From NCBI GenBank assembly GCA_041661685.1, contig JBAZTY010000002.1, positions 93,126-157,125 of the forward strand: a DNA stretch of 64,000 nucleotides. The letters are read 5' to 3'. A model generated the notes under the pieces. The model was not told where the DNA came from, made no database searches, and was given only the letters and a program-made list of their open reading frames with translations. Shown here piece by piece: positions 1 to 64,000 of the stretch. Position numbers and translations under genes: made by a program. The first letter of the stretch is position 1. Every line of letters begins with the position of its first letter. Source of the stretch: Patescibacteria group bacterium. Its GTDB lineage: Bacteria; Patescibacteriota; Patescibacteriia; Patescibacteriales; UBA12465.

Positions 1-1535
1 AGAAAGACTCTTACCCGAAGAAGATATTAAATAGTTTATATAAGCATACTTCCTTGCAGACAACTTTCCATCTTAATATGCTGGCGCTCGTCGACGGCAT
101 TCAGCCGAAAGTCCTGACTCTGAAGATGATTCTAGAAGAATATATCAAGCATCGCCAGGAAGTGGTTCGCCGCCGTACTCTATTCGATTTGAATAAGGCT
201 AAGGATCGCGCCCATATCTTAGAAGGGCTCATGATTGCGCTTAAGCATATTGATGAAGTCATTAAGACCATTAAGGCTTCTAAGGATAAAGAAATCGCCA
301 AGATTAATTTGATCAAGAAATTTAAGCTATCCGAAAGACAGGCCATCGCTATTCTAGAAATGCGCTTGCAAAGCTTAGCGAATCTGGAACAATTGAAGAT
401 AGAAGATGAATTGAAGGAGAAGATGAAGCTTATTAAGGAATTAGAAGCGATATTAAAATCAGTCGCTAGGATGAGAGCTATCGTCAAAGATGAATTGAAA
501 GAATTGGCTGATAAGTTCGGCGATGAACGCCGTACGACCGTCGTCGCTCATGGCATTAAGGAATTCAGCATGGAAGACTTGGTCCCGAATGAAGAGACGG
601 TCGTCATGATGACGCGCGACGGCTATATCAAGCGCTTGGAGCCGGATACTTTCAAGGTTCAGGCGAGAGGCGGCAAGGGCGTTATGGGACTGACTACTAA
701 GGAAGAAGACACGGTGGAATTTATGTTCACTTCCCAGACCCATAATGATGTCTTATTCTTCACGACCAAGGGCCGCGCTTTCCAGCTCAAGGTTTATGAA
801 ATTCCGCAAGCCTCCCGCGTCGCTAAAGGTACTCCGGTAGTTAACTTTTTACAGTTAATCGGCGGCGAGCAGGTTTCTTCTATTCTGCCGTTAGATAAAG
901 CGGTCTTCAGTAAATATCTATTCTTCGCGACGGCTCAAGGGCTCGTCAAGAAGACTGAGTTGAGCGCTTTTGCGAATGTCCGCCGTAGCGGTCTGATTGC
1001 TATCAAGATCGGTGAAGGCGATAAATTAATCTGGGTCAAGCCGACTTCAGGCAGCGATCATATTCAATTGATTACGGCTAAGGGCCAAGCGATCCGTTTC
1101 AAGGAAACCGATGTCCGCGAGATGGGCCGAGGCGCCGCTGGCGTTCATGGCATCAGATTACATAAGGACGATACACTCATCGGCGTCGGCATAGCTAAGA
1201 CCGATAAGGAAAAGAAACGCAATTATCAGATATTGACGATAATGTCGCATGGTTTTGGAAAACGCACAGAATTTTCCGCCTATAAAGTCCAGGGCCGAGG
1301 CGGCAGCGGCATCAAGACCGCGAAGGTTACCGACAAGACTGGTGATATTACTAACGCTTTCCTGGTTAATGCCGATAATATGACCGACCGCGATTTGATC
1401 ATTATTTCTGAGCAGGGACAGGTCATCCGCACTCCATTCAAATCAGTCAGCGTGCTCGGACGCGATACGCAGGGCGTGAAGATTATGAGATTTAAGGAGG
1501 AGGGCGATAAGGTTGCCGGAGTCACTTGGGTATAG
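1..1535 (+). CDS. gyrA: DNA gyrase subunit A, C-terminal ~510 aa (5' end outside window)
   Basis: The frame of nt 3 is open from the window edge (KDSYPKKILNSLYKHTSLQTTFHLNMLALVDGIQPKVLTLKMILEEYIKHRQEVVRRRT.FDLNKAKDRAHILEGL). This conserved GyrA segment is followed by repeated beta-pinwheel blades (RGGKGV, RVAKGTP, RRSGLIA, RGAAGV, RGGSGI, RDTQGV). The TTG start at 54 in the ORF track is an edge artefact. Confidence 0.92.
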   Translation, partial: KDSYPKKILNSLYKHTSLQTTFHLNMLALVDGIQPKVLTLKMILEEYIKHRQEVVRRRTLFDLNKAKDRAHILEGLMIALKHIDEVIKTIKASKDKEIAKINLIKKFKLSERQAIAILEMRLQSLANLEQLKIEDELKEKMKLIKELEAILKSVARMRAIVKDELKELADKFGDERRTTVVAHGIKEFSMEDLVPNEETVVMMTRDGYIKRLEPDTFKVQARGGKGVMGLTTKEEDTVEFMFTSQTHNDVLFFTTKGRAFQLKVYEIPQASRVAKGTPVVNFLQLIGGEQVSSILPLDKAVFSKYLFFATAQGLVKKTELSAFANVRRSGLIAIKIGEGDKLIWVKPTSGSDHIQLITAKGQAIRFKETDVREMGRGAAGVHGIRLHKDDTLIGVGIAKTDKEKKRNYQILTIMSHGFGKRTEFSAYKVQGRGGSGIKTAKVTDKTGDITNAFLVNADNMTDRDLIIISEQGQVIRTPFKSVSVLGRDTQGVKIMRFKEEGDKVAGVTWV

Positions 1536-1559
1536 CCTTTTGAAATCTAGAATAATCCC

Positions 1560-1997
1560 ATGTCAAAATTTCTAAAAGAGTTCAAAGAGTTTGCGGTTAA
1601 GGGAAATGTTGTCGATTTGGCCGTCGCGGTCATCATCGGCGGCGCTTTCGGTAAGATCGTCTCGTCTCTGGTGGCTGATATCGTTATGCCGCCGCTCGGC
1701 GTATTGATGGGCGGAGTTAATTTTTCCGATATCAAGATCGTTTTAAAAGAAGCGGTGATATCCGGAAGTATGATTGTGAAGCCTACTATAACTTTAAACA
1801 TCGGTAATTTCTTGCAGAACGTTCTTGATTTTCTCATCATCGCTTTGACCGTCTTCGTGTCCGTAAAAGTCATGAGCCGGGTGAAAAAAAGGTTGGAGCC
1901 GGCATTAAGAAGCGAAAAAGCGATTGAGGAAAAGATTGCCCCTTTAACCAAAGACCAAGAATTGTTGGCAGAAATCAGGGATTTGCTAAAGAAGTAA
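1560..1997 (+). CDS. mscL: large-conductance mechanosensitive channel
   Basis: [47 protein letters not shown] is the canonical MscL N-terminus and TM1. The protein is 145 aa with two hydrophobic helices. Confidence 0.92.
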
Positions 1998-2024
1998 AAA
2001 TAGTTTTATATAAGATATTTTATA

Positions 2025-2052
2025 AAAATCAGCTGAAATTAGCTGATTTTTT
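2025..2052 (+). terminator. rho-independent terminator after mscL
   Basis: Perfect 10-bp stem aaaatcagct / agctgatttt (2025-2034 and 2041-2050), 6-nt loop, running into a T tract. Confidence 0.7.
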
Positions 2053-2200
2053 AGTTAAACTTAAAGAGGTTCTAGAGATTAATAAGTCATATTTACAATT
2101 AGCTTGATAAGTGGTAAGGTGTTTTGAAACGTAAACGCTCTTTAATAATATTCATCGCGAAATATTGATATTAACTGAATACTAACCAATTTTGTGAGTC

Positions 2201-2749
2201 ATGAAAAAGTTCGTAATCTTTCTAGTTGTGGTTTCTGTAGCCATGGCTGGGTTTAGTCAAGAAAAAAAAGAGCTCCTGGAGCTCGTTTCTGGTCCGGAGG
2301 GAATATCTATAGATTCTTTGGATGGTCAAGAAACCATCCTTAAATCTAAAGAAATCTATTCATTTATTAATTCCAAATTCCAAGAATGGGGCTTAGATCA
2401 GCCTAGCCCTCCGACTGGCAAGACAATAGTGGATGTCTATAAGCTTAAGGGCGACGCGACCTTTGCCGAGGTCTTTGCTTCCATCTCTGGTGCTAAAGGA
2501 GAAAGAACTCTCTCTCAAGCGCAGATTAATAATTTTTCCAAGAATCATCAAGAATTATCGTCTCGCTTAGAAGACCAATTGTTCTTTTTCTTTCAGGCTA
2601 ATGGTGAATATTGGGTTGCCAGTCTATGTGTTCGTAGCACTGGCCGTCCGACTATCAGCCCATTGAAACTATCATACGATAGGTCGTGGCACCCAAGTGT
2701 CGAACCTGAAATCAATTTCTATTTCGTGATACCGCGCTGCTTAAAATAG
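2201..2749 (+). CDS. hypothetical secreted protein
   Basis: 182-aa ORF with an N-terminal signal-like segment MKKFVIFLVVVSVAMAGFSQ. No recognisable catalytic motif. Confidence 0.6.
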   Translation: MKKFVIFLVVVSVAMAGFSQEKKELLELVSGPEGISIDSLDGQETILKSKEIYSFINSKFQEWGLDQPSPPTGKTIVDVYKLKGDATFAEVFASISGAKGERTLSQAQINNFSKNHQELSSRLEDQLFFFFQANGEYWVASLCVRSTGRPTISPLKLSYDRSWHPSVEPEINFYFVIPRCLK

Positions 2750-2779
2750 CCGGAAAAACACGAAGCATCTCTTTAAAAT

Positions 2780-2806
2780 CCTCTGTAAAAAAACAGGGGG
2801 TTTTTT
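2780..2806 (+). terminator. probable rho-independent terminator
   Basis: Stem cctctg / cagggg (one U-G pair) with an A-rich loop, followed by T6 (2801-2806). Confidence 0.45.
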
Positions 2807-2856
2807 ATATTTTGTCAACTTTAAAAAAGTCAGGAGTTGAGCTATAATCTAGGTAT

Positions 2857-3978
2857 ATGAATAATTATTTAATCTATTTTTTGTTGATAATTCTGACAGC
2901 CGGGCTGGCTGTCGTAATCGCCCTGCTGTTGAAGAAAAAAGATGGTACTGATAGCGGCAAGCTAGACGCTCTAGCCGAACGCTTAATTCAGCAATCAGAA
3001 AAATTATCGCATCTATCCCAGCAGAACGGCGAATTGCGCGGCGAACTAGATAGGAAGTTATCGGAAACGCATCGAGCGAACCAGGAACAATTCGGTCAGA
3101 CCGCTAAGATTGTTCAGAATATTACCTCGCAATCAGCCAAGCTCATTGCTGACGTGACCGAGAAGCTGACTAAGCTCGATGAGACCAATAAACAGGTCGT
3201 TAATTTTTCTTCCCAGCTGCAGAATTTGCAGGATATCCTTAAGAATCCGAAGCAGCGCGGTGTGCTCGGTGAATATTTTCTGGAAGAGACTTTGAAGAAT
3301 GTCTTACCCCCGGGTTCTTATGAGATGCAGTATAAGATGGGTAAGGACGAAAAGACCGGCAAAGACCTGATTGTCGATGCGGTCGTTTTCGTCAAGGATA
3401 AAGTCATTCCGATCGATGCGAAATTCTCGCTCGAGAATTATGAGCGCATTTTGAACGCGACCGATTCGGAAACGCGGGAAAAAATGGAACAGGAATTTAA
3501 GAAAGATCTTAAGAACAGAATTGATGAGACCGCTAAATACGTCTTGCCAGAAAGAAAGACCATGGAGTTTGCTTTCATGTTTATTCCTTCAGAGGCAATC
3601 TATTACGATTTGCTCGTTAATAAGGTCGGTGCGGTCAAGGTTAATACTCGCGATTTGATTGAATATGCTTTCCGTGATAAGAAGGTCATCATCGTTTCGC
3701 CAACCTCTTTCCTGGCTTATCTGCAGACCGTCCTTCAGGGCTTAAAAGCGATGCAGATTGAAGAGAAGGCCATGGAGATAAGGGATAATATTGAGAAATT
3801 AGGCAAGCATATGGCTGGCTATGACGAATTTATCAAGAAATTAGGGACAAGCTTATCGACGACAGTCAATCATTATAATAACGCTTCGGCCGAATTTAAG
3901 AAGATCGATAAGGATGTAATGAAGATCACTGGTGGGAAAAGCGAGATTGAAGTTTTAACGATCGAGCGTCCAAAATAA
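2857..3978 (+). CDS. rmuC: DNA recombination protein RmuC
   Basis: N-terminal TM helix and long coiled coil, then the RmuC nuclease-like core (QRGVLGEYFLEETLKNVLPPGSYEMQY .. DAVVFVKDKVIPIDAKFSLENY .. FMFIPSEAIYY). Confidence 0.85.
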   Translation: MNNYLIYFLLIILTAGLAVVIALLLKKKDGTDSGKLDALAERLIQQSEKLSHLSQQNGELRGELDRKLSETHRANQEQFGQTAKIVQNITSQSAKLIADVTEKLTKLDETNKQVVNFSSQLQNLQDILKNPKQRGVLGEYFLEETLKNVLPPGSYEMQYKMGKDEKTGKDLIVDAVVFVKDKVIPIDAKFSLENYERILNATDSETREKMEQEFKKDLKNRIDETAKYVLPERKTMEFAFMFIPSEAIYYDLLVNKVGAVKVNTRDLIEYAFRDKKVIIVSPTSFLAYLQTVLQGLKAMQIEEKAMEIRDNIEKLGKHMAGYDEFIKKLGTSLSTTVNHYNNASAEFKKIDKDVMKITGGKSEIEVLTIERPK

Positions 3979-4013
3979 AGACAGCTAATTTAAAAATTGA
4001 TAAAGCGCCTATC

Positions 4014-4913
4014 ATGCCGGAGTATGAGATAAATAATAATAGATTGAGAGAAGCAGTCATCAGAGTGATTGTTTTCTTCGATTTGTTCGATTATCCTCTG
4101 ACGTCCTACGAAATTTGGGAGCAACTGGATAAAAGAGGGGAATTGACGGAAGTTATAGATCTCTTGAAAGAAGAAATATCTAAATCCATCGCAGTTATCA
4201 ATAGTAAGAACGGCTTTTATTTTTTATCCGGCCGGGATGTTATTATAGCTATAAGGCAAGCGCGCCATAATTACGGCGCTCGGAAAATAAAAATCGCTCG
4301 CCGTTTTGTGCGCCTTTTTTCTTTGCTGCCGGCGGTTAAGATGATTGCGCTAGCTAATTCTCTCGGTCAGAATAATCTGCGCGACGGCAGCGATATTGAT
4401 TTTTTTATAATAAGTTCACCGCGCCGCATCTGGCTGACGCGCTTGTATTGTACCGGTCTGGCTAAGCTCCTGAATCGCCGGCCGCACGCGGAAAACAAGA
4501 AGGATAAGATCTGCTTAAGTTTTTATGCCGCCGCTGATCATCTCTGTCTAGATGACTTGCGCCTCGAAGGTGAAGACCCCTATTTCGATTATTGGCGTCG
4601 TTCTCTGGTTTTATTGTATAATAAGGATAAGACTTATGAACGTTTTTTGGAAGCGAACGGCTTAGCTTCTAAAATATTAGCGACTGAACCGAAAATATTT
4701 GTAAAGTCTAGGATGTTTTTAGATAAATTGGAATTTCTCGCTAAGAAAATCCAACTGGCTATTATGCCTGAAGAACTGAGGTCGGTTATGAATAACTCTG
4801 ACGGCGTGGTCATCAATGATTCAATCTTAAAACTTTATCGGCGCGATCGACGCCGGGAATACGCAGAAAAATATGGAAACAAAGTTGACAAAATCCTTAA
4901 AGAAGATAATTGA
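4014..4913 (+). CDS. hypothetical protein with Pol-beta-type nucleotidyltransferase-like motif
   Basis: 299-aa ORF. LANSLGQNNLRDGSDIDFFIISS resembles the hG[GS]..x..D.D signature of minimal nucleotidyltransferases. No other motif recognised. Confidence 0.5.
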   Translation: MPEYEINNNRLREAVIRVIVFFDLFDYPLTSYEIWEQLDKRGELTEVIDLLKEEISKSIAVINSKNGFYFLSGRDVIIAIRQARHNYGARKIKIARRFVRLFSLLPAVKMIALANSLGQNNLRDGSDIDFFIISSPRRIWLTRLYCTGLAKLLNRRPHAENKKDKICLSFYAAADHLCLDDLRLEGEDPYFDYWRRSLVLLYNKDKTYERFLEANGLASKILATEPKIFVKSRMFLDKLEFLAKKIQLAIMPEELRSVMNNSDGVVINDSILKLYRRDRRREYAEKYGNKVDKILKEDN

Positions 4914-6174
4914 GTATTCTTTCTATTTTTTTGTCTTTCTTTTTCCTTGGCAGACCAAGCTGATTTTACGATCGGCGGATATTAATTTCAACGAAATCAG
5001 CCTCTATGTCAGTCATCTCCTGCTTTTAGCCATCCTGATTATCTTTTTCGTTTATAAGATCAAACGTCCGGAAAGCTCCGGCCCGATTTCTTGGCTTTGG
5101 TGGGCTCTCGCCGGTTTAGAGATCGCCGTGCTCGTATCTTTTTTCGTCGCCCCTGATCAGGTTTTGGCTTTTTATCACTATCTCCTCTTCTTGATGGGAG
5201 TCGGGGTCTTTTATCTGCTAAGAGAGGGGACGGAAAGCTTTGGTTATGAGAATAAATTTTTTGATAGGATTAAAATAGTCTATGCTTTCCTGGCTAGTAT
5301 CTTTCTCCAGTCCTTGCTTGGCATCTATCAATTCTTGAGTCAGAGCACCATTGTTTCTAAATATTTAGGCTTAGCCGCTCATAATCCGGAAGTAGCGGGC
5401 ACAGCCGTAATCGAGACCGCCTCCGGACGCTGGCTGAGAGTCTATGGCGGCATGGATCATCCGAATATCTTCGGCGGAGTCTTAGCCATAACCTTAATAT
5501 TGGCCGCCTATCTCTTAGCGAAGAAGAAGATAATCAGGACTAAGCAAGAAATCGGGGAGTCTATCTTCCTATTTGTCTTTTATTTTGTGTCTCTCTTCGC
5601 TTTATTCTTTACCTTTTCCAGAACCGCTTGGATTGCTTGCGCCGTCGGCTTAGCTGTTCTTCTAGTGAGCTTATTATTGCAGAAAGACCGCTGGGTGCTC
5701 GGCCGCTATTTAGCTTTGATATTCTTTTCCGGCGTCATGCTTTTCATCGTCGCCTATCCCTATCAATCTTTATTGCAAGTTCGTATCCAAGGCGAAACAC
5801 GCTTGGAACAGAAATCCCTGAATGAGCGCCGCGACTATCTATGGCAATCGAAGGACCTAATCGCGGGGCATTTTTTCACTGGCGTCGGCGTCGGCAATTA
5901 TCCTTTATTTTTAGAGCGGGCGGATGGCTATCAGAAGGCGGTTTGGGATTATCAGCCGGTCCATAATTGTTTTTTGCTCCTTTGGGCGGAGTGCGGCGTC
6001 TTCTCTCTGATTTTTTTCGTCTCCTTTTTAGCGATTATGGCTAAAAAAAATCGCCACGCGGTTTTTTCCGGGGCGATTTTAGCGACGCTGATAGTTATTA
6101 TGCTTCTAGATCATTGGCTCTTAAGCTTGCCTTTCGGCTTGCTGTTCTTATTCTTCATTCTCGGGCTTATCTGA
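4873..6174 (+). CDS. O-antigen ligase (Wzy_C) family polytopic membrane protein
   Basis: About 10-12 hydrophobic helices. FTFSRTAWIACAVGL and the following loop match the O-antigen ligase/Wzy_C pattern (SR.aw). Overlaps the upstream gene by 41 nt. Confidence 0.7.
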   Translation: METKLTKSLKKIIEYSFYFFVFLFPWQTKLILRSADINFNEISLYVSHLLLLAILIIFFVYKIKRPESSGPISWLWWALAGLEIAVLVSFFVAPDQVLAFYHYLLFLMGVGVFYLLREGTESFGYENKFFDRIKIVYAFLASIFLQSLLGIYQFLSQSTIVSKYLGLAAHNPEVAGTAVIETASGRWLRVYGGMDHPNIFGGVLAITLILAAYLLAKKKIIRTKQEIGESIFLFVFYFVSLFALFFTFSRTAWIACAVGLAVLLVSLLLQKDRWVLGRYLALIFFSGVMLFIVAYPYQSLLQVRIQGETRLEQKSLNERRDYLWQSKDLIAGHFFTGVGVGNYPLFLERADGYQKAVWDYQPVHNCFLLLWAECGVFSLIFFVSFLAIMAKKNRHAVFSGAILATLIVIMLLDHWLLSLPFGLLFLFFILGLI

Positions 6175-6425
6175 TTAGGGTTTATCTGAGAACGGAGGTT
6201 GATTTCGTAATTTTTCTGTAAGAACATCAAGTCATTCTCTAAGTTATTTAGTGTCTTATTTAAGACGGCAGCATTATCGCAGCCGTCTTTTTTAATCTGC
6301 TGTTTAAGCAAGTTGAGGACGGTCGCGATGGTGCCGAAATAATCATCGCTTCGGACATGGAACTTGACGCTCGCTTCGTCTTTAAGGAGATGCAGGATTG
6401 GGGTTAGCTGATATTTCTTGTTCAT
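6111..6425 (-). CDS. hypothetical small protein
   Basis: 104-aa ORF occupying the only gap between two membrane-protein genes. The N-terminal two thirds look protein-like. The Lys-rich tail overlaps the convergent gene end. Confidence 0.35.
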   Translation of the reverse strand: MNKKYQLTPILHLLKDEASVKFHVRSDDYFGTIATVLNLLKQQIKKDGCDNAAVLNKTLNNLENDLMFLQKNYEINLRSQINPNQISPRMKNKNSKPKGKLKSQ

Positions 6426-6434
6426 ATTTATTTT

Positions 6435-7664
6435 TTAGTTGCCATTCCAATTAACCTTTTTCCAGATGGCAGCGAAAATTATCACCTGGAGTGAGGCTAA
6501 TAATAATGGGGATATTTTTAGAGCAAATTTATCAGAAATTCCTATTGCGAGCGCCAGAAATAACAATAATCCGATTATTCTTCCAGTATTCAAGAATACT
6601 TCATTATCAACAATCAAAGCATATTTTTCGCTGGGGTGGGCGCTCAATTCTTTGTCCATGACATCCAGTTGCCACGTATCAATAGTCAATTCGTAAAAAG
6701 CAATCGGCAGATTAGCTAAGAGAACATATATTAATATCGGAGCATTTCCTCCTAAGAATAGGAGGATTCCTAAGGCTAGGGATATCAATAGAGAGGCTAA
6801 GAATACTGGACCGCGGTGATGCTGCTTAGCTAGGCGGCCATATAAATAATAGAGGATGATCGAAAACAAACTGACAGCCGCTCCGATAGTACCCAGTATT
6901 CCTTCTTTTCCTAAGAAATACAAGATTAATAGAGTGCAAATCAGGGAATTCGTGCCCTCGAGTATGCCAATCGATATGTTAGCCAGTCTGACCGAAATCC
7001 ATTTTCGCGATATGGATAACCGCCATATATCCTTGATTACCGGAGAATCGAATTTCATGCCCAAGAGGATATACCCGGCAAAAAAGATGGCAATCAAAGC
7101 AAAGATAGTGACTGAGACATATGCTGAAGTTGGAGAGTACAGTCCGCTGATATCGGCAAAAGCGATTATCCATCCAATCAAGAAAGAAACGAAGATCTTA
7201 ATGACTGAATTAGCAATTGACGCTATGCTGAAAAAATAATTGCGTGCCGTCGAATTAGTTTCTTGGAAAGTCAGATAATTTCGGCTTGCCCAATAGATGC
7301 CGCCGCCCATTCCAGAGATTAGACCGTAGGCGAATAATTGGAGCCAGCCGAAATTATGGAAGAAAATGACAGAAACTGTTCCAAGCATCGCTAAGAATAA
7401 GCCGATAAGGTGAGTATGGGTGATCGGCAGTTTCTTTAGTAGTTTACCATTAATGCAGAAGCCTATAGGCAGGGAGAAAAACATTCCTAAATTATAGATG
7501 ATAGCCGTCTCGACAGACGAAGTCATCCTCCAAATATAGGCGTTGAGGAATAAGGCCAGTATCGGCGAGGTTACGGCGCGCAGGTTGTAAGATAAGATTA
7601 GCAAGTGTGCTTTATGTGGCAACGATCTATAATGCTCTAATTCTTTTTTAAGAAAATTTTTCAT
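6435..7664 (-). CDS. multi-pass membrane transporter (MFS-like)
   Basis: 409 aa and about 11-12 predicted hydrophobic helices in two halves. No specific signature recognised. Confidence 0.55.
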   Translation of the reverse strand: MKNFLKKELEHYRSLPHKAHLLILSYNLRAVTSPILALFLNAYIWRMTSSVETAIIYNLGMFFSLPIGFCINGKLLKKLPITHTHLIGLFLAMLGTVSVIFFHNFGWLQLFAYGLISGMGGGIYWASRNYLTFQETNSTARNYFFSIASIANSVIKIFVSFLIGWIIAFADISGLYSPTSAYVSVTIFALIAIFFAGYILLGMKFDSPVIKDIWRLSISRKWISVRLANISIGILEGTNSLICTLLILYFLGKEGILGTIGAAVSLFSIILYYLYGRLAKQHHRGPVFLASLLISLALGILLFLGGNAPILIYVLLANLPIAFYELTIDTWQLDVMDKELSAHPSEKYALIVDNEVFLNTGRIIGLLLFLALAIGISDKFALKISPLLLASLQVIIFAAIWKKVNWNGN

Positions 7665-7690
7665 GCGGTTATCTTAGTCTTTATCTGAAA

Positions 7691-7718
7691 AATAAAAACC
7701 CGAAAGATTTTTTTCGGG
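7691..7718 (-). terminator. rho-independent terminator downstream of radC
   Basis: Stem cccgaaa / tttcggg (7699-7705 and 7712-7718). On the minus strand it is followed by tttttatt. Confidence 0.6.
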
Positions 7719-7736
7719 AATTTTTATTTTTTTAAT

Positions 7737-8453
7737 TCAAATAATGCTGGCGAATTTTCCTTTGCCGATAATTAGGTGATCTAAGACCTCGATATCTAAG
7801 ATGTTTCCAGCCTCAATCAGCTTGTTAGTGATCTCGACATCAGCCTTGGTCGCCTTGATAACGCCGGATGGGTGGTTGTGGGCGATGATGATGGCGGCGG
7901 CAGAATATTCTAAAGCCGGCCGGAAGACTTCGCGGGCGTTGACGAGCGAAGCATCAAGCGTACCGATAGAGATGACTTCGTCGTGGATCAGCTGGTAATG
8001 CGTATTGAGATAAAGGCCGCGGAATTGCTCCTTATTAAGGCTGCCCATGTCTTTGAGATATTCAAAAGCCTGTTTCGCAGTCCTGATGGTGATCGATCCG
8101 CCCGGTTTTTTCTGATAGAAGCGGCGGCCGAGTTCAAAGCAGGCGACAATTTGGCAAGCTTTCGTTAAAGGAATTTTCAGGTCGCGCTCAATAATACTTG
8201 GATCTTTCTGATAGGCGATGCCTTTTTCGCCATATTCGCGGAGCAGACGGTTAGACATGGAGAAGACTTCTTCTTTTTTCGTACCGACGCTTAGGATGAT
8301 GGCTAAAAGTTCGGCGGAACTGAGAGCGCCAGCGCCCTCTTTCACTAATTTTTCGCGCGGCTTTTCATCTTCGGCCATGTCTTTGACGCGCAAGATCTTA
8401 TACTGTTTGCCATGGTTCAGGACGAAATTGCGGTCGCTTATCTTGTAAGGCAT
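7737..8453 (-). CDS. radC: RadC-like JAB-domain protein
   Basis: N-terminal HhH-like region (EKLVKEGAGALSSAELLAIIL) and a C-terminal JAB/MPN domain with AHNHPSG. Confidence 0.9.
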   Translation of the reverse strand: MPYKISDRNFVLNHGKQYKILRVKDMAEDEKPREKLVKEGAGALSSAELLAIILSVGTKKEEVFSMSNRLLREYGEKGIAYQKDPSIIERDLKIPLTKACQIVACFELGRRFYQKKPGGSITIRTAKQAFEYLKDMGSLNKEQFRGLYLNTHYQLIHDEVISIGTLDASLVNAREVFRPALEYSAAAIIIAHNHPSGVIKATKADVEITNKLIEAGNILDIEVLDHLIIGKGKFASII

Positions 8454-8566
8454 AATCTTTTCAAATTAATGATGATTAATAGGTTTCCCTTGCTTTAAAT
8501 TATATCAAAGATGTGGTAAATTTAAAACACGAGAATGCCTTAATTTCTAAAATTCCTAGTAATTAT

Positions 8567-9832
8567 ATGAATAAATATAAAGTTAATATTCTGTCAAATA
8601 AGATTCCGTTGATCACTGTGCCGATAAAAGGCGCGCCAACCGCGACTGCTCTGGTCATAATCAAGACCGGCTCTAAATATGAGACTACGGAAAATAACGG
8701 CATATCCCATTTTCTGGAGCACATGTTTTTTAAAGGAACAGCCAAGCGTCCGAGCACCTTGGTTTTGTCCAGCGAGCTCGATTCTCTCGGCGGGGAATAC
8801 AACGCTTTTACGGCTAAGGAGTTTACGGGTTATTGGGTGAAGGTAGCGGCGCCGAAATTGCCGGAAGCTTTAGATATCGTGAGTGATATGCTCCTGAACT
8901 CGAAAATATTGCCGGAAGAGATTGAAAGAGAGAAGGGCGTCATCATCGAGGAATTGAATATGTATGAGGATAATCCGATGATGCATGTCGAGGATGTCTT
9001 CGAGTCCGTTCTTTATGGCGATACTCCGGCCGGCTGGGAAACTATCGGCACTAAGAAGAATATTTCCGGTTTCAAGCATGCTGATTTCATAAAATATCTG
9101 GAAACGCAATATGGCGCCAGATCGATGTATGTCGTCCTCGTCGGCGGCATCAAAGCTGAAGCTAAGAAAGAGGCTATCAAGATGTTTTCTAAATTTAAAG
9201 CGAATAAATGGCAGGATAAGCCGGCAGTTAAGGAAAATCAGAGGGTGCCACAGATGAGAATTGTCTATAAGAAGACTGACCAAGTCAATTTATCCCTCGG
9301 CGTCCGCGCGCTTCCAATCGGGCATCCAGATGAATTTAAGATCAAGCTGCTGTCCATAATTCTCGGTGGTTCGATGAGCTCGCGTTTATTTATAAATCTG
9401 CGCGAACGCAACGGCTTAGCTTATTATGTCCGCACTATGAATGAGAATTATACCGATTCCGGCTATTTGACGACGCAAGCCGGCGTGCCGGTTGCTAAGA
9501 CTGAGGCGGCTATCAAGATTATTCTGGCAGAGTATAAGAAATTGACGACCGAGCTCGTCGGCGCGAAAGAGTTGAAGCGCGCTAAAGACTTATTGCAAGG
9601 CAAATCGCTGTTGCAGATGGAAGCGACGGATAATCTCGCGACCTGGTATGCCCGTCAGGCGGTTTTACGTAAAAAGATGCTGACTCCAGGAGAATTCTTG
9701 AAGCAGATAAACAAAGTAACCGCGAATGATTTGCGCGCCGTCGCCAAGAAGATATTCGTTAACCATAATCTGAATCTAGCCGTAATCGGAAAAGTGAAAG
9801 CGGAGAAGTTTGCCAACCTTTTGAAGCTTTAA
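8567..9832 (+). CDS. M16 (pitrilysin) family zinc peptidase
   Basis: Inverted zinc motif HFLEHMFFKGT (HxxEH) and the two-domain M16 length. The ATG at 8567 is preferred over the GTG at 8513 given in the ORF track. Confidence 0.85.
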   Translation: MNKYKVNILSNKIPLITVPIKGAPTATALVIIKTGSKYETTENNGISHFLEHMFFKGTAKRPSTLVLSSELDSLGGEYNAFTAKEFTGYWVKVAAPKLPEALDIVSDMLLNSKILPEEIEREKGVIIEELNMYEDNPMMHVEDVFESVLYGDTPAGWETIGTKKNISGFKHADFIKYLETQYGARSMYVVLVGGIKAEAKKEAIKMFSKFKANKWQDKPAVKENQRVPQMRIVYKKTDQVNLSLGVRALPIGHPDEFKIKLLSIILGGSMSSRLFINLRERNGLAYYVRTMNENYTDSGYLTTQAGVPVAKTEAAIKIILAEYKKLTTELVGAKELKRAKDLLQGKSLLQMEATDNLATWYARQAVLRKKMLTPGEFLKQINKVTANDLRAVAKKIFVNHNLNLAVIGKVKAEKFANLLKL

Positions 9833-9833
9833 T

Positions 9834-12827
9834 ATGCCTTCGGAATCCTTAAAACAATTGAATAAGGCGCAGCAGACGGCCGTTATCCATGATCAAGGGC
9901 CACTCTTGATAGTGGCTGGCGCCGGCACTGGCAAGACTACGGTTCTAATAAATCGCTTGGCCCATCTGATTATGGATAAGAAGATCAAGACTGATGAGAT
10001 ATTGCTCCTAACTTTTACGGAGAAAGCGGCCGGAGAATTGGAAGATAGGGCGGAGAATATCCTGCCTTACGGTTATGTTGATTTATGGATTAATACTTTT
10101 CACGGTTTCTGCGAGCGGATACTCCGGGAATTCGGCCTGGATATCGGACTTAATCCCGGGTTCAAGCTGCTCAGCTCGACTGATCAATGGGTGCTCATCA
10201 AGAAGAATCTGGATCGCTTCAACCTGGATTATTATCGGCCGCTCGGCAATCCGACTAAATTCATTTCCGAATTATTACGGCATTTCTCCCGGCTTAAGGA
10301 TGAAAATATTTCTCCGGCAGAATATTTAAAATACTCAGAAGAATTAGAGGCGGGCCTGCCTGGAGATGAAGACGAGGAAGTTCGGGAAAAAGACCGGATC
10401 AAGGAGCTCGCCGGCGCTTACCATACCTATAATCAATTATTGTTAGAGAATAATTTCTTGGATTTCGGCGATCTGATCGTCTATGCCTTGAAATTATTCA
10501 GAGAACGGAAGAATATCCTGAAGTTTTATCGTGATAAGTTCAAGTATGTCATGGTCGATGAATTTCAGGACACTAATTGGGCGCAGTATGAATTAGTGAA
10601 GATGCTGGCCGCGCCGAAGAACAATCTTGTCGTCGTCGGCGATGATGACCAGGCTATCTATAAATTCCGCGGCGCGTCATTATCCAATATCATGCAGTTC
10701 AAGGATGATTATCCTAAAGCCGCAGAGATCGTCTTGATAGAAAATTATCGTTCGCGCCAAGCTATTCTCGACCATGCTTATCAATTCATCCAGAATAATA
10801 ATCCGAATCGGTTAGAGACTAGATTGAAATTAGATAAGCAGCTCGTCGCTAAAGGAGAGATCAATAAGAAGAAGTTATTAGGAGGCCCAGTCAAATTTTT
10901 TAATTTTGAGTCGGCTACCGATGAGGTGTCGTATGTGGCGCAAAAGATGAAAGAACTTCATGAGATTGGTGCGGGCGAGACTAATTGGTCTGATTTTGCG
11001 ATTCTTGTGCGCGCGAATGATACGGCCGAGGCCTATGTCAAAGAATTAACTCGCCAGAATATCCCGAATCAGTTCATGTCTTGGCGCGGGCTCTATTATA
11101 AGCCGATCATCCTCGACATCCTGGCTTTTTTTCGGCTCTTAGACAATTATCATGAATCAGCAGCTCTCTTTCGCGTCTTGAATATGGAAATCTTCAAGGT
11201 GGCGCATCTTGACCTTGTTAATATAAATAAGATGGCGGCGCGCAAGGTCTGGTCTTTGTACGAAGCCTTGAAGAATATTAATGCTATTCCTAGCGTCAGC
11301 CCGGAGAGCGTCAAGAGTATTAATAAGCTGCTCGCGCTCATTGAAGAGTTTTCCCAGATGGCCGCTACGGCCAAGCCGACTAAGATATTCTTGCGCTTCG
11401 CTTATGATTCCGGGTTATTGGCGGATTTAGACCATGATCGAGATCTGGAATTATTCTCGTTTTTGAACCAGCTTTATCAGAAAATCAAGAAGATGGAGGA
11501 GACTGAGCCGGATCTGCGCTTGGGAGAATTTCTTGCCGCGATAAATTTGGAGCTTGATGCCGGCGAGACTGGATCATTGAAGCTTGATTTCGCCGATAGC
11601 GACGTGGTTAAGATCATGACCGTGCACGGCGCCAAAGGCTTGGAATTCAAATATGTCTTCATGGTCAATCTGGTCGATAAGAAATTCCCGACTATTTCCA
11701 GAAGCGAGAAGATTTCGATTCCAGACGCGCTAGTGAGGGAAAAATTGACGGATACCGCTGATGCGCATATAGAAGAAGAGCGCCGCTTGTTTTACGTGGC
11801 GGCGACGAGAGCTAAGGATGAACTATATCTGACTGGCGCCAAAGATTACGGCGGCGCGCGCGAGAAGAAGCCGTCCCGCTTCATTTCCGAGATGGGGTTG
11901 GCCAGCGAGATCGGGCCGGAATTATCTTTGAGCGAGAAGAATGAATTCTTGCGCGACCTGCATTACCTCAACGCTCGCGAATTGGCGACCGTCGAGAAGA
12001 GCGCGGCGGAAAAGTATCCGCTGCCGGATAAATTTTCTTTCTCGCAATTAGCGGCTTATTCGACCTGTCCACTGCAATATAAATACGCTTTCATCCTGAA
12101 AGTTCCGGCTTCGACCGATAAGGCCTCGCTCATCTTCGGGCGCGTCCTCCATAATACTTTATATAATTTCTTATTGCCGCTCTTAAGCGAACGGAAAGTA
12201 TTGCAAGGCGATCTGTTTTCCGGTCTAGAAACGTCCGCCGGCAAAGCGGCGAAGAAGAAAGCCGAGGATAATCTTTTGAGTGAAAAGAGACTAATGGAAT
12301 TATATGCGGAGTTCTGGCAGGCGGATGGTTATGCCTCCAAGGAAGAGCGAGAAAAATATAAGATCAAGGGCCGCGAGGCCTTGAAGAAGTTCTTAATCGC
12401 TTATAAATCGGACGCGGTTCACGAAATACTATTCCTGGAAAAGAAATTCTCTTTCAAGATCGGGCTAGACGTTATCAAGGGCGCGATTGATCGCGTCGAT
12501 AAGCTCAGCGACGGAACTTTGGAGATTGTCGACTATAAGACCGGCAAGAACAAAGAGAAACTGGAATTTAAAGATAAGCGCCAGTTGATCCTGTATCAGC
12601 TATTCTTGGAGGAATTCTTGGGCGTCAAAGTCAGCGCTCTCAGTTATTATTATCTAGAGAGCGGCGAGAAGAGATCGTTCGTCGCGTCTGAAAAAGATAT
12701 CACGAAAGTGCGCACGGAAATATTGGCAGAGATTGCGGCTATCAAAAAGCGCGATTTCACGCCGACGCCATCTTTGATGTGCCAGTTCTGCGATTTTAAT
12801 TCTATCTGCGAGTTTAGGGAAGTTTAA
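9834..12827 (+). CDS. UvrD/PcrA-type SF1 helicase fused to a C-terminal PD-(D/E)xK Fe-S nuclease (AddB/Cas4-like)
   Basis: Walker [46 protein letters not shown] and [11 protein letters not shown]. The C-terminus has CPLQYKY .. [17 protein letters not shown] .. [10 protein letters not shown] (four Cys plus D..D.K). Confidence 0.88.
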
Positions 12828-12837
12828 ATTCAAACAT

Positions 12838-13863
12838 ATGCCTAATAAAACTGCCGATCGCTTAATCAGTCCGATAGAACGCCAAGGAGACGAGGCGCTC
12901 GATCTTTCGTTGCGTCCGAAATCCCTGAAGGACTATGTCGGACAGGAAAAGATCAAGGAAAATCTGGGAATAACTATTGCGGCCGCGAAGAAGCGCGGCG
13001 AACCGATCGAGCATATTTTGTTATACGGCGCTCCGGGTCTCGGCAAGACGACTTTAGCGCATGTTATTGCTAATGAGATTGGGGCGAATATCCGAGTGAC
13101 TTCCGGTCCGGCGATAGAGAAGAGCGGAGATCTGGCCGCAATCCTTTCTAACCTTGAAGCGGGAGATATATTATTCATCGATGAAATTCATCGCCTGCCG
13201 AAGACCGTCGAAGAGATCCTATATCCGGCTATGGAAGATTACGCGCTTGATATCGTCATGGGCAAAGGCCCGAGCGCGCGGACTCTGCGCCTAGATCTGC
13301 CGAAGTTCACGATCATCGGAGCGACGACTTTGGCTAGCTTATTGTCGGCGCCATTGCGCGATCGTTTCGGCGTCACTCATCACCTTAATTTTTATGAGAC
13401 TGGCGATATCGAGAAGATCATCGGTCGCAGCGCCGGCATCTTGAGCGTCGACATGGATGTAGAAGCGCGCCGCGAGATCGCACAGCGCAGCCGGCGGACG
13501 CCGCGCATCGCCAATCGCTTGTTGAAACGAGTACGCGATTATTGCGAGGTGAAAGGCGATGGCCGGGTCTCTTTGAAAGACAGCCTCGACGCCTTCAAGA
13601 TGCTGGAAGTAGACGAGCTCGGCCTCGATCTTGTCGATCGCCGTATTTTAGAGACCATTATCAATAAGTTTAAAGGCGGTCCAGTCGGGCTAAATACGCT
13701 CGCTGCCGCTAGCGGCGAAGAGATAGATACGATTGAGAATATCTATGAGCCGTATTTGATGCAGCTTGGTTTTCTTGATCGCTCGTCGCGCGGACGCATC
13801 GTTACGGCTTTAGGCTATCAGCACTTAGGGCTGAAAGAACCGGGAACAGGAAAACTCATTTAA
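12838..13863 (+). CDS. ruvB: Holliday junction branch migration ATPase RuvB
   Basis: [19 protein letters not shown], Walker [20 protein letters not shown] and [15 protein letters not shown]. Confidence 0.95.
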
Positions 13864-13865
13864 TT

Positions 13866-14927
13866 ATGATTAAGACTTCAGACTTTGATTATCATCTGCC
13901 GAGTGAACTCATCGCTCAGAAGCCGGCTAGACCGCGGGATCACTCGCGGCTTTTGTTGTTAAATAAAGAAAGCGGCGCAATCAGTCATCATCATTTTTTT
14001 GAAATCGTCGACTATCTGAAGGAAGGTGACGTCTTGGTTTTAAATAATTCTAAAGTGTTTCCAGCGCGTCTCCTTGGTCATAAGGTGGAAACCGGCGGCG
14101 CGATAGAAATTTTCTTGCATAAGAAAAGCAAGGATGCTGAATGGGAGTGTCTGGTCGGCGGAAGAGTTAAGGAGGGATTGAAGATTCAATTTCCCAAAAA
14201 CCTCTTAGCCGCGACCATTATAAAAAATAATAATGACGGCACCTGGCAAGTAGAATTTAATTTGGCTGGCGATAAATTTTGGCAAGCGATTGAGAAAGTC
14301 GGCCTCGTTCCGCTCCCGCCTTATATCAAGCGCGATAAGAAGACCGCGAGCGATAAGAATAATTATCAGACGGTCTTCGCTGATCCGCATAAAATCGGTT
14401 CGGCCGCCGCGCCGACCGCCGGGCTTCATTTTACGAAGATCCTGTTGAAGAAGATCAAGGCCAGGGGCGTAAAAATAGTGACAGTTACTTTGCATGTCGG
14501 GCTCGGTACCTTCGCTCCAGTTAAAACAGAGCTCATCACCGAGCATAAGATGCATAGCGAATATGCTGAAATCAGCGCGCGGACCGCTAAGGATATCTTG
14601 ACCGCAAAAAAGAATGGCGGACGAATAATCGCTGTCGGTACGACGAGTTGCCGCACTCTGGAATCAGCTGATTGGGAGAAGTTTATCGAGCAATCGGAAC
14701 GCGGTTTCCTAGAACCCCAATCGTTTTGGACCGAAATATTCATCTATCCCGGGTATAAATTCAAGATCGTCGACGCCCTCATCACTAATTTTCATCTGCC
14801 TAAATCGACCCTCTTGATGCTCGTGAGCGCTCTAGCCGGCAAAAGCCATATTGACGAGGCTTATTATCAGGCCGTTTTAGACCGTTATCGCTTCTTCAGT
14901 TATGGTGATGCGATGTTTATTTACTGA
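13866..14927 (+). CDS. queA: S-adenosylmethionine:tRNA ribosyltransferase-isomerase
   Basis: FDYHLPSELIAQKPARPRDHSRLL, VGTTSCRTLES and ITNFHLPKSTLLMLVSA. Ends in TGA, showing TGA is a stop here. Confidence 0.95.
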   Translation: MIKTSDFDYHLPSELIAQKPARPRDHSRLLLLNKESGAISHHHFFEIVDYLKEGDVLVLNNSKVFPARLLGHKVETGGAIEIFLHKKSKDAEWECLVGGRVKEGLKIQFPKNLLAATIIKNNNDGTWQVEFNLAGDKFWQAIEKVGLVPLPPYIKRDKKTASDKNNYQTVFADPHKIGSAAAPTAGLHFTKILLKKIKARGVKIVTVTLHVGLGTFAPVKTELITEHKMHSEYAEISARTAKDILTAKKNGGRIIAVGTTSCRTLESADWEKFIEQSERGFLEPQSFWTEIFIYPGYKFKIVDALITNFHLPKSTLLMLVSALAGKSHIDEAYYQAVLDRYRFFSYGDAMFIY

Positions 14928-15017
14928 ACATTAGGGAAAATCATTGATTTGATTTATTCGTGATTTTCTGATATAGTGGAGTTTGAATTATCTCATCTTA
15001 TTTATATTTTTTTCGAT

Positions 15018-15587
15018 ATGAAAAAGTTTTTTTTGTTCATCTGGGAGATCACGAAAGTAGTAGCCATCTCATTGGCGATAATCCTGCCAGTCAGGTATTT
15101 TTTGATTCAGCCTTTTTATGTTAAGGGTGCTTCTATGGAGCCTAATTTTCATGATCACGAATACCTGATTATCGATGAGCTCAGCTATCGTTTCGAAGCT
15201 CCAGCGCGTGGCCAGGTAATCGTCTTCCGTTATCCGCGCAATCCGCAGGAATATTTTATCAAGCGCGTCATCGGCTTGCCGGGCGAGCAGGTTCAGATTA
15301 AGGACGGCCAAGTCATTATTTTTAATGAAGCCCATCCAGAAGGATTCGCTATCAATGAGAAATACCTGTCCGGCGACTTAATCACGTTTGACTCTAGCGA
15401 AATCAAGGTGACTGTCGGGCCTGACGAATATTTTGTCCTCGGAGATAATCGTAGCGCTTCCAAGGATTCACGCAGCTTCGGCCCGGTCAACAAAAGCTTT
15501 ATCACCGGAAAAGTTTTATTCCGTGGCTGGCCCCTGAATGAGATTACGGTTTTTGATAATAATTATTGGCCTCAATATAATAACTAA
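15018..15587 (+). CDS. lepB: signal peptidase I
   Basis: GASMEPNF (catalytic Ser), KRVIGLPGE (catalytic Lys) and GDNRSASKDSR. The ATG at 15018 (MKKFFLF) is preferred over the upstream GTG. Confidence 0.9.
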   Translation: MKKFFLFIWEITKVVAISLAIILPVRYFLIQPFYVKGASMEPNFHDHEYLIIDELSYRFEAPARGQVIVFRYPRNPQEYFIKRVIGLPGEQVQIKDGQVIIFNEAHPEGFAINEKYLSGDLITFDSSEIKVTVGPDEYFVLGDNRSASKDSRSFGPVNKSFITGKVLFRGWPLNEITVFDNNYWPQYNN

Positions 15588-15592
15588 ATTTT

Positions 15593-16975
15593 ATGCCTAG
15601 AAGAAAGAAGGGCGCTCCTGAAGCGGCCAAAAAGATTGAACGCCGGAGCGAAAAGACTCCGAATCGCCTTCTGGGAATGAAGGATTGGGTCGGATCAGAG
15701 TGCCGTTATTTTGATTTCGTCGTCACCAAGGCTAATGAGTTCGCGAAGATTTATAGCTTTACGCCGATAAAGACTCCGATCATGGAAAGCCTTGATTTAT
15801 ATAAGAAATCGACGCGCCATGCCGCGGAACGGGAATTTTATTCCGTGGAAGGAGAAAAAAGCGAAAAGATGGTCCTGCGTCCCGAAATGACTCAGGGTGT
15901 TATCCGCGCTTACTTGGAGAATAATCTCGGAGAATCTGGATTGCCGGCGAGATTATTTTCGCTCGGACCGATTTTCCGTCATGAAAAATTACAGACTGGT
16001 CATTATCGTGAATCTACTCAGATGAACCTGGAGATTATCGGCGAAGATAAGCCGCTAGCCGAAGCTTTACTGGTTACGGTCGCCCATAATTTTTTTGCGG
16101 AACTGGGAATTAAGACTCAAGTGCAGATAAATAGCATCGGCAGCTCTGAATGCCGCCGGGAATATTGCAATAAGCTGCTGTCTTTCTATAAGGAAAGAGG
16201 CCGCCGTTCTAAGCTTTGTAATTCCTGTAAGAATAATTTAGGCAAGAATTGCCTGAGCTTATTAGATTGCACTGAAGAAGCTTGCGTTAAGGCGCGTGAA
16301 GAAGCGCCGCAGATCGCGGATTACTTATCAACCGAAAGCCGCGAGCATTTTACCAAGACTTTAGAATTTTTGGATGAATTAAATATCAACTATAACTTCA
16401 ATCCTTATCTCGTCCGCGGCTTGAATTATTATAATGATACGGTCTTTGAATTCTGGCCGATCAATGAAGATGGTTCTATCCTGGGCAAGATCGCTCTTGG
16501 CGGCGGCGGTCGTTATGATTCGTTAGTGGAAAATCTGGGAGGAGCCTCGGCCCCGGCTATCGGATTGGCCATTGGAATCGAAAGAACCTTGGCCAAGATC
16601 AAAGATAAGCAGCTCTTGATAAATAAACAGGAAGAAGATATAGTGTTTATTGCGCAATTAGGCGACCAGGCTAAGCTCAAATCTTTGCAATTATTCGAGG
16701 ATTTACGTAATGCCGGTTTCAATGTCCGCCAATCTTTCGCTTCTGACAGTCTGAGGACTCAGCTCGAAGAAGCGACGACCATGCAGGCCAAGACTAGCTT
16801 AATATTAGGTAAGAAAGAGATAATGGATGGGACTATCCTGATGCGGGATATGGATTCGGGAGCACAAGAAACCGTCGTTTATAAGAAAATTAAAGAAAGA
16901 TTGTCTAAAAAAGATAAATTAATCGAGAAAAGATTAAATAATAGAAAGGAAGGTGGACTTTATGGCGGACTTTAA
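15593..16975 (+). CDS. hisS: histidine--tRNA ligase
   Basis: Class II motifs LRPEMTQGVIRAY, GPIFRHEKLQTGHYRESTQ and GGGRYD, plus a C-terminal anticodon-binding domain. The insertion domain is Cys-rich. Confidence 0.9.
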   Translation: MPRRKKGAPEAAKKIERRSEKTPNRLLGMKDWVGSECRYFDFVVTKANEFAKIYSFTPIKTPIMESLDLYKKSTRHAAEREFYSVEGEKSEKMVLRPEMTQGVIRAYLENNLGESGLPARLFSLGPIFRHEKLQTGHYRESTQMNLEIIGEDKPLAEALLVTVAHNFFAELGIKTQVQINSIGSSECRREYCNKLLSFYKERGRRSKLCNSCKNNLGKNCLSLLDCTEEACVKAREEAPQIADYLSTESREHFTKTLEFLDELNINYNFNPYLVRGLNYYNDTVFEFWPINEDGSILGKIALGGGGRYDSLVENLGGASAPAIGLAIGIERTLAKIKDKQLLINKQEEDIVFIAQLGDQAKLKSLQLFEDLRNAGFNVRQSFASDSLRTQLEEATTMQAKTSLILGKKEIMDGTILMRDMDSGAQETVVYKKIKERLSKKDKLIEKRLNNRKEGGLYGGL

Positions 16976-17195
16976 GAGAAAACCAGGTGAAAGTTTTGAA
17001 AGTTTCTTGAGAAAATTCAAGAAAGGCTTGAAAAATAGCAAGCGTTTGGAAAAGGCGCGTTCAAAACAGCACATGGAACCGAAAAAAACCAAGCAGAAGC
17101 AGAAAAAGCACGCGTTAATCGGGCTGGATTTGCGTAAGAAAAACGAGTATTTGCGCAAGATCGGCAAATTGCCGGAAAGCAATATGCGTCCGTAA
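16962..17195 (+). CDS. rpsU: 30S ribosomal protein S21
   Basis: GESFESFLRKFKKGLKNSKRLEKARSKQHMEPKKTKQKQKKHA fits the S21 pattern (es.e.alrrFkr ... yekP..rkrk). A purine-rich aaggaaggtgg lies 6 nt upstream of the ATG at 16962. Overlaps the hisS end. Confidence 0.75.
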   Translation: MADFKRKPGESFESFLRKFKKGLKNSKRLEKARSKQHMEPKKTKQKQKKHALIGLDLRKKNEYLRKIGKLPESNMRP

Positions 17196-17216
17196 TCATC
17201 TAAATATCTTAGATTT

Positions 17217-17244
17217 AAAAAGACCTCTAGAAAGAGGTCTTTTT
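17217..17244. terminator. bidirectional rho-independent terminator between rpsU and the RSH gene
   Basis: aaaa-agacctct-agaa-agaggtct-tttt: a perfect 8-bp GC-containing stem flanked by A and T runs. Confidence 0.8.
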
Positions 17245-17262
17245 GTATTTTTTAGCGTCGAA

Positions 17263-18732
17263 TTATTTATTGATTCCCGGGATGAATCTCTTGATGTTCT
17301 CCAGCGTTGTTTTCTTGGCGTATTGCTTGATGTGGTCGCGGGCGCGCTTGGTCTTAACGAACTTGAGCCAATCGCGATTAGGATAGGGGCGATTCTTTTC
17401 CGTCAGTATTTCGACAAAGTCGCCGTTCTTCAATTCCTGATCAAGCTTGCTTAATTTATCGTTCACGATGACGCCACTCGCCTTGTTGCCGATATTGGTA
17501 TGGACGGCATAAGCGAAATCGATGGGCGTCGATCCTTCCGGCAATTCGAAGACATCGCCTTTCGGCGAGAAGACGAAGATGCGGTCGCGGAAGATATCAA
17601 GCTTTATTTTTTTGACGAACTCGTTGGTATTGGTGATTTCTTTTTGGATCTCTATGATCTCGTCTACCCAAGTCGGAGCTTTATAGGTTTGATGGCCGCG
17701 CTGATTCTTATAATACCAATGAGCGGCTAAGCCGTAAATGCTTTCTTCATGCATCTCTTGCGTCCTAATCTGGAATTCAGTCGCCTTGCCCTCCGGACCG
17801 AAGATAGTAGTGTGCAGCGAGCGGTAGCCGTTCGGCTTAGGCACGGCGATATAATCCTTGAAGCGGTTAGGCTTCGGTTTCCAGAGAGTATGGATGATGC
17901 CTAGAGTCTTATAGCAATCGTCGACTGTCGGCACGATAATGCGCAGAGCGAAGACATCGTAGATTTCATCGAATTTACGGTCTTTTTCCTGCATCTTGCG
18001 GTAGATGCTATAGAGATGCTTGAAACGGACTTCAATATCATATTTTTTCAGTCCGGCCTCTTCTAATTTAGGAGTCAGGATGCTTTTAATCTTATGGAAG
18101 AAGCGATTTCTTTCGACTTTTTTTTCAACTTCGTATTTATATTCTAGCTCATGATATTTTTCCGGGTACAAGACTTTGAAGCAGATATCTTCCATCTGCC
18201 ATTTTAGGCGGCTAATACCTAAGAGGCCGGCAATAGGAGCGTATATCTCTAAAGTTTCGCGCGCGATTCTTTTTTGCTTTTCCGGAGGCAATGTTTCCAA
18301 GGTCCGCAAGTTATTTAGACGGTCGCAAAATTTTATAAAGATTACTCTCAGGTCGCTAGCCATCGCCAGGAACATCTTTTTCAGATTCTCGCGATAGCGT
18401 TCGATGCCGCGATATTTTATTTTTCCGAGCTTAGTGACGCCCTCGACTAAGGTCGCTATTTCCGGACCGAAGAGTATTTTTACGTCCTCTAAAGTCTTTT
18501 CCGTATCCTCGGGAACGTCATGCAATAAGCCGGCGGCGACGGTCGCTAGGTCGGCTTTTATCTCCGCGAGAATATAGGCGGTATGGAGAGGATGCTGGAT
18601 ATAGGGTTCGCCGTTCTTTCGGAGCTGTCCCTTATGAGCGTCACTTGCAAAATCGAACGCTAAAGACAGGATAGAGGCGTCTTCTCCGGGGTGGTTTTCG
18701 TGAAATTTTTTTATTATCCGTTCAATCGTCAT
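17263..18732 (-). CDS. RelA/SpoT homologue (HD hydrolase + (p)ppGpp synthetase + TGS)
   Basis: HD domain (HPLHTAYILAEI .. LHDVPEDT), synthetase core (YRSLHTTIFGPEGKATEFQIRTQEMH) and TGS (IFVFSPKGDVFELPEGSTPIDFAYAVH). Confidence 0.9.
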   Translation of the reverse strand: MTIERIIKKFHENHPGEDASILSLAFDFASDAHKGQLRKNGEPYIQHPLHTAYILAEIKADLATVAAGLLHDVPEDTEKTLEDVKILFGPEIATLVEGVTKLGKIKYRGIERYRENLKKMFLAMASDLRVIFIKFCDRLNNLRTLETLPPEKQKRIARETLEIYAPIAGLLGISRLKWQMEDICFKVLYPEKYHELEYKYEVEKKVERNRFFHKIKSILTPKLEEAGLKKYDIEVRFKHLYSIYRKMQEKDRKFDEIYDVFALRIIVPTVDDCYKTLGIIHTLWKPKPNRFKDYIAVPKPNGYRSLHTTIFGPEGKATEFQIRTQEMHEESIYGLAAHWYYKNQRGHQTYKAPTWVDEIIEIQKEITNTNEFVKKIKLDIFRDRIFVFSPKGDVFELPEGSTPIDFAYAVHTNIGNKASGVIVNDKLSKLDQELKNGDFVEILTEKNRPYPNRDWLKFVKTKRARDHIKQYAKKTTLENIKRFIPGINK

Positions 18733-18780
18733 ATTAGCTCAGTTCTTGGTTTGGCAGCCCTTTTTCATTTCAGCCGTTTA

Positions 18781-18789
18781 TGTTATAAT
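18781..18789 (+). promoter_or_regulatory. possible extended -10 element upstream of the surface-protein locus
   Basis: TGtTATAAT at 18781-18789, about 60 nt upstream of the ATG at 18850. No convincing -35. Confidence 0.3.
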
Positions 18790-18849
18790 AGAAGCATCGC
18801 AATTATACCATAATGAACGCCAGTTTAAAAATTTTTATCCCTTTAAACA

Positions 18850-21546
18850 ATGGCTAAAAAAATTAAAATAATAGGCTTATCCTTAAGCTTTTTGGTAATG
18901 CTTTTAGCGGCCGGTTTTTTATTATCGGTTGATTTTGCGTCGGCTCAAGATTTTGGGATCAATCAAGTTAATACCGGCCTAGCCGGCTCTTTAAGTTCGA
19001 CCGACCCGAGAGTGATCATTGGTCGTATTATCCAATGGGCTTTAGGCTTCTTGGGCGTTATCGCTATCTCCCTAATAATGTACGCTGGTTTCCTATGGAC
19101 GACTTCCGGAGGCGAAGAAGAAAAGATATCTCAAGCTAAGAAGATTTTAATGAATGCGGCTATCGGCTTGGCGATTATTTTATCTTCATGGGGCATTACG
19201 ACCTTCATCCTTTCTCGTCTTTTAATCGCCACCGGCGCTAATGTCGGCGACACAGGCAATGGAGCAGGCGTAGCTTCTTTGAGTTCCGGCATCGGCTCTA
19301 TCGGCGCTTGCACTATCGCTAGCACTTACCCGGAGAACGGTCAGGCCGACGTGCCGCGCAACACCTCGATCATGATTACCTTTAAGGAAGATCTGCAATT
19401 AAACTCCGTCTGCGTGAACAGCGCCGGCGCCGCTTGTGATTGCGACTCTGGAGATTGCAATAAGATAAATCCTTTCGCTATCCGCCTTTATAAAACTGAA
19501 TTCGGCGATGCTTGTTCAAACTCCTCCTGTCCGAGCTCTAATGCTAATGTCACTAACGTGATTGCCAGCGTCAGCGGCGCTAACAGGACCTTGATTTTGA
19601 TGCCTTTGAGTCCGTTAGGCTCGACCGATAGTAATACCGCTTATTCTGTTAAGCTGACTAGCCATGTCAAGAAGACGGACGGATCTTCGATGTTTAAGAA
19701 TTGCAATTCCGACTTTGCGCAATGGGACTTCACCGTCAATACTAATTTCGATCTGACGCCGCCTATAGTAGCTCCGGCCGGGATCTTCCCGTTGCCGGAT
19801 AATCAAGCGGATCTTTATAGGGTTGTAACTCCGGCCGCGGCCGCTACTGGCGCGATTACTGTTTCTGCTCGCCCGAATACTTATGCGGCCGCTAGCGTGG
19901 ATAGCATCACTCCTAATACTGCCAGTGTTATCCTTAATTATCATGGGGGCTTAGCTAATTTTAAAGTCATAGTTCCGGCTGATGCGCCTGATAAGGCTCA
20001 GCTGTTCGATTCTTCTAATAATCTTTTAGGTATCGCCGATTTCAGTGCGACGGGCGAAGCGGTCTTTGCTGATTTTCTAACCTTGACGGCGGCTAGCCAT
20101 CCGGCCGGCAGCTTGTGGACTATTTCGATCACTCCCGAAAGATTAGCCGATACCCTGACCATCAATGATACGGTCTATACTTTTGCCGCTACGGGTGAAA
20201 ATAATAATATTACCGTTCCGGCCAATGGCGATGTCAATGTCCAGGCTTCTAATATTCAAGCGAAATTGAGCGGTCAGGCTGATATTAATGTCTCTCTCAG
20301 CGGGACGACTGTCGGTTTAAGCGCGAAAGTAGCCGGTACGGCTGGAAATAATATTGCCGTGACCACGACTAACACCAGCGCTCTGTCCGTGCGCGCTTTG
20401 ACCGGCGGCAAAGATCGCCAGGAATTGAGCCAGTCTAAGGATAGACAGGATAGGCCGATGAATTCCGCTATTCAGATAAATTTTAATGAAGCGATTAATC
20501 CGATGACTGTTTCCGGTTCGGCGAGCGAAGTGGCTAATTATATAAGAGTAGTCAATGCTAACGCTTCCAGTTCTTTAGCTGGCGTAGCCTGCAGCCGCGA
20601 TTCTGATTGTCGGTCTTATAAATGCCAGAATAGCACTTGCGTAGGCGCTTATTTAGGAGGGAAGTTCAAGGTTAGCAACGGCTATAAGACTTTAGAATTT
20701 ATTTCTGATGTTAAATGCGGCGTCAACGGCTGTGGCGAAGAGATTTATTGTCTTCCGGCTAATAGCCATCTTTCTCTGGAGCTGATGGCGGCTAATCTGA
20801 AAGCTTGTACGTCCGACACCGATTGCGCGGCTTTCGCTCCTTTTAAAACTTGCGGCACGACCGCACTCGGCTACCGCACTTGCCAGGATTCCGAGGGGCG
20901 TAATTACCCGACCGCTAATTTGAATAGTCTCGATGGCATTGTCGATGCGGCTATAAATTCTTTTGACGGCGCCCGTAATACCTATTCCGACGGCCCTTTG
21001 TCTTTTTATGATGAGAATTTGGCCGCGACTACAACCGCCGTTAACATGGATAATTATAAATGGTCTTTCTATATTAATGATCAGATTATGACGACTCCGC
21101 CTCAGATAACTTCGATCACTCCGATTCAAGGACAGAGCGGGATAAGCTTGGCTGATCCGATCACTGTAAATTTCAGCACGCTGATGCTTAACAGCACGCT
21201 CGATACCGGCAGCGTCATGGTTGCTAACGGATCTTCTACCTTCGAGCATAAATTAGTAAATCTTCGTTCTTCTTCGCCGAGCGCTCTGGGCTATTGGATT
21301 TTGAGCGAGAATCAGGATGTCGCGCCTTTGGACGGAGAGCCGGATCTGACCGTCGCTAAGATTTTTCATTCTCCTTTCGCGGAATCTTTAACCTTTAAAG
21401 CTCAAGTTGGTTCCGGCGTTAAAGATATTTATCAGAATTGCTATAAGCCGAGTATCGGTCCGGGCTGCGCCGCTACAGCCGAACAACCCTCCTGCTGCTT
21501 CGGTTCTTTGACCAGTGTTCTGGGTTCTGATGGCAATTGCCAATAA
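18850..21546 (+). CDS. 898-aa secreted protein: N-terminal VirB2/TrbC-pilin-like membrane module + Ig-like repeats + Cys-rich segments
   Basis: Signal peptide, then two hydrophobic helices (IIGRIIQWALGFLGVIAISLIMYAGFLW .. AIGLAIILSSWGITTFILSRL). Several SbsA/Big-like openings follow (YPENGQADVPRNTSIMITF, MNSAIQINFNEAINPMT, ITSITPIQGQSGISLADPITVNF). Confidence 0.8.
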   Translation: MAKKIKIIGLSLSFLVMLLAAGFLLSVDFASAQDFGINQVNTGLAGSLSSTDPRVIIGRIIQWALGFLGVIAISLIMYAGFLWTTSGGEEEKISQAKKILMNAAIGLAIILSSWGITTFILSRLLIATGANVGDTGNGAGVASLSSGIGSIGACTIASTYPENGQADVPRNTSIMITFKEDLQLNSVCVNSAGAACDCDSGDCNKINPFAIRLYKTEFGDACSNSSCPSSNANVTNVIASVSGANRTLILMPLSPLGSTDSNTAYSVKLTSHVKKTDGSSMFKNCNSDFAQWDFTVNTNFDLTPPIVAPAGIFPLPDNQADLYRVVTPAAAATGAITVSARPNTYAAASVDSITPNTASVILNYHGGLANFKVIVPADAPDKAQLFDSSNNLLGIADFSATGEAVFADFLTLTAASHPAGSLWTISITPERLADTLTINDTVYTFAATGENNNITVPANGDVNVQASNIQAKLSGQADINVSLSGTTVGLSAKVAGTAGNNIAVTTTNTSALSVRALTGGKDRQELSQSKDRQDRPMNSAIQINFNEAINPMTVSGSASEVANYIRVVNANASSSLAGVACSRDSDCRSYKCQNSTCVGAYLGGKFKVSNGYKTLEFISDVKCGVNGCGEEIYCLPANSHLSLELMAANLKACTSDTDCAAFAPFKTCGTTALGYRTCQDSEGRNYPTANLNSLDGIVDAAINSFDGARNTYSDGPLSFYDENLAATTTAVNMDNYKWSFYINDQIMTTPPQITSITPIQGQSGISLADPITVNFSTLMLNSTLDTGSVMVANGSSTFEHKLVNLRSSSPSALGYWILSENQDVAPLDGEPDLTVAKIFHSPFAESLTFKAQVGSGVKDIYQNCYKPSIGPGCAATAEQPSCCFGSLTSVLGSDGNCQ
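18946..19225 (+). repeat. pilin-like N-terminal module, copy 1 (paralogous to 21639-21918)
   Basis: Protein-level alignment with copy 2: TGLAGSLSSTDPR.IIGRII..ALGFLGVIA..L..YAGFLW.TS.G.EEK...AKK.L.N..IGLAIILSSW.I..FI.SRL. Confidence 0.8.
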
Positions 21547-21557
21547 ATTAAAATTTT

Positions 21558-24500
21558 GTGAATAAAAAAGCAGTAAAAAATTTATTAGTCTTCTCCCTCT
21601 TGAGCCTCGGCTTGTTGGCGGCCAATTTCGCTTTGGCTCAGAATCTAGGTACTAATGAAGTCAGCACCGGTTTAGCCGGATCGTTGAGCTCAACTGATCC
21701 GCGTACTATTATTGGCCGGATAATTAATATCGCTTTAGGATTTTTGGGCGTAATCGCTGTCGGGCTGACTATCTATGCCGGTTTCTTATGGATGACTTCT
21801 AATGGTGATGAAGAAAAAGTTGAGATGGCTAAGAAAGTTTTGCGTAATAGTTTAATCGGCCTAGCCATCATCCTATCATCTTGGGCAATAGCGTCTTTTA
21901 TTATTTCTCGTCTTAGCGGCGCTGTTAACGGAACAAATGGCGGCTGTATTGATGGTGAGAGCATGTCTTGCGGCTGCGGCGGCGCGATGGTCTGCAGCAG
22001 TGGTTCTTATGGGTCGTGTGTCGGCTCTGATTGCAGCGGCGGCACAGGCAATGCTCCGACTAGTTGCGATTCCAGTACTCTGCCTGGCTGTCAGGCGGCC
22101 GCCCAAATCTGCGCTTCGACCGATTATTGTGATACCGATGATTGCGGCTGCAAACCGAAAGGAAATCTAGGCGATCCTTGCGATAGTGATCTGACCAATG
22201 CTTCCTGTGATGTTGATAATGGCCGCTGCTCTGAATATCTGACTTGCAATCCCTCAACTTGCACTTGCTATGGCCCCCCAGTCATAACCGCGATCAGCCC
22301 CGTCGGCGGTTTCTGCGATAGCAATCCTAATCAGACTTGCGCGGTTGATACTGACTGCGCGACAACTTGCAACCAGACGGCGCCGAATGGCACGGCCGGA
22401 AACTTCATTACCATTATTGGTAAGAATTTCGGCGCTTATTCAGCGACCTCAAGCCGAATAATCTTTGAAGGTAACGGCAGTCCGCGCGATGGTCAGAAGC
22501 CGGTAGAACTTAATTCCGCCTGTGTTGATACTTGGCGCGATAATGAGATTGTTATTGCCGTTCCGAGCGGCGTTGCCACCGGAGATATTAAAGTTATTAA
22601 TGCCGATAATCTTGAAGATACAACTAATAATTCATATGGCCCGGCGATCCCTGATTTTCAGGCGAACAATATTGCCCGCCCAGGCTTATGTTATCTGAAT
22701 CCTGATCGAGGCGCTTTAAGTTCGCAGATTGGTTATCAGGGGATAAATTTGTATTCCGGCAACGCTTACTTCGGCAGTTATCAGAGCAATGTCCAAGCTT
22801 TGAGCTCTGTCTTCAATAATACTGCCGGATTGACCGGAACCTCGACGATTCCGAATATCAAATCAGGAGAATCTGGCAGCTTCGTTCAGAATAATATTAA
22901 TGGCCATCAAGAGAAGAGTAATTATTTAAGCTTCACTAAGGAATCAGAACCGGGCGAAGGCCCTTTCATCTCTTCATTCGCTCCGATCGAAGGCAACGCT
23001 GGACAATATGTGACTATCAGAGGCAACGGTTTCGGCGGCGCGCGCGGCACCTCGCAGATTTTTTTCGGCAATACTGAAGCCGCCTATGATTTTCCAGACA
23101 TGTGTCTTAATTCGGTCTGGAAAGATAACCAGATCATTGTTAAAGTTCCGGCCGGATTAGCTGATGGCTATCAGGTTATCAAGGTAGTCAAGGGCACGAC
23201 GACTTTAGACACCCAGAAACTTAATCCTAATACTTTTCATTCCGATAAGAATCTAGATTTGTCTACTAGCATTTGCAAAATTGATCCGGAATTTGGTCCA
23301 GCCGCTACGCCGGTCACCCTCTGGGGAGAATATTTTGGTACGCTTAGCAGCGAAGGCCTGATTCACTTTAATTATCAGAAAGCGGCTACGGGAACTATCG
23401 CGAGAGACGGCTGGGCTGATACTATTAAGACTGTCGTTCCTGTCGGTACGATTACCGGTCCGGTCAGAGTCATTAAGAAGAGCCAATGGGGCAATGAATT
23501 GAATTTCGCTATTGGCGAATGTGCCGCTGATTCTGATTGCGGCACTCAGGTCTGCTGCCCGCAGAATACTTATAAAAAAGGACGCTGCGTCAATACGCTG
23601 GCGGATTGTTTCATAAATATCCCGACTTCTGTTTTTGAATGGAGTTTCAGCAGCGGCTTCGGCACTTCAACTCCGAACCCTTACGCCTATAGCTGTTCTG
23701 GTTTAGCTTCATATTTTGGTTCCTGTCAGACCGGCTCGACTTGTCCGAACGTTCCAGGCACTTGTTCTCCTTATGCTGGCGGCGGGACTAGGACTGTCGG
23801 CACTTGCGACTATACTTGCGCGGCCGTCGCGGGTTGCGGCGAATTAGGTTCCAATAATTGCACTTATGATGCCGCGGCGGATAAATGCTTGAAGAATGGC
23901 ACAGGTTCTACCTGCGATTTAGGTTCTACTTTAACGCTTGACGGGAAAGATTATTCTGCTATTTGTAATCAGGATAAGCATTGGGAAATAACTACTCCAT
24001 CATCCTGTCCAATCGGGCAGTCCGGAGATAATTGGACGAGAGCAAGCGGAAATCGCTGTATTAATTTAAGTTCGAATTGCTCTATCTGTTCGTCTGAGTT
24101 CACTTGCGAAGATGTTTCCGGAGCCGGCCGCTGCGTTTCTAAAAAAATCTGTCCGAGCGGCGCGACTTGTTCTGATAATCCTAATGCCGGCGAAGCCGAT
24201 AATTGCGTCGTTCCTGATCAGCCGACCTGCGATTGCTGCTGTACCATTGGCCAAGACGCGCGCGATTGCTGCGCTCCTCTAACTTGCCAAGGAACTTGCG
24301 GCTCCGATACTGGCAAGACTAGCGGCGCGACTTTAGGAAGCTGCGGCGGCTGCGCTGCTGTCGGCACGACTGCAGCTGAACATGACGCGGCCTGTAATTG
24401 TACTGGTCATGAAGGTCAATTCTGCAGCACCGGTAATCCCGCTTTTCCGGCTGGCGTCTGTACTGATTGTTCTAACCTCAGCGCTTCAGAATGTACCGAT

Positions 24501-27380
24501 CATAGCAATGCTTGCTGCTTAGATTCTAAGAAGACTGCGACTGCGGCTGATGATATTTGTCGCGGCGGCAACGGCTTATTGATTTCTTCTACTCCGGGTA
24601 ATGCTAATTATGGCTATTGCGCTTATTATGACTGTTCGGTTTCTAATCCTAATCAATGCGCCTCTTCGACTCCAGTTAAGATCGGTAATTATCCTAGTCT
24701 GGCTGCCTGCGCCGACGATTGTGCGAATGCCAATCCGTGTACCGGCCTTGATTTTACCGCCTGCCAAGCGAATTCCCGGTGCTGTTTTGACTCTAAGAAT
24801 ACTCCGGCGGTAAATGATGACGCTTGTTCTTTGGGTACGCCGATTTTAGGCGGCGCCGATGCTGGTTATTGCTCTTATTATAATTGCGATACTTCGTCAG
24901 ATCACGTTTTTGTCGGTAATGTTTGCGCTAGCACGACGCCGGCGCGGTTAGGAACTTTTAATAATTTAGCTTCTTGCGATAAGACTTGCGCCAATCCGCC
25001 GGTCGGTCCTGGCCTTTATTGCGCCGGACAGGCGACCTCGACCTGTTCGACCGATGCTTGTACCTTCGAAGGTTTCGGCTGCTTCTCACCGAGCGGGCTC
25101 TTAGGTTCTCAGGATATAGACTGCGGCACTTGCTGCTGCCAGCCGGTCGGAGTCAATGGCAACACGACTGATTCCTGCGCGGCTATGAATCCCAAACTGC
25201 AGTGCCTGGCTGATAAAGGCAATTGTTCCGGCGCCAGCCGAGGCTTATGCTGCGGTTGCTCCAGCGATAACGAATGCGGCTCGCCTTCTACGGTCGGTTG
25301 CGGTATTGATACTTGTTGTGAAGCGCGTCCGGCGATAACTAGTATCGTACCTGCCCATATGCAGGAAGACGTCTGCCGCAACGCTGTCATTCAGATTAAT
25401 TTCAACCAATCAATGGATACTAGCAGCTTGGTCGACAACACCATGTTGCTAGAGGAGCGCGCCTATGGAAGCGGCGTCTGTCCGGCGGGAACTTTCATAG
25501 CGGAAGCTGATTCAATTTCTAGTTTGTTGGCTCATAAGAACCGGAGTTTCCTAACCCGTTTGATTAGCCGCTTTGAAAGTAGATGGAAGGTGATAGTTAA
25601 GAATTTTTCTAATCAAGCTTTAGCTGACACTCCTAATCAGAATAACCTTTATTGCGCCATACCAGGAGCAGCTACGGGAGAAATTAACGGAGAGACGACC
25701 GTGGTATCTTTTACCCCCAAGAAGTTGTTGGCCGCCGCTTCTAATTATTACCTGATAGTTCTAGGCGATGCCAACTTGAATAGCCAATCCGGCGTGCTTA
25801 GCGCTGCCGGCATAGGATTCAATGGTCTCGGCTATTTTAATATCGATACCGCTGCCTATATACCCGGCGGCAGCATTAAGTTTAATAATAAGAGCTATGT
25901 TAATTCTCAGATATTTAAGTTTTCGACTTTGTCTGATCAAGGGCCGATGGCCGGGATCTGCGCTATTGATTATGTTAAGACATCACCATCTTCTTACCTC
26001 TTCAATACTACCGATAACGGATTGAATGAAAATGACGCGGATGCCGGCGACAAGACTTTTGACACAGTCGTTGATAAAGATAAGGTTTTTACGGCTCAAG
26101 CCTATAGCGGCGGCGGCCAGCCAATCCAGCCGACGACTGGATATTTCTGGATTTGGAATTTCCAAGTTAACAATCCGGCGGTGGCTGCCATTATTCCAGT
26201 TTCCGGATTGGCGAAAAATAAGGTTTTCGTTTCCGCGGTGAACGGGGTGACTGATGCCGAGACGCAGGTCAAAGCGACCGTCAATATGGATAGCTTCACC
26301 GCCGCTTCGTGCAACGGCGATAACTGCGCTTGCACCGATGAAACCTGCTCTAATAATTGCTGTAATGCTTATTCCGGCGGCAATGGCTATAATAATCCGG
26401 CCGATCTTTATGTCTTCTCATGCCAGAATCCTTGGCCGCCGGTTGCTAATAACGGCCTGTGGTCTCCTTGGGCTGATAATTGCGCTAATTTTATCGGTGG
26501 CGCTTGCGCTACCTACAATTATAAATTTTATTATTGCCGCGACGCCGGAACTTCCGGAACTTTGGATGATTTGCCGGCTATAATCAATCGCGCGGTCATC
26601 CGCGGGCAAGGATCCAGTCTCATTTGCAGTTCCGACCGCAGCACCTGTTCCGTAAGCGGAGCGGTCTGCGGCGTCGATAAGAATGGAGATGGCTCTCCTG
26701 ACGGTCTATGCATTTGGAACGTCTTGAAAGAATCTTATTTTTTCCGCGAGGCCGCTACTTCCGGCGGAACGATAACTAGCGCCACCGATCTCCAAACCGG
26801 CGGCGCTGTGACAATCGCCTGGACCTCCGCCGTCAGCCAGGTCGGCTCCTACAAGATTTATTATCTGAAGTCTAATAAAGGAACGATGCTGGAAAAAGCG
26901 ATTCCTCTCAGTTCTTGTTCTCTCGTCTCCTATCAATCCGATCACGTCGGAGATGTCTATAACTGCAACGCGACTATCACCGGCTTGGCTAATGATGTTC
27001 CTTATGTCTTCAAGGTCAGTGTGGTTTCCGATAATAAAGTTGAGAGTCCGTTATCTTCAGAGAAGAATGTAACTCCGACCGACAAAACTCCGCCGCCGGC
27101 TCCTGTGAGCTTAAGAGCCGTGGTTTCTACTACGACCGTCGCTTTCAGCTGGGCTACTTCTTCTGATGCCGTCCTCTATCGCCTTTATCATGGCATCAAG
27201 CCCGGCGCTTATGGGGAATCTTTTGATTCGGCTAGCGGTGCGGCGAATCTGTCTTTTGACGCCGGCCAATTCTCGTTGAACAGCGATTATTTTGCTGTGG
27301 CGGCACTTGACCAGTATAAGAACGAGAGCGCTAAATCAAAAGAATTATTCTGTATCAACAGCCAGTGTTCGTTGCAATAG
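21558..27380 (+). CDS. 1940-aa secreted giant protein: pilin-like N-terminal module, IPT/TIG-like repeats, very Cys-rich core, Ig-like and FN3 domains
   Basis: GTG start. The N-terminus is paralogous to the 898-aa protein. IPT-like units are present (PVITAISPVGG..GNFITIIGKNFG; PFISSFAPIEGNAGQYVTIRGNGFGG; ICKIDPEFGPAATPVTLWGEYFG). A Cys-dense centre follows (DCCCTIGQDARDCCAPLTCQGTCGSD, CGTCCCQP). The C-terminus is FN3-like (PPPAPVSLRAVVSTTTVAFSWATSSDAVLYRLYHG). Confidence 0.85.
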   Translation: MNKKAVKNLLVFSLLSLGLLAANFALAQNLGTNEVSTGLAGSLSSTDPRTIIGRIINIALGFLGVIAVGLTIYAGFLWMTSNGDEEKVEMAKKVLRNSLIGLAIILSSWAIASFIISRLSGAVNGTNGGCIDGESMSCGCGGAMVCSSGSYGSCVGSDCSGGTGNAPTSCDSSTLPGCQAAAQICASTDYCDTDDCGCKPKGNLGDPCDSDLTNASCDVDNGRCSEYLTCNPSTCTCYGPPVITAISPVGGFCDSNPNQTCAVDTDCATTCNQTAPNGTAGNFITIIGKNFGAYSATSSRIIFEGNGSPRDGQKPVELNSACVDTWRDNEIVIAVPSGVATGDIKVINADNLEDTTNNSYGPAIPDFQANNIARPGLCYLNPDRGALSSQIGYQGINLYSGNAYFGSYQSNVQALSSVFNNTAGLTGTSTIPNIKSGESGSFVQNNINGHQEKSNYLSFTKESEPGEGPFISSFAPIEGNAGQYVTIRGNGFGGARGTSQIFFGNTEAAYDFPDMCLNSVWKDNQIIVKVPAGLADGYQVIKVVKGTTTLDTQKLNPNTFHSDKNLDLSTSICKIDPEFGPAATPVTLWGEYFGTLSSEGLIHFNYQKAATGTIARDGWADTIKTVVPVGTITGPVRVIKKSQWGNELNFAIGECAADSDCGTQVCCPQNTYKKGRCVNTLADCFINIPTSVFEWSFSSGFGTSTPNPYAYSCSGLASYFGSCQTGSTCPNVPGTCSPYAGGGTRTVGTCDYTCAAVAGCGELGSNNCTYDAAADKCLKNGTGSTCDLGSTLTLDGKDYSAICNQDKHWEITTPSSCPIGQSGDNWTRASGNRCINLSSNCSICSSEFTCEDVSGAGRCVSKKICPSGATCSDNPNAGEADNCVVPDQPTCDCCCTIGQDARDCCAPLTCQGTCGSDTGKTSGATLGSCGGCAAVGTTAAEHDAACNCTGHEGQFCSTGNPAFPAGVCTDCSNLSASECTDHSNACCLDSKKTATAADDICRGGNGLLISSTPGNANYGYCAYYDCSVSNPNQCASSTPVKIGNYPSLAACADDCANANPCTGLDFTACQANSRCCFDSKNTPAVNDDACSLGTPILGGADAGYCSYYNCDTSSDHVFVGNVCASTTPARLGTFNNLASCDKTCANPPVGPGLYCAGQATSTCSTDACTFEGFGCFSPSGLLGSQDIDCGTCCCQPVGVNGNTTDSCAAMNPKLQCLADKGNCSGASRGLCCGCSSDNECGSPSTVGCGIDTCCEARPAITSIVPAHMQEDVCRNAVIQINFNQSMDTSSLVDNTMLLEERAYGSGVCPAGTFIAEADSISSLLAHKNRSFLTRLISRFESRWKVIVKNFSNQALADTPNQNNLYCAIPGAATGEINGETTVVSFTPKKLLAAASNYYLIVLGDANLNSQSGVLSAAGIGFNGLGYFNIDTAAYIPGGSIKFNNKSYVNSQIFKFSTLSDQGPMAGICAIDYVKTSPSSYLFNTTDNGLNENDADAGDKTFDTVVDKDKVFTAQAYSGGGQPIQPTTGYFWIWNFQVNNPAVAAIIPVSGLAKNKVFVSAVNGVTDAETQVKATVNMDSFTAASCNGDNCACTDETCSNNCCNAYSGGNGYNNPADLYVFSCQNPWPPVANNGLWSPWADNCANFIGGACATYNYKFYYCRDAGTSGTLDDLPAIINRAVIRGQGSSLICSSDRSTCSVSGAVCGVDKNGDGSPDGLCIWNVLKESYFFREAATSGGTITSATDLQTGGAVTIAWTSAVSQVGSYKIYYLKSNKGTMLEKAIPLSSCSLVSYQSDHVGDVYNCNATITGLANDVPYVFKVSVVSDNKVESPLSSEKNVTPTDKTPPPAPVSLRAVVSTTTVAFSWATSSDAVLYRLYHGIKPGAYGESFDSASGAANLSFDAGQFSLNSDYFAVAALDQYKNESAKSKELFCINSQCSLQ
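21639..21918 (+). repeat. pilin-like N-terminal module, copy 2
   Basis: See 18946-19225. Roughly two thirds of the residues are identical by eye over about 95 aa. Confidence 0.8.
24472..24998 (+). repeat. tandem ~85-aa Cys-rich module (two copies) inside the 1940-aa ORF
   Basis: Copy A is ..CTDHSNACCLDSKKTATAADDICRGG..GYCAYYDCSVSNPNQCASSTPVKIGNYPSLAACADDCAN. Copy B is ..CQANSRCCFDSKNTPAVNDDACSLG..GYCSYYNCDTSS..CASTTPARLGTFNNLASCDKTCAN. Confidence 0.75.
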
Positions 27381-27398
27381 TCCATTCGAACCGGCCAA

Positions 27399-27407
27399 CC
27401 CCCCCCC
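27399..27407 (+). repeat. C9 homopolymer in the intergenic region upstream of the 982-aa surface protein
   Basis: ccggccaaCCCCCCCCCatt: nine consecutive C, ending 27 nt before the ATG at 27435. Confidence 0.95.
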
Positions 27408-27434
27408 ATTAAAAGCTTACTAGTTTGTTAATAT

Positions 27435-30383
27435 ATGATAAAAAAATATAAATTATTGCTCTTGGGGGCAGCGATTATCGTCGTCTTGTTTTCAGCCGCC
27501 ATCAAGCGATCTCAAGCGCAGACGGCAGCTTCCCCGGCTGACGGATCCGATGCTATCGCCGTGCGCATTATTCCTAACCCTAATCATTATAGCATCGTCC
27601 GCTGGTACGAGAGCCAGGGTTTTATTGGAGCGCCGCAAGCATTGACTGTCGATGGTTATGAAGCCATCAGGGATGGCCGGACTGTTTACGTCAACGCCGC
27701 TAATGTTAATCCTTCTTCGCGGACCATCTATACTAATATTTATCTGATTTCTTATAATCAGGACTCGACTGAGAAAACTGTCGATATCTTAGGTCAGATA
27801 GTCGCGCACTGGAAATTTAATAATAATATCATCGAGAGCGCTAATCCGGTTCCAGATTGTTCTATTTCTGCCGTGTCCTGTAATTTAGACGCGGATTGCG
27901 GCCAGGATCAGTATTGCGCCACTTCTTCGGCCGGCATCGCCTCTAGTTCCTGTTTATTGAAGAAAGCTAAGAATTGCCTGGTAGATACCGATTGTCCGAA
28001 TAGTCTCTTTTGTAATAGCGTCAAATCCAAAATTACCCGTGATATTAAGAGAGTCGGCCAGCTGGAAGAATTGAAGGAAGCTTTGTATAATTTCAAAAAA
28101 CGTAATAATTATTATCCCCGTTTGTCCTCGGGAACATATCTGGCTAACAATAGCTTGTCGGTCTGGCCGAGTTGGACTCAGTCTTTGCTGTCCGAGGTGG
28201 CCGTTAGTCAAAGCTTTACCGATCCGATTAATCGTCTAGGTGTCTGTCTCGGATATGACGCTAAAACTTGCTGGAATCCTGATTTGAAAAAATTCGTCTA
28301 TAGTCCGACTAACACGACTTTGACTCTGCCAACCGGAAGCTATGCCTTTGCCTATTCTACCGACAGCAACGGTTCTAACTATAACCTCTGCGCAGTTATG
28401 GAAAGCCGCGCGGCTAATCTCGGCTATCACTTTTTGCCGAATGATCCGATAAGTTCCGCTTGCGTGACCGCGACTGGAATAATTTCCGGAGGACATGCCC
28501 AGAATACTGCCCCGCAATTAGTCGATCAATTCTTGGTTGGACAGGCTAACCGCGAATTCAGCGGATTCTTGAAAGTCGTCGACGCGGAAGACAACCCGCT
28601 GGTCTGGTCTATCAGCGGTCCGTCATGGATCAGTCTGCAGGATACGAGCGACCCGACGCAGAAGAAGGTCTATGCTTCGAGCGCGTCTACGCCCGGAACA
28701 TATAATTTGACTCTGACCGTTACCGATGGCTCAGGTGGAACCCTCTCTACTACTACTAGGATAACCATCCTAGCTGACGCGCCGCGCATCGAAGCGGCTG
28801 ATGCGGAATATGTTTTGGATCCGAAGGTGCCATTTAATTATAATTTTACTTTTTCCAGTAAGAATTTAAATAATCCGGCGACAGCTTACACCGTAACCAA
28901 GACTTCTGGCTTACCCGATGTCTTGAATATCCTCGATTCTTCACATACTTTTACTCCGTTGGTTAATAATAGTTATAAGAGCGCTTATACCGGCATCATC
29001 CCGACTATCAATAAATTCTATCAAGATACTAGCGTCAATTATCGGATAAATCTGACTGATAAGAATGGGGTCGTCTATCCCAAAACTTTTAATATCAAGA
29101 TTATCGTGGAGCAACCGCAACTGAATTTCGATTGTCTAACTCAGGCGCGTATCAATAATGATTATTCTTGCCTATTAGGTTCAAAGACCCAGGGCAACCA
29201 TACCCTGTCATACGGAGCCCGTGATCTGCCGCCGGGGCTAGCTTTGACAGGCACGAGCGACGCGCTGATTTCCGGCCGTCCGACCATCCTCTCTCCCGGA
29301 TATTCGATAAATATTAAGACCACTAATGAATACGGAGCTTCTACTTCCAGGGCTTTTATCTTGAAAATCAATAATTATTGTGGCGACGGGAAAATACAGG
29401 CGCCTAATACTGAAGGACGCGGCGGAGTCCATAATGATGGCTATGAAGATTGCGATGGCGCCGCTGGGACTACTTCGAATATATCGACTAGCAGCGCGAT
29501 CCAATATGGCTGCCGGACCGGAGTCGGCTCAACTGTCCCTAATCCGATTCTGACTAACACCTACTGCGTCTTTAAGTCTCCTACAGATGGTGGCGGCTAT
29601 TGTGGCGACGGCTATTGCCAGTCTGGCATATTGCCGACCGGTCCAGAATCGGCTTGTAATTGCGTCCAAGATTGCGGCGAGCCCGTCGGCGACCAATGTG
29701 TTTGTAAGTACACTTATACGAACTGGAGTGCTTGTCAGAGCGATCACTTACAGACCAGAACCTTGTTAACCACCCTGCCTGGTGGTTGCACAGGAACCCC
29801 GGTCACGAGCCAGACCTGCGCCACCTGTGTTTATACTTATTCTGCTTGGGGAGCCTGCCAGAGCGATCATACGCAAACAAGGACGGTAACGAGCGTTTTG
29901 CCGAGTGTCTGTTATGGCGCTCCGGTCACGAGCCAGACCTGTGTCTGTAATAATAACGGCATCTGCGACACTAATGAGAATATCGCTTCTTGCTCGGGTG
30001 ATTGCCCGGTCGTTATTCCTAGCGTCTGTGGCGATGGTGTCTGCAACGGTAGCGAAACTGCTTTGAGCTGCAAGGTAGACTGCCTTCGCATCATCAAGTA
30101 TGTCTGCGGCGACGGTCTTTGCGATATAGCCTCCGGGGAAACCGCCTCTTCTTGTCCTAGCGATTGCGATACCACTCCCTCGACCTACTGCGGCGATGGC
30201 GTCTGCAACGGAGAGGAAACTTGCTATAACACTTCTACCAGTTTCGGCTGTCTCGAAGATTGTGATTATTGTGTAATTTCCGGCTGCGCCATATTTGATA
30301 ATAACCCGCCGAAATGTGTGCCACCGTGCTTATGGGATGATATTACCGATAGGTGCGATAGTGCTATCTATTCTGCGCAATAA
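27435..30383 (+). CDS. 982-aa secreted/anchored protein with Ig-like region and C-terminal TSP1-like and CGDG Cys-rich repeats
   Basis: N-terminal signal/anchor MIKKYKLLLLGAAIIVVLFSAAI. The central region is Ig/cadherin-like (PLVWSISGPSWISL .. TYNLTLTVTDGSGG). The C-terminal third is Cys repeats. Confidence 0.8.
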   Translation: MIKKYKLLLLGAAIIVVLFSAAIKRSQAQTAASPADGSDAIAVRIIPNPNHYSIVRWYESQGFIGAPQALTVDGYEAIRDGRTVYVNAANVNPSSRTIYTNIYLISYNQDSTEKTVDILGQIVAHWKFNNNIIESANPVPDCSISAVSCNLDADCGQDQYCATSSAGIASSSCLLKKAKNCLVDTDCPNSLFCNSVKSKITRDIKRVGQLEELKEALYNFKKRNNYYPRLSSGTYLANNSLSVWPSWTQSLLSEVAVSQSFTDPINRLGVCLGYDAKTCWNPDLKKFVYSPTNTTLTLPTGSYAFAYSTDSNGSNYNLCAVMESRAANLGYHFLPNDPISSACVTATGIISGGHAQNTAPQLVDQFLVGQANREFSGFLKVVDAEDNPLVWSISGPSWISLQDTSDPTQKKVYASSASTPGTYNLTLTVTDGSGGTLSTTTRITILADAPRIEAADAEYVLDPKVPFNYNFTFSSKNLNNPATAYTVTKTSGLPDVLNILDSSHTFTPLVNNSYKSAYTGIIPTINKFYQDTSVNYRINLTDKNGVVYPKTFNIKIIVEQPQLNFDCLTQARINNDYSCLLGSKTQGNHTLSYGARDLPPGLALTGTSDALISGRPTILSPGYSINIKTTNEYGASTSRAFILKINNYCGDGKIQAPNTEGRGGVHNDGYEDCDGAAGTTSNISTSSAIQYGCRTGVGSTVPNPILTNTYCVFKSPTDGGGYCGDGYCQSGILPTGPESACNCVQDCGEPVGDQCVCKYTYTNWSACQSDHLQTRTLLTTLPGGCTGTPVTSQTCATCVYTYSAWGACQSDHTQTRTVTSVLPSVCYGAPVTSQTCVCNNNGICDTNENIASCSGDCPVVIPSVCGDGVCNGSETALSCKVDCLRIIKYVCGDGLCDIASGETASSCPSDCDTTPSTYCGDGVCNGEETCYNTSTSFGCLEDCDYCVISGCAIFDNNPPKCVPPCLWDDITDRCDSAIYSAQ
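29695..29946 (+). repeat. tandem duplication encoding two thrombospondin-type-1-like units
   Basis: The two units are CKYTYTNWSACQSDHLQTRTLLTTLPGGCTGTPVTSQTC and CVYTYSAWGACQSDHTQTRTVTSVLPSVCYGAPVTSQTC. A 20-nt identical core ccggtcacgagccagacctg ends both units. Confidence 0.8.
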
Positions 30384-30424
30384 TTATTTACCATTCTTTG
30401 ATGTTGATTAAGTTTTGAACTAAT

Positions 30425-30760
30425 ATGCTAAAAAATAAAAAGAATATTATCATAGCTGGAGCCGCCGCCTTAATCTTGATAACGGCGCTTGTTTTAGCCT
30501 TAGTTAATCGGCGACAGACTGGAACAAACAACCAGAATATCGGCGGGACGGAGACCACTCCCGTGTCCGGGCCGGAATTTCTGACTACACAAGAGAAGGC
30601 TTATCTTAATCTGGGCGATAATGTCAGAGCTCAGGTGCTGAGCCGCAATGCCAGCGGCGCGCCGGCCGTCTATAAGGTTATCAAGACGGATGCCGATATA
30701 ATTTCTGATATTTCTAAGATAGAACCGATTAGCCCGCGCCTAGTAGAAGCGGCGAAATAG
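30425..30760 (+). CDS. hypothetical single-pass membrane protein
   Basis: 111 aa with an N-terminal TM helix IIIAGAAALILITALVLALV. No known motif. Confidence 0.55.
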   Translation: MLKNKKNIIIAGAAALILITALVLALVNRRQTGTNNQNIGGTETTPVSGPEFLTTQEKAYLNLGDNVRAQVLSRNASGAPAVYKVIKTDADIISDISKIEPISPRLVEAAK

Positions 30761-30829
30761 CTTAGCGGCATAATTGGCAAACAATGATATTTCCGTTATA
30801 ATAAAGATAATAATAATTTAGCAGCTTAT

Positions 30830-31588
30830 ATGTTTAACGATCTCAACAATCCTAATAATCAAAATCGCCAAGCCGTTGACGATATTTTTGCGGAAACCGA
30901 CAAGACTCAGGAAAATGCAGCGTCGGCTTCAGCCGCCTCAAGACCGGCCGGCGGCGCGGAAATAGATACCCAGAGGATAGGCTTAGCGGCTACCGATGAA
31001 TTATCTGAAAGCGCTCCGGAGAAGAGAAGCCAGGATAAGCTGTTTAAGATTATTATTGCCGTTATCGCCGTCGCCGTATTAGGTTTGGGCGGCTATTTGA
31101 TTTATAGCAAGTTTTTTAACGCTCCAGCGGATATTACGCCTATCGCTACCACGACCAAGCAGACGGACGTTCCTCAGACGACGGTTCCGACGACCAACAC
31201 GGCCGGATCTTTCGTGGAAACCGCCGGAACCACTCCGGCCACGACGACACAGTCTGTAACTACGCCTATTATTCCGGGCGTGAACACTCCGGCGACGACA
31301 ACCGAGACGGTCACCGCTACTCCGGCCTTAGTTGATTCTGATAGCGATGGCCTGACTGATGCTGAAGAAAAAATTGCCGGAACCAATATCAATATCATTG
31401 ATACGGATAATGATGGCTTGAGCGATTATGAAGAAGTGAAGATTTATAAGATTAATCCGCTTAGCGCTGATACTGACGGCGATAGCTATCTGGATGGGGC
31501 CGAAGTCAAGAGCGGGTATAATCCTAATGGTACCGGTAAGCTTTCGGATGCCGTTTCGGCCGTTAAGACAGTCCCGACCACCAAATAA
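30830..31588 (+). CDS. single-pass membrane protein with Thr-rich linker and TSP3-like calcium-binding repeats
   Basis: TM helix LFKIIIAVIAVAVLGLGGYLIY, a Thr/Pro-rich stretch, then DSDSDGLTDAEE, DTDNDGLSDYEE and DTDGDSYLDGAE. Confidence 0.7.
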   Translation: MFNDLNNPNNQNRQAVDDIFAETDKTQENAASASAASRPAGGAEIDTQRIGLAATDELSESAPEKRSQDKLFKIIIAVIAVAVLGLGGYLIYSKFFNAPADITPIATTTKQTDVPQTTVPTTNTAGSFVETAGTTPATTTQSVTTPIIPGVNTPATTTETVTATPALVDSDSDGLTDAEEKIAGTNINIIDTDNDGLSDYEEVKIYKINPLSADTDGDSYLDGAEVKSGYNPNGTGKLSDAVSAVKTVPTTK

Positions 31589-31813
31589 AGCAAATTATGA
31601 TAACCGGAAATCTGAAGAATTCGCCGCGTCCGCGGACTAGCGCTTTTATCGGTTCCCGGAATTTTCCTCGGGTATCTTTAAGCCTGCACACTATGCCGCA
31701 GACCTCCGACAGCCATTTTAAAAAATGGCTCTTTTTAGGACTGCTCATCGTCGGGCTGATGATATTAGTGGCCATCTTATTATTTTGGAAATAAAGATTC
31801 ATCGTCATCTCTT

Positions 31814-32848
31814 ATGATATTCGGCAAGAAGAAAGAAAAACCAGTCGATGCGCCTGAGCCGGAAAATCTGCCTTCCAGCCAGGATATTATCGTTCATAAT
31901 ATGCCGAGCCCATCGAGGTTGAGCGGCAGTTTTCCTGATTCTCAAAAACCGGCTGCCGGCAGTTTTGGCTTAGAGGCGGTTCCTCAGAAGCAGAATTTCA
32001 AGGCCGTCGGCTTTTTGATTATCGGCGGCGGCGTTATTTTTATCGGTGTCCTGATATATCTTAGCTATTACTTCATTATCTCTCCGACTGCTGGGAATAA
32101 TCAGGTCGCCCAGACGACCGTTAGCGAACAGAAGAAAACTGCCACCACCGCTCCGACCGCGGTTATTCCGTCATCCGTCCCGACGACTACTCCTGTGATT
32201 ATCGCCACCTCTACTTCCATGGAGATAGCGACTTCAACCAGCGCGACTAGCACTCTCATGAATGAAGAATTAAGCGGGCAAGACGGAAGTAATTTGCCGC
32301 CCCTCTTAGATAGCGATAGCGATGGGTTAATCGACGATGAAGAAGCTTTATTGGGAACGTCGGCAACGTCTACTGATTCTGATGGCGATAAATATAGCGA
32401 CTTCGCCGAATTAGCCCAAGGGTATGATCCGGCCAGCTCGAAAAAGATAGCGGATAACCCCAATTTGGCTGTTTATAGTAATCAAACTTTCAATTATAGT
32501 ATCATTTATCCGAAGTCTTGGGAGGAAAAATCATTGGCTGAAGACGCTACCGTCGTCTTTATGGCCTCGGAAGATTCTTTGATTCAGATTTCTGTCCAAG
32601 ATAATCCTGATAAGGCCGGAATATTGGGATGGTATGAAAGTTCGTTTCCGGGAACTACCGCTACTTATGATCAATTATTGAGCGGGAGCGGCTGGGACGG
32701 GATTATGGGCACGGATAACCTTAATTTTTATCTAACCGACTCGGCGCATAAGAATATTTATGTCATCTCGTATATTCCGGCGGTCGCTGGCCGGTTGGTT
32801 TATCCGAATATTTTTAAGCTGATGATAAATTCGCTGATAATAAAGTAA
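31814..32848 (+). CDS. single-pass membrane protein with Thr-rich linker, TSP3-like repeats and a C-terminal globular domain
   Basis: TM helix AVGFLIIGGGVIFIGVLIYLSYYFII, a Thr/Ser-rich linker, DSDSDGLIDDEE and DSDGDKYSDFAE, then a domain of about 130 aa. Confidence 0.7.
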   Translation: MIFGKKKEKPVDAPEPENLPSSQDIIVHNMPSPSRLSGSFPDSQKPAAGSFGLEAVPQKQNFKAVGFLIIGGGVIFIGVLIYLSYYFIISPTAGNNQVAQTTVSEQKKTATTAPTAVIPSSVPTTTPVIIATSTSMEIATSTSATSTLMNEELSGQDGSNLPPLLDSDSDGLIDDEEALLGTSATSTDSDGDKYSDFAELAQGYDPASSKKIADNPNLAVYSNQTFNYSIIYPKSWEEKSLAEDATVVFMASEDSLIQISVQDNPDKAGILGWYESSFPGTTATYDQLLSGSGWDGIMGTDNLNFYLTDSAHKNIYVISYIPAVAGRLVYPNIFKLMINSLIIK

Positions 32849-32870
32849 TTTTTCATATATTTGAGCATAC

Positions 32871-32902
32871 AAAAATCCTCGGCCGCACAGTCGAGGATTT
32901 TT
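32871..32902. terminator. bidirectional terminator between the surface locus and clpP
   Basis: aaaaatcctcg / cgaggattttt: an 11-bp stem with a 10-nt loop and A/T runs on both sides. Confidence 0.75.
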
Positions 32903-32934
32903 ATTTTAGTAGCTGTTGTTATTTATCGCTGTTA

Positions 32935-33519
32935 TTATTTATTTTTTCCGAGAACCTTATCGATGATGCCATATTTCATAGCTTCGTCGGCGCTCATAAA
33001 ATTATCGCGGTCGCTGTCATGCTCGACCGTCGCGACTTTCTGGCCGGTATGCTGAGCTAGGATCTTATTCATCTTGTCTTTTGTCTTCAGGATATGTTCC
33101 GCCCTAATTTTGATATCCGAGGCTTGGCCTTCGGTTCCGCCCATAACTTGATGAATCATGACCTCGCTATTAGGAAGTGCGAATCTCTTGCCCGCCTTTC
33201 CGGCGGCCAATAAGACCGAGGCCATGGAAGCGGCCAAGCCGACGCAGATAGTCGAGACGTCGGACTTGATATATTGCATGGTATCATAAATTGCCATCCC
33301 GGCAGTAACAGAACCGCCCGGGGAATTGATATAGAATTTGATATCCGCGTCCTTATTTTCGGCATCAAGGAACAATAACTGGGCGATAACGATATTAGCA
33401 ACATGGTCGTTGATCTCTTCGCCCAAGAAGATTATCCGGTCTTTTAAGAGTCGAGAGTAGATATCATAGGCGCGTTCAGTCTGGCCGTCTTTCTCGATAA
33501 CTGTAGGGATTAATGGCAT
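32935..33519 (-). CDS. clpP: ATP-dependent Clp protease proteolytic subunit
   Basis: [54 protein letters not shown] (Ser) and MIHQ (His). Confidence 0.96.
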
Positions 33520-33655
33520 ATTTTTTAAATCTAGTTAATTAATGGTAAAATAAATTATAAATAAAAAACGGGTTTTTGTAAAGTCCGTCTTGGCTTGATT
33601 TTTTATTCTACCTATTCTAAGATAGAACCAGTTTAAGCTAATATAAAATAAGTAT

Positions 33656-35212
33656 ATGTCACTTATCCAAAAATTCTCAAAATTGTCTGTTCGAGCCAGA
33701 GCGTGGTGGGTTTTGGCGGTCATTTTCGTCTTCGCAATCGCGGTCGGACTAACGGCCGGAGGCCATGTTTACAATAATTGGTCTAAGAATCTGGCCAAAA
33801 AGACTAATGATATCGTGGTTCTGCCAGTAATTAAGGAATTGCCTTATAACCTGGGTCTTGATTTGCAGGGCGGCGCCCATCTAGTCTATTCAGCCGATGT
33901 TTCCACTATCGCCGCCGCTGATAGAGCCGACGCCATGGAATCTGTCCGCGACGTTATCGAACGCCGCGTCAATGCTTTCGGCGTCAGCGAACCGCTTGTC
34001 CAAGTTAATAAGAGCGCCAGCGGCGAATACCGCATCATTGCTGAATTAGCCGGCATTAAGGATATCAAGGAAGCTATCAAGACTATCGGCGATACTCCAA
34101 TTTTGGAATTCAAGGAACAAGGAGATGGAACTCAGGCTCTTAAGGTTGATGCTTCCGGGACAGCCGTTCTTGATGAAAGCGCTGTTAATTGGAAGAATAC
34201 TGAATTGACCGGAAAATATTTAAAGAGATCTTCGGTCCAGTTCAACCCCAATGACGGCTCTCCTGAGGTTTCCTTGGAATTTAATGCCGAAGGAGCGAAA
34301 TTATTCGAAGAGATCACTGCTCGCAACGTCGGCAAACCGGTAGCGATTTTCTTGGACGGTTATGCTATCAGCACCCCGAATGTCAATGAAAAGATCACCG
34401 GCGGGCAAGCTTCTATCTCTGGCCGCTTTAATGTCGAAGAAGCTAAATTATTAGTGAAGAGGCTTAATTCCGGCGCTTTGCCGGTGCCGATTACCTTAAT
34501 TTCCCAGAAGACCGTCGAAGCCAGCTTAGGTTCGAAGTCTATCGATAATAGCATGATGGCCGGATTAATCGGCCTGTTATTGGTCTCTATCTTCATGATC
34601 CTGTACTACCGCTTGCCCGGCTTATTATCCGTCTTATCATTATTGGTTTACGGCCTGACCGTTCTCGCTATCTTTAAAGCCCTGCCTATCTGGCTGGCCT
34701 TGGCTTTAGTTATCGTCATGATCGGCTTAGTCTTCTATACTTTCAGCGAGCTGAAAATCTTCAACGGCACGCTCGCTTTCATGTTCATCGTTATCGGCTT
34801 ATTGTTATTCTTCTATGCCTTGAGGCCGATTACCTTATCCTTATCAGGCGTCGCCGGCTTCATTCTTTCTATCGGCATTGCTGTTGATGCGAATATCCTA
34901 ATCTTCTCCCGCACCCGCGAAGAGCTCAAGGCCGGAAAATCTGTCCGCCAAGCGGTTGAAGACGGCTTTAAGCGCGCTTGGCCGTCTATCCGCGACGGCA
35001 ATGTCTCGATCATCATTACTTGTTTGATACTGATGTTCTTCGGTACTTCCGCCGTCCAGGGATTCGGTACGACTTTGTTTATCGGCACCGCCATTTCCTT
35101 ATTCAGCGCCATCGTCATCACCCATACTCTATTCGTAATCATCCTGGGCGATTGGATGGAGAAACGGACCTGGCTCTTGGGAGTCCGCCGCTCGGCCATA
35201 GAGAATAAATAG
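33656..35212 (+). CDS. secD: protein translocase subunit SecD
   Basis: N-terminal TM helix, a large periplasmic domain (LGLDLQGGAHLVY .. RVNAFGVSEPLVQ) and a six-helix C-terminal bundle (GIAVDANILIFSRTREE). Confidence 0.92.
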   Translation: MSLIQKFSKLSVRARAWWVLAVIFVFAIAVGLTAGGHVYNNWSKNLAKKTNDIVVLPVIKELPYNLGLDLQGGAHLVYSADVSTIAAADRADAMESVRDVIERRVNAFGVSEPLVQVNKSASGEYRIIAELAGIKDIKEAIKTIGDTPILEFKEQGDGTQALKVDASGTAVLDESAVNWKNTELTGKYLKRSSVQFNPNDGSPEVSLEFNAEGAKLFEEITARNVGKPVAIFLDGYAISTPNVNEKITGGQASISGRFNVEEAKLLVKRLNSGALPVPITLISQKTVEASLGSKSIDNSMMAGLIGLLLVSIFMILYYRLPGLLSVLSLLVYGLTVLAIFKALPIWLALALVIVMIGLVFYTFSELKIFNGTLAFMFIVIGLLLFFYALRPITLSLSGVAGFILSIGIAVDANILIFSRTREELKAGKSVRQAVEDGFKRAWPSIRDGNVSIIITCLILMFFGTSAVQGFGTTLFIGTAISLFSAIVITHTLFVIILGDWMEKRTWLLGVRRSAIENK

Positions 35213-35235
35213 AAGATAAATAATAATTTAAATAT

Positions 35236-36144
35236 ATGATTTATAAAATAATCCAAAAAAGAAAATTCTTCTTGACCTTCTCTACTTTGGCGGTCATCGG
35301 ATCGATCTTAGCCTTATTCTTCTGGGGTCTGAATTTTGGAGTTGATTTTACCGGCGGCAGCTTGCTGGAAGTCGGATTCACGAATTATCAGCCGACTGTG
35401 ACTGAAATCCAAGATAGCTTGAAGGGCTTAGATATCCACGGGTTAGTCGTTCAGCCGACCAATGATTCTGTTATTCTACGTTTTAAGGAAAGCACCGAGG
35501 AAGCTCATCAAGCCGTTCTGACTAAGCTTCAGGATTTGGCCGCTTCTAAGAAAGAAGCTTCGGTCAAGGAATTGCAGTTCGACGCGGTCGGTTCTAGCGT
35601 CGGTCAGGAACTTAAGAGCAAATCGTTCAATGCCATTGCTATCGTTTTTGTCATGATCATCATCTATATTTCCTGGGCTTTCAAGAAAGTTTCTAAGCCG
35701 GTAGCTTCTTGGAAATACGGCGTGGCCGCGATTATCGCTTTGATTCATGATATCCTGTTTATCCTCGGCGTCTTTTCCGTTCTCGGCCATTTCTATGGCG
35801 TCGAGATCAATACGCCGTTCATTGCCGCCGTTCTGACCGTTCTCGGCTATAGCGTCAGCGATACTATTATCGTCTTCGACCGTATCCGCGAGAACCTGCC
35901 TAAGAGCCAGGATGATTTTGAAAACACTATTAATCGCAGCGTCAATCAGACTATCACTCGTTCCATTAATACCTCGGTTTCTTCCACTTTAGCCCTGATC
36001 GCTATCTTGTTCTTCGGTGGCGATACTATTAAGGATTTTGCCTTAGCGCTCGTCGTCGGCATCTTTGTCGGCACCTATAGCTCTATCTTCATCGCCAGCC
36101 CGGTCCTAGTCGTCTGGGATAACCTGACTCGCCGTAAGAAATAA
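35236..36144 (+). CDS. secF: protein translocase subunit SecF
   Basis: GLNFGVDFTGGSLLEV and LGYSVSDTIIVFDRIREN, directly downstream of secD. Confidence 0.92.
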   Translation: MIYKIIQKRKFFLTFSTLAVIGSILALFFWGLNFGVDFTGGSLLEVGFTNYQPTVTEIQDSLKGLDIHGLVVQPTNDSVILRFKESTEEAHQAVLTKLQDLAASKKEASVKELQFDAVGSSVGQELKSKSFNAIAIVFVMIIIYISWAFKKVSKPVASWKYGVAAIIALIHDILFILGVFSVLGHFYGVEINTPFIAAVLTVLGYSVSDTIIVFDRIRENLPKSQDDFENTINRSVNQTITRSINTSVSSTLALIAILFFGGDTIKDFALALVVGIFVGTYSSIFIASPVLVVWDNLTRRKK

Positions 36145-36168
36145 TCGAATATTACGAAAATTTTAGAA

Positions 36169-36208
36169 AGATTCGCCTAGGCGGCTAGCTGATGGCGGAT
36201 CTTTTTTT
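36169..36208 (+). terminator. probable rho-independent terminator after secF
   Basis: agattcgcc / ggcggatct: a 9-bp stem with one U-G pair and a 16-nt loop, followed by T7. Confidence 0.55.
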
Positions 36209-36228
36209 ATTTGATATACTATTAGTAT

Positions 36229-38583
36229 ATGAAGTTGAAGCTTGATCTAAAATTTTCTAGGAGTTTGTCCGCTGATTTCGGCAGAGAAGTGCTCGACCTT
36301 TTGATCGAGGCCTCCTATCTGGCCGCGATTTTTTTAGTGCCTTTATGGTTCGCGTATTTTTTTCCGACTTATAATATCTTTGAATTCAATAAGCTCATCG
36401 TCTTTAAGATACTAGTTTGGCTCTTATTCCTGTTCACTTCCTTAAAGATAACTTTCTTTTATTCCCGCCTCAGTTTTCCTCTCCGTTCCTTTTTTAAAAA
36501 ATATTGGCTTTGGCCCGCTGTTTTTATCGCCGGCTTGAGCTCGACTCTCCTATTCTCTGATAATCTGCTGCTGAGTTTTTATGGGACCATCGAGAGGCAA
36601 GGCGGATTAATCTCTTATCTGTATTATTTTTTTTGGTTCATTCTGGTCAGCTTCAATCTGTTGACTGTCGATAACCACCTACCGCGAGCAGCTGATAGCA
36701 AGGATAAGAAGATTAGGCGAGTGCTTGCGACCGCTGTCATTTCCGCTGCCTTGGTTTCAGTTTACGGGATCCTTCAGGTCCTTAATATTGATTTTATCAG
36801 CTGGCCTGAAGCGCCTTTCCTGACCCATCGGACTTTCTCTACTTTTGGTCAGCCGAATTTTTTGGCTTCGTGGCTGTTGCTGGTTATTCCTTTGAGCCTT
36901 TATTTAGGCTATAGTTCCCGCCGCTTCTTAGTTAGATTTTTTTATTTTCTAGTGGCCGCCATGGAGATAATCTGCCTGGCTATGACCGGCAGCCGAGGCG
37001 GCCTCTTGGCCTTGTTCTTTGCCGGCGGCCTCTATCTGATTTATTTTTTCTTTACAGCCGCTTGGTCGCGCCGACGGAAGTTCTTTGTCGGAATCTCGTT
37101 TGTTCTGATATCCGTCGTTTCTTTGTTATCGGTCAATAAGATCTGGCCGGGGCGCATAAGCGATATTTTTGATTATAAATCAGGCAGCGTAGGCGCGCGC
37201 GCTAATTTTTATTCGGCCGCCGCTGATGCGATTAGAGAGAGGCCGATATTCGGCCGTGGCTTAGAAAGCGGCAATGATATATTTATTAAGTACTATGAAC
37301 CCGACTGGGCCGTCTATGGCGACGTCGGGCAATCAGCCGACAGGGCACATAATCTCATCTTTGACACGCTTTTAAGCGTCGGATCTTATGGCTTGATACT
37401 CTTTCTCGTCCTTTATTATTTTTTCTTTTCTTTAGCCAAGGATAATATAAAGAAAAAAAACGATCTTCTTTCTTTGGCGCTAGCATTAGGCGCAGCGGCT
37501 TATCTTTTTTCGTTGCTTTTCAGTTTTGCGATTGCCGCCGGAGAAATTTATTTTTGGTTTTTCCTGGCGCTTTTGGCAGTCATTAATCATAAAGCGGATG
37601 GGACTGCGGCCGGTAAAGATTGGGCGGGCTTTTTCGCTAGGTTATTTAGACGTGATCAGGCGAAGATATCAGTGAAGATCTTGATGGCCGCAGCCTTGCT
37701 GACTCTATCTTTCTGGCAGATTTTCAGATCCCTCCAGTCTTTAGCGGCTGATTATTATTTCAATAAGATTTATTTCACGCTGGCTAAGCCGGATTATTTT
37801 ACCGCTCTGACTCTGGACAGTTATCTTAAAGAACAGAGAACTAATCCTATAAATCAGGCCGCTTATGATTATTTTTGGGGCGAAAAGCTGAGCGAGTTTT
37901 ATCCAGCTATCGACGAGCTGGCGATTAAGAAAGTTGTAACGGATAAGATGAGGGAAGTCGAAGCGTCGCTTCCGGACAAAGGTTATAAGAATATGCTGGT
38001 TAAAGCTAAGATAAATAACGCTCTTGGCAATTATACGCTGGCGCAGATTTATCTGGATAGGGTTATAGAAATAGCGCCGCATTGGCCGTTGGCTTATTTG
38101 GAGAGAGGGCGAGCATCGGTCAGTCAGAAAGATTTCCAGAAAGCCTTGGTTGCTTATAATATGGCCCTGCTTAATTTACCCTCGATCACTGACGAACGTC
38201 TTAACTTGCAACACCTGTCTTTAATAAAACGCTATCAGTATTTCATTTATTATAATATCGGCAATATTTATGAACGAGAAAAGAATTATAGCGCGGCTGG
38301 AAAATATTTCCGCCTTGCTTATCAGAGCGATCCAGATGATTATAGCTTGCTGAAAAGGATTGCTGATATGGAATATCGTCTCGGGAATTTGCTGGAAGCG
38401 ATAGCATATACGGAACGCGGATTGATGCGCAATCCGCTTGATTATAGGTGGCATGTCGCCTTAGCGGCTCTATATTATGAAAGTGGCGATCAGAAAAGCG
38501 CGATAAATCATATAGAGCAGGCTTTAATGCTGGCTCCTGATGACCAGGAGATTATTAATCTTAAGAAGTCTTATGGAAAATAA
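36229..38583 (+). CDS. O-antigen ligase (Wzy_C) domain membrane protein with C-terminal TPR repeats
   Basis: Polytopic N-terminal half with MTGSRGGLLALFFAG. The C-terminal ~250 aa are TPR-like (NALGNYTLAQIYLDRVIEIAPHWPLAY .. GNIYEREKNYSAAGKYFRLAYQSDPDD ..). Confidence 0.75.
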   Translation: MKLKLDLKFSRSLSADFGREVLDLLIEASYLAAIFLVPLWFAYFFPTYNIFEFNKLIVFKILVWLLFLFTSLKITFFYSRLSFPLRSFFKKYWLWPAVFIAGLSSTLLFSDNLLLSFYGTIERQGGLISYLYYFFWFILVSFNLLTVDNHLPRAADSKDKKIRRVLATAVISAALVSVYGILQVLNIDFISWPEAPFLTHRTFSTFGQPNFLASWLLLVIPLSLYLGYSSRRFLVRFFYFLVAAMEIICLAMTGSRGGLLALFFAGGLYLIYFFFTAAWSRRRKFFVGISFVLISVVSLLSVNKIWPGRISDIFDYKSGSVGARANFYSAAADAIRERPIFGRGLESGNDIFIKYYEPDWAVYGDVGQSADRAHNLIFDTLLSVGSYGLILFLVLYYFFFSLAKDNIKKKNDLLSLALALGAAAYLFSLLFSFAIAAGEIYFWFFLALLAVINHKADGTAAGKDWAGFFARLFRRDQAKISVKILMAAALLTLSFWQIFRSLQSLAADYYFNKIYFTLAKPDYFTALTLDSYLKEQRTNPINQAAYDYFWGEKLSEFYPAIDELAIKKVVTDKMREVEASLPDKGYKNMLVKAKINNALGNYTLAQIYLDRVIEIAPHWPLAYLERGRASVSQKDFQKALVAYNMALLNLPSITDERLNLQHLSLIKRYQYFIYYNIGNIYEREKNYSAAGKYFRLAYQSDPDDYSLLKRIADMEYRLGNLLEAIAYTERGLMRNPLDYRWHVALAALYYESGDQKSAINHIEQALMLAPDDQEIINLKKSYGK

Positions 38584-39382
38584 AGATATAAATATCTCCG
38601 TCTGTCTGGTAGTCTATAATGAAGAGAAAAATATCCGGCGCTGTTTGGACAGCCTTCACGACGTAGTCGATGAGATTATTGTCGTTCATGACGGAGATTG
38701 TCTGGATAGAACCTTGGACATATGCCAGGAGTATGGAGCGAAAATTTTTATGCGCCCGCATGCTGGCATGATGGAGGCTCATCTTGTCTTTGCGATTGAA
38801 CAGGCCCGGGGGCGGTGGGTGTTAAGAATTGACGCCGATGAGTTCTTATCGGAAGGATTGAAGAGTAATTTAAGAGGATTAATTAAAAAAGCCGAGATTG
38901 AAGGCATAAGCGCGTACTCCTTCCGTTGGCTTGATTATCCTGGCAGGAAATCGGGTAGAGCCAAGAAGCAGAAATCAATTTTATTTAAGAAAGCCGAATT
39001 GTATTGGTTTTCTATGCCTCATCTATCTTGGCAGACAAGAAAGCGCTTGGAAGAATCTAATCTTATCTTAGGGCATGCGCCTAAAGATTATGAGACATCT
39101 GTTTATTGGGATGGTCAGAAGAAATGGGCTTCGATCCAGGCGAGATATATTTTGGAAGATTTTGATAATTTGGATAATTTTCAAGCCTCGAGAGGGGATT
39201 GGCTTAAAGTTTACGGCTTTTCTCGTCGTTATGCCGGATCTCGGTTCTTATCGGTAATGAAATTTTTTAAATCTTTCGGAGAGACTTTTTTGGGAGGGGC
39301 GGGTTTAGAGGAATCGTGGCGTTGCGGTTTGTATAATTTTTATCTAGGGAAATATTTGTATGATCTCGTTCATCATCGTTAA
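38573..39382 (+). CDS. family 2 glycosyltransferase
   Basis: ISVCLVVYNEEKNIRRCLDSL .. IIVVHDGDCLDRT .. RIDADEF (GT-A DxD). The ATG at 38573 is preferred over 38540. Confidence 0.8.
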   Translation: MENKDINISVCLVVYNEEKNIRRCLDSLHDVVDEIIVVHDGDCLDRTLDICQEYGAKIFMRPHAGMMEAHLVFAIEQARGRWVLRIDADEFLSEGLKSNLRGLIKKAEIEGISAYSFRWLDYPGRKSGRAKKQKSILFKKAELYWFSMPHLSWQTRKRLEESNLILGHAPKDYETSVYWDGQKKWASIQARYILEDFDNLDNFQASRGDWLKVYGFSRRYAGSRFLSVMKFFKSFGETFLGGAGLEESWRCGLYNFYLGKYLYDLVHHR

Positions 39383-40151
39383 TTTTAATACAGCTGAAAT
39401 TACGAAGGATTGTATATCCTCTCTTTTATCGAACACTTCCGACAAAGATAGGGAAATAATTATCATTGATAACGCCTCTGTTGATGATAGCCCGGCTATC
39501 TTGAATGCCGCTTTCGGTGGCGCGATAAAACTGATAAGCAACCAGAATAATCTCGGTTTTGCTACAGCTAATAATATCGGCGCGCGTGCGGCCAAGGGTG
39601 ATATTCTTTTTTTCTTGAATAGCGATACTATTGTTGGATCGGATATCATCGGTCCTATAATCAAGGCTTTGGATAATCAGAAGCTGGGCATTGTTGCTCC
39701 GGTGTTGCTTCTAGCAGACGGTCAGAAACAGCCCTTTGCCTACGGCCGTTTTCCAAGATTAGCCTCAGTTATTTTTAATAAGGTATTAGCATTCGATTGT
39801 TCTAGAATAGCCGGACAACTTAAATTAGTTGATTGGGTTAGCGGTGCAGCCCTAGCTATCAGAAAGAGCGTCTTTGAAAAGATCGGCGGCTGGGATGAAA
39901 GATTTTTCTTATATTTTGAAGATGTCGATTTTTGTTGGCGGGCGAAGCAGCGCGGCTTCGAGATAGCTGTCTTAGAAAGCATCTCTATAGTCCATCTTGG
40001 CGGACGTAGTTTAGTAAAGAGTCGGGAAAGAAAGAAACAATATTATCTTGCTCAAGAATATTTTTTTAGAAAGAATTATGGAGCGGTTTCTGCTAATATT
40101 TTAAAGATAATGCGTTGGCCTTATATAATGATAAAAATTTTAACGCGATAA
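39360..40151 (+). CDS. family 2 glycosyltransferase
   Basis: ISFIIVNFNTAEITKDCISSL .. IIIIDNASVDDS .. FLNSDT .. GGWDERFFLYFEDVDFCWRA. Confidence 0.85.
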   Translation: MISFIIVNFNTAEITKDCISSLLSNTSDKDREIIIIDNASVDDSPAILNAAFGGAIKLISNQNNLGFATANNIGARAAKGDILFFLNSDTIVGSDIIGPIIKALDNQKLGIVAPVLLLADGQKQPFAYGRFPRLASVIFNKVLAFDCSRIAGQLKLVDWVSGAALAIRKSVFEKIGGWDERFFLYFEDVDFCWRAKQRGFEIAVLESISIVHLGGRSLVKSRERKKQYYLAQEYFFRKNYGAVSANILKIMRWPYIMIKILTR

Positions 40152-40154
40152 TCT

Positions 40155-40919
40155 ATGACTTTCTTATTCTCTAGCTTCGTTTTCGTCTTCGGCCTAATCA
40201 TCGGCAGCTTCTTGAATTGCCTGATTTGGCGTTTATATAAAGATGAAACTTTAGGTGGCCGTTCTTATTGCCCGAAATGCCGGTACACGATTGCCTGGTA
40301 TGATAATATTCCGCTGCTTAGCTTCCTTTTTCTCAAAGGCCGCTGCCGCCATTGCCACGAGAAGATTTCCTGGCAGTATCCGCTCGTGGAATTCGCTACG
40401 GCTATCTTATTTCTTCTGACTTTTCAAATGGACGCCTTGAATCCGCAATTTTCTTGGCTTCTGATTCGCGATTGGTTCTTGATTATCACGCTCATAATAG
40501 TTTTTGTCTATGACTTTCGCTGGCAACTCGTTCCGGTAAAGGTCGTCTGGTTCATGGGTGCGCTTATCTTGGTATTGAATATCATCCTGGGCGTTTCTTG
40601 GCTGACAGAATTATTCTACGCCTCCCTAGGTGCGGCCTTTTTCTTAATCCAATATTTCTTGACCAAGAAAAAGGGAATCGGCGAAGGAGATATTTGGCTA
40701 GGTGCTTTCCTGGGCGCCGCTTTTCCCGGGTCCTGGCTGTTGCTCCTGATTATGGTCTTGTCTTACGGCCTAGGGTCTATTATCAGCCTGATTCTTATGG
40801 CAGCGGCTAAAAAGAAATGGAAATCACGTATCGCTTTAGGTCCGTTCTTGGTCAGTGGGGCTATTATTACCTTAATTTGGGGCGAAAGGATAATTAGCTG
40901 GTATCTTAACCTGTTTTAA
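40155..40919 (+). CDS. prepilin peptidase (A24 family)
   Basis: The zinc-type Cys pairs CPKCRYTIAWYDNIPLLSFLFLKGRCRHC, eight TM helices and the GIGEGDIWLG Asp motif. Confidence 0.9.
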   Translation: MTFLFSSFVFVFGLIIGSFLNCLIWRLYKDETLGGRSYCPKCRYTIAWYDNIPLLSFLFLKGRCRHCHEKISWQYPLVEFATAILFLLTFQMDALNPQFSWLLIRDWFLIITLIIVFVYDFRWQLVPVKVVWFMGALILVLNIILGVSWLTELFYASLGAAFFLIQYFLTKKKGIGEGDIWLGAFLGAAFPGSWLLLLIMVLSYGLGSIISLILMAAAKKKWKSRIALGPFLVSGAIITLIWGERIISWYLNLF

Positions 40920-40994
40920 GGAGCCGAAAGAATTGTTTAATTTCTATAAATTTTGTATAATATTAACAGCAATTATTTAAAGCAATAAAACGCT

Positions 40995-42257
40995 ATGAAA
41001 GATAATGTTATCGCCGGGCTGGATATCGGCTCTACTTCTATCCGCCTAGTAATAGGCCAGCGGATTGCCGGACCGGCTGGCGATGAACTGCAGATTATCG
41101 GGGCGATCTCCGTTCCGACGGCTGGAGTTAACCGCGGTATCGTCAACAGCATCGAAGAAACAACTTCTTCGATTTCAGCCTGCCTGGAAAAGGCGGAGCG
41201 TCTTGTCGGTGTGCCGATTTCTCGCGTCTGGGTCAGTATCAATGATCCGTATATAAAGTGTGAGCGCTCTAAGGGCGTAGTCGCGGTCGGACGCAGCGAC
41301 GGCGAGATAAATGAGAACGACGTTAATCGGGCGATTGAAGCGGCGCGCGCTTTGGCGGTTCCGGTCAATTATGAAATATTGCATGTCATTCCGATAAAAT
41401 TTGGCGTCGATAACCAGGGAGATGTAAAAGATCCTATCGGCATGAATGGCATCCGTCTCGAAGTAGAAACTCTGATTGTCCAGGGGCTCAGCACGCAGAT
41501 AAAGAATCTGACTAAAGCTATCTATCGTACCGGTTTGGAAATAGAAGACCTCGTCATCGCGCCTCTCGCGGCCGCCGAAGCGGTTCTGAGCACTAAACAG
41601 AAAGAGCTCGGCGTCGCGCTTGTTAATCTCGGCTCCTCGACTACCAGCTTAGCGGTTTATGAAGATCGCAATCTTATCCATACCGCCGTTCTGCCTATCG
41701 GCGCCGAGCATATTACGGCGGATATCGCTATCGGCTTGCGCTGCCCGATAAATCTGGCGGAAAGAATTAAGCGTGAATACGGCACGGCAGCAGCGGAAGA
41801 TGTCGATAAGAAGGATGAGGTCGATGTCAGCCAACTCGTCAAAGAAGAGGAAGTTAATGATGATATTAGTGTCATTTCGCGTAAATACTTAGCGGAGATA
41901 ATCAGCGCGCGCGTCGAAGAGATCTTCGATAAGGTTGATAACGAATTCAAACGCATCGACCGCTCCGGCATGCTTCCGGCGGGAATAATATTTGTCGGCG
42001 GCGGCGCGGAACTTGATGGACTAGTCGAGGCCTCTAAGAAGAAATTGCGCTTGCCGGCCGCTGTCGGCGCGGCTAAGAATATCAACGTCATTATCGATAA
42101 GGTTAAGAGCCCGGAATTCTTGACTGCCTTAGGTCTGGTTATCTGGGGCAGCAAGACTGATATGGTTGGTGGCGGGCATAGTATGGACCTGAAGAAGAAC
42201 CTGAGCGGATTATTAGACAAGACCAAGGGCTTATGGAATAAGATAATGCCCAAATAA
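40995..42257 (+). CDS. ftsA: cell division protein FtsA
   Basis: Actin-fold motifs GLDIGSTSIRLVIG, VALVNLGSSTTSLAVY and IIFVGGGAELDGL, immediately upstream of ftsZ. Confidence 0.93.
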   Translation: MKDNVIAGLDIGSTSIRLVIGQRIAGPAGDELQIIGAISVPTAGVNRGIVNSIEETTSSISACLEKAERLVGVPISRVWVSINDPYIKCERSKGVVAVGRSDGEINENDVNRAIEAARALAVPVNYEILHVIPIKFGVDNQGDVKDPIGMNGIRLEVETLIVQGLSTQIKNLTKAIYRTGLEIEDLVIAPLAAAEAVLSTKQKELGVALVNLGSSTTSLAVYEDRNLIHTAVLPIGAEHITADIAIGLRCPINLAERIKREYGTAAAEDVDKKDEVDVSQLVKEEEVNDDISVISRKYLAEIISARVEEIFDKVDNEFKRIDRSGMLPAGIIFVGGGAELDGLVEASKKKLRLPAAVGAAKNINVIIDKVKSPEFLTALGLVIWGSKTDMVGGGHSMDLKKNLSGLLDKTKGLWNKIMPK

Positions 42258-42281
42258 TTAATATTAATATAGAAGAATCGT

Positions 42282-43472
42282 ATGGCTGAAGTTAAACCAG
42301 AAATCGAGACATTCGCAAAGATAAAAGTAGTCGGCGTCGGCGGCGGCGGCGGAAGCGCTGTCAACCGCATGATCGCTAATGGCATCAAGGGTGTCGGCTT
42401 CGTGGCTATCAATACCGATGTCCAGGCTTTGCATTATAATAAGGCCTCAGAGAAGATCCATATCGGCAAGACCGTGACTAGAGGCTTAGGAGCAGGTATG
42501 AATCCTGACCTAGGCAAGGGCGCGGCTGAAGAGTCTCAGAACGAAATCCGCGAAGTCCTGAAGGATTGCGATATGGTCTTCATTACTTGCGGCTTAGGCG
42601 GTGGCACCGGCTCCGGCGCGTCTCCGATCGTTGCTCAGATCGCTAAGGATCTGGGGGCTTTGACTGTGGCTGTAGTTACCAAGCCGTTTATGTTCGAAGG
42701 CGGACAGCGCAAGAATATCGCCGATCGGGCTTATTCCGAACTGGCCGACAAGGTTGATACGATTATCACTATTTCTAACGATAAATTATTACAGGTAATA
42801 GATAAGAGAACTTCGCTTTTGGACGCTTTTAAGATTGCGGACGATGTCTTGCGCCAGGGCGTCCAGGGAATTGCCGAGATAATTACCGTTCCGGGCATTA
42901 TCAATGCCGATTTCGCCGATGTTAAGGCGGTTATGGCTAATGCCGGTTCCGCTCTCATGGGTATCGGTACTGCTACGGGCGAAAATAAGGCCGTAGAAGC
43001 AGCTAAGGACGCTATTAACTCCAATCTCTTGGATATGTCTATCGACGGCGCCAGAGGCATCGTATTCACGATTACGGGTGGTCCGGACTTGAGTATGACC
43101 GAAGTCAGTGAGGCCGCTAAGGTTATCACTTCCGCGGCTGATGAGGACGCTAAGATCATCTTCGGCGCGGTTGTCGATGAGAAGATGAAAGATTCTATCA
43201 AGATTACGGTCGTGGCGACTGGTTTTGACGGTCATGGCAAGAACCAGAAGAGCGAATCCCTGAAAACTTATACTCCGAATACCTTTATTGCCGAGAAAGA
43301 GAACGAACAGGAGCTCGGTTCGACCCTGAATATCGACAAGAATAAGAATAAATTTTCAGTTTTCAAGAATATCCCGATCAAGCCGGCGCTGGAGAAGAAA
43401 GCAGAGAAGCCGACTATTGATGAAGACGATGATTTGAGCGTCCCGGCCTTTATTCGGAAGAAGATGGGGTAA
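42282..43472 (+). CDS. ftsZ: cell division protein FtsZ
   Basis: IKVVGVGGGGGSAVNRM, the tubulin signature GLGGGTGSGASPIVA, and the C-terminal peptide DDDLSVPAFIRKK. Confidence 0.97.
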   Translation: MAEVKPEIETFAKIKVVGVGGGGGSAVNRMIANGIKGVGFVAINTDVQALHYNKASEKIHIGKTVTRGLGAGMNPDLGKGAAEESQNEIREVLKDCDMVFITCGLGGGTGSGASPIVAQIAKDLGALTVAVVTKPFMFEGGQRKNIADRAYSELADKVDTIITISNDKLLQVIDKRTSLLDAFKIADDVLRQGVQGIAEIITVPGIINADFADVKAVMANAGSALMGIGTATGENKAVEAAKDAINSNLLDMSIDGARGIVFTITGGPDLSMTEVSEAAKVITSAADEDAKIIFGAVVDEKMKDSIKITVVATGFDGHGKNQKSESLKTYTPNTFIAEKENEQELGSTLNIDKNKNKFSVFKNIPIKPALEKKAEKPTIDEDDDLSVPAFIRKKMG

Positions 43473-43497
43473 TCATCGTATAAATTTAGCTTATTTT

Positions 43498-43530
43498 AAA
43501 ACCGCTATTTAAAAGATGGCGGTTTTTGTT
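43498..43530 (+). terminator. probable terminator after ftsZ
   Basis: aaaaccgcta / tggcggtttt stem (43498-43507 and 43517-43526) running into T residues. Confidence 0.5.
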
Positions 43531-43533
43531 GTC

Positions 43534-43562
43534 TTGACGTTTTATTTTAAATATGTTAATAT
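43534..43562 (+). promoter_or_regulatory. sigma70-like promoter for the 274-aa ORF
   Basis: TTGACG (43534-43539), 17-nt spacer, TAATAT (43557-43562). Confidence 0.45.
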
Positions 43563-43626
43563 TTGATGAATTTGTCCTTTTAAAAATGCTGCTAGAGCAA
43601 TTTCTGGCAATCAAAATATAACGATT

Positions 43627-44451
43627 ATGGCTGAATTTAATTTTGAAGAATCTAGAAAAACGTGGGGCAGATACCCGAAGGCGTATCTTGGTCCCAAAAA
43701 TATTTTTGAGCAGATAGCGATGATCGGAGACATCTTCGGACTTAATACGGCCCAAGCCGCGAAATTCGCTAGTAATCTGCCGATTATGCCTGCTGGCGCC
43801 GAAGGATGCTTTGCTATAGCTAAAATATCAGCCTTGGCCCGGAAGCATTTTCCTGATCTTTCTGACCCGCGCGATCAATATTGCGCGGCCGTAAGACTGG
43901 GGTTGAAAGAGTTAGCCGCCAGATGCGATTTTGTCAACACTCTCAGAGGGGAGATACTGGTAGAAGAATTGCATCGTGAACCGCCGTCGTTATTTTCTAT
44001 CACGTCCGAGAAATTGCGTCAGACGGATCTATCGTTGCAGGCCATGGAAATTCTAGAGAAAGAGCAGCCAGGCGATATTCTGATTATTCCCGGGCAATTC
44101 GGCTTGCGATATCAAGATTGTTCCGTTAATAATGCGCTCTGGGCTATGTTTGACAAAGGCAATGAATTCAGCCCTGGCGTATTTGCTGGGATTTGCATGA
44201 ATCTATGCCATTTGGACCGTTATGATTTTAATGATGATCTAGTAGCTGAATTGGACCCAGTTTATGCCGGCGACGAGGTTTCTCGCAATGCCGATGGGAT
44301 ATTTTCAGAAGTACCAAGCTTTTTTGTCTTCCAAGGAGCTCCCGGCCAAAAGAACAGGCTAGTCTTAGGGGCAGATTCTCCGGCTAGCCATGCGCTTGTC
44401 TTCGGGGCAGTTTCGTTCTTTCTGCCGTTAGGCCTGAAAACGGCAAGATAA
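43627..44451 (+). CDS. hypothetical protein (no recognisable family)
   Basis: 274-aa ORF with its own promoter-like element and terminator. Soluble, Cys-containing, no motif I can name. Confidence 0.6.
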   Translation: MAEFNFEESRKTWGRYPKAYLGPKNIFEQIAMIGDIFGLNTAQAAKFASNLPIMPAGAEGCFAIAKISALARKHFPDLSDPRDQYCAAVRLGLKELAARCDFVNTLRGEILVEELHREPPSLFSITSEKLRQTDLSLQAMEILEKEQPGDILIIPGQFGLRYQDCSVNNALWAMFDKGNEFSPGVFAGICMNLCHLDRYDFNDDLVAELDPVYAGDEVSRNADGIFSEVPSFFVFQGAPGQKNRLVLGADSPASHALVFGAVSFFLPLGLKTAR

Positions 44452-44470
44452 AATTATATTTTAGTGTTTT

Positions 44471-44509
44471 AAAGAGGTTCCCGCTTTTAATGAGTGGAAC
44501 CTCTTTTTT
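44471..44509 (+). terminator. rho-independent terminator
   Basis: aaagaggttcc / ggaacctcttt: an 11-bp perfect stem followed by tttta. Confidence 0.75.
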
Positions 44510-44564
44510 ATTATTCTGTGGATAAGTAAGAAAAAATTAATATTTTTCTTGAAAATTAGCTGAA

Positions 44565-44593
44565 TTGACCGGACATTTGAATTTTGCTAAAAT
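44565..44593 (+). promoter_or_regulatory. sigma70-like promoter of the nrdR-nrdD-nrdG operon
   Basis: TTGACC (44565-44570), 17-nt spacer, TAAAAT (44588-44593). Confidence 0.5.
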
Positions 44594-44602
44594 AGCTATA
44601 AG

Positions 44603-44618
44603 ACACAACATTTAGTGG
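44603..44618 (+). promoter_or_regulatory. NrdR box 1
   Basis: acacaacatttagtgg matches 13/16 positions of the NrdR-box consensus as I recall it (acaCwAtATaTwGtgt). It starts 10 nt after the -10 element. Confidence 0.6.
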
Positions 44619-44634
44619 TCGATGTCCTAAAAGG

Positions 44635-44650
44635 CCACAAAATATAGGGT
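44635..44650 (+). promoter_or_regulatory. NrdR box 2
   Basis: ccacaaaatatagggt matches 13/16 positions. Start-to-start distance to box 1 is 32 bp, the phasing typical of tandem NrdR boxes. Confidence 0.6.
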
Positions 44651-44660
44651 TTATCAATAT

Positions 44661-45119
44661 ATGAAATGCCCCATCTGTTATTTCCCAGACACTAAGGTGG
44701 TCGACTCTCGAGTCGCCCCGGACGGGCTGTCTATCCGCCGTCGCCGCGAATGCTTGAAATGTGGCTTTCGTTTCTCGACTTACGAGGAAATTGAGCTGTT
44801 AGATCTGGTTATCATGAAACGGGACGGACGAAGAGAGTCATATAGCCGGGAAAAAATGGTCAGCGGTTTGAAAAAGTCTTGCGAAAAGAGGCCTATTACC
44901 GAAGACCGCTTCAAAAAACTGATTCATTCCATTGAAAGAGACCTGCAACGCCTGAAAAAGACGGAGATAACTTCCCGTCAGATAGGACAAGCCGTGATGA
45001 AGAACTTGAAGAAGGTCGATCCGGTCGCTTATATCCGTTATGCCTCGGTTTATGAATCCTTCAAGGATGCGCATGAATTCCGCAAGGAACTGAATAAGCT
45101 TATAAATGAAAAGAAATAA
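44661..45119 (+). CDS. nrdR: transcriptional repressor NrdR
   Basis: The zinc ribbon MKCPICYFPDTKVVDSR .. RRRRECLKCGFRFSTYE, then an ATP-cone. Confidence 0.96.
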   Translation: MKCPICYFPDTKVVDSRVAPDGLSIRRRRECLKCGFRFSTYEEIELLDLVIMKRDGRRESYSREKMVSGLKKSCEKRPITEDRFKKLIHSIERDLQRLKKTEITSRQIGQAVMKNLKKVDPVAYIRYASVYESFKDAHEFRKELNKLINEKK

Positions 45120-47175
45120 TATTATGTCCGAAACTATCAGCAAGTTAATCAAAAGATCCGGCGAAATCGTCGACTTTGATCAGGATAAGATCAGTAAGGC
45201 TATTTATAAGGCTGGTTTAGCGGTGGGCGTTGATGATCGCCATCTGGCGAAGAAGCTGACTGATCAGGTCGCGATGCGTTTGAATCAGAAATTCCATAAG
45301 AACAGCATTCCGGCGGTTGAAGAAGTCCAGGATATCGTGGAAGAGATATTGATCGAGAGCAAATTGATTAAGATCGCTAAAGCTTATATCTTATATCGTG
45401 ACCAGCATCGCCAATTGCGCGATATTAATACCTCTACTTCAGATGATAAACTTTTAGAAGACTATCTGGGCCGGGCTGATTGGCGCTTGAAAGAGAATAG
45501 CAATATGAGTTTTTCTGTCCAGGGTTTGAATAATTATATTGCTTCTTCTATCTCCGCTCGTTATTGGCTTAATAAGATGTATCCGGAAAATATTCGCGCC
45601 GCTCATATCAACGGTGATATTCATATCCATGATTTAGGTCTGCTGGCTCCTTATTGCTGCGGCTGGGATCTGAAGGACTTATTATTGCGCGGCTTTCGCG
45701 GCGTTAGCGAAAAAGTTCAAAGCAATGCGCCGAAACATTTTCGGAGCGCGTTAGGCCAGATTATTAATTTCTTCTATACTCTTCAGGGTGAAGCGGCTGG
45801 CGCCCAGGCTTTCGCTAATTTCGATACCTATCTCGCGCCGTTTATCCGTTATGATAATTTGAGTTTCAAGGAGGTTAAACAAGGCTTGCAGGAATTCATG
45901 TTCAATATCAATGTCCCGACCCGCGTCGGCTTCCAGACTCCGTTTACGAATATCACGCTCGACGTGACTCCGTCCCCGATGATCGGCGAAGAGAACGTCA
46001 TTATTGGCGGTGAAGTCATGTCAGAAAAATATAAGGATTTTCAGCCGGAAATGGATATGTTCAATCAGGCTTTCGCCGAAGTCATGCTGGCCGGCGATTC
46101 TTCCGGACGCGTCTTTGGCTTCCCGATTCCGACTTATAATATCGATAAAGATTTTGATTGGGATAGAGAATGTTTGAAACCGGCCTGGGAGATGACCGCT
46201 AAATATGGTATTCCTTATTTCTCTAATTTCGTTAATTCCGATATGAATCGCGACGACGCGCGTTCAATGTGCTGCCGCTTGAGGCTTGATAATCGCGAGT
46301 TACGCAAGCGCGGCGGCGGACTGTTCGGCGCTAATCCTTTGACCGGATCTCTCGGAGTTGTGACTCTGAATCTGGCTAGAGTCGGGTATCTGTCTAAGAG
46401 CAAGGAAGAATTCAAAGAACGGATTACTAAATTAATGGAAATTTCTAAAGAGAGCTTAGAGATCAAGCGCAAGATTATCGAGAAGTTTACTGAAGATCGC
46501 CTCTATCCTTACTCAATGTTCTATCTCGAGAATATCAAGGCTCACTTCGGAACCTATTGGAAGAATCATTTTTCGACTATCGGCATCAACGGCATGAACG
46601 AAGCGGCTCTGAATCTGATGGGTAAGGATATCGCCACTCCGGAAGGCCACGCTTTTGCGGCCGAGATCCTTGATTTCATGCGCGAAAAATTAATGGACTT
46701 TCAGAACGAGACCAATAATCTTTATAATTTGGAAGCGACTCCGGGCGAGGGCTGTACCTATCGTTTCGCTAAGAAGGATCAGCAGCTTTATCCGGGCATA
46801 ATCTGTGCTAATACTGAGGCGGTCAAGCGCCAGGGCGCCGACCCGTATTATACGAATTCGACTCATCTGCATGTTAATTTTTCTGATGATATCTTTTCCG
46901 CCCTCGATCTTCAGGACGACTTGCAGACTAAGTACACCGGCGGTACCGTTCTTCACGGTTATTTAGGAGAACGTTTGCCTGACGGCGAAACGGCGAAGAG
47001 ATTGGTCAAGAAGATCGTCGAATCTTATCGCTTGCCTTACTTTACTATCACTCCGACTTTCTCGATCTGCCCGAAGCATGGCTATCTGTCCGGAGAACAT
47101 AAATATTGCCCTAAATGCGATGAGGAAATTGGCTATAAAGAGAGCGTGGCTGAGGTTCGTGCCGTTAATCAGTAA
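45106..47175 (+). CDS. nrdD: anaerobic (class III) ribonucleoside-triphosphate reductase, large piece lacking the glycyl-radical segment
   Basis: N-terminal ATP-cone (LIKRSGEIVDFDQDKISKAIYKA) and an NrdD core (..CCGWDL.., ..SMCCRLRLD.., ..NLEATPGEG..). It ends just after a single CPKC pair and contains no RV.GY-type glycyl radical motif. An alternative ATG lies at 45124. Confidence 0.9.
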   Translation: MKRNNIMSETISKLIKRSGEIVDFDQDKISKAIYKAGLAVGVDDRHLAKKLTDQVAMRLNQKFHKNSIPAVEEVQDIVEEILIESKLIKIAKAYILYRDQHRQLRDINTSTSDDKLLEDYLGRADWRLKENSNMSFSVQGLNNYIASSISARYWLNKMYPENIRAAHINGDIHIHDLGLLAPYCCGWDLKDLLLRGFRGVSEKVQSNAPKHFRSALGQIINFFYTLQGEAAGAQAFANFDTYLAPFIRYDNLSFKEVKQGLQEFMFNINVPTRVGFQTPFTNITLDVTPSPMIGEENVIIGGEVMSEKYKDFQPEMDMFNQAFAEVMLAGDSSGRVFGFPIPTYNIDKDFDWDRECLKPAWEMTAKYGIPYFSNFVNSDMNRDDARSMCCRLRLDNRELRKRGGGLFGANPLTGSLGVVTLNLARVGYLSKSKEEFKERITKLMEISKESLEIKRKIIEKFTEDRLYPYSMFYLENIKAHFGTYWKNHFSTIGINGMNEAALNLMGKDIATPEGHAFAAEILDFMREKLMDFQNETNNLYNLEATPGEGCTYRFAKKDQQLYPGIICANTEAVKRQGADPYYTNSTHLHVNFSDDIFSALDLQDDLQTKYTGGTVLHGYLGERLPDGETAKRLVKKIVESYRLPYFTITPTFSICPKHGYLSGEHKYCPKCDEEIGYKESVAEVRAVNQ

Positions 47176-47238
47176 TTGGTAATCAGTCAATAGCTGATAT
47201 TTGTAATTTAAATAGATATAATTTATAATGATAATAAT

Positions 47239-47376
47239 ATGAGTCCAATACAGACACAAAGACAGGAATGCATCGTCTATAGCCGTGTTGTCGGCTGGCT
47301 TACTCCGGTGAAGAATTATAACCCGGGAAAAGCCGCTGAGTATAAGGACCGGAAGACGTTCAAGGTTTGCGAATAA
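47239..47376 (+). CDS. stand-alone NrdD glycyl-radical C-terminal segment (45 aa; not in the ORF track)
   Basis: MSPIQTQRQECIVYSRVVGWLTPVKNYNPGKAAEYKDRKTFKVCE carries the class III RNR C-terminal signature (ysRv.G[YW]..pv..wN.GK..E...Rk.f). It is in the same frame as nrdD but separated from it by TAA, TAG and TAA. Confidence 0.7.
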   Translation: MSPIQTQRQECIVYSRVVGWLTPVKNYNPGKAAEYKDRKTFKVCE

Positions 47377-47387
47377 ATTAAAAAGCT

Positions 47388-48113
47388 ATGATAATTGGCG
47401 GTTTAGAGAAATTAACCCTTCTTGACTACCCTGATCATCTAGCGGCCATAATCTTCACCCAAGGATGTAATTTCCGTTGCCACTTCTGCTACAACCCTTT
47501 GCTTGTCCTGCCCCTTGAGGGAGGGGACGAAAAAAATAAAAAAGAAAAAGGTTTTTCCGCGATTTCCCATGAAGACCTTTTTCTTTTTTTAACGGAAAGA
47601 TTCGGCCGCCTGGAAGGAGTCGTCATCACCGGCGGGGAGCCGACTCTGCACCCCGACCTGCCCGACTTCATCAGGAAGATCAAAGAGATCGGTTATCTCG
47701 TAAAATTAGATACGAACGGCACTAATCCCGACATGCTCGCCGGGCTTATTAAGGCTAAGCTCATCGACTATATCGCCATGGATTTGAAGGCGCCTTTAGC
47801 GAGATATAGCGAGGTTGTCGGCGTGAGTCTCGACTGTAAAAATATCGAAAAAAGTGTTAAGATGATAATTGAGAGCGGTTTACCCTATGAATTCCGGACG
47901 ACCGTCGTTCCCGGTTTGCTTAGCCAGGATGATTTTGAAGCGATGGGCAAATCTATCCAGGGAGCCAAAAAATGGTATCTCCAGAATTTTAAATCTGATA
48001 CTGGATTAGTTGATAATGATTTTAAGGAGAAGCCCGGTTATAGCTCTAAAGAGATGGCGGAGTTCGCCGCTATCGGCCGCAAGCACGTGGATCTTTGCGA
48101 GGTGCGCGGATAA
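47388..48113 (+). CDS. nrdG: anaerobic ribonucleotide reductase activating protein (radical SAM)
   Basis: LLDYPDHLAAIIFTQGCNFRCHFCYNP (CxxxCxxC) and VVITGGEPTL. Confidence 0.9.
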   Translation: MIIGGLEKLTLLDYPDHLAAIIFTQGCNFRCHFCYNPLLVLPLEGGDEKNKKEKGFSAISHEDLFLFLTERFGRLEGVVITGGEPTLHPDLPDFIRKIKEIGYLVKLDTNGTNPDMLAGLIKAKLIDYIAMDLKAPLARYSEVVGVSLDCKNIEKSVKMIIESGLPYEFRTTVVPGLLSQDDFEAMGKSIQGAKKWYLQNFKSDTGLVDNDFKEKPGYSSKEMAEFAAIGRKHVDLCEVRG

Positions 48114-48122
48114 CTTTATAAT

Positions 48123-48362
48123 ATGTCGGAAATAAATAAGATAGAATTAGAAAAATTAGAAGGATTATTGCAAGATAATCTTAAGAGCAGCGCGGAAGTG
48201 CTTCAGGCCGTCAATTCCATCAAGAAGTATATACGCTGGCAGCAGGTTTGGAGTACGCTGCGCTTCTTCCTTATCGCTGTTCCGATTGCCCTCGGCTTCA
48301 TTTATCTCCCGCCGCTTATAAAAGACGCGCTCCAGAGCTATAAGACTTTCCTCATTAACTAA
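48123..48362 (+). CDS. hypothetical small membrane protein
   Basis: 79 aa with a coiled N-terminus and one TM helix (LRFFLIAVPIALGFIYLPPLI). Confidence 0.5.
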   Translation: MSEINKIELEKLEGLLQDNLKSSAEVLQAVNSIKKYIRWQQVWSTLRFFLIAVPIALGFIYLPPLIKDALQSYKTFLIN

Positions 48363-48391
48363 GCAAGACATTTTAATTAAGACTTTTTCTT

Positions 48392-50272
48392 ATGCAGGAT
48401 ATTGCGGTCTTCGCTCAGACAACTTATCGCAACGAATTCAAAAGATTCGGAATTAAGACCGACGACCGCCGCCGGCATATGTATTTGATTGGGAAAACAG
48501 GCATGGGCAAATCCACTATCCTAGAAAATATGATTGTGGATGATATTCGTGCCGGGCATGGCGTTGCCGTTGTCGATCCGCATGGTGATCTGGCTGAAAA
48601 GATTATCGAGTTCATCCCTGAAGACCGGATCAAGGACGTCGTTTATTTTAATCCGTCGGATATAAATTTTCCGATTGCTTTTAACGTCGTGGAGCAAGTC
48701 GAGCCGCATCTGCGTCATCTCGTCGCTTCCGGTCTGATCGGCGTCTTCCAGAAATTATGGGCGGATTCTTGGGGCCCTCGTTTGGAATATATTTTGCGCA
48801 ACGCTATCTTGGCGATTCTGGATTTTCCCGGTTCGACGATTTTGGGCGTCGTGCGCATGCTGTCCGATAAGAATTACCGCAAGCGCGTCGTTGCTAACAT
48901 TAAAGACCCAGTGGTCAAGGCTTTTTGGGAGAAGGAATTTTCCGGTTATGCTGATAAGTTCGCTTCCGAGGCCGTTTCTCCTATTCAGAATAAGGTTGGT
49001 CAATTTTTATCCAGCTCTTTGATGAGAAATATTATTGGTCAGGTAAGGTCATCCATTGATATCCGCGAAATCATGGATAATGGCAAGATCTTGATTATGA
49101 ATTTATCTAAGGGCCGCATCGGCGAAGATAATTCGGCCTTGTTAGGCGCGATGATGATTACGAAGATTCAATTAGCGGCCATGAGCCGCGTTGATATTCC
49201 GGAAAAAGAACGCCGTGATTTTTTCTTATACATTGACGAATTTCAGAATTTTTCAACCGACAGTTTCGCTAATATCTTATCGGAAGCCCGTAAATATCGC
49301 TTGAGTTTGATTTTAGCGCATCAGTATATCGAACAACTGAGCGAGAAAGTTAAGCCGGCTGTTTTCGGCAATGTCGGCACGATGGTTGTTTTTCGGGTCG
49401 GCGCGGCTGACGCTGAAGAGCTGGTTAAAGAATTCACTCCGACTTTTACCGAAGAAGATATTGTTAATCTGCCTAAGTATGAGATGTATCTGAAATTGAT
49501 GATCGACGGCATTTCTTCTTCGCCTTTTTCGGCCAAAGGCTTGCCGCCGCTCACAGAAGCGGAAAAGACAGGCAACACTCAGAAGGTGATTGATTATTCT
49601 CGCGAGCATTATGCTTCCGACAGGGAATCGGTCGAAGAAAAGATTATGAGCTGGCATGAGAATACCGGAGAAGAAACTGCGCCTACTCCAGTTCTAGCTT
49701 CGACGTCGGCTTATCGCGCATCAAACCCGGTCGCTGCGCCAGATCATTCTTTTCCTGCTCCGGCCGCCGTTCCAGTTCCGCGTCCCGCGCAATCTTTCCA
49801 ACCTTCGGCTCCTGCTCCAGTTTCGCCAGCTTCGCCCCGTCCAGCCTTGAAGAAAGCGACTGTCGGCGGCTATACGGCTATCTGTAATTCTTGCGGCCAA
49901 GAAACAACAACTGTCTTTGAACCGGATGGAGTCCGCCCGGTCTATTGCCGCGATTGTCTCAGTAAAAAAAAAGAAGAGAAACGCCAGGATCTAGAAAAGC
50001 GTCAATTAGCCAAGATAGAAGAAAGGCGCCGCGTCGATGAGGTAGATAAGAAGAAAGAGAACATCCCGACCTTGTCTCTCAGCGATTTGACAAAAGTAGC
50101 GCCGCGCGATTTTCGCGGCCGTGAAATAAAAGCTAGGCCGGCCGCGGCGACAGCCCCAGCTCCAGCCAAAAAAGAACAAAAGTCTTCCGACTGGAAAGAT
50201 ATCCCTTTCCCCGAACTTCCTTATAAGGAGATGGAATTGAAAGAAGACGAAGACATCACTCTTAAGAATTGA
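48392..50272 (+). CDS. VirD4/TraG/TraD-like (T4SS coupling-protein-type) ATPase with C-terminal CxxC..CxxC zinc ribbon
   Basis: Walker A LIGKTGMGKSTI, Walker B FFLYIDEFQNF, and LILAHQYIEQL. A Pro/Ala-rich linker leads to CNSCGQETTTVFEPDGVRPVYCRDC. Confidence 0.75.
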   Translation: MQDIAVFAQTTYRNEFKRFGIKTDDRRRHMYLIGKTGMGKSTILENMIVDDIRAGHGVAVVDPHGDLAEKIIEFIPEDRIKDVVYFNPSDINFPIAFNVVEQVEPHLRHLVASGLIGVFQKLWADSWGPRLEYILRNAILAILDFPGSTILGVVRMLSDKNYRKRVVANIKDPVVKAFWEKEFSGYADKFASEAVSPIQNKVGQFLSSSLMRNIIGQVRSSIDIREIMDNGKILIMNLSKGRIGEDNSALLGAMMITKIQLAAMSRVDIPEKERRDFFLYIDEFQNFSTDSFANILSEARKYRLSLILAHQYIEQLSEKVKPAVFGNVGTMVVFRVGAADAEELVKEFTPTFTEEDIVNLPKYEMYLKLMIDGISSSPFSAKGLPPLTEAEKTGNTQKVIDYSREHYASDRESVEEKIMSWHENTGEETAPTPVLASTSAYRASNPVAAPDHSFPAPAAVPVPRPAQSFQPSAPAPVSPASPRPALKKATVGGYTAICNSCGQETTTVFEPDGVRPVYCRDCLSKKKEEKRQDLEKRQLAKIEERRRVDEVDKKKENIPTLSLSDLTKVAPRDFRGREIKARPAAATAPAPAKKEQKSSDWKDIPFPELPYKEMELKEDEDITLKN

Positions 50273-50275
50273 TTT

Positions 50276-50848
50276 ATGTATTTATTCTTTGATACGGAAA
50301 CAACCGGTCTGCCGAAGAATTATCAAGCGCCGCTTGATGATTTTTCAAATTGGCCGCGGATAGTCCAGATTTCTTGGAGTCTGTATGACGAGGACGGAAA
50401 TCATTGGGAGAGCCAGAATTATATTATCAAGCCCAACGGTTTCGTTATCTCTGATGAAGTAGCTAAAATTCATCGTATCACTCAGGAGCGCGCCTTAAAA
50501 GAAGGTGTCGATTTGCCGATCGCCCTGAATCATTTTTTGCGCGATGTGAAGAGCGCTAATTACCTAGTCGCGCATAATATCGATTTCGACGAGAAGATCG
50601 TCGGGGCAGAATTACTCAGAGAGAATCTCGATAATTGTATCACTGGCGCTAATAAGATCTGCACGATGAAAAGCAGCGTCCAGTTCTGTAAACTGCCGAG
50701 CGCCCGTGGCGGTTATAAATGGCCTAATCTGACGGAATTATATCAATGCTTATTTCAAACTAATTTTCCCGATGCCCATGATGCCGTCTTCGACGTCAAA
50801 GCTTGCGCGGAATGCTTTTTTGAGCTAAAAAGAAGGGGCGCTATTTAG
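50276..50848 (+). CDS. DEDDh 3'-5' exonuclease (DnaQ/epsilon-like)
   Basis: Exo I LFFDTETTGLP, Exo II VAHNIDFDEKIV and Exo III HDAVFDV. Confidence 0.85.
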   Translation: MYLFFDTETTGLPKNYQAPLDDFSNWPRIVQISWSLYDEDGNHWESQNYIIKPNGFVISDEVAKIHRITQERALKEGVDLPIALNHFLRDVKSANYLVAHNIDFDEKIVGAELLRENLDNCITGANKICTMKSSVQFCKLPSARGGYKWPNLTELYQCLFQTNFPDAHDAVFDVKACAECFFELKRRGAI

Positions 50849-50862
50849 ATTACCTCTTAAAT

Positions 50863-52461
50863 ATGGACAAAACCATTGATTATCTCAAAATCGGCAAGGC
50901 GACGGATTTAGTCGGTCGTGATCGCAAGATTTATCGAATATTAGAAATATTTCCCGGAGCTTTTTCTATCGGGACTCTCGTCGGTTTAGCCGTGTTATCT
51001 TATTTTAATCCAGTTCTCGTCGCCTATCTCATTATCGCCTTTGATGTTTATTGGCTATTATTAGTCATTTACATGGCGATTTTTTTAATTACTTCATATC
51101 GCCGCCTGAAACAAGGAATGAGAACCGACTGGAAAGGGAAATGCGAAGCTTTATCCCGAGGCGAATTTGATTCGGCCAAAGTCGCCAGCGATGCCCTTAT
51201 TAGGAAGGGTCTGAAGCCGGATGACGTCTGGCAATTAGTGGTTCTTCCAACTTACGAAGAAAGCGTGGTTATATTATCAGAGTGCTTGCAATCATTGATT
51301 GATGACGGCTTCAGGACCGATCATATGATAGTCGCTCTTACTTTCGAAGAAAGAGCGGGTGTTGCAGCCGCTCAAGAGCGGGCGGCCGCCATCAAGGAAA
51401 AATTTAATGATAAGTTCGGACGCCTCTTCGTCACTTTTCATCCGGATGGGCTGGTTGGAGAACTGAAGGGCAAGGGAGCGAACCAGGCTTGGTGCGCCCG
51501 GAAGGTGAGAGAGGAGATCATTAATCCGGAAAATTTTGATGAATCTAAAATATTAGTTAGCGTCTTTGATGTCGATACCGTCGTTAAGCCGGGATATTTT
51601 TCCGCACTGACTTATACTTTTTTGACCGTGACTGATCCCTATCACGCCAGCTATCAACCGGTTCCGGTCTATCAGAATAATATCTGGAATGCGCCTTTTT
51701 TCTCTCGAGTAGCCGCGACTTCTAATACTTTCTGGCAGATGGTCATGCAGATCCGCCAAGAAAGCTTAGTCACTTATTCTTCACATTCCATGACCTGGCA
51801 GGCCCTGAAAGAGATTGGTTTCTGGGGAACTAAAAATGTTTCTGAAGACTCTCGCATTTTCTGGCATTGCCTGATGTATTATAACGGCCATTATCGCGTT
51901 GAACCGATTCATTTCGAGGTTTCCATGGATATCACTAGCGGCGCCAATATGTGGCAAACGGCCAAGAGTCTCTATAAGCAGCAGCGTCGCTGGGCTTGGG
52001 GCGGAGAAAATATTCCTTATCTGATTTTTAATGCTTCTAAACGTTGGAAGAACAAAGATTTAGACAAGAGTAAAATTATCGGGCATATTATCATTCAGGT
52101 TTATGGTTTTCATGCTTGGGCGACCAGCGCCGTTATTATTGGCGGTATCGGCTGGCTGCCGATGCTTCTCGGTGGCGATCGTTTCAATTCTACCGTGCTT
52201 TCCGGTAATCTGCCCTATGTGACTCAGAATCTGATGAATTTCGCTTTAATTGGCATGGTCTTATCGGCTGTCATTTCCGCCCTGCTCTTGCCGAAGAAGC
52301 CTGCAGGTTATAAATTTGGGAAGAAGATCTTTATGACCTTAGAATGGGTAGTCGTTCCGGTTACTATAGTCATCTTCGGTGCTGTCCCTTGTTTAGAAGC
52401 GCAGATAAGACTGATGCGCGGTAAATATATGGGTTTCTGGGTAACTCCGAAGGTGCGCTAA
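50863..52461 (+). CDS. membrane-embedded processive family 2 glycosyltransferase (cellulose/chitin-synthase-like)
   Basis: Flanking TM helices, VFDVDT, SEDSRIFW and the processive-GT2 signature KQQRRWAWG (QxxRW). Confidence 0.75.
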   Translation: MDKTIDYLKIGKATDLVGRDRKIYRILEIFPGAFSIGTLVGLAVLSYFNPVLVAYLIIAFDVYWLLLVIYMAIFLITSYRRLKQGMRTDWKGKCEALSRGEFDSAKVASDALIRKGLKPDDVWQLVVLPTYEESVVILSECLQSLIDDGFRTDHMIVALTFEERAGVAAAQERAAAIKEKFNDKFGRLFVTFHPDGLVGELKGKGANQAWCARKVREEIINPENFDESKILVSVFDVDTVVKPGYFSALTYTFLTVTDPYHASYQPVPVYQNNIWNAPFFSRVAATSNTFWQMVMQIRQESLVTYSSHSMTWQALKEIGFWGTKNVSEDSRIFWHCLMYYNGHYRVEPIHFEVSMDITSGANMWQTAKSLYKQQRRWAWGGENIPYLIFNASKRWKNKDLDKSKIIGHIIIQVYGFHAWATSAVIIGGIGWLPMLLGGDRFNSTVLSGNLPYVTQNLMNFALIGMVLSAVISALLLPKKPAGYKFGKKIFMTLEWVVVPVTIVIFGAVPCLEAQIRLMRGKYMGFWVTPKVR

Positions 52462-52487
52462 ATTTAAAACTTGCTCTAAATAAGCCT

Positions 52488-52517
52488 AAAAACGCGCTAT
52501 CCTCGGCGCGTTTTTTT
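52488..52517 (+). terminator. rho-independent terminator
   Basis: aaaaacgcgc / gcgcgttttt stem with an 8-nt loop and T7. Confidence 0.8.
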
Positions 52518-52534
52518 ATGCTATAATAAATAAC

Positions 52535-52966
52535 ATGATAAAAAATAGGCTTAGCTCTCGTCCGCGAGTGGCTAGCTTCGGCACCAAGCCGAATAATTCC
52601 TGGTATCGATTTTTTTCCAGCCAGCGTTTCTTAGCGCTTATCGGCCTGGTTTTTTTAGTGGTTGTCATCTTTCCGCTGGCTCGGACCTATAGCCAGAGGC
52701 AGTTAGTGGAAAAAGAAGTGGCGGACGTGAAGAAGCAGATCAGCGAATACGAAAGCCAGAACCAGCAGCTCAAGGATCTGGCTCTGTATCTGCAATCAGA
52801 ACAATCATTGGAAGAACAAGCGCGCCTGAATCTGAACCTGAAAAAGCCGGGAGAGGCTGTTATCGTCATCGAGGACGCTAAGAATAATGTCATTTCGACT
52901 AACGCCAGTTCTTCCGAAGAGAATGTCAGTAATCTGACGAAATGGTGGCGCTATTATTTTAATTAA
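52535..52966 (+). CDS. FtsB/DivIC-like septum formation initiator
   Basis: One TM helix followed by a coiled coil (LVEKEVADVKKQISEYESQNQQLKDLALYLQSEQSLEEQARLNLNLKKPGEAVIVI). Confidence 0.7.
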   Translation: MIKNRLSSRPRVASFGTKPNNSWYRFFSSQRFLALIGLVFLVVVIFPLARTYSQRQLVEKEVADVKKQISEYESQNQQLKDLALYLQSEQSLEEQARLNLNLKKPGEAVIVIEDAKNNVISTNASSSEENVSNLTKWWRYYFN

Positions 52967-53003
52967 AAAACGGCCTGAGCCTGGGCAGGCTGAAGCCGTT
53001 TAT
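52965..53003. terminator. possible bidirectional terminator between the ftsB-like gene and the tRNA pair
   Basis: Imperfect hairpin aaacggcctgagcc..ggctgaagccgttt flanked by A and T runs. Confidence 0.4.
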
Positions 53004-53006
53004 CTG

Positions 53007-53079
53007 AGCCGAAGAGGGGAATCGGACCCCTGACCTACGCGTTACGAGTGCGTTGCTCTACCAGCTGAGCTACTTCGGC
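53007..53079 (-). tRNA. tRNA-Thr (anticodon CGT), no encoded CCA
   Basis: The reverse complement folds as GCCGAAG-TA-GCTC-AGCTGGTA-GAGC-A-ACGCA-CTCGTAA-CGCGT-AGGTC-AGGGG-TCCGATT-CCCCT-CTTCGGC-T. Position 31-39 is an A-C mismatch. Confidence 0.85.
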
Positions 53080-53097
53080 ATCTGGTTTAAAAAATAG

Positions 53098-53169
53098 AGC
53101 GGGTGAGCGGAATCGGACCGCCTTCCTCAGCTTGGGAAGCTGATGTAATAACCATTATACGACACCCGC
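53098..53169 (-). tRNA. tRNA-Gly (anticodon CCC), no encoded CCA
   Basis: The reverse complement folds as GCGGGTG-TC-GTAT-AATGGTTA-TTAC-A-TCAGC-TTCCCAA-GCTGA-GGAA-GGCGG-TCCGATT-CCGCT-CACCCGC-T. Confidence 0.85.
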
Positions 53170-53231
53170 AGCTTATACTACCCGTCCGCTTAAATCTTAA
53201 TCATTATAGTCTTAAAAAACGACTTTAGTCA

Positions 53232-54740
53232 ATGAAAATATCTATGAATATTAAATGCAAGAGTTATCTTTTGATTTTCAGCCTTATCTTTCTGACCTCC
53301 CCGGTCATAGCGCGTGCGGAAACCGGTTCGGGGTTAGAAATAAAATATGAAGCGGTGGCTTTTACGGCGCCCGTCAGCCTAGAGACGAGTTCTGATGCCC
53401 TAGCCGAGAATCTGCCCTGGGAATGGCAGACGTTGACAGCGGCTTATGAATATTCTTTCACGACGGCCGGATTTTATGATCCGAGCCGACCTCTGACGCT
53501 GAAGATCAGTTACCAGCCGAAGAATAATTATCTCAAGCAGATCTTTTCTTATGATTCTTTATCCAAGACTTGGCGGCCGCTCCTGACGAGCGATAATCCG
53601 CAGGGAAAATACGTGACGGCGACGACCGATGCCGTTTCCGGCCGCGTGGTTGTCTTATATAACCCGGATACTTTGAGCGTGGGCACGGCCAGCTGGTATA
53701 AATACAAAGGCGGATTGTTTACGGCTTCTCCAGATTTTGCCAAGGGCACGGTGCTGCGCGTCTATAATCTTAATAACGGAAAATTTGTCGACGTGACGGT
53801 CAACGATTGGGGGCCGGAGCGCGATAAGCATCCGGACCGAGTCGTCGATCTTGATTATGTCGCTTTCTCAAAGATTGCTTCTCCCGGAGCCGGGCTTATT
53901 CCGGTAAAGATCGAGACGCTTAAGACCGTTCTTCCGGCCGTGAAGCAAGCGACGCCGCAAGAGACTAGTAATTTGAATATCACTGCCTCCTCTGCCATAA
54001 TCATGCTGGAAAAAGACGGCCGTGTTTTATGGGGCAAGAATGAAAACGATTCATCTCCTTTGGCGAGCTTGACGAAATTAGTCGCCATGAAAATATTTTT
54101 AGATACGAAGCCTGATTTAAAAAAAGTCGTCACTTATAAATATCAGGATGAGAAATATAATTACGCTTATTGCAAGCCTTGGGAGTCGGCGCGCCTGACT
54201 GTCAAGGAAGGAGACACGCTGACTATCGAGAACTTAGTTTATAGCGCGCTGGTCGGTTCGGCTAATAACGCCATCGAAAGCCTGGTGCGCGTCAGCGGGC
54301 TCAGCCGCGAAAAATTCATCGCGAGAATGAATGAGGCCGTGAAGGACTGGGGCGCGGGCAGCACTTCTTTTGTCGAGCCGACCGGATTATCTCCGGAGAA
54401 CGTGAGTTCGCCGCTTGATTATGCTATAATAACTAAAGAAGTTTTCGGAAATTCTCTCATCAAGAAGGCTAGCACCGCCGCTAAGTATACTTTCAAGACG
54501 ATTAATACCAAGAAAAATCATACTCTGACGAATACGAACCAGCTCTTGAAATCCGGAACATATCCGATTATCGGCTCCAAGACTGGATATCTTGATGAAG
54601 CCGGTTATTGCCTAATGACTCGTATCCAGACCGCGAACGGAAATCTGATCGCCGTGAATTTCGGTTCGCAGAGCAAGGCGGCTAATTTTTCCGATAACGA
54701 GCAGCTCATCCGCTACGGCCTGCGCCTCATAAAAAAATAA
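53232..54740 (+). CDS. RlpA-like DPBB domain fused to an S11 D-alanyl-D-alanine carboxypeptidase
   Basis: Signal peptide, then ASWYKYKGGLFTASPDFAKGTVLRVYNLNNGKFVDVTVNDWGP (double-psi beta-barrel). The S11 motifs follow: SxxK (ASLTKLV), SxN (GSANNA) and KTG (SKTGYL). Confidence 0.85.
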   Translation: MKISMNIKCKSYLLIFSLIFLTSPVIARAETGSGLEIKYEAVAFTAPVSLETSSDALAENLPWEWQTLTAAYEYSFTTAGFYDPSRPLTLKISYQPKNNYLKQIFSYDSLSKTWRPLLTSDNPQGKYVTATTDAVSGRVVVLYNPDTLSVGTASWYKYKGGLFTASPDFAKGTVLRVYNLNNGKFVDVTVNDWGPERDKHPDRVVDLDYVAFSKIASPGAGLIPVKIETLKTVLPAVKQATPQETSNLNITASSAIIMLEKDGRVLWGKNENDSSPLASLTKLVAMKIFLDTKPDLKKVVTYKYQDEKYNYAYCKPWESARLTVKEGDTLTIENLVYSALVGSANNAIESLVRVSGLSREKFIARMNEAVKDWGAGSTSFVEPTGLSPENVSSPLDYAIITKEVFGNSLIKKASTAAKYTFKTINTKKNHTLTNTNQLLKSGTYPIIGSKTGYLDEAGYCLMTRIQTANGNLIAVNFGSQSKAANFSDNEQLIRYGLRLIKK

Positions 54741-54750
54741 ATCTTTCTTT

Positions 54751-55431
54751 ATGATCACTTTGGAAAATGTCTCTAAATCATACGACCATAGGCACAAGGT
54801 CTTAAAAGATATCTCTTTGAATATTAAGCCGGGAGAATTCGTTTCTATCGTCGGCCAGTCTGGCGCCGGCAAGACGACTCTGGTCCGTCTGCTCATCGGC
54901 GAAGAAAGGGCGGATGAAGGCCGGGTCATGATCGGCGATTGGGATATTACGCGCCTGCGCCATCGGGAGATTCCTTATTTGCGCCGCCAGATTGGTGTTA
55001 TTTTCCAGGACTTTAAATTATTACCAAAGAAAACTTTGGAAGAGAATGTCGCTTTCGCGCTTCAGGTTTCCGGAGGGAAGTCAGACAAGATTAAGAAAGT
55101 AGTCCCGAGCGTCTTAAAGATTGTCGGTCTCGACGATAAGAAGAAGCGCTATCCGAATGAAGTCTCCGGCGGCGAACAGCAGCGGGCGGCTATCGCGCGC
55201 GCTCTCGTCCATCAGCCGAAGATATTATTAGCCGATGAACCGACCGGAAATCTTGATGCGATTAACGCGGATGAGATTATTAACCTATTGCTCCGGATAA
55301 ATAAATTCGGCACGACCGTTATCTTAGTGACCCATAATAAAGAAATCGTGAATCGCCTAAATCGCCGGGTCGTCACTATGGAGAACGGCCAGATTATCAA
55401 TGATCAAGCGCACGGCCGATATCTGCTTTAA
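54751..55431 (+). CDS. ftsE: cell division ABC ATPase FtsE
   Basis: Walker A GQSGAGKTT, the signature VSGGEQQR and Walker B ILLADEPTGNLD. Followed by ftsX. Confidence 0.92.
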   Translation: MITLENVSKSYDHRHKVLKDISLNIKPGEFVSIVGQSGAGKTTLVRLLIGEERADEGRVMIGDWDITRLRHREIPYLRRQIGVIFQDFKLLPKKTLEENVAFALQVSGGKSDKIKKVVPSVLKIVGLDDKKKRYPNEVSGGEQQRAAIARALVHQPKILLADEPTGNLDAINADEIINLLLRINKFGTTVILVTHNKEIVNRLNRRVVTMENGQIINDQAHGRYLL

Positions 55432-55442
55432 TTATTTTTTTT

Positions 55443-56351
55443 ATGCTTTCTCTTTATCGCATCATCAAATTCAGCTTCCAGGACATCGTCAGGAATATCT
55501 GGCTCACGATTGTGACGATTACTATCCTACTCATCGCCCTGTTCTCTATCAACACGCTCTTGACTGTCCGCCTTATTAGCGATAACGCGGTCGGAGTAAT
55601 CAGAGAGAAGATTGATATCAGCCTTTACTTGAAGCCGGATACGATTGAAAGTGAAATCATCGCCTTGAAAAATAAGATTGCGGCTTCTCCGAAAGTCAAA
55701 GAGGTCGTCTATACTTCGAAACAGAGCGCCATTGACGCTTTTCGCTCTAAATATGAGAATGATCCGACCGTGCTCGCCGCTCTGAAAGAATTGGGCCGCA
55801 ATCCCTTATCCCCGAGCTTGACGGTCGTTCCTAAGAATTTTGAAGAATCGAATCTAGTCATTAACGACTTGAAGATGCTCGACAACTCTATTATTGAGTC
55901 CCGGGATTTTTCCGATAATACCGCGATTTTAAATAAGATCTCTGATATCACTAAGCGAGTCAACGAGGTGGGCTTAGGAATAATTTTGATTTTCGTGCTG
56001 ACGAGCTTACTAGTCGTCTATAATGCTATCAGGGTCGCTATCTATACGCATCGCCAGGAGATCGAAATCATGCGGCTCGTCGGCGCCTCTAATTTCTTCA
56101 TCTATATGCCGTACATGTTTTCCGCCTTGGTCTACTCGCTCGTCAGCGTGCTGATCGTTATTTCTATCTTTTATCCTTTCTTGACGCTACTACAGCCTTA
56201 TCTAGAAGCTTTCTTTATGGGCTATAACGTCAATATTCTTTCTTATTTCGTTGAAAATTTCTTGGTCATCTTCGGCGCCCAGTTCTTAGCTATTCTCTTC
56301 ATTAATATCGTCGCTAGCTTATTTGCAGTTAGGAAATACGCTAAGGTTTAA
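55443..56351 (+). CDS. ftsX: cell division permease-like protein FtsX
   Basis: Four-TM FtsX topology with a large first periplasmic loop and RQEIEIMRLVGASNFFI. Confidence 0.9.
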   Translation: MLSLYRIIKFSFQDIVRNIWLTIVTITILLIALFSINTLLTVRLISDNAVGVIREKIDISLYLKPDTIESEIIALKNKIAASPKVKEVVYTSKQSAIDAFRSKYENDPTVLAALKELGRNPLSPSLTVVPKNFEESNLVINDLKMLDNSIIESRDFSDNTAILNKISDITKRVNEVGLGIILIFVLTSLLVVYNAIRVAIYTHRQEIEIMRLVGASNFFIYMPYMFSALVYSLVSVLIVISIFYPFLTLLQPYLEAFFMGYNVNILSYFVENFLVIFGAQFLAILFINIVASLFAVRKYAKV

Positions 56352-56370
56352 AAGAAAGTATCCGGTTCGG

Positions 56371-56399
56371 TTGACATATAGAGCCATTTTTAATAATAT
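56371..56399 (+). promoter_or_regulatory. sigma70-like promoter upstream of tRNA-Gln
   Basis: TTGACA (56371-56376), 17-nt spacer, TAATAT (56394-56399), 25 nt before the tRNA 5' end. Confidence 0.5.
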
Positions 56400-56423
56400 C
56401 CTCTAAGAGAGGGTATTTTAAAT

Positions 56424-56497
56424 TGCGGGATCGTCTAACGGTAGGACAGCGGCCTTTGAAGCCGTTTATCCTGGTTCGAATCCAGGTCCCGCAGCCA
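56424..56497 (+). tRNA. tRNA-Gln (anticodon TTG), CCA encoded
   Basis: TGCGGGA-TC-GTCT-AACGGTA-GGAC-A-GCGGC-CTTTGAA-GCCGT-TTAT-CCTGG-TTCGAAT-CCAGG-TCCCGCA-G-CCA. Confidence 0.92.
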
Positions 56498-56499
56498 AG

Positions 56500-56529
56500 T
56501 TGAGCTAGTACGAGGACTATTAGTATAAT
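56500..56529 (+). promoter_or_regulatory. possible promoter of the first island gene
   Basis: TTGAGC (56500-56505), 18-nt spacer, TATAAT (56524-56529), starting 3 nt after the tRNA. Confidence 0.35.
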
Positions 56530-56562
56530 ATATATAATTATATTGATTTATAAAAATACATT

Positions 56563-57213
56563 ATGAATACGATTATTAATTTTTTTGATTCAAATTTTTT
56601 TGTAGGGTTAGTTACGCTTTTAGCCGGTGCCGTCGCCTTCTTCTTATATTGGAAACAAAAAAATGATTTAAAGAAGGATGCTGCCAATATTGTTCTTTTA
56701 GAAATTCAAAATGCTGAGAGGATATTGGGGCAAGTAGGAGAAAATGTGAGGGCCGGCACCTTACCTAATAAATTTCTCTTGCCAAATGATAGCTGGAGTA
56801 AGTATAAGTATCTGTTTGTTAGATATTTTGATAGAGATGAATGGGATATTATTACAGAATTTTATAATAACTGTAAATTATATGATGAGGCAGTAACATA
56901 TAACGGATCTTTATTTCAAAAGAACGAAGAGCAAATAAGAGTTAATATGCTTCGTGTGCCAGCTGGTTACATTAAAGATTATGTAGACGGAGTTAGAGCT
57001 GAAGATGAGCCAGGGGAAAGAGTTAGACTAGAAGAATTTTTTACAAAATCTACTTTATTCCAGAATACATATCTTTCAAGAGCTAGCTTATTTTTGTATA
57101 ACCCCCAGAAGCCGTTAAATGATGCAAGAGTTGCTTTTGATAACATAAATAGCAGTATATCTCAGGCCTCAATAGGCTCTAAGCTAAAGAAACTTGCAGG
57201 CCTGAAAGCCTAG
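56563..57213 (+). CDS. hypothetical N-terminally anchored protein (first island gene)
   Basis: 216 aa with one TM helix (FFVGLVTLLAGAVAFFLYW), AT-rich codons and no known motif. Confidence 0.6.
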   Translation: MNTIINFFDSNFFVGLVTLLAGAVAFFLYWKQKNDLKKDAANIVLLEIQNAERILGQVGENVRAGTLPNKFLLPNDSWSKYKYLFVRYFDRDEWDIITEFYNNCKLYDEAVTYNGSLFQKNEEQIRVNMLRVPAGYIKDYVDGVRAEDEPGERVRLEEFFTKSTLFQNTYLSRASLFLYNPQKPLNDARVAFDNINSSISQASIGSKLKKLAGLKA

Positions 57214-57349
57214 TTTACTGATATATATTAATAGCGCTCGAAAAGCGTCGTAATAGTAATATAAAATCGCCACAGAGGCCTTACAGGATTTGACCAATTA
57301 TAGTTTTAGTTCAAGTTGTCCGGTCAAGTTGAACTTAGTATCATGGTTC

Positions 57350-57358
57350 GGGGGGGGG
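57350..57358 (+). repeat. G9 homopolymer upstream of the HerA-like gene
   Basis: tcatggttcGGGGGGGGGtag: nine G, ending 30 nt before the ATG at 57389. Confidence 0.95.
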
Positions 57359-57388
57359 TAGTTTTGTTTATTAACTAAATAATTCTAT

Positions 57389-59512
57389 ATGCCAGATTTA
57401 ATTTCAAAAGCATCCGATAGACTCGTAGAGACGGAGTTGAGCAAAGATCTGCAAACTGCAGCAAAAATTATTTCTGATTTAATTGAACCGGAAGCTTATG
57501 TTGGTGAAGTCTATTCCTTGGGATATGAAGAGGCGCTTGTTCAGATACATGATTTTCATAGGCAAAAAGTTGGCGGGATCCCGGCCTTATCATTTTTAAT
57601 CGCAACGAGGATTAATTCTGGTTCGGCGATCGATGTCAAAGAAGAAGATACCTCAGTTATCTTATTACGCGTATTGGATCAGGCAAATTTGCCCAATGCA
57701 GATATGGCTTTGCGTGTTAGAGTAGAAAATGCACAACGTGTTAGTGGTGAACTCAATAAAACATGGGATGATAAAGATGTTATGGATTCGACTACACACA
57801 ATATTTTAAGTTATGCTGGTATTCGGTGTAGAGTTTTGGGTACGTTTTATGTTAATAATTTAACACAAGATAAGGAGAAGCCATCCTATGCCCTTATGTT
57901 CGGGTCAGACCTTAGTAATTATTATCCTAATCGTGGGTTAAAAGTGTTTAAACCTCGCGGTGACGCCTTGGAAAAAATAGTAAATTATCGCGCTCCTAAG
58001 CAAGGAAAAGGCGATGAAGACATCCTGGTTAAAGTTGGAGAAGTTAGATATGCATCTACTAATCGTCAATATCAGCAAATTTCTGGTGTTTCTGTATCAA
58101 TTACCCCCACAGATTTACTTGGGCAAAAAACTGCACTTTTCGGGATGACAAGAACTGGAAAATCAAATACTACAAAAATTATTTTAAAATCTATTTTTGA
58201 ACTTCGTTGGCATAAAAAACCTAACTCCATTGGTCAAGTAGTTTTTGACCCTAACGGAGAGTATGCGAATGAGAATGTCCAAGATCAAGATAGCGAAAAC
58301 AATCCAAATGCTATAAAGAATGTTTGGATGTCAGGGCCAAAAGGATCTCAGAAAGAATTAAAGGGTGATGTTGTCACTTATGGTATAACTCTTCATCCAA
58401 ATGATCCCGATAGGCGGCTAATGAAATTAAATTTTTATTTAGATGAGAATATACAAATTGGTAAGCAAATTATTAATACCGCCCTACTTAGCGATAATGC
58501 TAAGTATATAGCAAATTTTAGAGATGTAATGTTAGACCCGCCAGCAGAGGGGAGCGATTTTGGTGATATTGTTCGTTATCGACGCCGGATTCTTTGTTAT
58601 AGGGCGTTATTACACAAAGCTGGTTTTGAAGTTCCTGCGACAGTTACTCCAAAAACGGAAAAGTTGTTTAGTCAAGATTTTTTGAAGAGTATGCGCGGCG
58701 AAATTGACAACGAAGAAGAACCATCAGCGTACAAAAGGTTCGCCGATATTTTTGAAAAACAAAACCCGAGCTGGGGTGAATTATCTCAAGCAATGCAAGG
58801 ATTGAATGATTACATCGAAGACAAAAAATCTGGGTTTCAAGAATTTGATACTAAGTATTTGGCTAAAAATCCTTCAGAAGAATCATGGGCCGATGAAGAG
58901 TTAAGAAAAATATTAGGGATGTTTAACTACGCCAATGGCTCTCGTCTTATTGGAAGAGTTAAGGAGCAGCATAGCCATAGTTCAAGCCAAGATTATGCAG
59001 ACGAAATCTATGAAGAACTCGAGAAAGGGAAGCTGGTTATTATAGATCAATCAAGTGGTGAGCAAGAGCTAAATAAAGTTTCGGCTGATCGTGTCATGAA
59101 AAAAATATTTGAAAGAAACCGAGCGGTATTTCGTAAAGGTGGTTTGCCTAAAGACATATTAATATACGTTGAAGAGGCTCATAATATTCTTCCATCCGCA
59201 GAAGAAAAAGAACTTTCTGATATCTGGATAAAAACAGCGAAGGAAGGAGCTAAATACCATCTTGGTCTTATTTATATTACGCAAGAAGTCAGCTCCATCC
59301 AAAAAAATATCCTCCGTAATACAGCGAATTGGTTTATAGGTCATCTTAATAATACCGATGAAACAAAAGAATTAAGAAAATTTTATGATTTTGATGACTT
59401 TGAACATAGCATTTTAAGAGCTCAAGATAAGGGATTTTTAAGAATAAAAACTCTCTCAAACCCCTATGTTGTGCCTGCTCAAATTGAGAAATTTACTGTC
59501 GAAAAATTATAA
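57389..59512 (+). CDS. HerA-like (DUF87/FtsK-HerA clade) ATPase
   Basis: N-terminal barrel-like region, Walker [20 protein letters not shown], Walker B-like [13 protein letters not shown], and [31 protein letters not shown]. Confidence 0.8.
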
Positions 59513-59514
59513 AT

Positions 59515-60861
59515 ATGCCATACGAAGGAGAATTTGCTCATTATAAGCCATTGAATCGTATTGTCGAGTCAGAGTGTGTAAAAGGACTACTTAGAAGTGT
59601 TCGAATTTGTGATTCATCCTCAAAAAAAGTAGTTACACTCCTACCAAAATTTATTTCCGATAAAGTAATAAATTTTCCTGATTTTGTTATAGCAATTGAT
59701 GGAAGTCAAACAGAAGTTCCAATTGAAAATGGTTACCCTGGCGCGATGATTGGCTACCTTACTACGGCGAGTGTTCTATTGGATTTGAAAAGAATGAATG
59801 AGCTAGATCAACACAGGCCAGTCGATCCTGTTGAGTTTCGTAAGACCGAGGAAACTTCTGCGCTTGATGCAGCTTTTCCTGGCAGTAATGTAGTTGTTAG
59901 ATCTCATACATCCGCGAAAGATTCATTTAGAGAATCGCTATATGAAAACTTTAAGAATATTATAGTAGACGATGACGGAGTTAGTCTATTGGATACATAC
60001 GAAAAACTTCTTGCGTTAAAGCCAGTAGAACATTCTCAATCTTGTCCATATGAAGCCGATGGGTGCCAAGAACGACTTAATGTATTAGCCGGCGTTACTA
60101 CCTGTTCTTTCACTAAAAAACCTATTTATTCGACTGATGCTTTGAGAGTTTATGAACGATTTAGGGATATAGGTTTAAATGGTGAATCATTGGGAGAAAT
60201 AATGCAGGTATGGGAGAGGGTTCTATTAGTACATCTTTTACGTGGTTTCGAAAGAAGAAATCTATTACACAAGATAAATCAAATTGCTTTTATAATTGAT
60301 GGGCCACTTGCTGTTTTCGGACACCCAGCCTGGCTTAGCAATGCTATAAATAAAGAATTAAAAAGGATTAACAAAATTGTTAAAGAAAAAACCGATACAG
60401 ATTTAATAATATTGGGCATAGAGAAAAGCGGGGAGTTTGTAGAGCATTTTAATACGGTAGATAAATTAGAAACATCAGGACTTAATTTATTTTTACCGGG
60501 AACGTATTCCTTATTGACTGATAAATACATAAAAGAGCGTATTATTTTTTCTAAAAGCGATAAACGATATGGGCTTGATACGTACTTTGGAAGAAAATTT
60601 TTTTATAAAACAAAAAATGGTTATAGAATTGTCGCGAGTATCGCCTTCTTATCTGAAGATCAAGACACATTAGATTCTGATGATATAAGTTTATATCCTA
60701 GATTTGGCACAATTTGTAATATGCTCAATATGTTGGTTTCTTCGCAATATCCGAATTCTTTATCACCGATTATTGCAGCTCATGCTCAGGCGGCGATTCC
60801 TCTACGCTTAGGAGGGAAAGTGCTCGAGCAGCTTGCTAAGGCCTTAATGAGAAAAAATTAA
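59515..60861 (+). CDS. NurA-like nuclease
   Basis: The NurA motif order is present: FVIAIDGSQ (DGS Asp), AFIIDGPLAVFG, LIILGIEKSGEF, and the C-terminal SPIIAAHAQAAIP. The start is 2 nt after the herA-like stop. Confidence 0.7.
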   Translation: MPYEGEFAHYKPLNRIVESECVKGLLRSVRICDSSSKKVVTLLPKFISDKVINFPDFVIAIDGSQTEVPIENGYPGAMIGYLTTASVLLDLKRMNELDQHRPVDPVEFRKTEETSALDAAFPGSNVVVRSHTSAKDSFRESLYENFKNIIVDDDGVSLLDTYEKLLALKPVEHSQSCPYEADGCQERLNVLAGVTTCSFTKKPIYSTDALRVYERFRDIGLNGESLGEIMQVWERVLLVHLLRGFERRNLLHKINQIAFIIDGPLAVFGHPAWLSNAINKELKRINKIVKEKTDTDLIILGIEKSGEFVEHFNTVDKLETSGLNLFLPGTYSLLTDKYIKERIIFSKSDKRYGLDTYFGRKFFYKTKNGYRIVASIAFLSEDQDTLDSDDISLYPRFGTICNMLNMLVSSQYPNSLSPIIAAHAQAAIPLRLGGKVLEQLAKALMRKN

Positions 60862-60868
60862 TATTATT

Positions 60869-61984
60869 ATGGACGGAAAATATTCTAATGCAATAAACCG
60901 ATGGGAGGGTGTAGGACCATATTATGCGATGTTTCCAGCATTATTTGCTAGTAACGTTATAAAAAAATATACTAAATCAGGAGATGTCGTGTTGGATCCT
61001 TTTATGGGTAGAGGCACTTCTGTTTTTGCAGCAACTACGAATGGTCGCGTTGGTATTGGAATGGAAATTAATCCGGTTGGATGGGTTTATGCAAAAACAA
61101 AATTGTCACCCGCCCCAAAGGAAAAAGTAATAAAACGCCTCTGTTTTCTTGATAGTGTTGCTTATCGTTATAAAAACAAGGCAAAGTTGTTGCCCATATT
61201 TTTTCGTTATTGTTACAGTGATAAAGTTGTTTGTTTTTTGTTAGCGGCCAGAGCTGAATTAAAGTGGAAAACCAACCAATCAGATGCAACTTTGATGGCG
61301 TTGATTCTTGTAAGCTTACACGGTAAATATGGCAACGCATTATCGAATCAGATGCGACAGACAAAATCAATGTCTCCTAAGTACTCTATTAATTGGTGGA
61401 AAGAAAGAAAATTATTGCCCCCCCAGATTGATCCAGTAGATTTTTTAAAAAAACGAATTGAGTGGAGATATAAAAATGGAGTTCCGCCGGTACATCAAAA
61501 TTTTTTATATCTTGGCGACAGTTCTCTATTACTTAATAAAGCCAGTAAACAAATAATTGATAAAAAATATAAGCGACCTAAATTACTTTTTACATCCCCT
61601 CCTTACTTAGGAATAACAAACTATCACTATGATCAGTGGCTACGATTATGGATGCTCGGATATGCCGCAGAACCCAAGATATTAAAAGATAAGTATCGAA
61701 GAAAATTTGATAATCTGGAAGAGTATACTAATTTATTGGAAAAAGTATTTCAGAGATCCGCAAAGATAATGCATCCCGATGCAACTATATATGTGAGAAC
61801 TGATTACAGAAAAGAAACTTATCAAATAACTAAAGATATTTTACAGAAGACTTTCCCTCGAAAAAAACTCATCGAGAGAGTTTGTATGTTTCATAAGCCA
61901 ACCCAGACTAACTTATTTAGAAAAAAATCTTCAAAAAAATATAAAGAGAATGGTGGTGAGGTTGATCTAATTTTGATTCCATAG
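60869..61984 (+). CDS. DNA methyltransferase (N4-C/N6-A type), motif I N-terminal, SPPY catalytic motif C-terminal
   Basis: The AdoMet motif VVLDPFMGRGTSVFAA lies near aa 40-55. The catalytic motif LLFTSPPYLGITNY lies near aa 240. The start is 7 nt after the nurA-like stop. Confidence 0.8.
   Translation: MDGKYSNAINRWEGVGPYYAMFPALFASNVIKKYTKSGDVVLDPFMGRGTSVFAATTNGRVGIGMEINPVGWVYAKTKLSPAPKEKVIKRLCFLDSVAYRYKNKAKLLPIFFRYCYSDKVVCFLLAARAELKWKTNQSDATLMALILVSLHGKYGNALSNQMRQTKSMSPKYSINWWKERKLLPPQIDPVDFLKKRIEWRYKNGVPPVHQNFLYLGDSSLLLNKASKQIIDKKYKRPKLLFTSPPYLGITNYHYDQWLRLWMLGYAAEPKILKDKYRRKFDNLEEYTNLLEKVFQRSAKIMHPDATIYVRTDYRKETYQITKDILQKTFPRKKLIERVCMFHKPTQTNLFRKKSSKKYKENGGEVDLILIP
61418..61424 (+). repeat. 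C7 homopolymer inside the methyltransferase ORF
   Basis: ttgCCCCCCCag encodes LPPQ. It is unusual in an otherwise AT-rich gene. Confidence 0.9.
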
Positions 61985-61985
61985 C

Positions 61986-63347
61986 TTATATCACATTTGA
62001 TTTAGAAAAGGTTCCGTCTTTAGGGATAATCATTTTTTTGACTAAAATAATTTTATTTTTTAGACATCCCAACAGTTCTCTTTTTTCCTTTGTTTCTCCG
62101 TCTCTCAAGATAAATTTTGCGTAGTTTTTTACGTCAATTTCTTTGATTGTTATTTGTTCCGTGGTTCCTGAAATAATTCTTTTAAATTTTTTAAATCTTT
62201 CAATTTCGGTTGTAATTTTTTCTCTAATTCCAATCTCATCGAGATCAATTTTGTCCATTAGAGTCTCGAATTGCTTAATAAGTGTTTCTTCGTCTATATA
62301 TCCTGCTTTACAGTTTTTATCTTTGAATTTAGTACACCCATAATAAACGTGGCGATGAATATCGCCATTTTTTAATTTCTTAAACTTTTCTTCGGCACTT
62401 ATTCCCGATCCGCATAGTCCGCAAGTCATGAGTTTAGTGAAAGCGAATTCCTTGTTTTCAGTTCTTGTTATATTATTTTTTACCTGTTTCTGCGCGGCAT
62501 CAAATAGCTCTTTAGTAATAATCGGTTCATGTCTTCCGGTATACCAATTGCCACTCTTTTTAGGGTATTCATAGACACCATAATAGAAGGAATTTTGTAG
62601 TATTAGGTAGACATTACTTAAAGTCAGGTTTTTGTTACCAAGGGTGCTTTTAAAGTTCAGGTCAAATTTTAACCAATTATATATTTTTCGACCACTCCAT
62701 TTTTCATAAGCCACCTTTTCAAATATTTGTTTGATAATTGGTGCTCGATCGGGATCGATCATGACATAGCCTTTTCTATCCACTCTTTTTTCGTTTAAAT
62801 ATCCGGTCGGAGCCGGAGCCGGCCATAGACCCATTTCACAGCGCATGCGTAGCCCTCTTTTAACATTAACGCTTTTATTATCATTCTCCAGTTTTGCCTG
62901 AGAGCATAAGATCATCAGAAGAAATTTTTCATTCGGTGAGTTTGTAAAGCGTTGTCCGTATGTCCTGATTTCCAATAGTAGTTTTTGATCCATTAAATCT
63001 ACGAGCGATCCCAGGTCTCCGGCATTCCTAGAAAGCCGATCGGGTGCCCAGGTGAGTATCCCAGTATATCTGCCACTCCTGATGTCATTAATAATCTCAT
63101 TAAAGACTGGGCGCTGGCTTGAATCCTTGGCCGAATGCGATTCTCTTCGGATATCGACAATATCAAGCTCGTCACGTTCGGCAATCTGCAACATCTCTTT
63201 AACCTGTGAATCTATTGATAGTGCCTGTCGCTCATCCTGTTCGCTAGACTTCCTGGCATATAAGCAATATTTAGCCTTTATAGGGACTGTAATAGCCCTC
63301 TGAGCCTCTATGGCCCCGATTGGTTGATGATTTTCCATATAACCCAT
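61986..63347 (-). CDS. large serine recombinase
   Basis: Resolvase catalytic domain (YCLYARKSSEQDERQALSIDSQ .. WAPDRLSRN), a recombinase domain, a zinc ribbon (CGLCGSGISAEE .. YYGCTKFKDKNC) and a C-terminal coiled coil. Convergent with the MTase, 1 nt apart. Confidence 0.88.
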   Translation of the reverse strand: MGYMENHQPIGAIEAQRAITVPIKAKYCLYARKSSEQDERQALSIDSQVKEMLQIAERDELDIVDIRRESHSAKDSSQRPVFNEIINDIRSGRYTGILTWAPDRLSRNAGDLGSLVDLMDQKLLLEIRTYGQRFTNSPNEKFLLMILCSQAKLENDNKSVNVKRGLRMRCEMGLWPAPAPTGYLNEKRVDRKGYVMIDPDRAPIIKQIFEKVAYEKWSGRKIYNWLKFDLNFKSTLGNKNLTLSNVYLILQNSFYYGVYEYPKKSGNWYTGRHEPIITKELFDAAQKQVKNNITRTENKEFAFTKLMTCGLCGSGISAEEKFKKLKNGDIHRHVYYGCTKFKDKNCKAGYIDEETLIKQFETLMDKIDLDEIGIREKITTEIERFKKFKRIISGTTEQITIKEIDVKNYAKFILRDGETKEKRELLGCLKNKIILVKKMIIPKDGTFSKSNVI

Positions 63348-63443
63348 TAATGACGCAATCCAATGGGGAAGTCCAGGTCCTATTGTCGGTAAACTGTTGG
63401 TAACTTTTCTTTACTTTTTGGCCATTTTAGGCTATATTTGAAG

Positions 63444-63574
63444 TGCAAAACTACATTTTAATATCGTGAGCTGATGCGCCATTATTTGGCTATTTTGCTT
63501 ATTTATGCACAGGAACGGGCACGCCGACCAGCATAAGTAAGCATCCTCACGGATACCGAAAATGTAGTTTTGCA
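63444..63574 (+). other. 131-nt long imperfect hairpin / inverted-repeat element (candidate structured RNA or recombinase-associated site)
   Basis: Perfect 16-bp outer stem tgcaaaactacatttt (63444-63459) / aaaatgtagttttgca (63559-63574). Inner helices are tatcgtgag/ctcacg(g)ata, gatgc/gcatc and gcttatttatgc/gcataagtaagc. The single wobble is U-G only on the + strand. Confidence 0.5.
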
Positions 63575-63645
63575 ACTAGGTCGGGTGTCCGTTTTTGTTT
63601 TAAATCGGACATCAGACATTCATAATTTATTAATTAAATAACCTT

Positions 63646-64000
63646 ATGAAAAAATGTCCCTTTTGTGCCGAAGAAATCCAGGATGAAGCAGTCAAATGCA
63701 GACATTGCTCATCCGATCTATTGTTTGGTGAAAACGTGGAGAATTCGATTAAATCAGTAGCTGGCGATGCGAAGAGTGGAAAAGTTAATACGTTAATCTG
63801 CAAGCAATGTGGTGGTGATATGGTAAAAAGAAGAGTCTTCGGCAGTATTACTTCTTCCTGTGTTCTGTTTGTCGTCGGCTTCATCGTTTCCATTTTTAAC
63901 GGAGTTATAGGCGGATTGATTTTGGTTATCAGTTTAATTATGGGTGTTGTCAAAGGATTTTCTTCCAAAAGATACTGGATCTGCAATAAGTGCAGCTATA
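63646..64000 (+). CDS. zinc-ribbon membrane protein (3' end outside window; not in the ORF track)
   Basis: Translation from the ATG at 63646 gives [34 protein letters not shown]..(TM helices [27 protein letters not shown])..WICNKCSY. It stays open to the window edge. Confidence 0.65.

Follow-up and report, generated by a model that had tools for sequence, protein, structure and literature searches.

In a Patescibacteria group bacterium, the class III ribonucleotide reductase (RNR) is encoded by two separate cistrons, i.e., nrdD-L for a large subunit that lacks the glycyl-radical loop and nrdD-S for a 45-residue peptide that carries it. We consider it likely that this is a real and evolutionarily stable gene fission and that the product is an obligate two-polypeptide enzyme, the function of which is inferred. 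As judged by comparison with related loci, the two cistrons are conserved and inherited together, purifying selection acts on them, and nrdG lies alongside. The evidence for the peptide, the complex and its activity is wholly comparative, without biochemical, proteomic or transcript data.

The cluster was found on the forward strand of a 64-kb stretch of DNA, which is referred to as the window in the following. Its first gene, nrdR (44661–45119), encodes the transcriptional repressor of nrd genes, with matches to Pfam Zn_ribbon_NrdR (4.5e-20) and ATP-cone (9.2e-19). It is followed by nrdD-L (45124–47175), an intercistronic spacer (47176–47238), nrdD-S (47239–47376) and nrdG (47388–48113), which begins 11 nt after nrdD-S. 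The nrdG product is a radical-SAM activating enzyme of the NrdG2 type (206.8 bits against TIGR02495, cut-off 131.15) and is also matched by Pfam Radical_SAM. Both nrdR and nrdG keep their places in the loci of relatives.

The large subunit contains an ATP-cone, a catalytic barrel and a C-terminal zinc ribbon. Its longest open reading frame starts at 45106 and has 689 codons, as given in the initial annotation, but the true start is likely the ATG at 45124, as in most homologues, yielding 683 residues with the N-terminus MSETISK. The best family match was NF006126 (1027.7 bits, cut-off 548, profile positions 3–664 of 684). Besides the ATP-cone, Pfam NRDD (PF13597) was matched with an E-value of 1.2e-181, and class II RNR models matched the ATP-cone only. 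The zinc site reads CPKH...CPKC; the CPKC pair reported initially hence holds for the second ligand pair only, the first being C-x2-H. C649, H652, C662 and C665 were invariant in 36 homologues. Invariant is also the segment SMCCRLRLD with C383 and C384, which is, from sequence alone, a candidate for the active-site cysteine loop that would bear the thiyl radical. The chain terminates at TAA (47173–47175) after ...FSICPKHGYLSGEHKYCPKCDEEIGYKESVAEVRAVNQ, i.e., 18 residues past the last cysteine of the zinc ribbon. As had been proposed, it ends without a radical motif: the NRDD match covers profile positions 1–529 of 562, and RVxG[YFW] is absent from the C-terminus of nrdD-L, with RVVGW sitting on the open reading frame at 47239–47376 instead. 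Relatives with 85–100% identity comprise 671–703 residues, and every one of the closest 120 large subunits was truncated in the same way. An AlphaFold2 model of nrdD-L alone, calculated with 36 close homologues, was unusable (mean pLDDT 46.5).

The 45 codons of nrdD-S encode MSPIQTQRQECIVYSRVVGWLTPVKNYNPGKAAEYKDRKTFKVCE, with a glycyl-radical loop (YSRVVGW...NPGK..E..DR) and a conserved start methionine. This peptide matched Pfam NRDD at positions 530–562 of 562 (E-value 3.8e-7, 29.6 bits, cut-off 26.2), and the two open reading frames are therefore exactly complementary along the profile, on which NCBIfam agrees. No Pfam Gly_radical match was obtained, NRDD being the only Pfam match of nrdD-S at E ≤ 0.1. 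In the Thermotoga maritima NrdD structure (4COI), chain residues 100–610 align with nrdD-L 161–673 and residues 616–645 with nrdD-S 14–42. The cut thus lies in a link of about five residues, and no structural element is lost. The initial annotation had taken the 45-codon frame for the missing glycyl-radical segment and had suggested an alignment with intact NrdD, which bears it out. The predicted radical-bearing glycine, Gly19 (GGC codon at 47293–47295), aligns with the glycine of YMRIVGY in T. maritima NrdD, at chain position 621 as counted from the alignment, and is invariant in both small-protein alignments. The invariant residues of nrdD-S are M1, R16, V17, V18, G19, W20, N28, G30, K31, E34, D37 and R38. 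The 120 homologues listed from 140 matches were all stand-alone proteins of 41–69 residues with 68–100% identity, and in such small peptides 8–13 residues precede the Gly-loop core.

As NCBIfam and BLAST alignments extend into the tail of nrdD-L (ESVAEVRAVNQ), we considered whether this tail could be a decayed second Gly loop, left over from a duplication. A search with small-protein profiles against 78 tails (hmmsearch) gave a best E-value of 2.5 only, and the tails are variable, with in places just three residues after EEIGY. The idea is unsupported and was rejected.

We examined the loci of 80 GTDB species, of which 78 were assessable. A separate small open reading frame with an invariant start methionine was present in all 78, including the closed chromosomes OW818634.1 and CP066698.1, and in all of them nrdD-L adjoins the peptide gene and nrdG. 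A look at orthologous loci had been recommended in the initial annotation; it returned the same split throughout, also on the two closed chromosomes, and an assembly error is thereby ruled out. With pS of 0.79, pN of 0.11 and a median dN/dS of about 0.07, nrdD-S is by this measure under strong purifying selection. Moreover, distances of large and small subunits were correlated (Mantel test, r = 0.665, a value reached in none of 2000 permutations), which shows that the peptide co-diverges with the large subunit.

The split architecture is conserved beyond these species, in hundreds of uncultivated bacteria and archaea. A profile search against 1.84 billion cluster representatives yielded 543 matches at E ≤ 1e-10; the best 150 of them were nearly all 47–115 residues long and Met-initiated. 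Split loci of other lineages have Shine-Dalgarno ribosome-binding sites (AAGGAGGTG or GGAGGTG), a TAATG stop/start overlap or a 32-nt out-of-frame overlap, and the gene order large-nrdG-small was also found. Archaeal split loci have TBP, Rpb4 and AglB genes as neighbors. The initial annotation had left the choice between a true two-polypeptide RNR, a small insertion that left its scar and a decaying gene, leaning against the last. Conservation in 78 of 78 relatives, purifying selection, co-divergence and distant lineages with their own ribosome-binding sites speak for the first; the insertion scar is rejected on the same evidence of conservation, selection and distant lineages. Decay does not agree with a split, a start methionine and a peptide kept in all 78 loci under strong purifying selection.

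Stand-alone modules also occur apart from a truncated nrdD-L. Among 80 metagenome loci chosen by DNA motif, 24 were split beside a truncated nrdD-L and 30 were fused, and orphans far from any nrdD were present as well; these counts are rough, because the samples were ranked by similarity to the stand-alone peptide. At locus L170, an intact NrdD is followed by a second, stand-alone open reading frame for zinc ribbon and Gly loop. Its 32-residue core is protein-identical to the copy in NrdD, with 13 synonymous and no non-synonymous differences. In viral loci, orphan Gly-loop frames were found in 50 of 80, next to terminase, portal and tail-fiber genes of tailed phages; no nrdD-L or nrdG was seen near the orphans in these 50 loci. 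For proteins of 105–115 residues with zinc ribbon and Gly loop (P0275, P0351), the contigs are too short for an informative context.

The explanation that competes best is a two-polypeptide enzyme without adaptive value, where a stop and a start codon arose in the flexible link between zinc ribbon and Gly loop, were tolerated since the loop would bind tightly in any case, and were then inherited and transferred. We regard this as a serious possibility, albeit with odds clearly below even. It is in line with the position of the cut in a short unaligned link and with the large-subunit tail after CPKCDEEIGY, which is variable (3–30 residues). Fused and split forms also coexist in one motif-defined subfamily (30 vs 24 loci), and P0346, a fragment of the fused form, shares 55% and 70% identity with the two pieces of the window. 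However, stand-alone modules occur where simple fission is impossible, i.e., next to the intact NrdD of L170 and among phage genes as orphans, which suggests that the module is useful in its free form. An enrichment of promoter-like elements in the spacer, which hints at separate expression, also stands against it. A consensus scan of the window found two overlapping sigma-70-like matches (CTGATA-17-TATAAT and TTGTAA-17-TATAAT, forward strand, 47194–47229), which end 10–17 nt 5' of the nrdD-S ATG and may, by inference, be an internal promoter for nrdD-S and nrdG. An exact TATAAT was present in 51 of 78 related spacers compared with about 21 expected from shuffles; since the loci are related, this is a hint and no statistical test.

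Far less credible is that the peptide merely backs up a complete NrdD encoded elsewhere in the genome, with the truncated nrdD-L inactive or otherwise employed. Such arrangements do exist, namely in L170 and in orphans far from any nrdD. But nrdD-L is highly conserved between species (85–100% identity, zinc site and CC motif invariant), adjoins the peptide gene and nrdG in 78 of 78 loci and co-diverges with the peptide. Also, nrdR heads the cluster, with two imperfect NrdR-box-like palindromes just upstream; these were read by eye only, and the strict NrdR-box consensus gave no match even when three mismatches were allowed. A second RNR gene, be it a one-piece NrdD or one of another class, was not found within the 64-kb window, the rest of the genome being outside the scope of this analysis.

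We hold it for very improbable that a full-length NrdD is made by stop-codon read-through, frameshifting or translational bypassing as in T4 gene 60. What invites this thought is the spacer of the window, which, as described initially, is an AT-rich stretch of 63 nt that keeps the two open reading frames in one frame; its G+C content is 17%. The shared frame has three stops only with the TAA of nrdD itself included; two lie within the spacer proper (TAG 47191 and TAA 47206). Among the 78 related loci, spacer length varies between 11 and 201 nt with frame offsets of 33:22:23, and they are conserved neither in sequence (41% nucleotide identity vs 75% in the small open reading frame) nor in length or frame; 60 of 78 carry stops in all three frames. 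The in-frame arrangement is hence a coincidence, and the initial emphasis on it, although correct for the window, was misleading. Spacer RNA gave no fitting Rfam match at E ≤ 1 and no significant structure (fold z-score 0.10). In contrast, the ATG of nrdD-S is invariant, and other lineages have a strong Shine-Dalgarno site or nrdG between the two genes. From the invariant start methionine, spacers in all frames and the ribosome-binding sites, overlaps or interposed nrdG of other lineages, we infer that nrdD-L and nrdD-S are two independently translated cistrons, for which proteomic or transcript evidence is lacking. That nrdD-S of the window has no Shine-Dalgarno site is normal, because this genome almost never uses such sites (1 of 43 genes).

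Equally improbable is a post-translational joining of both pieces into one chain by a ligase such as a split intein. Inteins are present elsewhere in some large subunits of the family (P0133, L094), but large-subunit tails of 3–30 residues and peptide leads of 8–13 residues are too short for split-intein halves and have no intein motifs; Pfam detected nothing other than NRDD in the peptide, and the large open reading frame of the window has no intein domain either. An assembly or sequencing artifact or a decaying pseudogene can practically be discounted in spite of the metagenome-derived genome and the AT-rich, low-complexity spacer, as a peptide identical to nrdD-S is found on 19 public contigs (the six shown stem from NCBI, ENA and Logan assemblies and include an 895-kb chromosome), which, being independent assemblies, make a continuous frame upon resequencing implausible, and as the architecture is common to 78 species, with strongly purifying selection on both parts and intact nrdG and nrdR.

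For the two-polypeptide enzyme that we favor, we propose the following mechanism. nrdD-L would provide ATP-cone, catalytic barrel and zinc ribbon, and nrdD-S, from its own ATG, the glycyl-radical loop and the C-terminal tail. NrdG would take a hydrogen from Gly19 of the peptide, and the peptide is inferred to dock non-covalently in the nrdD-L barrel near the zinc ribbon, i.e., at the site of the covalent loop in one-piece NrdDs. From there, the docked glycyl radical would generate the catalytic thiyl radical.

Why the split persists remains speculative. The oxygen-labile part might have become a cheap, replaceable subunit, so that the principle of GrcA/YfiD would be built in permanently; we put this forward tentatively, as an idea that may well be wrong. 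O2 would then cleave the peptide at the glycyl radical, and a fresh 45-mer could be swapped in, sparing the 683-residue subunit. A replaceable part is one of several possible reasons, and a neutral fission in a flexible link predicts the same conservation. With slightly more confidence, yet still not quite at even chances, we suggest that NrdD-type glycyl-radical peptides are a widespread exchangeable "radical cofactor", acting as the sole radical site in the split RNR, as a duplicate in L170 and, in the orphans of tailed phages, as a part that plugs into or rescues the host enzyme in the course of infection.

If this is true, spare-part proteins would exist in a second family of glycyl radical enzymes, and class III RNR would be the first such family with the radical-bearing element as an obligately separate subunit. 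With the locus of the window and its relatives, spare parts beyond the formate-lyases are now directly testable, in the DNA-precursor enzyme of anaerobes. A detached 45-residue NrdG substrate would give a convenient handle on how the activase gains access to a normally buried glycine loop and on the repair of oxygen damage. As the split is fixed in 78 Patescibacteria species and also found in archaea, it bears on how anaerobes with small genomes cope with oxygen. With the orphan peptides of phages, a new type of auxiliary metabolic gene would be at hand. For annotation pipelines, both pieces are called "anaerobic ribonucleoside-triphosphate reductase" or the small one is missed, and length-filtered surveys will lose nrdD-S.

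To our knowledge, the catalytic chain of glycyl radical enzymes ends in a C-terminal part with the radical glycine, by which these enzymes are defined, with GrcA/YfiD for pyruvate formate-lyase (PFL) as the only exception. We found no description of a split or two-subunit NrdD in the literature; this absence is no proof, most subscription-journal papers being outside our coverage. Phage and archaeal nrdD genes are often interrupted, as by the group I intron of T4 nrdD or by inteins in NrdD. The window differs from these, with neither intron nor intein at the junction, but separate cistrons and an unstructured spacer without Rfam match. One-piece NrdDs with their NrdG (T4, Escherichia coli, T. 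maritima 4COI/4U3E, P. copri 8P23) have the same domains in the same order, an activase of the NrdG2 type and NrdR. In all characterized examples, however, loop and tail are the covalent C-terminus, whereas in the window they are a separate 45-residue polypeptide; the NrdD of P. copri has its glycyl radical domain at residues 676–739 (PMC11226230).

A split catalytic chain is also found in the class II RNR NrdJa/NrdJb of Pseudomonas aeruginosa, which is encoded by two adjacent genes and likewise divided near the zinc-finger-containing C-terminal region (PMC9669993; PMC4520616). This enzyme depends on B12 and lacks a glycyl radical, and NrdJb is a folded multi-domain protein rather than a 45-residue peptide; the core in the window, in contrast, is NrdD.

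Spare-part proteins are, according to a 2026 review, known only for formate-lyases (PMC13450708), and Andorfer et al. (2021) ask whether other glycyl radical enzymes have them (PMC8683613). PFL-AE activates YfiD as well as T4 Y06I, and both can complement PFL after its cleavage by oxygen (PMC8683613). Like nrdD-S, GrcA/YfiD and Y06I are small stand-alone proteins with a radical glycine, and phages encode versions of both kinds; presumably, nrdD-S also shares with them the activation by a cognate radical-SAM activase and the action in trans on a large catalytic partner. The analogy to GrcA/YfiD drawn in the initial annotation fits the mode of action, but nrdD-S is no member of that family: it is homologous to NrdD and not to PFL, and has about 5 kDa compared with about 14 kDa for GrcA/YfiD. 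Moreover, GrcA/YfiD is a back-up for a partner with a radical domain of its own. As nrdD-L has no Gly loop, nrdD-S would be the only radical site of its enzyme and not a back-up.

The nrd region (44661–48113) contains four plus-strand ORFs, i.e., nrdR (44661–45119), nrdD, a 45-codon ORF (47239–47376) and nrdG (47388–48113). The large nrdD product contains both an ATP-cone and an NrdD core, scores 1027.7 bits against NCBIfam NF006126 (cut-off 548) and matches Pfam NRDD over profile positions 1–529 of 562. It ends with ...FSICPKHGYLSGEHKYCPKCDEEIGYKESVAEVRAVNQ, and its TAA stop (47173–47175) lies 18 residues past the last cysteine of the zinc ribbon. The small ORF product, MSPIQTQRQECIVYSRVVGWLTPVKNYNPGKAAEYKDRKTFKVCE, matches the remaining positions, 530–562 (E 3.8e-7, with a score exceeding the gathering cut-off); both products therefore sum to exactly one NrdD. 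In the T. maritima NrdD structure 4COI, residues 100–610 align to the large and 616–645 to the small piece, and Gly19 of the peptide aligns to the glycine of YMRIVGY. Judged by these alignments, the cut falls in the short link joining zinc ribbon and radical loop. The initial annotation had described an NrdD split with the glycyl-radical segment on its own ORF, which is borne out by both the profile and the structure alignment. Some of its details needed correction. The stop of its 689-aa nrdD ORF stands, but the likely start is ATG 45124, giving 683 aa as in most homologues; the zinc ribbon is present, but its first pair is C-x2-H and not C-x2-C; and of three in-frame stops assigned to the spacer only two lie in the spacer proper, the third being nrdD's own stop.

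Upstream of nrdR we found a promoter-like TTGACC-17-TAAAAT with TG (44565–44593) and, just before the gene, the imperfect palindromes ACACAACATTTAGTGG (44603–44618) and CCACAAAATATAGGGT (44635–44650) with centres 32 bp apart. We presume that these resemble tandem NrdR boxes; a search with the strict NrdR-box consensus gave no match. On the 3' side of nrdG, a 79-aa ORF with a hydrophobic segment (48123–48362) has no Pfam match, and four close relatives (L001–L004) have 79–87 aa at the matching position. It is followed by a TrwB/TraG-like coupling-protein homologue with a treble-clef zinc finger (48392–50272), whose position is also kept in relatives. Elsewhere, window positions 18850–30383 hold three very large ORFs: those of 898 and 1940 aa have an N-terminal T4SS_pilin domain and Ig-like, TIG or fn3 repeats, and that of 982 aa has a weak Ig-like (He_PIG) match only.

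The two cistrons are conserved and co-inherited beside the activase gene. This supports a genuine two-polypeptide class III RNR, one of the readings initially offered, on comparative evidence alone and with activity inferred. From the biochemistry of homologues, NrdG would generate the radical on Gly19, the peptide would fill the slot in the nrdD-L barrel that is held by a covalent loop in one-piece enzymes, and the radical would then move to the active-site cysteine. A precedent exists for PFL, where PFL-AE activates YfiD and T4 Y06I, which complement oxygen-cleaved PFL (PMC8683613). Moreover, the glycyl radical domain of P. copri NrdD is expected to act largely as a rigid body and is disordered on dATP inhibition (PMC11226230). 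Why the split persists is a separate matter. We speculate that a detachable 45-mer would keep repair cheap, since the radical glycine is where glycyl radical enzymes are cleaved by oxygen; the main rival is that the split persists as a neutral fission without any adaptive reason.

Scanning one genome per GTDB species yielded 372 relatives, of which we took the best 80 loci (75–98% identical, mostly labelled Falkowbacteria or Patescibacteria). Two run off the contig edge, and a separate small ORF is found in all 78 assessable loci. Large and small ORFs are separated by 11–201 nt, with frame offsets 0, 1 and 2 in 33, 22 and 23 loci, respectively; in 60 of the 78 spacers each of the three frames contains a stop, and spacer nucleotide identity is 41% compared with 75% in the small ORF. 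The small ORF does share nrdD's frame in the window, as initially annotated, but with all frames used and with variable, unconserved spacers this arrangement is a coincidence. The same spacer lengths, offsets, stops and lack of conservation exclude read-through, frameshifting or bypassing as a general mechanism. Neither an Rfam match nor an unusual RNA structure was found in the window spacer.

The 120 closest large subunits (85–100% identical) all show the same truncation and are 671–703 aa long, except for one 631-aa entry and three intein-bearing proteins of about 1000 aa. Long relatives of the window gene (P0133, P0162, P0191 and L094:1187–4492) measure 1004–1101 aa; P0133 and L094 have an Intein_splicing match, L094 also a faint LAGLIDADG_3 match, and so one gene can be split and intein-invaded at once. 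With the peptide as query, 140 proteins were found, and all 120 listed were stand-alone (41–69 aa, 68–100% identical). The start Met and the RVVGW...N.GK..E..DR residues were invariant in an alignment of 30 of these stand-alone peptides.

Substitutions were analyzed over codons 1–41 of the small ORF at 75 loci. Synonymous sites were near saturation (pS 0.79, pN 0.11), and the median dN/dS of unsaturated pairs was 0.07. Peptide and large core diverge at the same rate (mean p-distance 0.159 versus 0.173), and their distance matrices are correlated (Mantel r = 0.665, reached in 0 of 2000 permutations): nrdD-L and nrdD-S evolve as one unit. The proposal that an insertion had left a scar with both pieces functional is rejected, and so is a decaying gene, given the low dN/dS. 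An assembly error is ruled out by the exact 45-aa peptide on 19 contigs read from public sources; in the six shown (from NCBI, ENA and Logan assemblies, one an 895-kb chromosome), the order is always nrdD (683 aa), small ORF, nrdG, with nrdR preceding in five and spacers of 63, 64, 66 or 67 nt. From this comparison of loci, we consider that the locus is neither artefact, pseudogene nor recoding site.

A Shine–Dalgarno-like 4-mer within 20 nt upstream occurs at one of 43 gene starts in the window (1–64000), and the A/T-rich context 5' of the small ORF is therefore normal for this genome. Other split lineages have clear signals, from which we infer that the small ORF is translated independently. 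L088 has AAGGAGGTG 5 nt before the ATG of its small ORF, and this ORF overlaps the large ORF end by 32 nt in another frame, an arrangement present in three independent contigs. The archaeal L096 (neighbours TBP, Rpb4, L21e and AglB) has GGAGGTG and a TAATG stop/start overlap. L094, from a Thermoplasmatota MAG, combines an 8-nt spacer with an intein in the large subunit, and in L087, ordered nrdD-L, nrdG, small, CCAAGGAGGAAAGTAAATG precedes the small gene. Two promoter-like matches in the window spacer end 10–17 nt before the small ORF's ATG, and 51 of the 78 spacers from relatives contain an exact TATAAT (about 21 expected). The small gene and nrdG may thus have a promoter of their own, which is only a lead as the loci share kinship. 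TATAAT also lies within about 15 nt of the ATG of several window genes (e.g., at 2857, 15593, 48123 and 52535), a pattern that points to leaders being very short or missing altogether in this organism.

The peptide profile, run against 1.84 billion cluster representatives, gave 4320 matches at E <= 1e-3, 543 of which reach E <= 1e-10. In the top 150, fragments of a fused NrdD account for just two or three entries, and nearly all have 47–115 aa, a Met start and no zinc ribbon. When 135 diverse peptides were made into a profile for another, word-indexed search, at least 8000 candidates resulted; the best 120 all measured 44–79 aa, and Thermoplasmatota and Diapherotrites archaea were among the source names. 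Scanning metagenome contigs with a DNA pattern of the Gly-loop motif found at least 600 stretches. Among the best 80 loci, 30 encode a fused NrdD, 24 are split beside a truncated nrdD-L (18 large-small-nrdG, 4 large-nrdG-small, 2 at contig ends), one is fused with an extra stand-alone module, 7 have a small ORF but lack nrdD-L despite at least 2.2 kb of upstream sequence, and 18 are undecidable. As the ranking favours stand-alone forms these proportions are rough; in the loci sampled, both states are clearly common. In the fused fragment P0346, identity is 55% to the large and 70% to the small piece of the window, and C-x2-C and EVYSRVVGY stand only a few residues apart.

In metagenome loci L105, L106, L112 and L113, stand-alone Gly-loop ORFs of 110–153 aa (stop to stop) lack any nrdD or nrdG in the surrounding 3 kb or so and could be spare modules whose genes lie apart from that of the enzyme; the DNA of the two read in detail, L105 and L113, looks cellular and comparatively G+C-rich. 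In L170 (1494–3918, contig Ga0209340_1000228), ftsZ and a one-piece NrdD of 714 aa are followed 5 nt on by a 92-aa ORF, zinc ribbon plus Gly loop, and then nrdG. The two 32-residue Gly-loop cores are identical as proteins; in their DNA, 13 of the 96 nucleotides differ, and every one of these changes is synonymous. By this pattern, the 92-aa ORF looks like a GrcA-like duplicate or spare module for class III RNR, kept under selection.

In IMG/VR, relatives turned up on 362 viral contigs. Among the best 80 loci (L181–L260), 50 are orphan small ORFs of 43–156 aa (stop to stop) without nrdD-L or nrdG within about 4 kb, e.g., L182 (~4001–4120), L209 (3989–4117), L224 (3986–4138) and L187 (4001–4138). 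Tail-fibre, baseplate, terminase, portal and RecE-like genes are their neighbours; PHROGs holds no functional family for these peptides, which could be a new auxiliary gene class. The archaeal virus ANMV-1 (KP703175.1, L097:2686–3120) encodes a lone 144-aa protein, AJP62049.1, with an extended zinc ribbon and an NrdD-type Gly loop, annotated as anaerobic RNR with no catalytic subunit gene nearby; P0275 and P0351 (105–115 aa) resemble this protein. Gene contexts outside the window thus show NrdD-type Gly loops as predicted free-standing modules.

A split class II RNR, NrdJa/NrdJb, is already known (PMC9669993, PMC4520616), and spare parts for other glycyl radical enzymes were considered possible but unvalidated by Andorfer et al. 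(PMC8683613). We came across no account of a split class III RNR in the full-text literature searched, which leaves out most subscription-journal papers; by our own rough estimate it is rather unlikely, though conceivable, that one has been noted somewhere. The split enzyme is widely distributed, and the mechanistic hypothesis is clear and testable. Profile, zinc ribbon, ATP-cone and activase place it among the NF006126-type class III RNRs, but one feature that defines this family in existing descriptions is missing, a radical glycine on the catalytic chain. The comparison with GrcA/YfiD made initially applies to the manner of working but not to family membership, as the peptide is homologous to NrdD and not to PFL. 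Moreover, GrcA/YfiD is a back-up, whereas the window peptide is the only radical site.

Follow-up and report, generated by a model that had tools for sequence, protein, structure and literature searches.

The window analysed here, a 64,000-nt stretch of a Candidatus Falkowbacteria genome whose positions are used throughout, carries a horizontally acquired island of ~7.07 kb (56498-63572) at the 3' end of a tRNA-Gln gene (Table 1). With a probability of roughly 0.72, we read it as a reduced recombinase island in a tRNA hotspot, lying in tandem with a further stretch of foreign DNA (module B) and carrying as cargo a methylation-based, restriction-like defence triad of a HerA-type ATPase, a NurA-type nuclease and a DNA methyltransferase.

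Table 1. Features of the island and its borders, in window positions.
Feature	Position	Strand	Basis
tRNA-Gln(UUG), integration target	56424-56497	+	ARAGORN (anticodon ttg) and Rfam
Left junction (attL), tRNA end plus element arm CA-AGTTGAGCTAG-TACGAGGAC	56496-56520	+	Synteny end, arm motif
Membrane-anchored protein, 216 aa	56563-57213	+	One N-terminal hydrophobic anchor
HerA/FtsK-type ATPase (DUF87/HerA), 707 aa, predicted hexameric translocase	57389-59512	+	PF01935 at 6.8e-13
NurA-type nuclease, RNase H-like fold, 448 aa	59515-60861	+	PF09376 at 1.1e-9
DNA methyltransferase (N6_N4_Mtase), 371 aa	60869-61984	+	PF01555 at 7.3e-19, permuted order
Large serine recombinase, 453 aa	61986-63347	-	Pfam Resolvase, Recombinase, Zn_ribbon_recom
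Conserved leader AAGTTACCAACAG ... CCTGGAC ... TGCGTCATTA-ATG, upstream of recombinase start	63348-63402	-	Related genes
Imperfect hairpin, ~131 nt	63444-63574	.	Closed by perfect 16-nt inverted repeat 63444-63459 / 63559-63574
Right junction of recombinase island, starting CAACTAGGTCGGGTGTCCG	63572-63592	+	Contig breaks, arm motif
Module B start, 123-aa zinc-ribbon membrane protein, runs off window	63647-64000	+	L002, L084 extend window

GC is 0.360 across the island, while 198 backbone windows of 7.1 kb average 0.458 (sd 0.016, minimum 0.419); the island is therefore ~6 sd low. GC3 in its five genes is, in order, 0.29, 0.28, 0.25, 0.28 and 0.35, against 0.57-0.58 in the backbone ftsE, ftsX and upstream peptidase genes. 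The codon shift is thus real, and both drops begin exactly at the tRNA 3' end. The original prediction, that the sequence turns AT-richer and codon choice moves to AT-ending codons immediately after tRNA-Gln, is borne out, as are its five ORFs, all five domain calls and the lack of long direct repeats flanking the block. In the closest relatives (93-95% FtsX identity) synteny is lost at the tRNA end and all five island genes are missing; the block was therefore acquired. The further view of it as a recombinase-bounded integrated element holds in part: acquired DNA, a tRNA site and an intact likely integrase are present, but the recombinase is not the limit of the AT-rich tract. GC stays at 0.31-0.39 past that gene and on beyond the window end, and ~3.6 kb more of low-GC foreign DNA lies on its far side.

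Synteny with seven related Falkowbacteria (L004, L005, L007, L009 and L010 among them) breaks at 56495-56498. A 3' CCA is encoded in tRNA-Gln only among island-bearing relatives. The gene ends in ...GCAGC-CA and passes into foreign sequence in the window, L007, L008, L011, L179 and L248; in relatives with an empty site it ends in ...GCAGC-TA/TG, followed by a terminator hairpin. An S24-peptidase gene, located ~75 bp after tRNA-Gln in the empty-site relative L005, is found ~11.2 kb after it in the window genome, where synteny with L005 resumes. An ACGAGGA arm motif is common to the window, L011 and L248 (the L248 recombinase is 75% identical), and the left crossover dinucleotide may be CA (56496-56497) or, within CTAG, TA (56506-56507). 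In L004 a different insert, of 6.1 kb, occupies this point and the original terminator comes after it; in ~20 relatives the contig ends within roughly 1.5 kb past ftsX. The left contig break fits the tRNAs of co-occurring relatives better, and contig L001 is unbroken across the predicted left divergence point.

Integration was probably carried out by the island's large serine recombinase, its likely integrase. The protein is intact (YARKSS nucleophile motif, DRLSR), matches a PHROG integrase at 1e-62, and has as best NCBIfam matches CcrB and XisF, both well below cut-offs. Judged by homology, it belongs to a very abundant Patescibacteria family that usually inserts by tRNA-Gln, with no fewer than 7,960 homologues at E<=1e-100, of which the best-scoring are 71-78% identical. 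Relatives 53-78% identical lie tail-to-tail with tRNA-Gln, beside different cargo, in at least five other lineages (L008, L079/L082, L179, L248/L249; tRNA-Ser takes this place in L175). From the tRNA on, L079 and L082 are 99.9% identical over 9.7 kb or more, on backbones that are just 78% identical. The usual family core consists of a ParB-methylase (ParB-MTase), a TerS-like and a TerL-like gene, and the order methyltransferase, TerS-like, TerL-like, recombinase recurs in at least ten loci, the recombinase being internal in most members. Terminase-type genes are present in the family elements, with no evident structural module, and among the variable cargo are CBASS, Thoeris, Shedu, BsoBI and Bsp6I restriction-modification, and SIR2/GmrSD. 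The leader block stands upstream of 11 related recombinase genes, with subfamily-specific changes; it is not an att site, being internal to the element in L179 and L248.

A three-domain large serine recombinase, compositionally deviant accessory cargo and the absence of long terminal direct repeats are shared with SCCmec (CcrAB), phiC31- and Bxb1-type prophages and the XisF fdxN element. Unlike these, the island targets a tRNA-Gln 3' end, a site more typical of tyrosine integrases, and the family has Patescibacteria hosts and its own core, which is absent in the window copy. Prophage hotspots of the P2/P4 type and PICI-like satellites pair an integrative core with defence systems that can be exchanged for one another at fixed positions. 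The present family resembles them in its conserved core and swappable defence slots, but differs in its serine, rather than tyrosine, integrase and in its hosts.

The window copy would be a reduced derivative of this family, with an intact recombinase, a filled tRNA-side cargo slot and a lost core. As that core was not found in 76 kb of sequence, the island may be immobile; nor did an empty-site allele or an excised circle of exactly this element come to light. It could even be a fossil, acquired by serine-recombinase integration but now fixed, its recombinase gene a relic. Besides the missing core, two observations fit such a history: no empty-site allele is seen in the same species (a JGI scan for the right flank came back empty), and several datasets carry the same contig sequence at 100% identity. 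We consider the idea doubtful, if well worth keeping in mind, as the recombinase is full length with its catalytic motifs intact and its leader kept, and the contig breaks of two samples at both ends are those expected from presence/absence polymorphism.

Beyond the recombinase start, some 300 nt had been described as non-coding and highly structured, and 63348-63646 is indeed non-coding and folds far better than its shuffles (z = -5.9 on the + strand and -4.0 on the - strand; 0/200 shuffles as good). The hairpin in this segment, whose outer arm lies directly against the right junction, has no Rfam match. Its arm sequences do not recur in the window or in any of the loci, and in viral contigs they occur only singly, at chance level. 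The opening of the right junction resembles arms found right after the tRNA in sibling elements. The motif GTCGGGTG(A/T)CCG follows the tRNA CCA in L179, L008 and L007, and the junction matches the tRNA-proximal arm of L179 at 14/16 positions with equal spacing. Assemblies of two independent samples are interrupted at this junction, with L001 stopping at 63601 and both L084 and L085 beginning at 63573. The contig break-points lie 1-13 nt off the prediction of either crossover model, for which CA (63573-63574) and TA (63577-63578) are the right-hand candidates. The proposed attP half-sites have weak dyad symmetry (9/18 positions, by hand). Module B has a GC of 0.347 and four further AT-rich ORFs beyond the window; its ORFs gave no family matches beyond weak zinc-ribbon hits and, for a 161-aa ORF, weak TerS-like ones. 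The island would adjoin, in module B, ~3.6 kb of older foreign DNA opening with a sibling's tRNA-proximal arm, which suggests that the tRNA-Gln site is a hotspot for tandem or nested insertion.

Alternatively, 56498 to about 67,660 might be one composite element of ~11 kb, a single decayed family member in which module B took the place of the lost TerL/TerS/ParB-MTase core and the recombinase lies mid-element, as in L079/L082 and L248. Most relatives do have an internal recombinase and an element extending many kb past its start. The island (module A) and module B do not differ in GC, the 161-aa ORF of module B is weakly homologous (29-35%) to the core TerS-like protein, and in L086 a d288 homologue adjoins a truncated serine recombinase. 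Such an element is nevertheless unlikely: an arm typical of a sibling's tRNA-proximal end falls exactly at 63573-63592, the assemblies of both samples break at that arm, the TerS-like ORF is oriented opposite to the canonical core and, these two weak cases (TerS-like, d288) aside, ~20 recombinase relatives examined have no module-B genes.

The cargo itself has a wider distribution. The order of the triad is kept, with gaps of 10-35 bp, in 80/80 other loci, all lacking the 216-aa protein and the recombinase and having unrelated flanks. Triad homologues exceed 2,000, and the same arrangement recurs, with 27-29% identity, beside the integrase of a Vibrio prophage and on a haloarchaeal plasmid. 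Going by this gene order, HerA, NurA and methyltransferase form one cassette, self-contained and moving separately from the 216-aa protein and the recombinase. The 216-aa protein, outside the conserved triad, has no Pfam, PADLOC, NCBIfam or PHROG match; its family comprises 483 cluster representatives (E<=1e-3), all about 200-250 aa, and both L011 and L076 encode a weak homologue downstream of ftsX.

The catalytic motifs of the triad are all intact and likewise conserved: the ATPase Walker A (GMTRTGKS) and EEAH in 59/59 family members, the nuclease DGS and DGPL in 82/83, and the methyltransferase SPPY in 69/69. In the methyltransferase, which matches PADLOC MTase_II at 5e-25, motif I (DPFMGRG, residue 43) precedes motif IV (SPPY, residue 243), and the SPPY motif suggests N4-methylcytosine as product. 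No PADLOC model covers this NurA family, and the ATPase matches the anti-phage HerA models of PADLOC and NCBIfam only partially, far below family cut-offs. NCBI names the nuclease homologues 'DNA double-strand break repair nuclease NurA'. The best solved-structure match of the ATPase is TdpA (8wet, 4.4e-17), over residues 545-666 of the C-terminal ATPase region only. An AF2 model of the nuclease (pTM 0.73, pLDDT 70) best matches TdpAB 8wfd chain G (E 1.4e-4, prob 1.00), although with low TM-scores of 0.39-0.46, followed by NurA 3tai and TM1739 1zup.

TdpABC is a phosphorothioate-based defence system with TdpAB as its restriction half and the same order of HerA-type ATPase, NurA-fold nuclease and one modification enzyme (An et al., Nat Chem Biol 2025, as cited in PMC12914056). 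Aside from sequence similarity being confined to the ATPase C-terminal region, the difference lies in the modifier, a PF01555 N4/N6 methyltransferase with SPPY in place of the phosphorothioation enzyme TdpC; the mark would be a methyl in the groove instead of a sulfur in the backbone. SIR2-HerA and DUF4297-HerA also couple a HerA-type hexameric ATPase to an effector, but have neither methyltransferase nor NurA, and their NADase or Cap4-like nuclease effectors act by abortive infection.

End resection is the established role of canonical HerA-NurA pairs, and the triad could accordingly be a double-strand-break resection module, in keeping with the NCBI name, or a module that processes and exports DNA for horizontal transfer, and no immune system. 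ICEth1 of Thermus thermophilus HB27, likewise in a tRNA 3' end, has an operon of Tth111II, a NurA-like protein, the HerA/FtsK ATPase TdtA and a PF01555 methylase, thus sharing three domain types with the triad; its nuclease and TdtA are both needed for transjugation, and the operon is assigned a role in donating DNA rather than in defence (PMC5365140). However, its order is NurA, ATPase, methylase, with a type IIG restriction enzyme in addition, and ICEth1 integrates by a tyrosine recombinase of the XerC type, with direct repeats of 47 bp (PMC5365140). We judge these roles improbable for the triad. Its methyltransferase is strictly coupled to HerA-NurA in all 80 loci, it occurs in the integrase-adjacent accessory region of a prophage and in cargo slots occupied in other elements by CBASS, Thoeris, Shedu or restriction-modification, and structurally it comes closest to the defence proteins TdpA and TdpB. 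Repair would need neither a dedicated methylase nor frequent horizontal movement.

That the composition shift merely reflects local constraint on native genes is practically untenable: other 1-kb windows do reach down to 0.375 GC, but the floor of the 7.1-kb backbone windows, the genes missing in relatives, the synteny break at the tRNA end and triad homologues in unrelated phyla all contradict it.

The triad is a widespread yet unnamed three-gene cassette. By analogy with TdpAB, which acts on DNA without phosphorothioate, we take it to be a methylation-based restriction system: the predicted methyltransferase would mark host DNA, while a HerA hexamer with the NurA nuclease loaded onto it would thread and degrade unmarked DNA, destroying whatever lacks the cell's own methyl marks.

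The AT-rich block that follows tRNA-Gln is foreign DNA that starts at the CCA of the tRNA, and its recombinase belongs to a tRNA-targeting family. GC content is 0.360 over 56498-63572 (module A), compared with 0.458±0.016 (minimum 0.419) in 198 backbone windows of 7.1 kb, and the switch in composition lies directly 3' of the tRNA gene. GC3 is 0.25-0.35 across the five island genes, against 0.57-0.58 in ftsE, ftsX and a peptidase gene just upstream. The AT enrichment and the shift in codon choice that the original prediction had noted by eye are both real, and they are the deviant composition and codon usage of an integrated genomic island; the five ORFs it described, and the domains it assigned to them, all match those found here. 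The first of these genes encodes a membrane protein whose family numbers about 480 cluster representatives and which may be separate cargo; the family recurs past ftsX and tRNA-Gln, with neither the HerA-NurA-methyltransferase cassette (hereafter the triad) nor a recombinase, in two relatives. Upstream of the island, beside an RNase T-like gene, the backbone encodes a 626-aa coupling-type protein with a possible role in DNA transfer or uptake.

The window is 100% identical to a 150-kb ENA contig (L002), and a scan of reference genomes for FtsX yielded 80 loci, mostly from Candidatus Falkowbacteria, with Magasanikbacteria more distant. DNA alignment with seven close relatives ends at 56495-56498, in the final tRNA bases, and none of the five island genes occurs in the closest relatives (FtsX 86-95% identical), L004, L005, L006 and L007 all being without them. 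The comparison with related genomes that had been proposed as a check thus upheld insertion: synteny is lost at the tRNA end, and close relatives lack the block at a site that is itself conserved, as in integrated islands. In relatives with an empty site a terminator hairpin comes after a tRNA that ends ...CCCGCAGC-TA or -TG, whereas in the window, as in the other loci with an island, the ending is ...GCAGC-CA and the sequence beyond is unrelated; the element therefore provides the encoded CCA and everything beyond it.

Two relatives delimit the insert. In L005, an empty-site relative, an S24-peptidase gene lies about 75 bp past tRNA-Gln; in the window genome, about 11.2 kb separate the tRNA from the orthologue of this gene (92% identical). 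The closest relative, L004, carries another insert, of 6.1 kb, at the same tRNA point, and beyond this insert stands the terminator that L005 has directly after its tRNA. The tRNA-Gln 3' end is therefore a repeatedly used insertion site, and in the present genome all DNA between 56498 and about window-equivalent 67,660 is inserted. The S24-peptidase gene was considered as a part of the element, S24 genes being found with the family core, but it is syntenic in L005, falls outside the insert of L004 and behaves as backbone at this depth. An 800-aa stretch of the long ORF in the L004 insert is 70% identical to one in another relative, L017. A further locus, L033, has a direct repeat of the tRNA 3' end (AATCCAGGTCTCGCAGCAC) about 100 nt after tRNA-Gln, downstream of the terminator, the mark of a different element, probably of tyrosine-integrase type, on the same tRNA. 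Approximately 20 of the 80 relatives' contigs (L004-L083) stop within roughly 1.5 kb past ftsX, a pattern that points to variation between strains at tRNA-Gln as a routine cause of broken metagenome assemblies in the clade.

Coordinates of the island, its genes and related features in other loci (window positions where the locus is the window; identities are to the window recombinase)
Feature	Locus	Coordinates	Strand	Remarks
626-aa protein	window (L002)	~48392-50272 (2950-4830)		TrwB/TraG-type coupling-protein and zinc-finger domains
tRNA-Gln(UUG)	window	56424-56497	+	ARAGORN, Rfam
216-aa protein	window	56563-57213	+	single hydrophobic anchor at N terminus; no family match
Triad	window	57389-61984	+	707-aa DUF87/HerA protein, 448-aa NurA protein, 371-aa N6_N4 methyltransferase
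453-aa recombinase	window	61986-63347	-	resolvase, recombinase and zinc-ribbon domains; strand opposite to the other four genes
Hairpin	window	63444-63574		arms 63444-63459 / 63559-63574
161-aa ORF of module B	L084 (window-equivalent)	2994-3479 (~66566-67051)		
216-aa family member	L011	14929-15537		
216-aa family member	L076	3999-4277		
Alternative insert	L004	11123-16183		1,686-aa ORF and yunG; exactly the same tRNA-Gln site
Direct repeat of tRNA 3' end	L033	~11160		
Sibling-element arm	L007	11087-11115		
288-aa homologue and truncated recombinase	L086	101-2608		
Common tract	L079	8812-18488		Magasanikbacteria
Common tract	L082	2937-12613		Magasanikbacteria
Recombinase	L008			57%; tail-to-tail with tRNA-Gln
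Recombinase	L079/L082			53%; tail-to-tail with tRNA-Gln
Recombinase	L179			63%; tail-to-tail with tRNA-Gln
Recombinase	L248/L249			75%; tail-to-tail with tRNA-Gln(CUG)
Recombinase	L175			62%; tail-to-tail with tRNA-Ser
Core	L179	7875-11071		
Core	L248	6678-9925		
Core	L250	3986-7140		
Core	L171, L174, L177			
Cargo	L247	5026-6903		CBASS (CD-NTase and Cap15)
Cargo	L248	582-6066		Thoeris ThsB-TIR, Bsp6I restriction-modification, Vsr; tRNA side: methyltransferase and ResIII helicase
Cargo	L250	811-3411		Shedu (SduA_C)
Cargo	L008	12022-16389		SIR2-like, GmrSD, BsoBI restriction-modification

The original reading was largely right in seeing a real island of a known general kind, but it erred in taking the recombinase as the boundary. 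L002 and L084, the latter a Logan contig of 16.9 kb that extends the sequence, show a further 3.6 kb or so of low GC (0.31-0.39) past the recombinase, over five small ORFs with essentially no family matches, before GC returns to backbone level. Independent Logan assemblies from two samples split the region at the same place: L001 (7,136 bp) is exactly window 56466-63601, L084 and L085 both start at 63573, and L003 ends within the tRNA at 56451. The sequence from 63573, CAACTAGGTCGGGTGTCCG, matches what comes after the tRNA CCA in L179 (…GCTAAGTCGGGTGACCG) at 14 of 16 positions, and the motif GGGTGACCG, common to this start, L007 and L008, hardly occurs elsewhere in the roughly 1.9 Mb of loci fetched. 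CTAG is common to both window ends; joined there, they give CCA-N8-TA-G-GTCGGGTGTCCG, collinear with CCA-N8-TA-A-GTCGGGTGACCG in L179. Our reading is that module B (63573 to ~67,170) is probably a remnant of an earlier sibling element, and that module A would have inserted later, between this remnant and the tRNA.

Decay of this kind was also encountered elsewhere. In L007 a sibling-element arm (ATACATATTTCGTGTGGGTGACCGAC) directly follows the tRNA CCA, with no recombinase within 9.8 kb and with backbone genes (PAP2, acetyltransferase, cation ATPase) directly after the arm; this looks like a scar left behind when an element was lost. L086 has a homologue (63% identical) of the 288-aa protein of module B, tail-to-tail with a serine recombinase whose catalytic domain is missing through truncation, and an Eco57I-like methylase is adjacent; this is another decayed element. 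The 161-aa ORF of module B has weak matches to terminase small-subunit PHROGs and is 29-35% identical to the TerS-like protein of sibling elements, in the opposite orientation.

Module A would be integrated by its recombinase through a 2-bp crossover near the tRNA end, for which there are two candidate dinucleotides: CA, present at both 56496-56497 and 63573-63574, and the TA of CTAG, at 56506-56507 and 63577-63578. The predicted attB is ...GGTCCCGCAGC-CA-ACTAGGTCGGGTGTCCG under the first model and ...GCAGCCAAGTTGAGC-TA-GGTCGGGTGTCCG under the second, and the predicted attP is ...AAAATGTAGTTTTG-CA-AGTTGAGCTAGTACGAGG or ...GTAGTTTTGCAAC-TA-GTACGAGGACTATTAG, respectively. As first reported, long direct repeats are lacking at the ends of the block. 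An attempt to read the exact crossover from the contig ends was abandoned, their overlaps of 29 nt and offsets of 1-13 nt being a misfit to a simple k=31 model, and these ends are used as junction evidence only to within a few bases. Contigs break at both ends in two samples, at positions that agree only approximately with the predicted ones, and L001 is unbroken across the point at which an island-free allele should diverge on the left; the breaks hint at presence/absence polymorphism but do not prove it. A right-flank 30-mer, run against JGI metagenomes in order to find an empty site, matched nothing, and neither an empty site nor an excised circle was recovered.

The roughly 300 nt beyond the recombinase gene had been described as non-coding and highly structured, and this was borne out: against shuffled controls, the 299 nt upstream of the gene fold far better (z = -5.9 and -4.0). 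Their most prominent structure is a hairpin of about 131 nt, closed by a perfect 16-nt inverted repeat, and its end lies within two bases of the right junction of the island. A known RNA family was ruled out, with no Rfam match even at E<=1. A dispersed, MITE-like repeat behind the assembly break was likewise discarded, the arms being unique in the window and in all loci; their 65 viral matches are single copies each, at chance level. L008 partly keeps the inner half of the hairpin, and its left arm is partly similar. A block of about 65 nt directly before the recombinase start codon is common to the family and lies inside the element in L179 and L248; it is therefore a leader or operator, and was dismissed as attP or attR. 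A 9-bp match to the tRNA T-arm (TCCAGGTCC) at 63371 falls within this leader and was rejected as an attR remnant; the sequence that follows is unable to complete a tRNA, and about four such 9-mers are expected by chance.

The recombinase itself is an intact large serine recombinase of the integrase type, with PF00239, PF07508 and PF13408 all over cut-off and the motifs YARKSS and DRLSR. At E<=1e-100 its homologues number at least 7,960; the best matches, at 71-78% identity, come mostly from Patescibacteria. The family of tRNA-Gln serine-recombinase elements in Patescibacteria is one that we define in the present analysis, by a recombinase placed tail-to-tail with a tRNA gene and an arm that starts at the encoded CCA; this arrangement was found in the window, L008, L079/L082, L179, L248/L249 and L175. 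Most relatives also carry a co-oriented core upstream of the recombinase, which encodes a ParB/N6_N4 methylase, a helix-turn-helix (HTH), TerS-like protein (about 140 aa), and a TerL-like protein of about 500 aa, in which L179 shows a Terminase_6C domain. Divergent from this core there is often an S24 repressor-like gene. The core occurs in at least 10 relatives. The window element lacks this co-oriented core upstream of its recombinase, and no TerL-like or ParB-methyltransferase homologue was found in the window and 12 kb beyond (76 kb). It is a reduced derivative with its tRNA-side slot filled, and, with the core missing, its present mobility is therefore uncertain.

The backbones of L079 and L082 are only 78% identical, yet from tRNA-Gln onwards the two have in common a tract of at least 9.7 kb, 99.9% identical, in which the recombinase lies together with the core of TerL-like, TerS-like and ParB-methyltransferase genes; this tract therefore reflects very recent transfer between species. 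No capsid or tail genes are evident near the core in L179, L248, L250, L171, L174 and L177, and such elements could be phage-satellite-like, or a minimal packaging element in CPR bacteria. Other members, with recombinases 57-77% identical to that of the window (L247, L248, L250 and L008), hold defence systems in fixed slots, and the recombinase family looks like a Patescibacteria-wide set of defence-shuttling elements.

The cargo of the window element is a cassette with a much wider distribution. Its NurA-like protein has more than 2,000 homologues in many phyla, most of them about 60% identical over the full length. In 80 metagenomic loci fetched by NurA alignment, HerA, NurA and methyltransferase stand together in one order on one strand, with gaps of 10-35 bp; HerA and the methyltransferase are each present in 78, the exceptions being truncated contigs. 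Identities to the window proteins are about 63% for HerA, 60% for NurA and 50% for the methyltransferase. The 216-aa protein and the recombinase occur in none of the 80, and no other neighbour recurs in the flanks, among which are integrases, UvrD-like helicases and GHKL ATPases. The closest triads lie on a chromosome without a recombinase (L178), on a short contig (L181) and, in L179, between the serine recombinase and terminase core of the sibling element. At 27-29% identity the same arrangement is seen in a Vibrio prophage (integrase, HerA, NurA-like, Type II methyltransferase) and on a haloarchaeal plasmid (DUF87, NurA-like, DNA methyltransferase), so that the methyltransferase stays coupled to the nuclease-ATPase pair at this distance, as in restriction-modification. 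No triad was found in IMG/VR viral contigs with the alignment patterns used, but L179 and the Vibrio prophage show that phage can carry it.

The catalytic motifs are conserved throughout. HerA (PF01935) retains GMTRTGKS and EEAH in 59 of 59 members, and is predicted to be a HerA/FtsK P-loop ATPase with a Walker A and a DEAH-like Walker B motif. NurA (PF09376, over cut-off) has DGS and DGPL in 82 of 83 sequences and invariant residues D62, E112, D262 and D355; in its model these conserved acidic residues accompany an RNase H-like fold. A 3-bp gap and strict co-occurrence join the two genes. All 69 methyltransferases have motif I (DPFxGRG) and, some 200 residues on, SPPY, a motif more typical of N4-cytosine than of N6-adenine methyltransferases, which is a hint rather than a result. 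Judged from its sequences, the triad shows itself as an autonomous, mobile and apparently enzymatically intact unit.

The best match of the ATPase to a sequence of solved structure is TdpA (8wet; 4.4e-17), over about 120 aa of the C-terminal ATPase region only. Sequence and profile searches of the PDB with the NurA protein returned nothing; the best fold match of its AlphaFold model (pLDDT 70, pTM 0.73) is TdpB, chain G of TdpAB (8wfd; E 1.4e-4, probability 1.00, with a low TM-score of 0.39-0.46), followed by archaeal NurA (3tai) and TM1739. PMC12914056, citing An et al. (Nat Chem Biol 2025), presents TdpABC as a third restriction-modification system based on phosphorothioate, with tdpC as the only gene responsible for the modification. 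The triad has the same order of ATPase, nuclease and modifier; however, its modifier is a PF01555 methyltransferase with DPFxGRG and SPPY rather than TdpC, and the island contains no TdpC-like gene. Nor does it match any named anti-phage HerA system of PADLOC or NCBIfam at full length above cut-off: HerA scores 38.9 bits against HerA_antiphage (cut-off 800), its PADLOC matches are partial, the NurA protein gives no match in PADLOC, where its family is without a model, and the NCBIfam matches fall far under their cut-offs. In the literature that we searched, no defence system made up of HerA, NurA and a methyltransferase is described. The published case that comes nearest is ICEth1 of Thermus, an element in a tRNA 3' end; in its operon, which combines a PF01555 methylase with a NurA-like nuclease and TdtA, a HerA/FtsK ATPase, the nuclease and ATPase are required for DNA donation (PMC5365140). 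This role supports a rival functional reading, in which the triad would serve donation.

Under restriction-modification, the methyltransferase would mark the host genome, and a HerA ring with NurA would load on DNA and degrade it unless the mark were met. We give a probability of about 40% to the combined proposal that the triad is an unnamed restriction-modification class, very widespread in bacteria, archaea and prophages, in which a HerA ring with NurA takes the place of a conventional restriction endonuclease and reads a base methyl mark (probably N4-methylcytosine) to distinguish self from non-self, as the methylation counterpart of TdpABC, and that terminase-bearing elements targeting tRNA-Gln serve across Patescibacteria as interchangeable carriers of defence. 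Cargo and element family both appear uncharacterised and widespread, and we infer their functions.

An island at a tRNA gene is ordinary; its cargo and element family are less so. The triad exists in thousands of copies across phyla, with no named system, PADLOC model or experiment found for it, and a HerA-NurA machine that reads methylation would, if real, be mechanistically distinct from known restriction-modification classes as a methyl-based counterpart of TdpABC. The recombinases of the family aim at a tRNA target that is both defined and conserved, and could serve as genome-integration tools. The genomes of Patescibacteria are tiny, and little is known of their mobile elements; if our reading is true, one family of tRNA-Gln recombinases that swaps CBASS, Thoeris, Shedu, restriction-modification and the triad at fixed slots would be a main route of immunity exchange in these bacteria.
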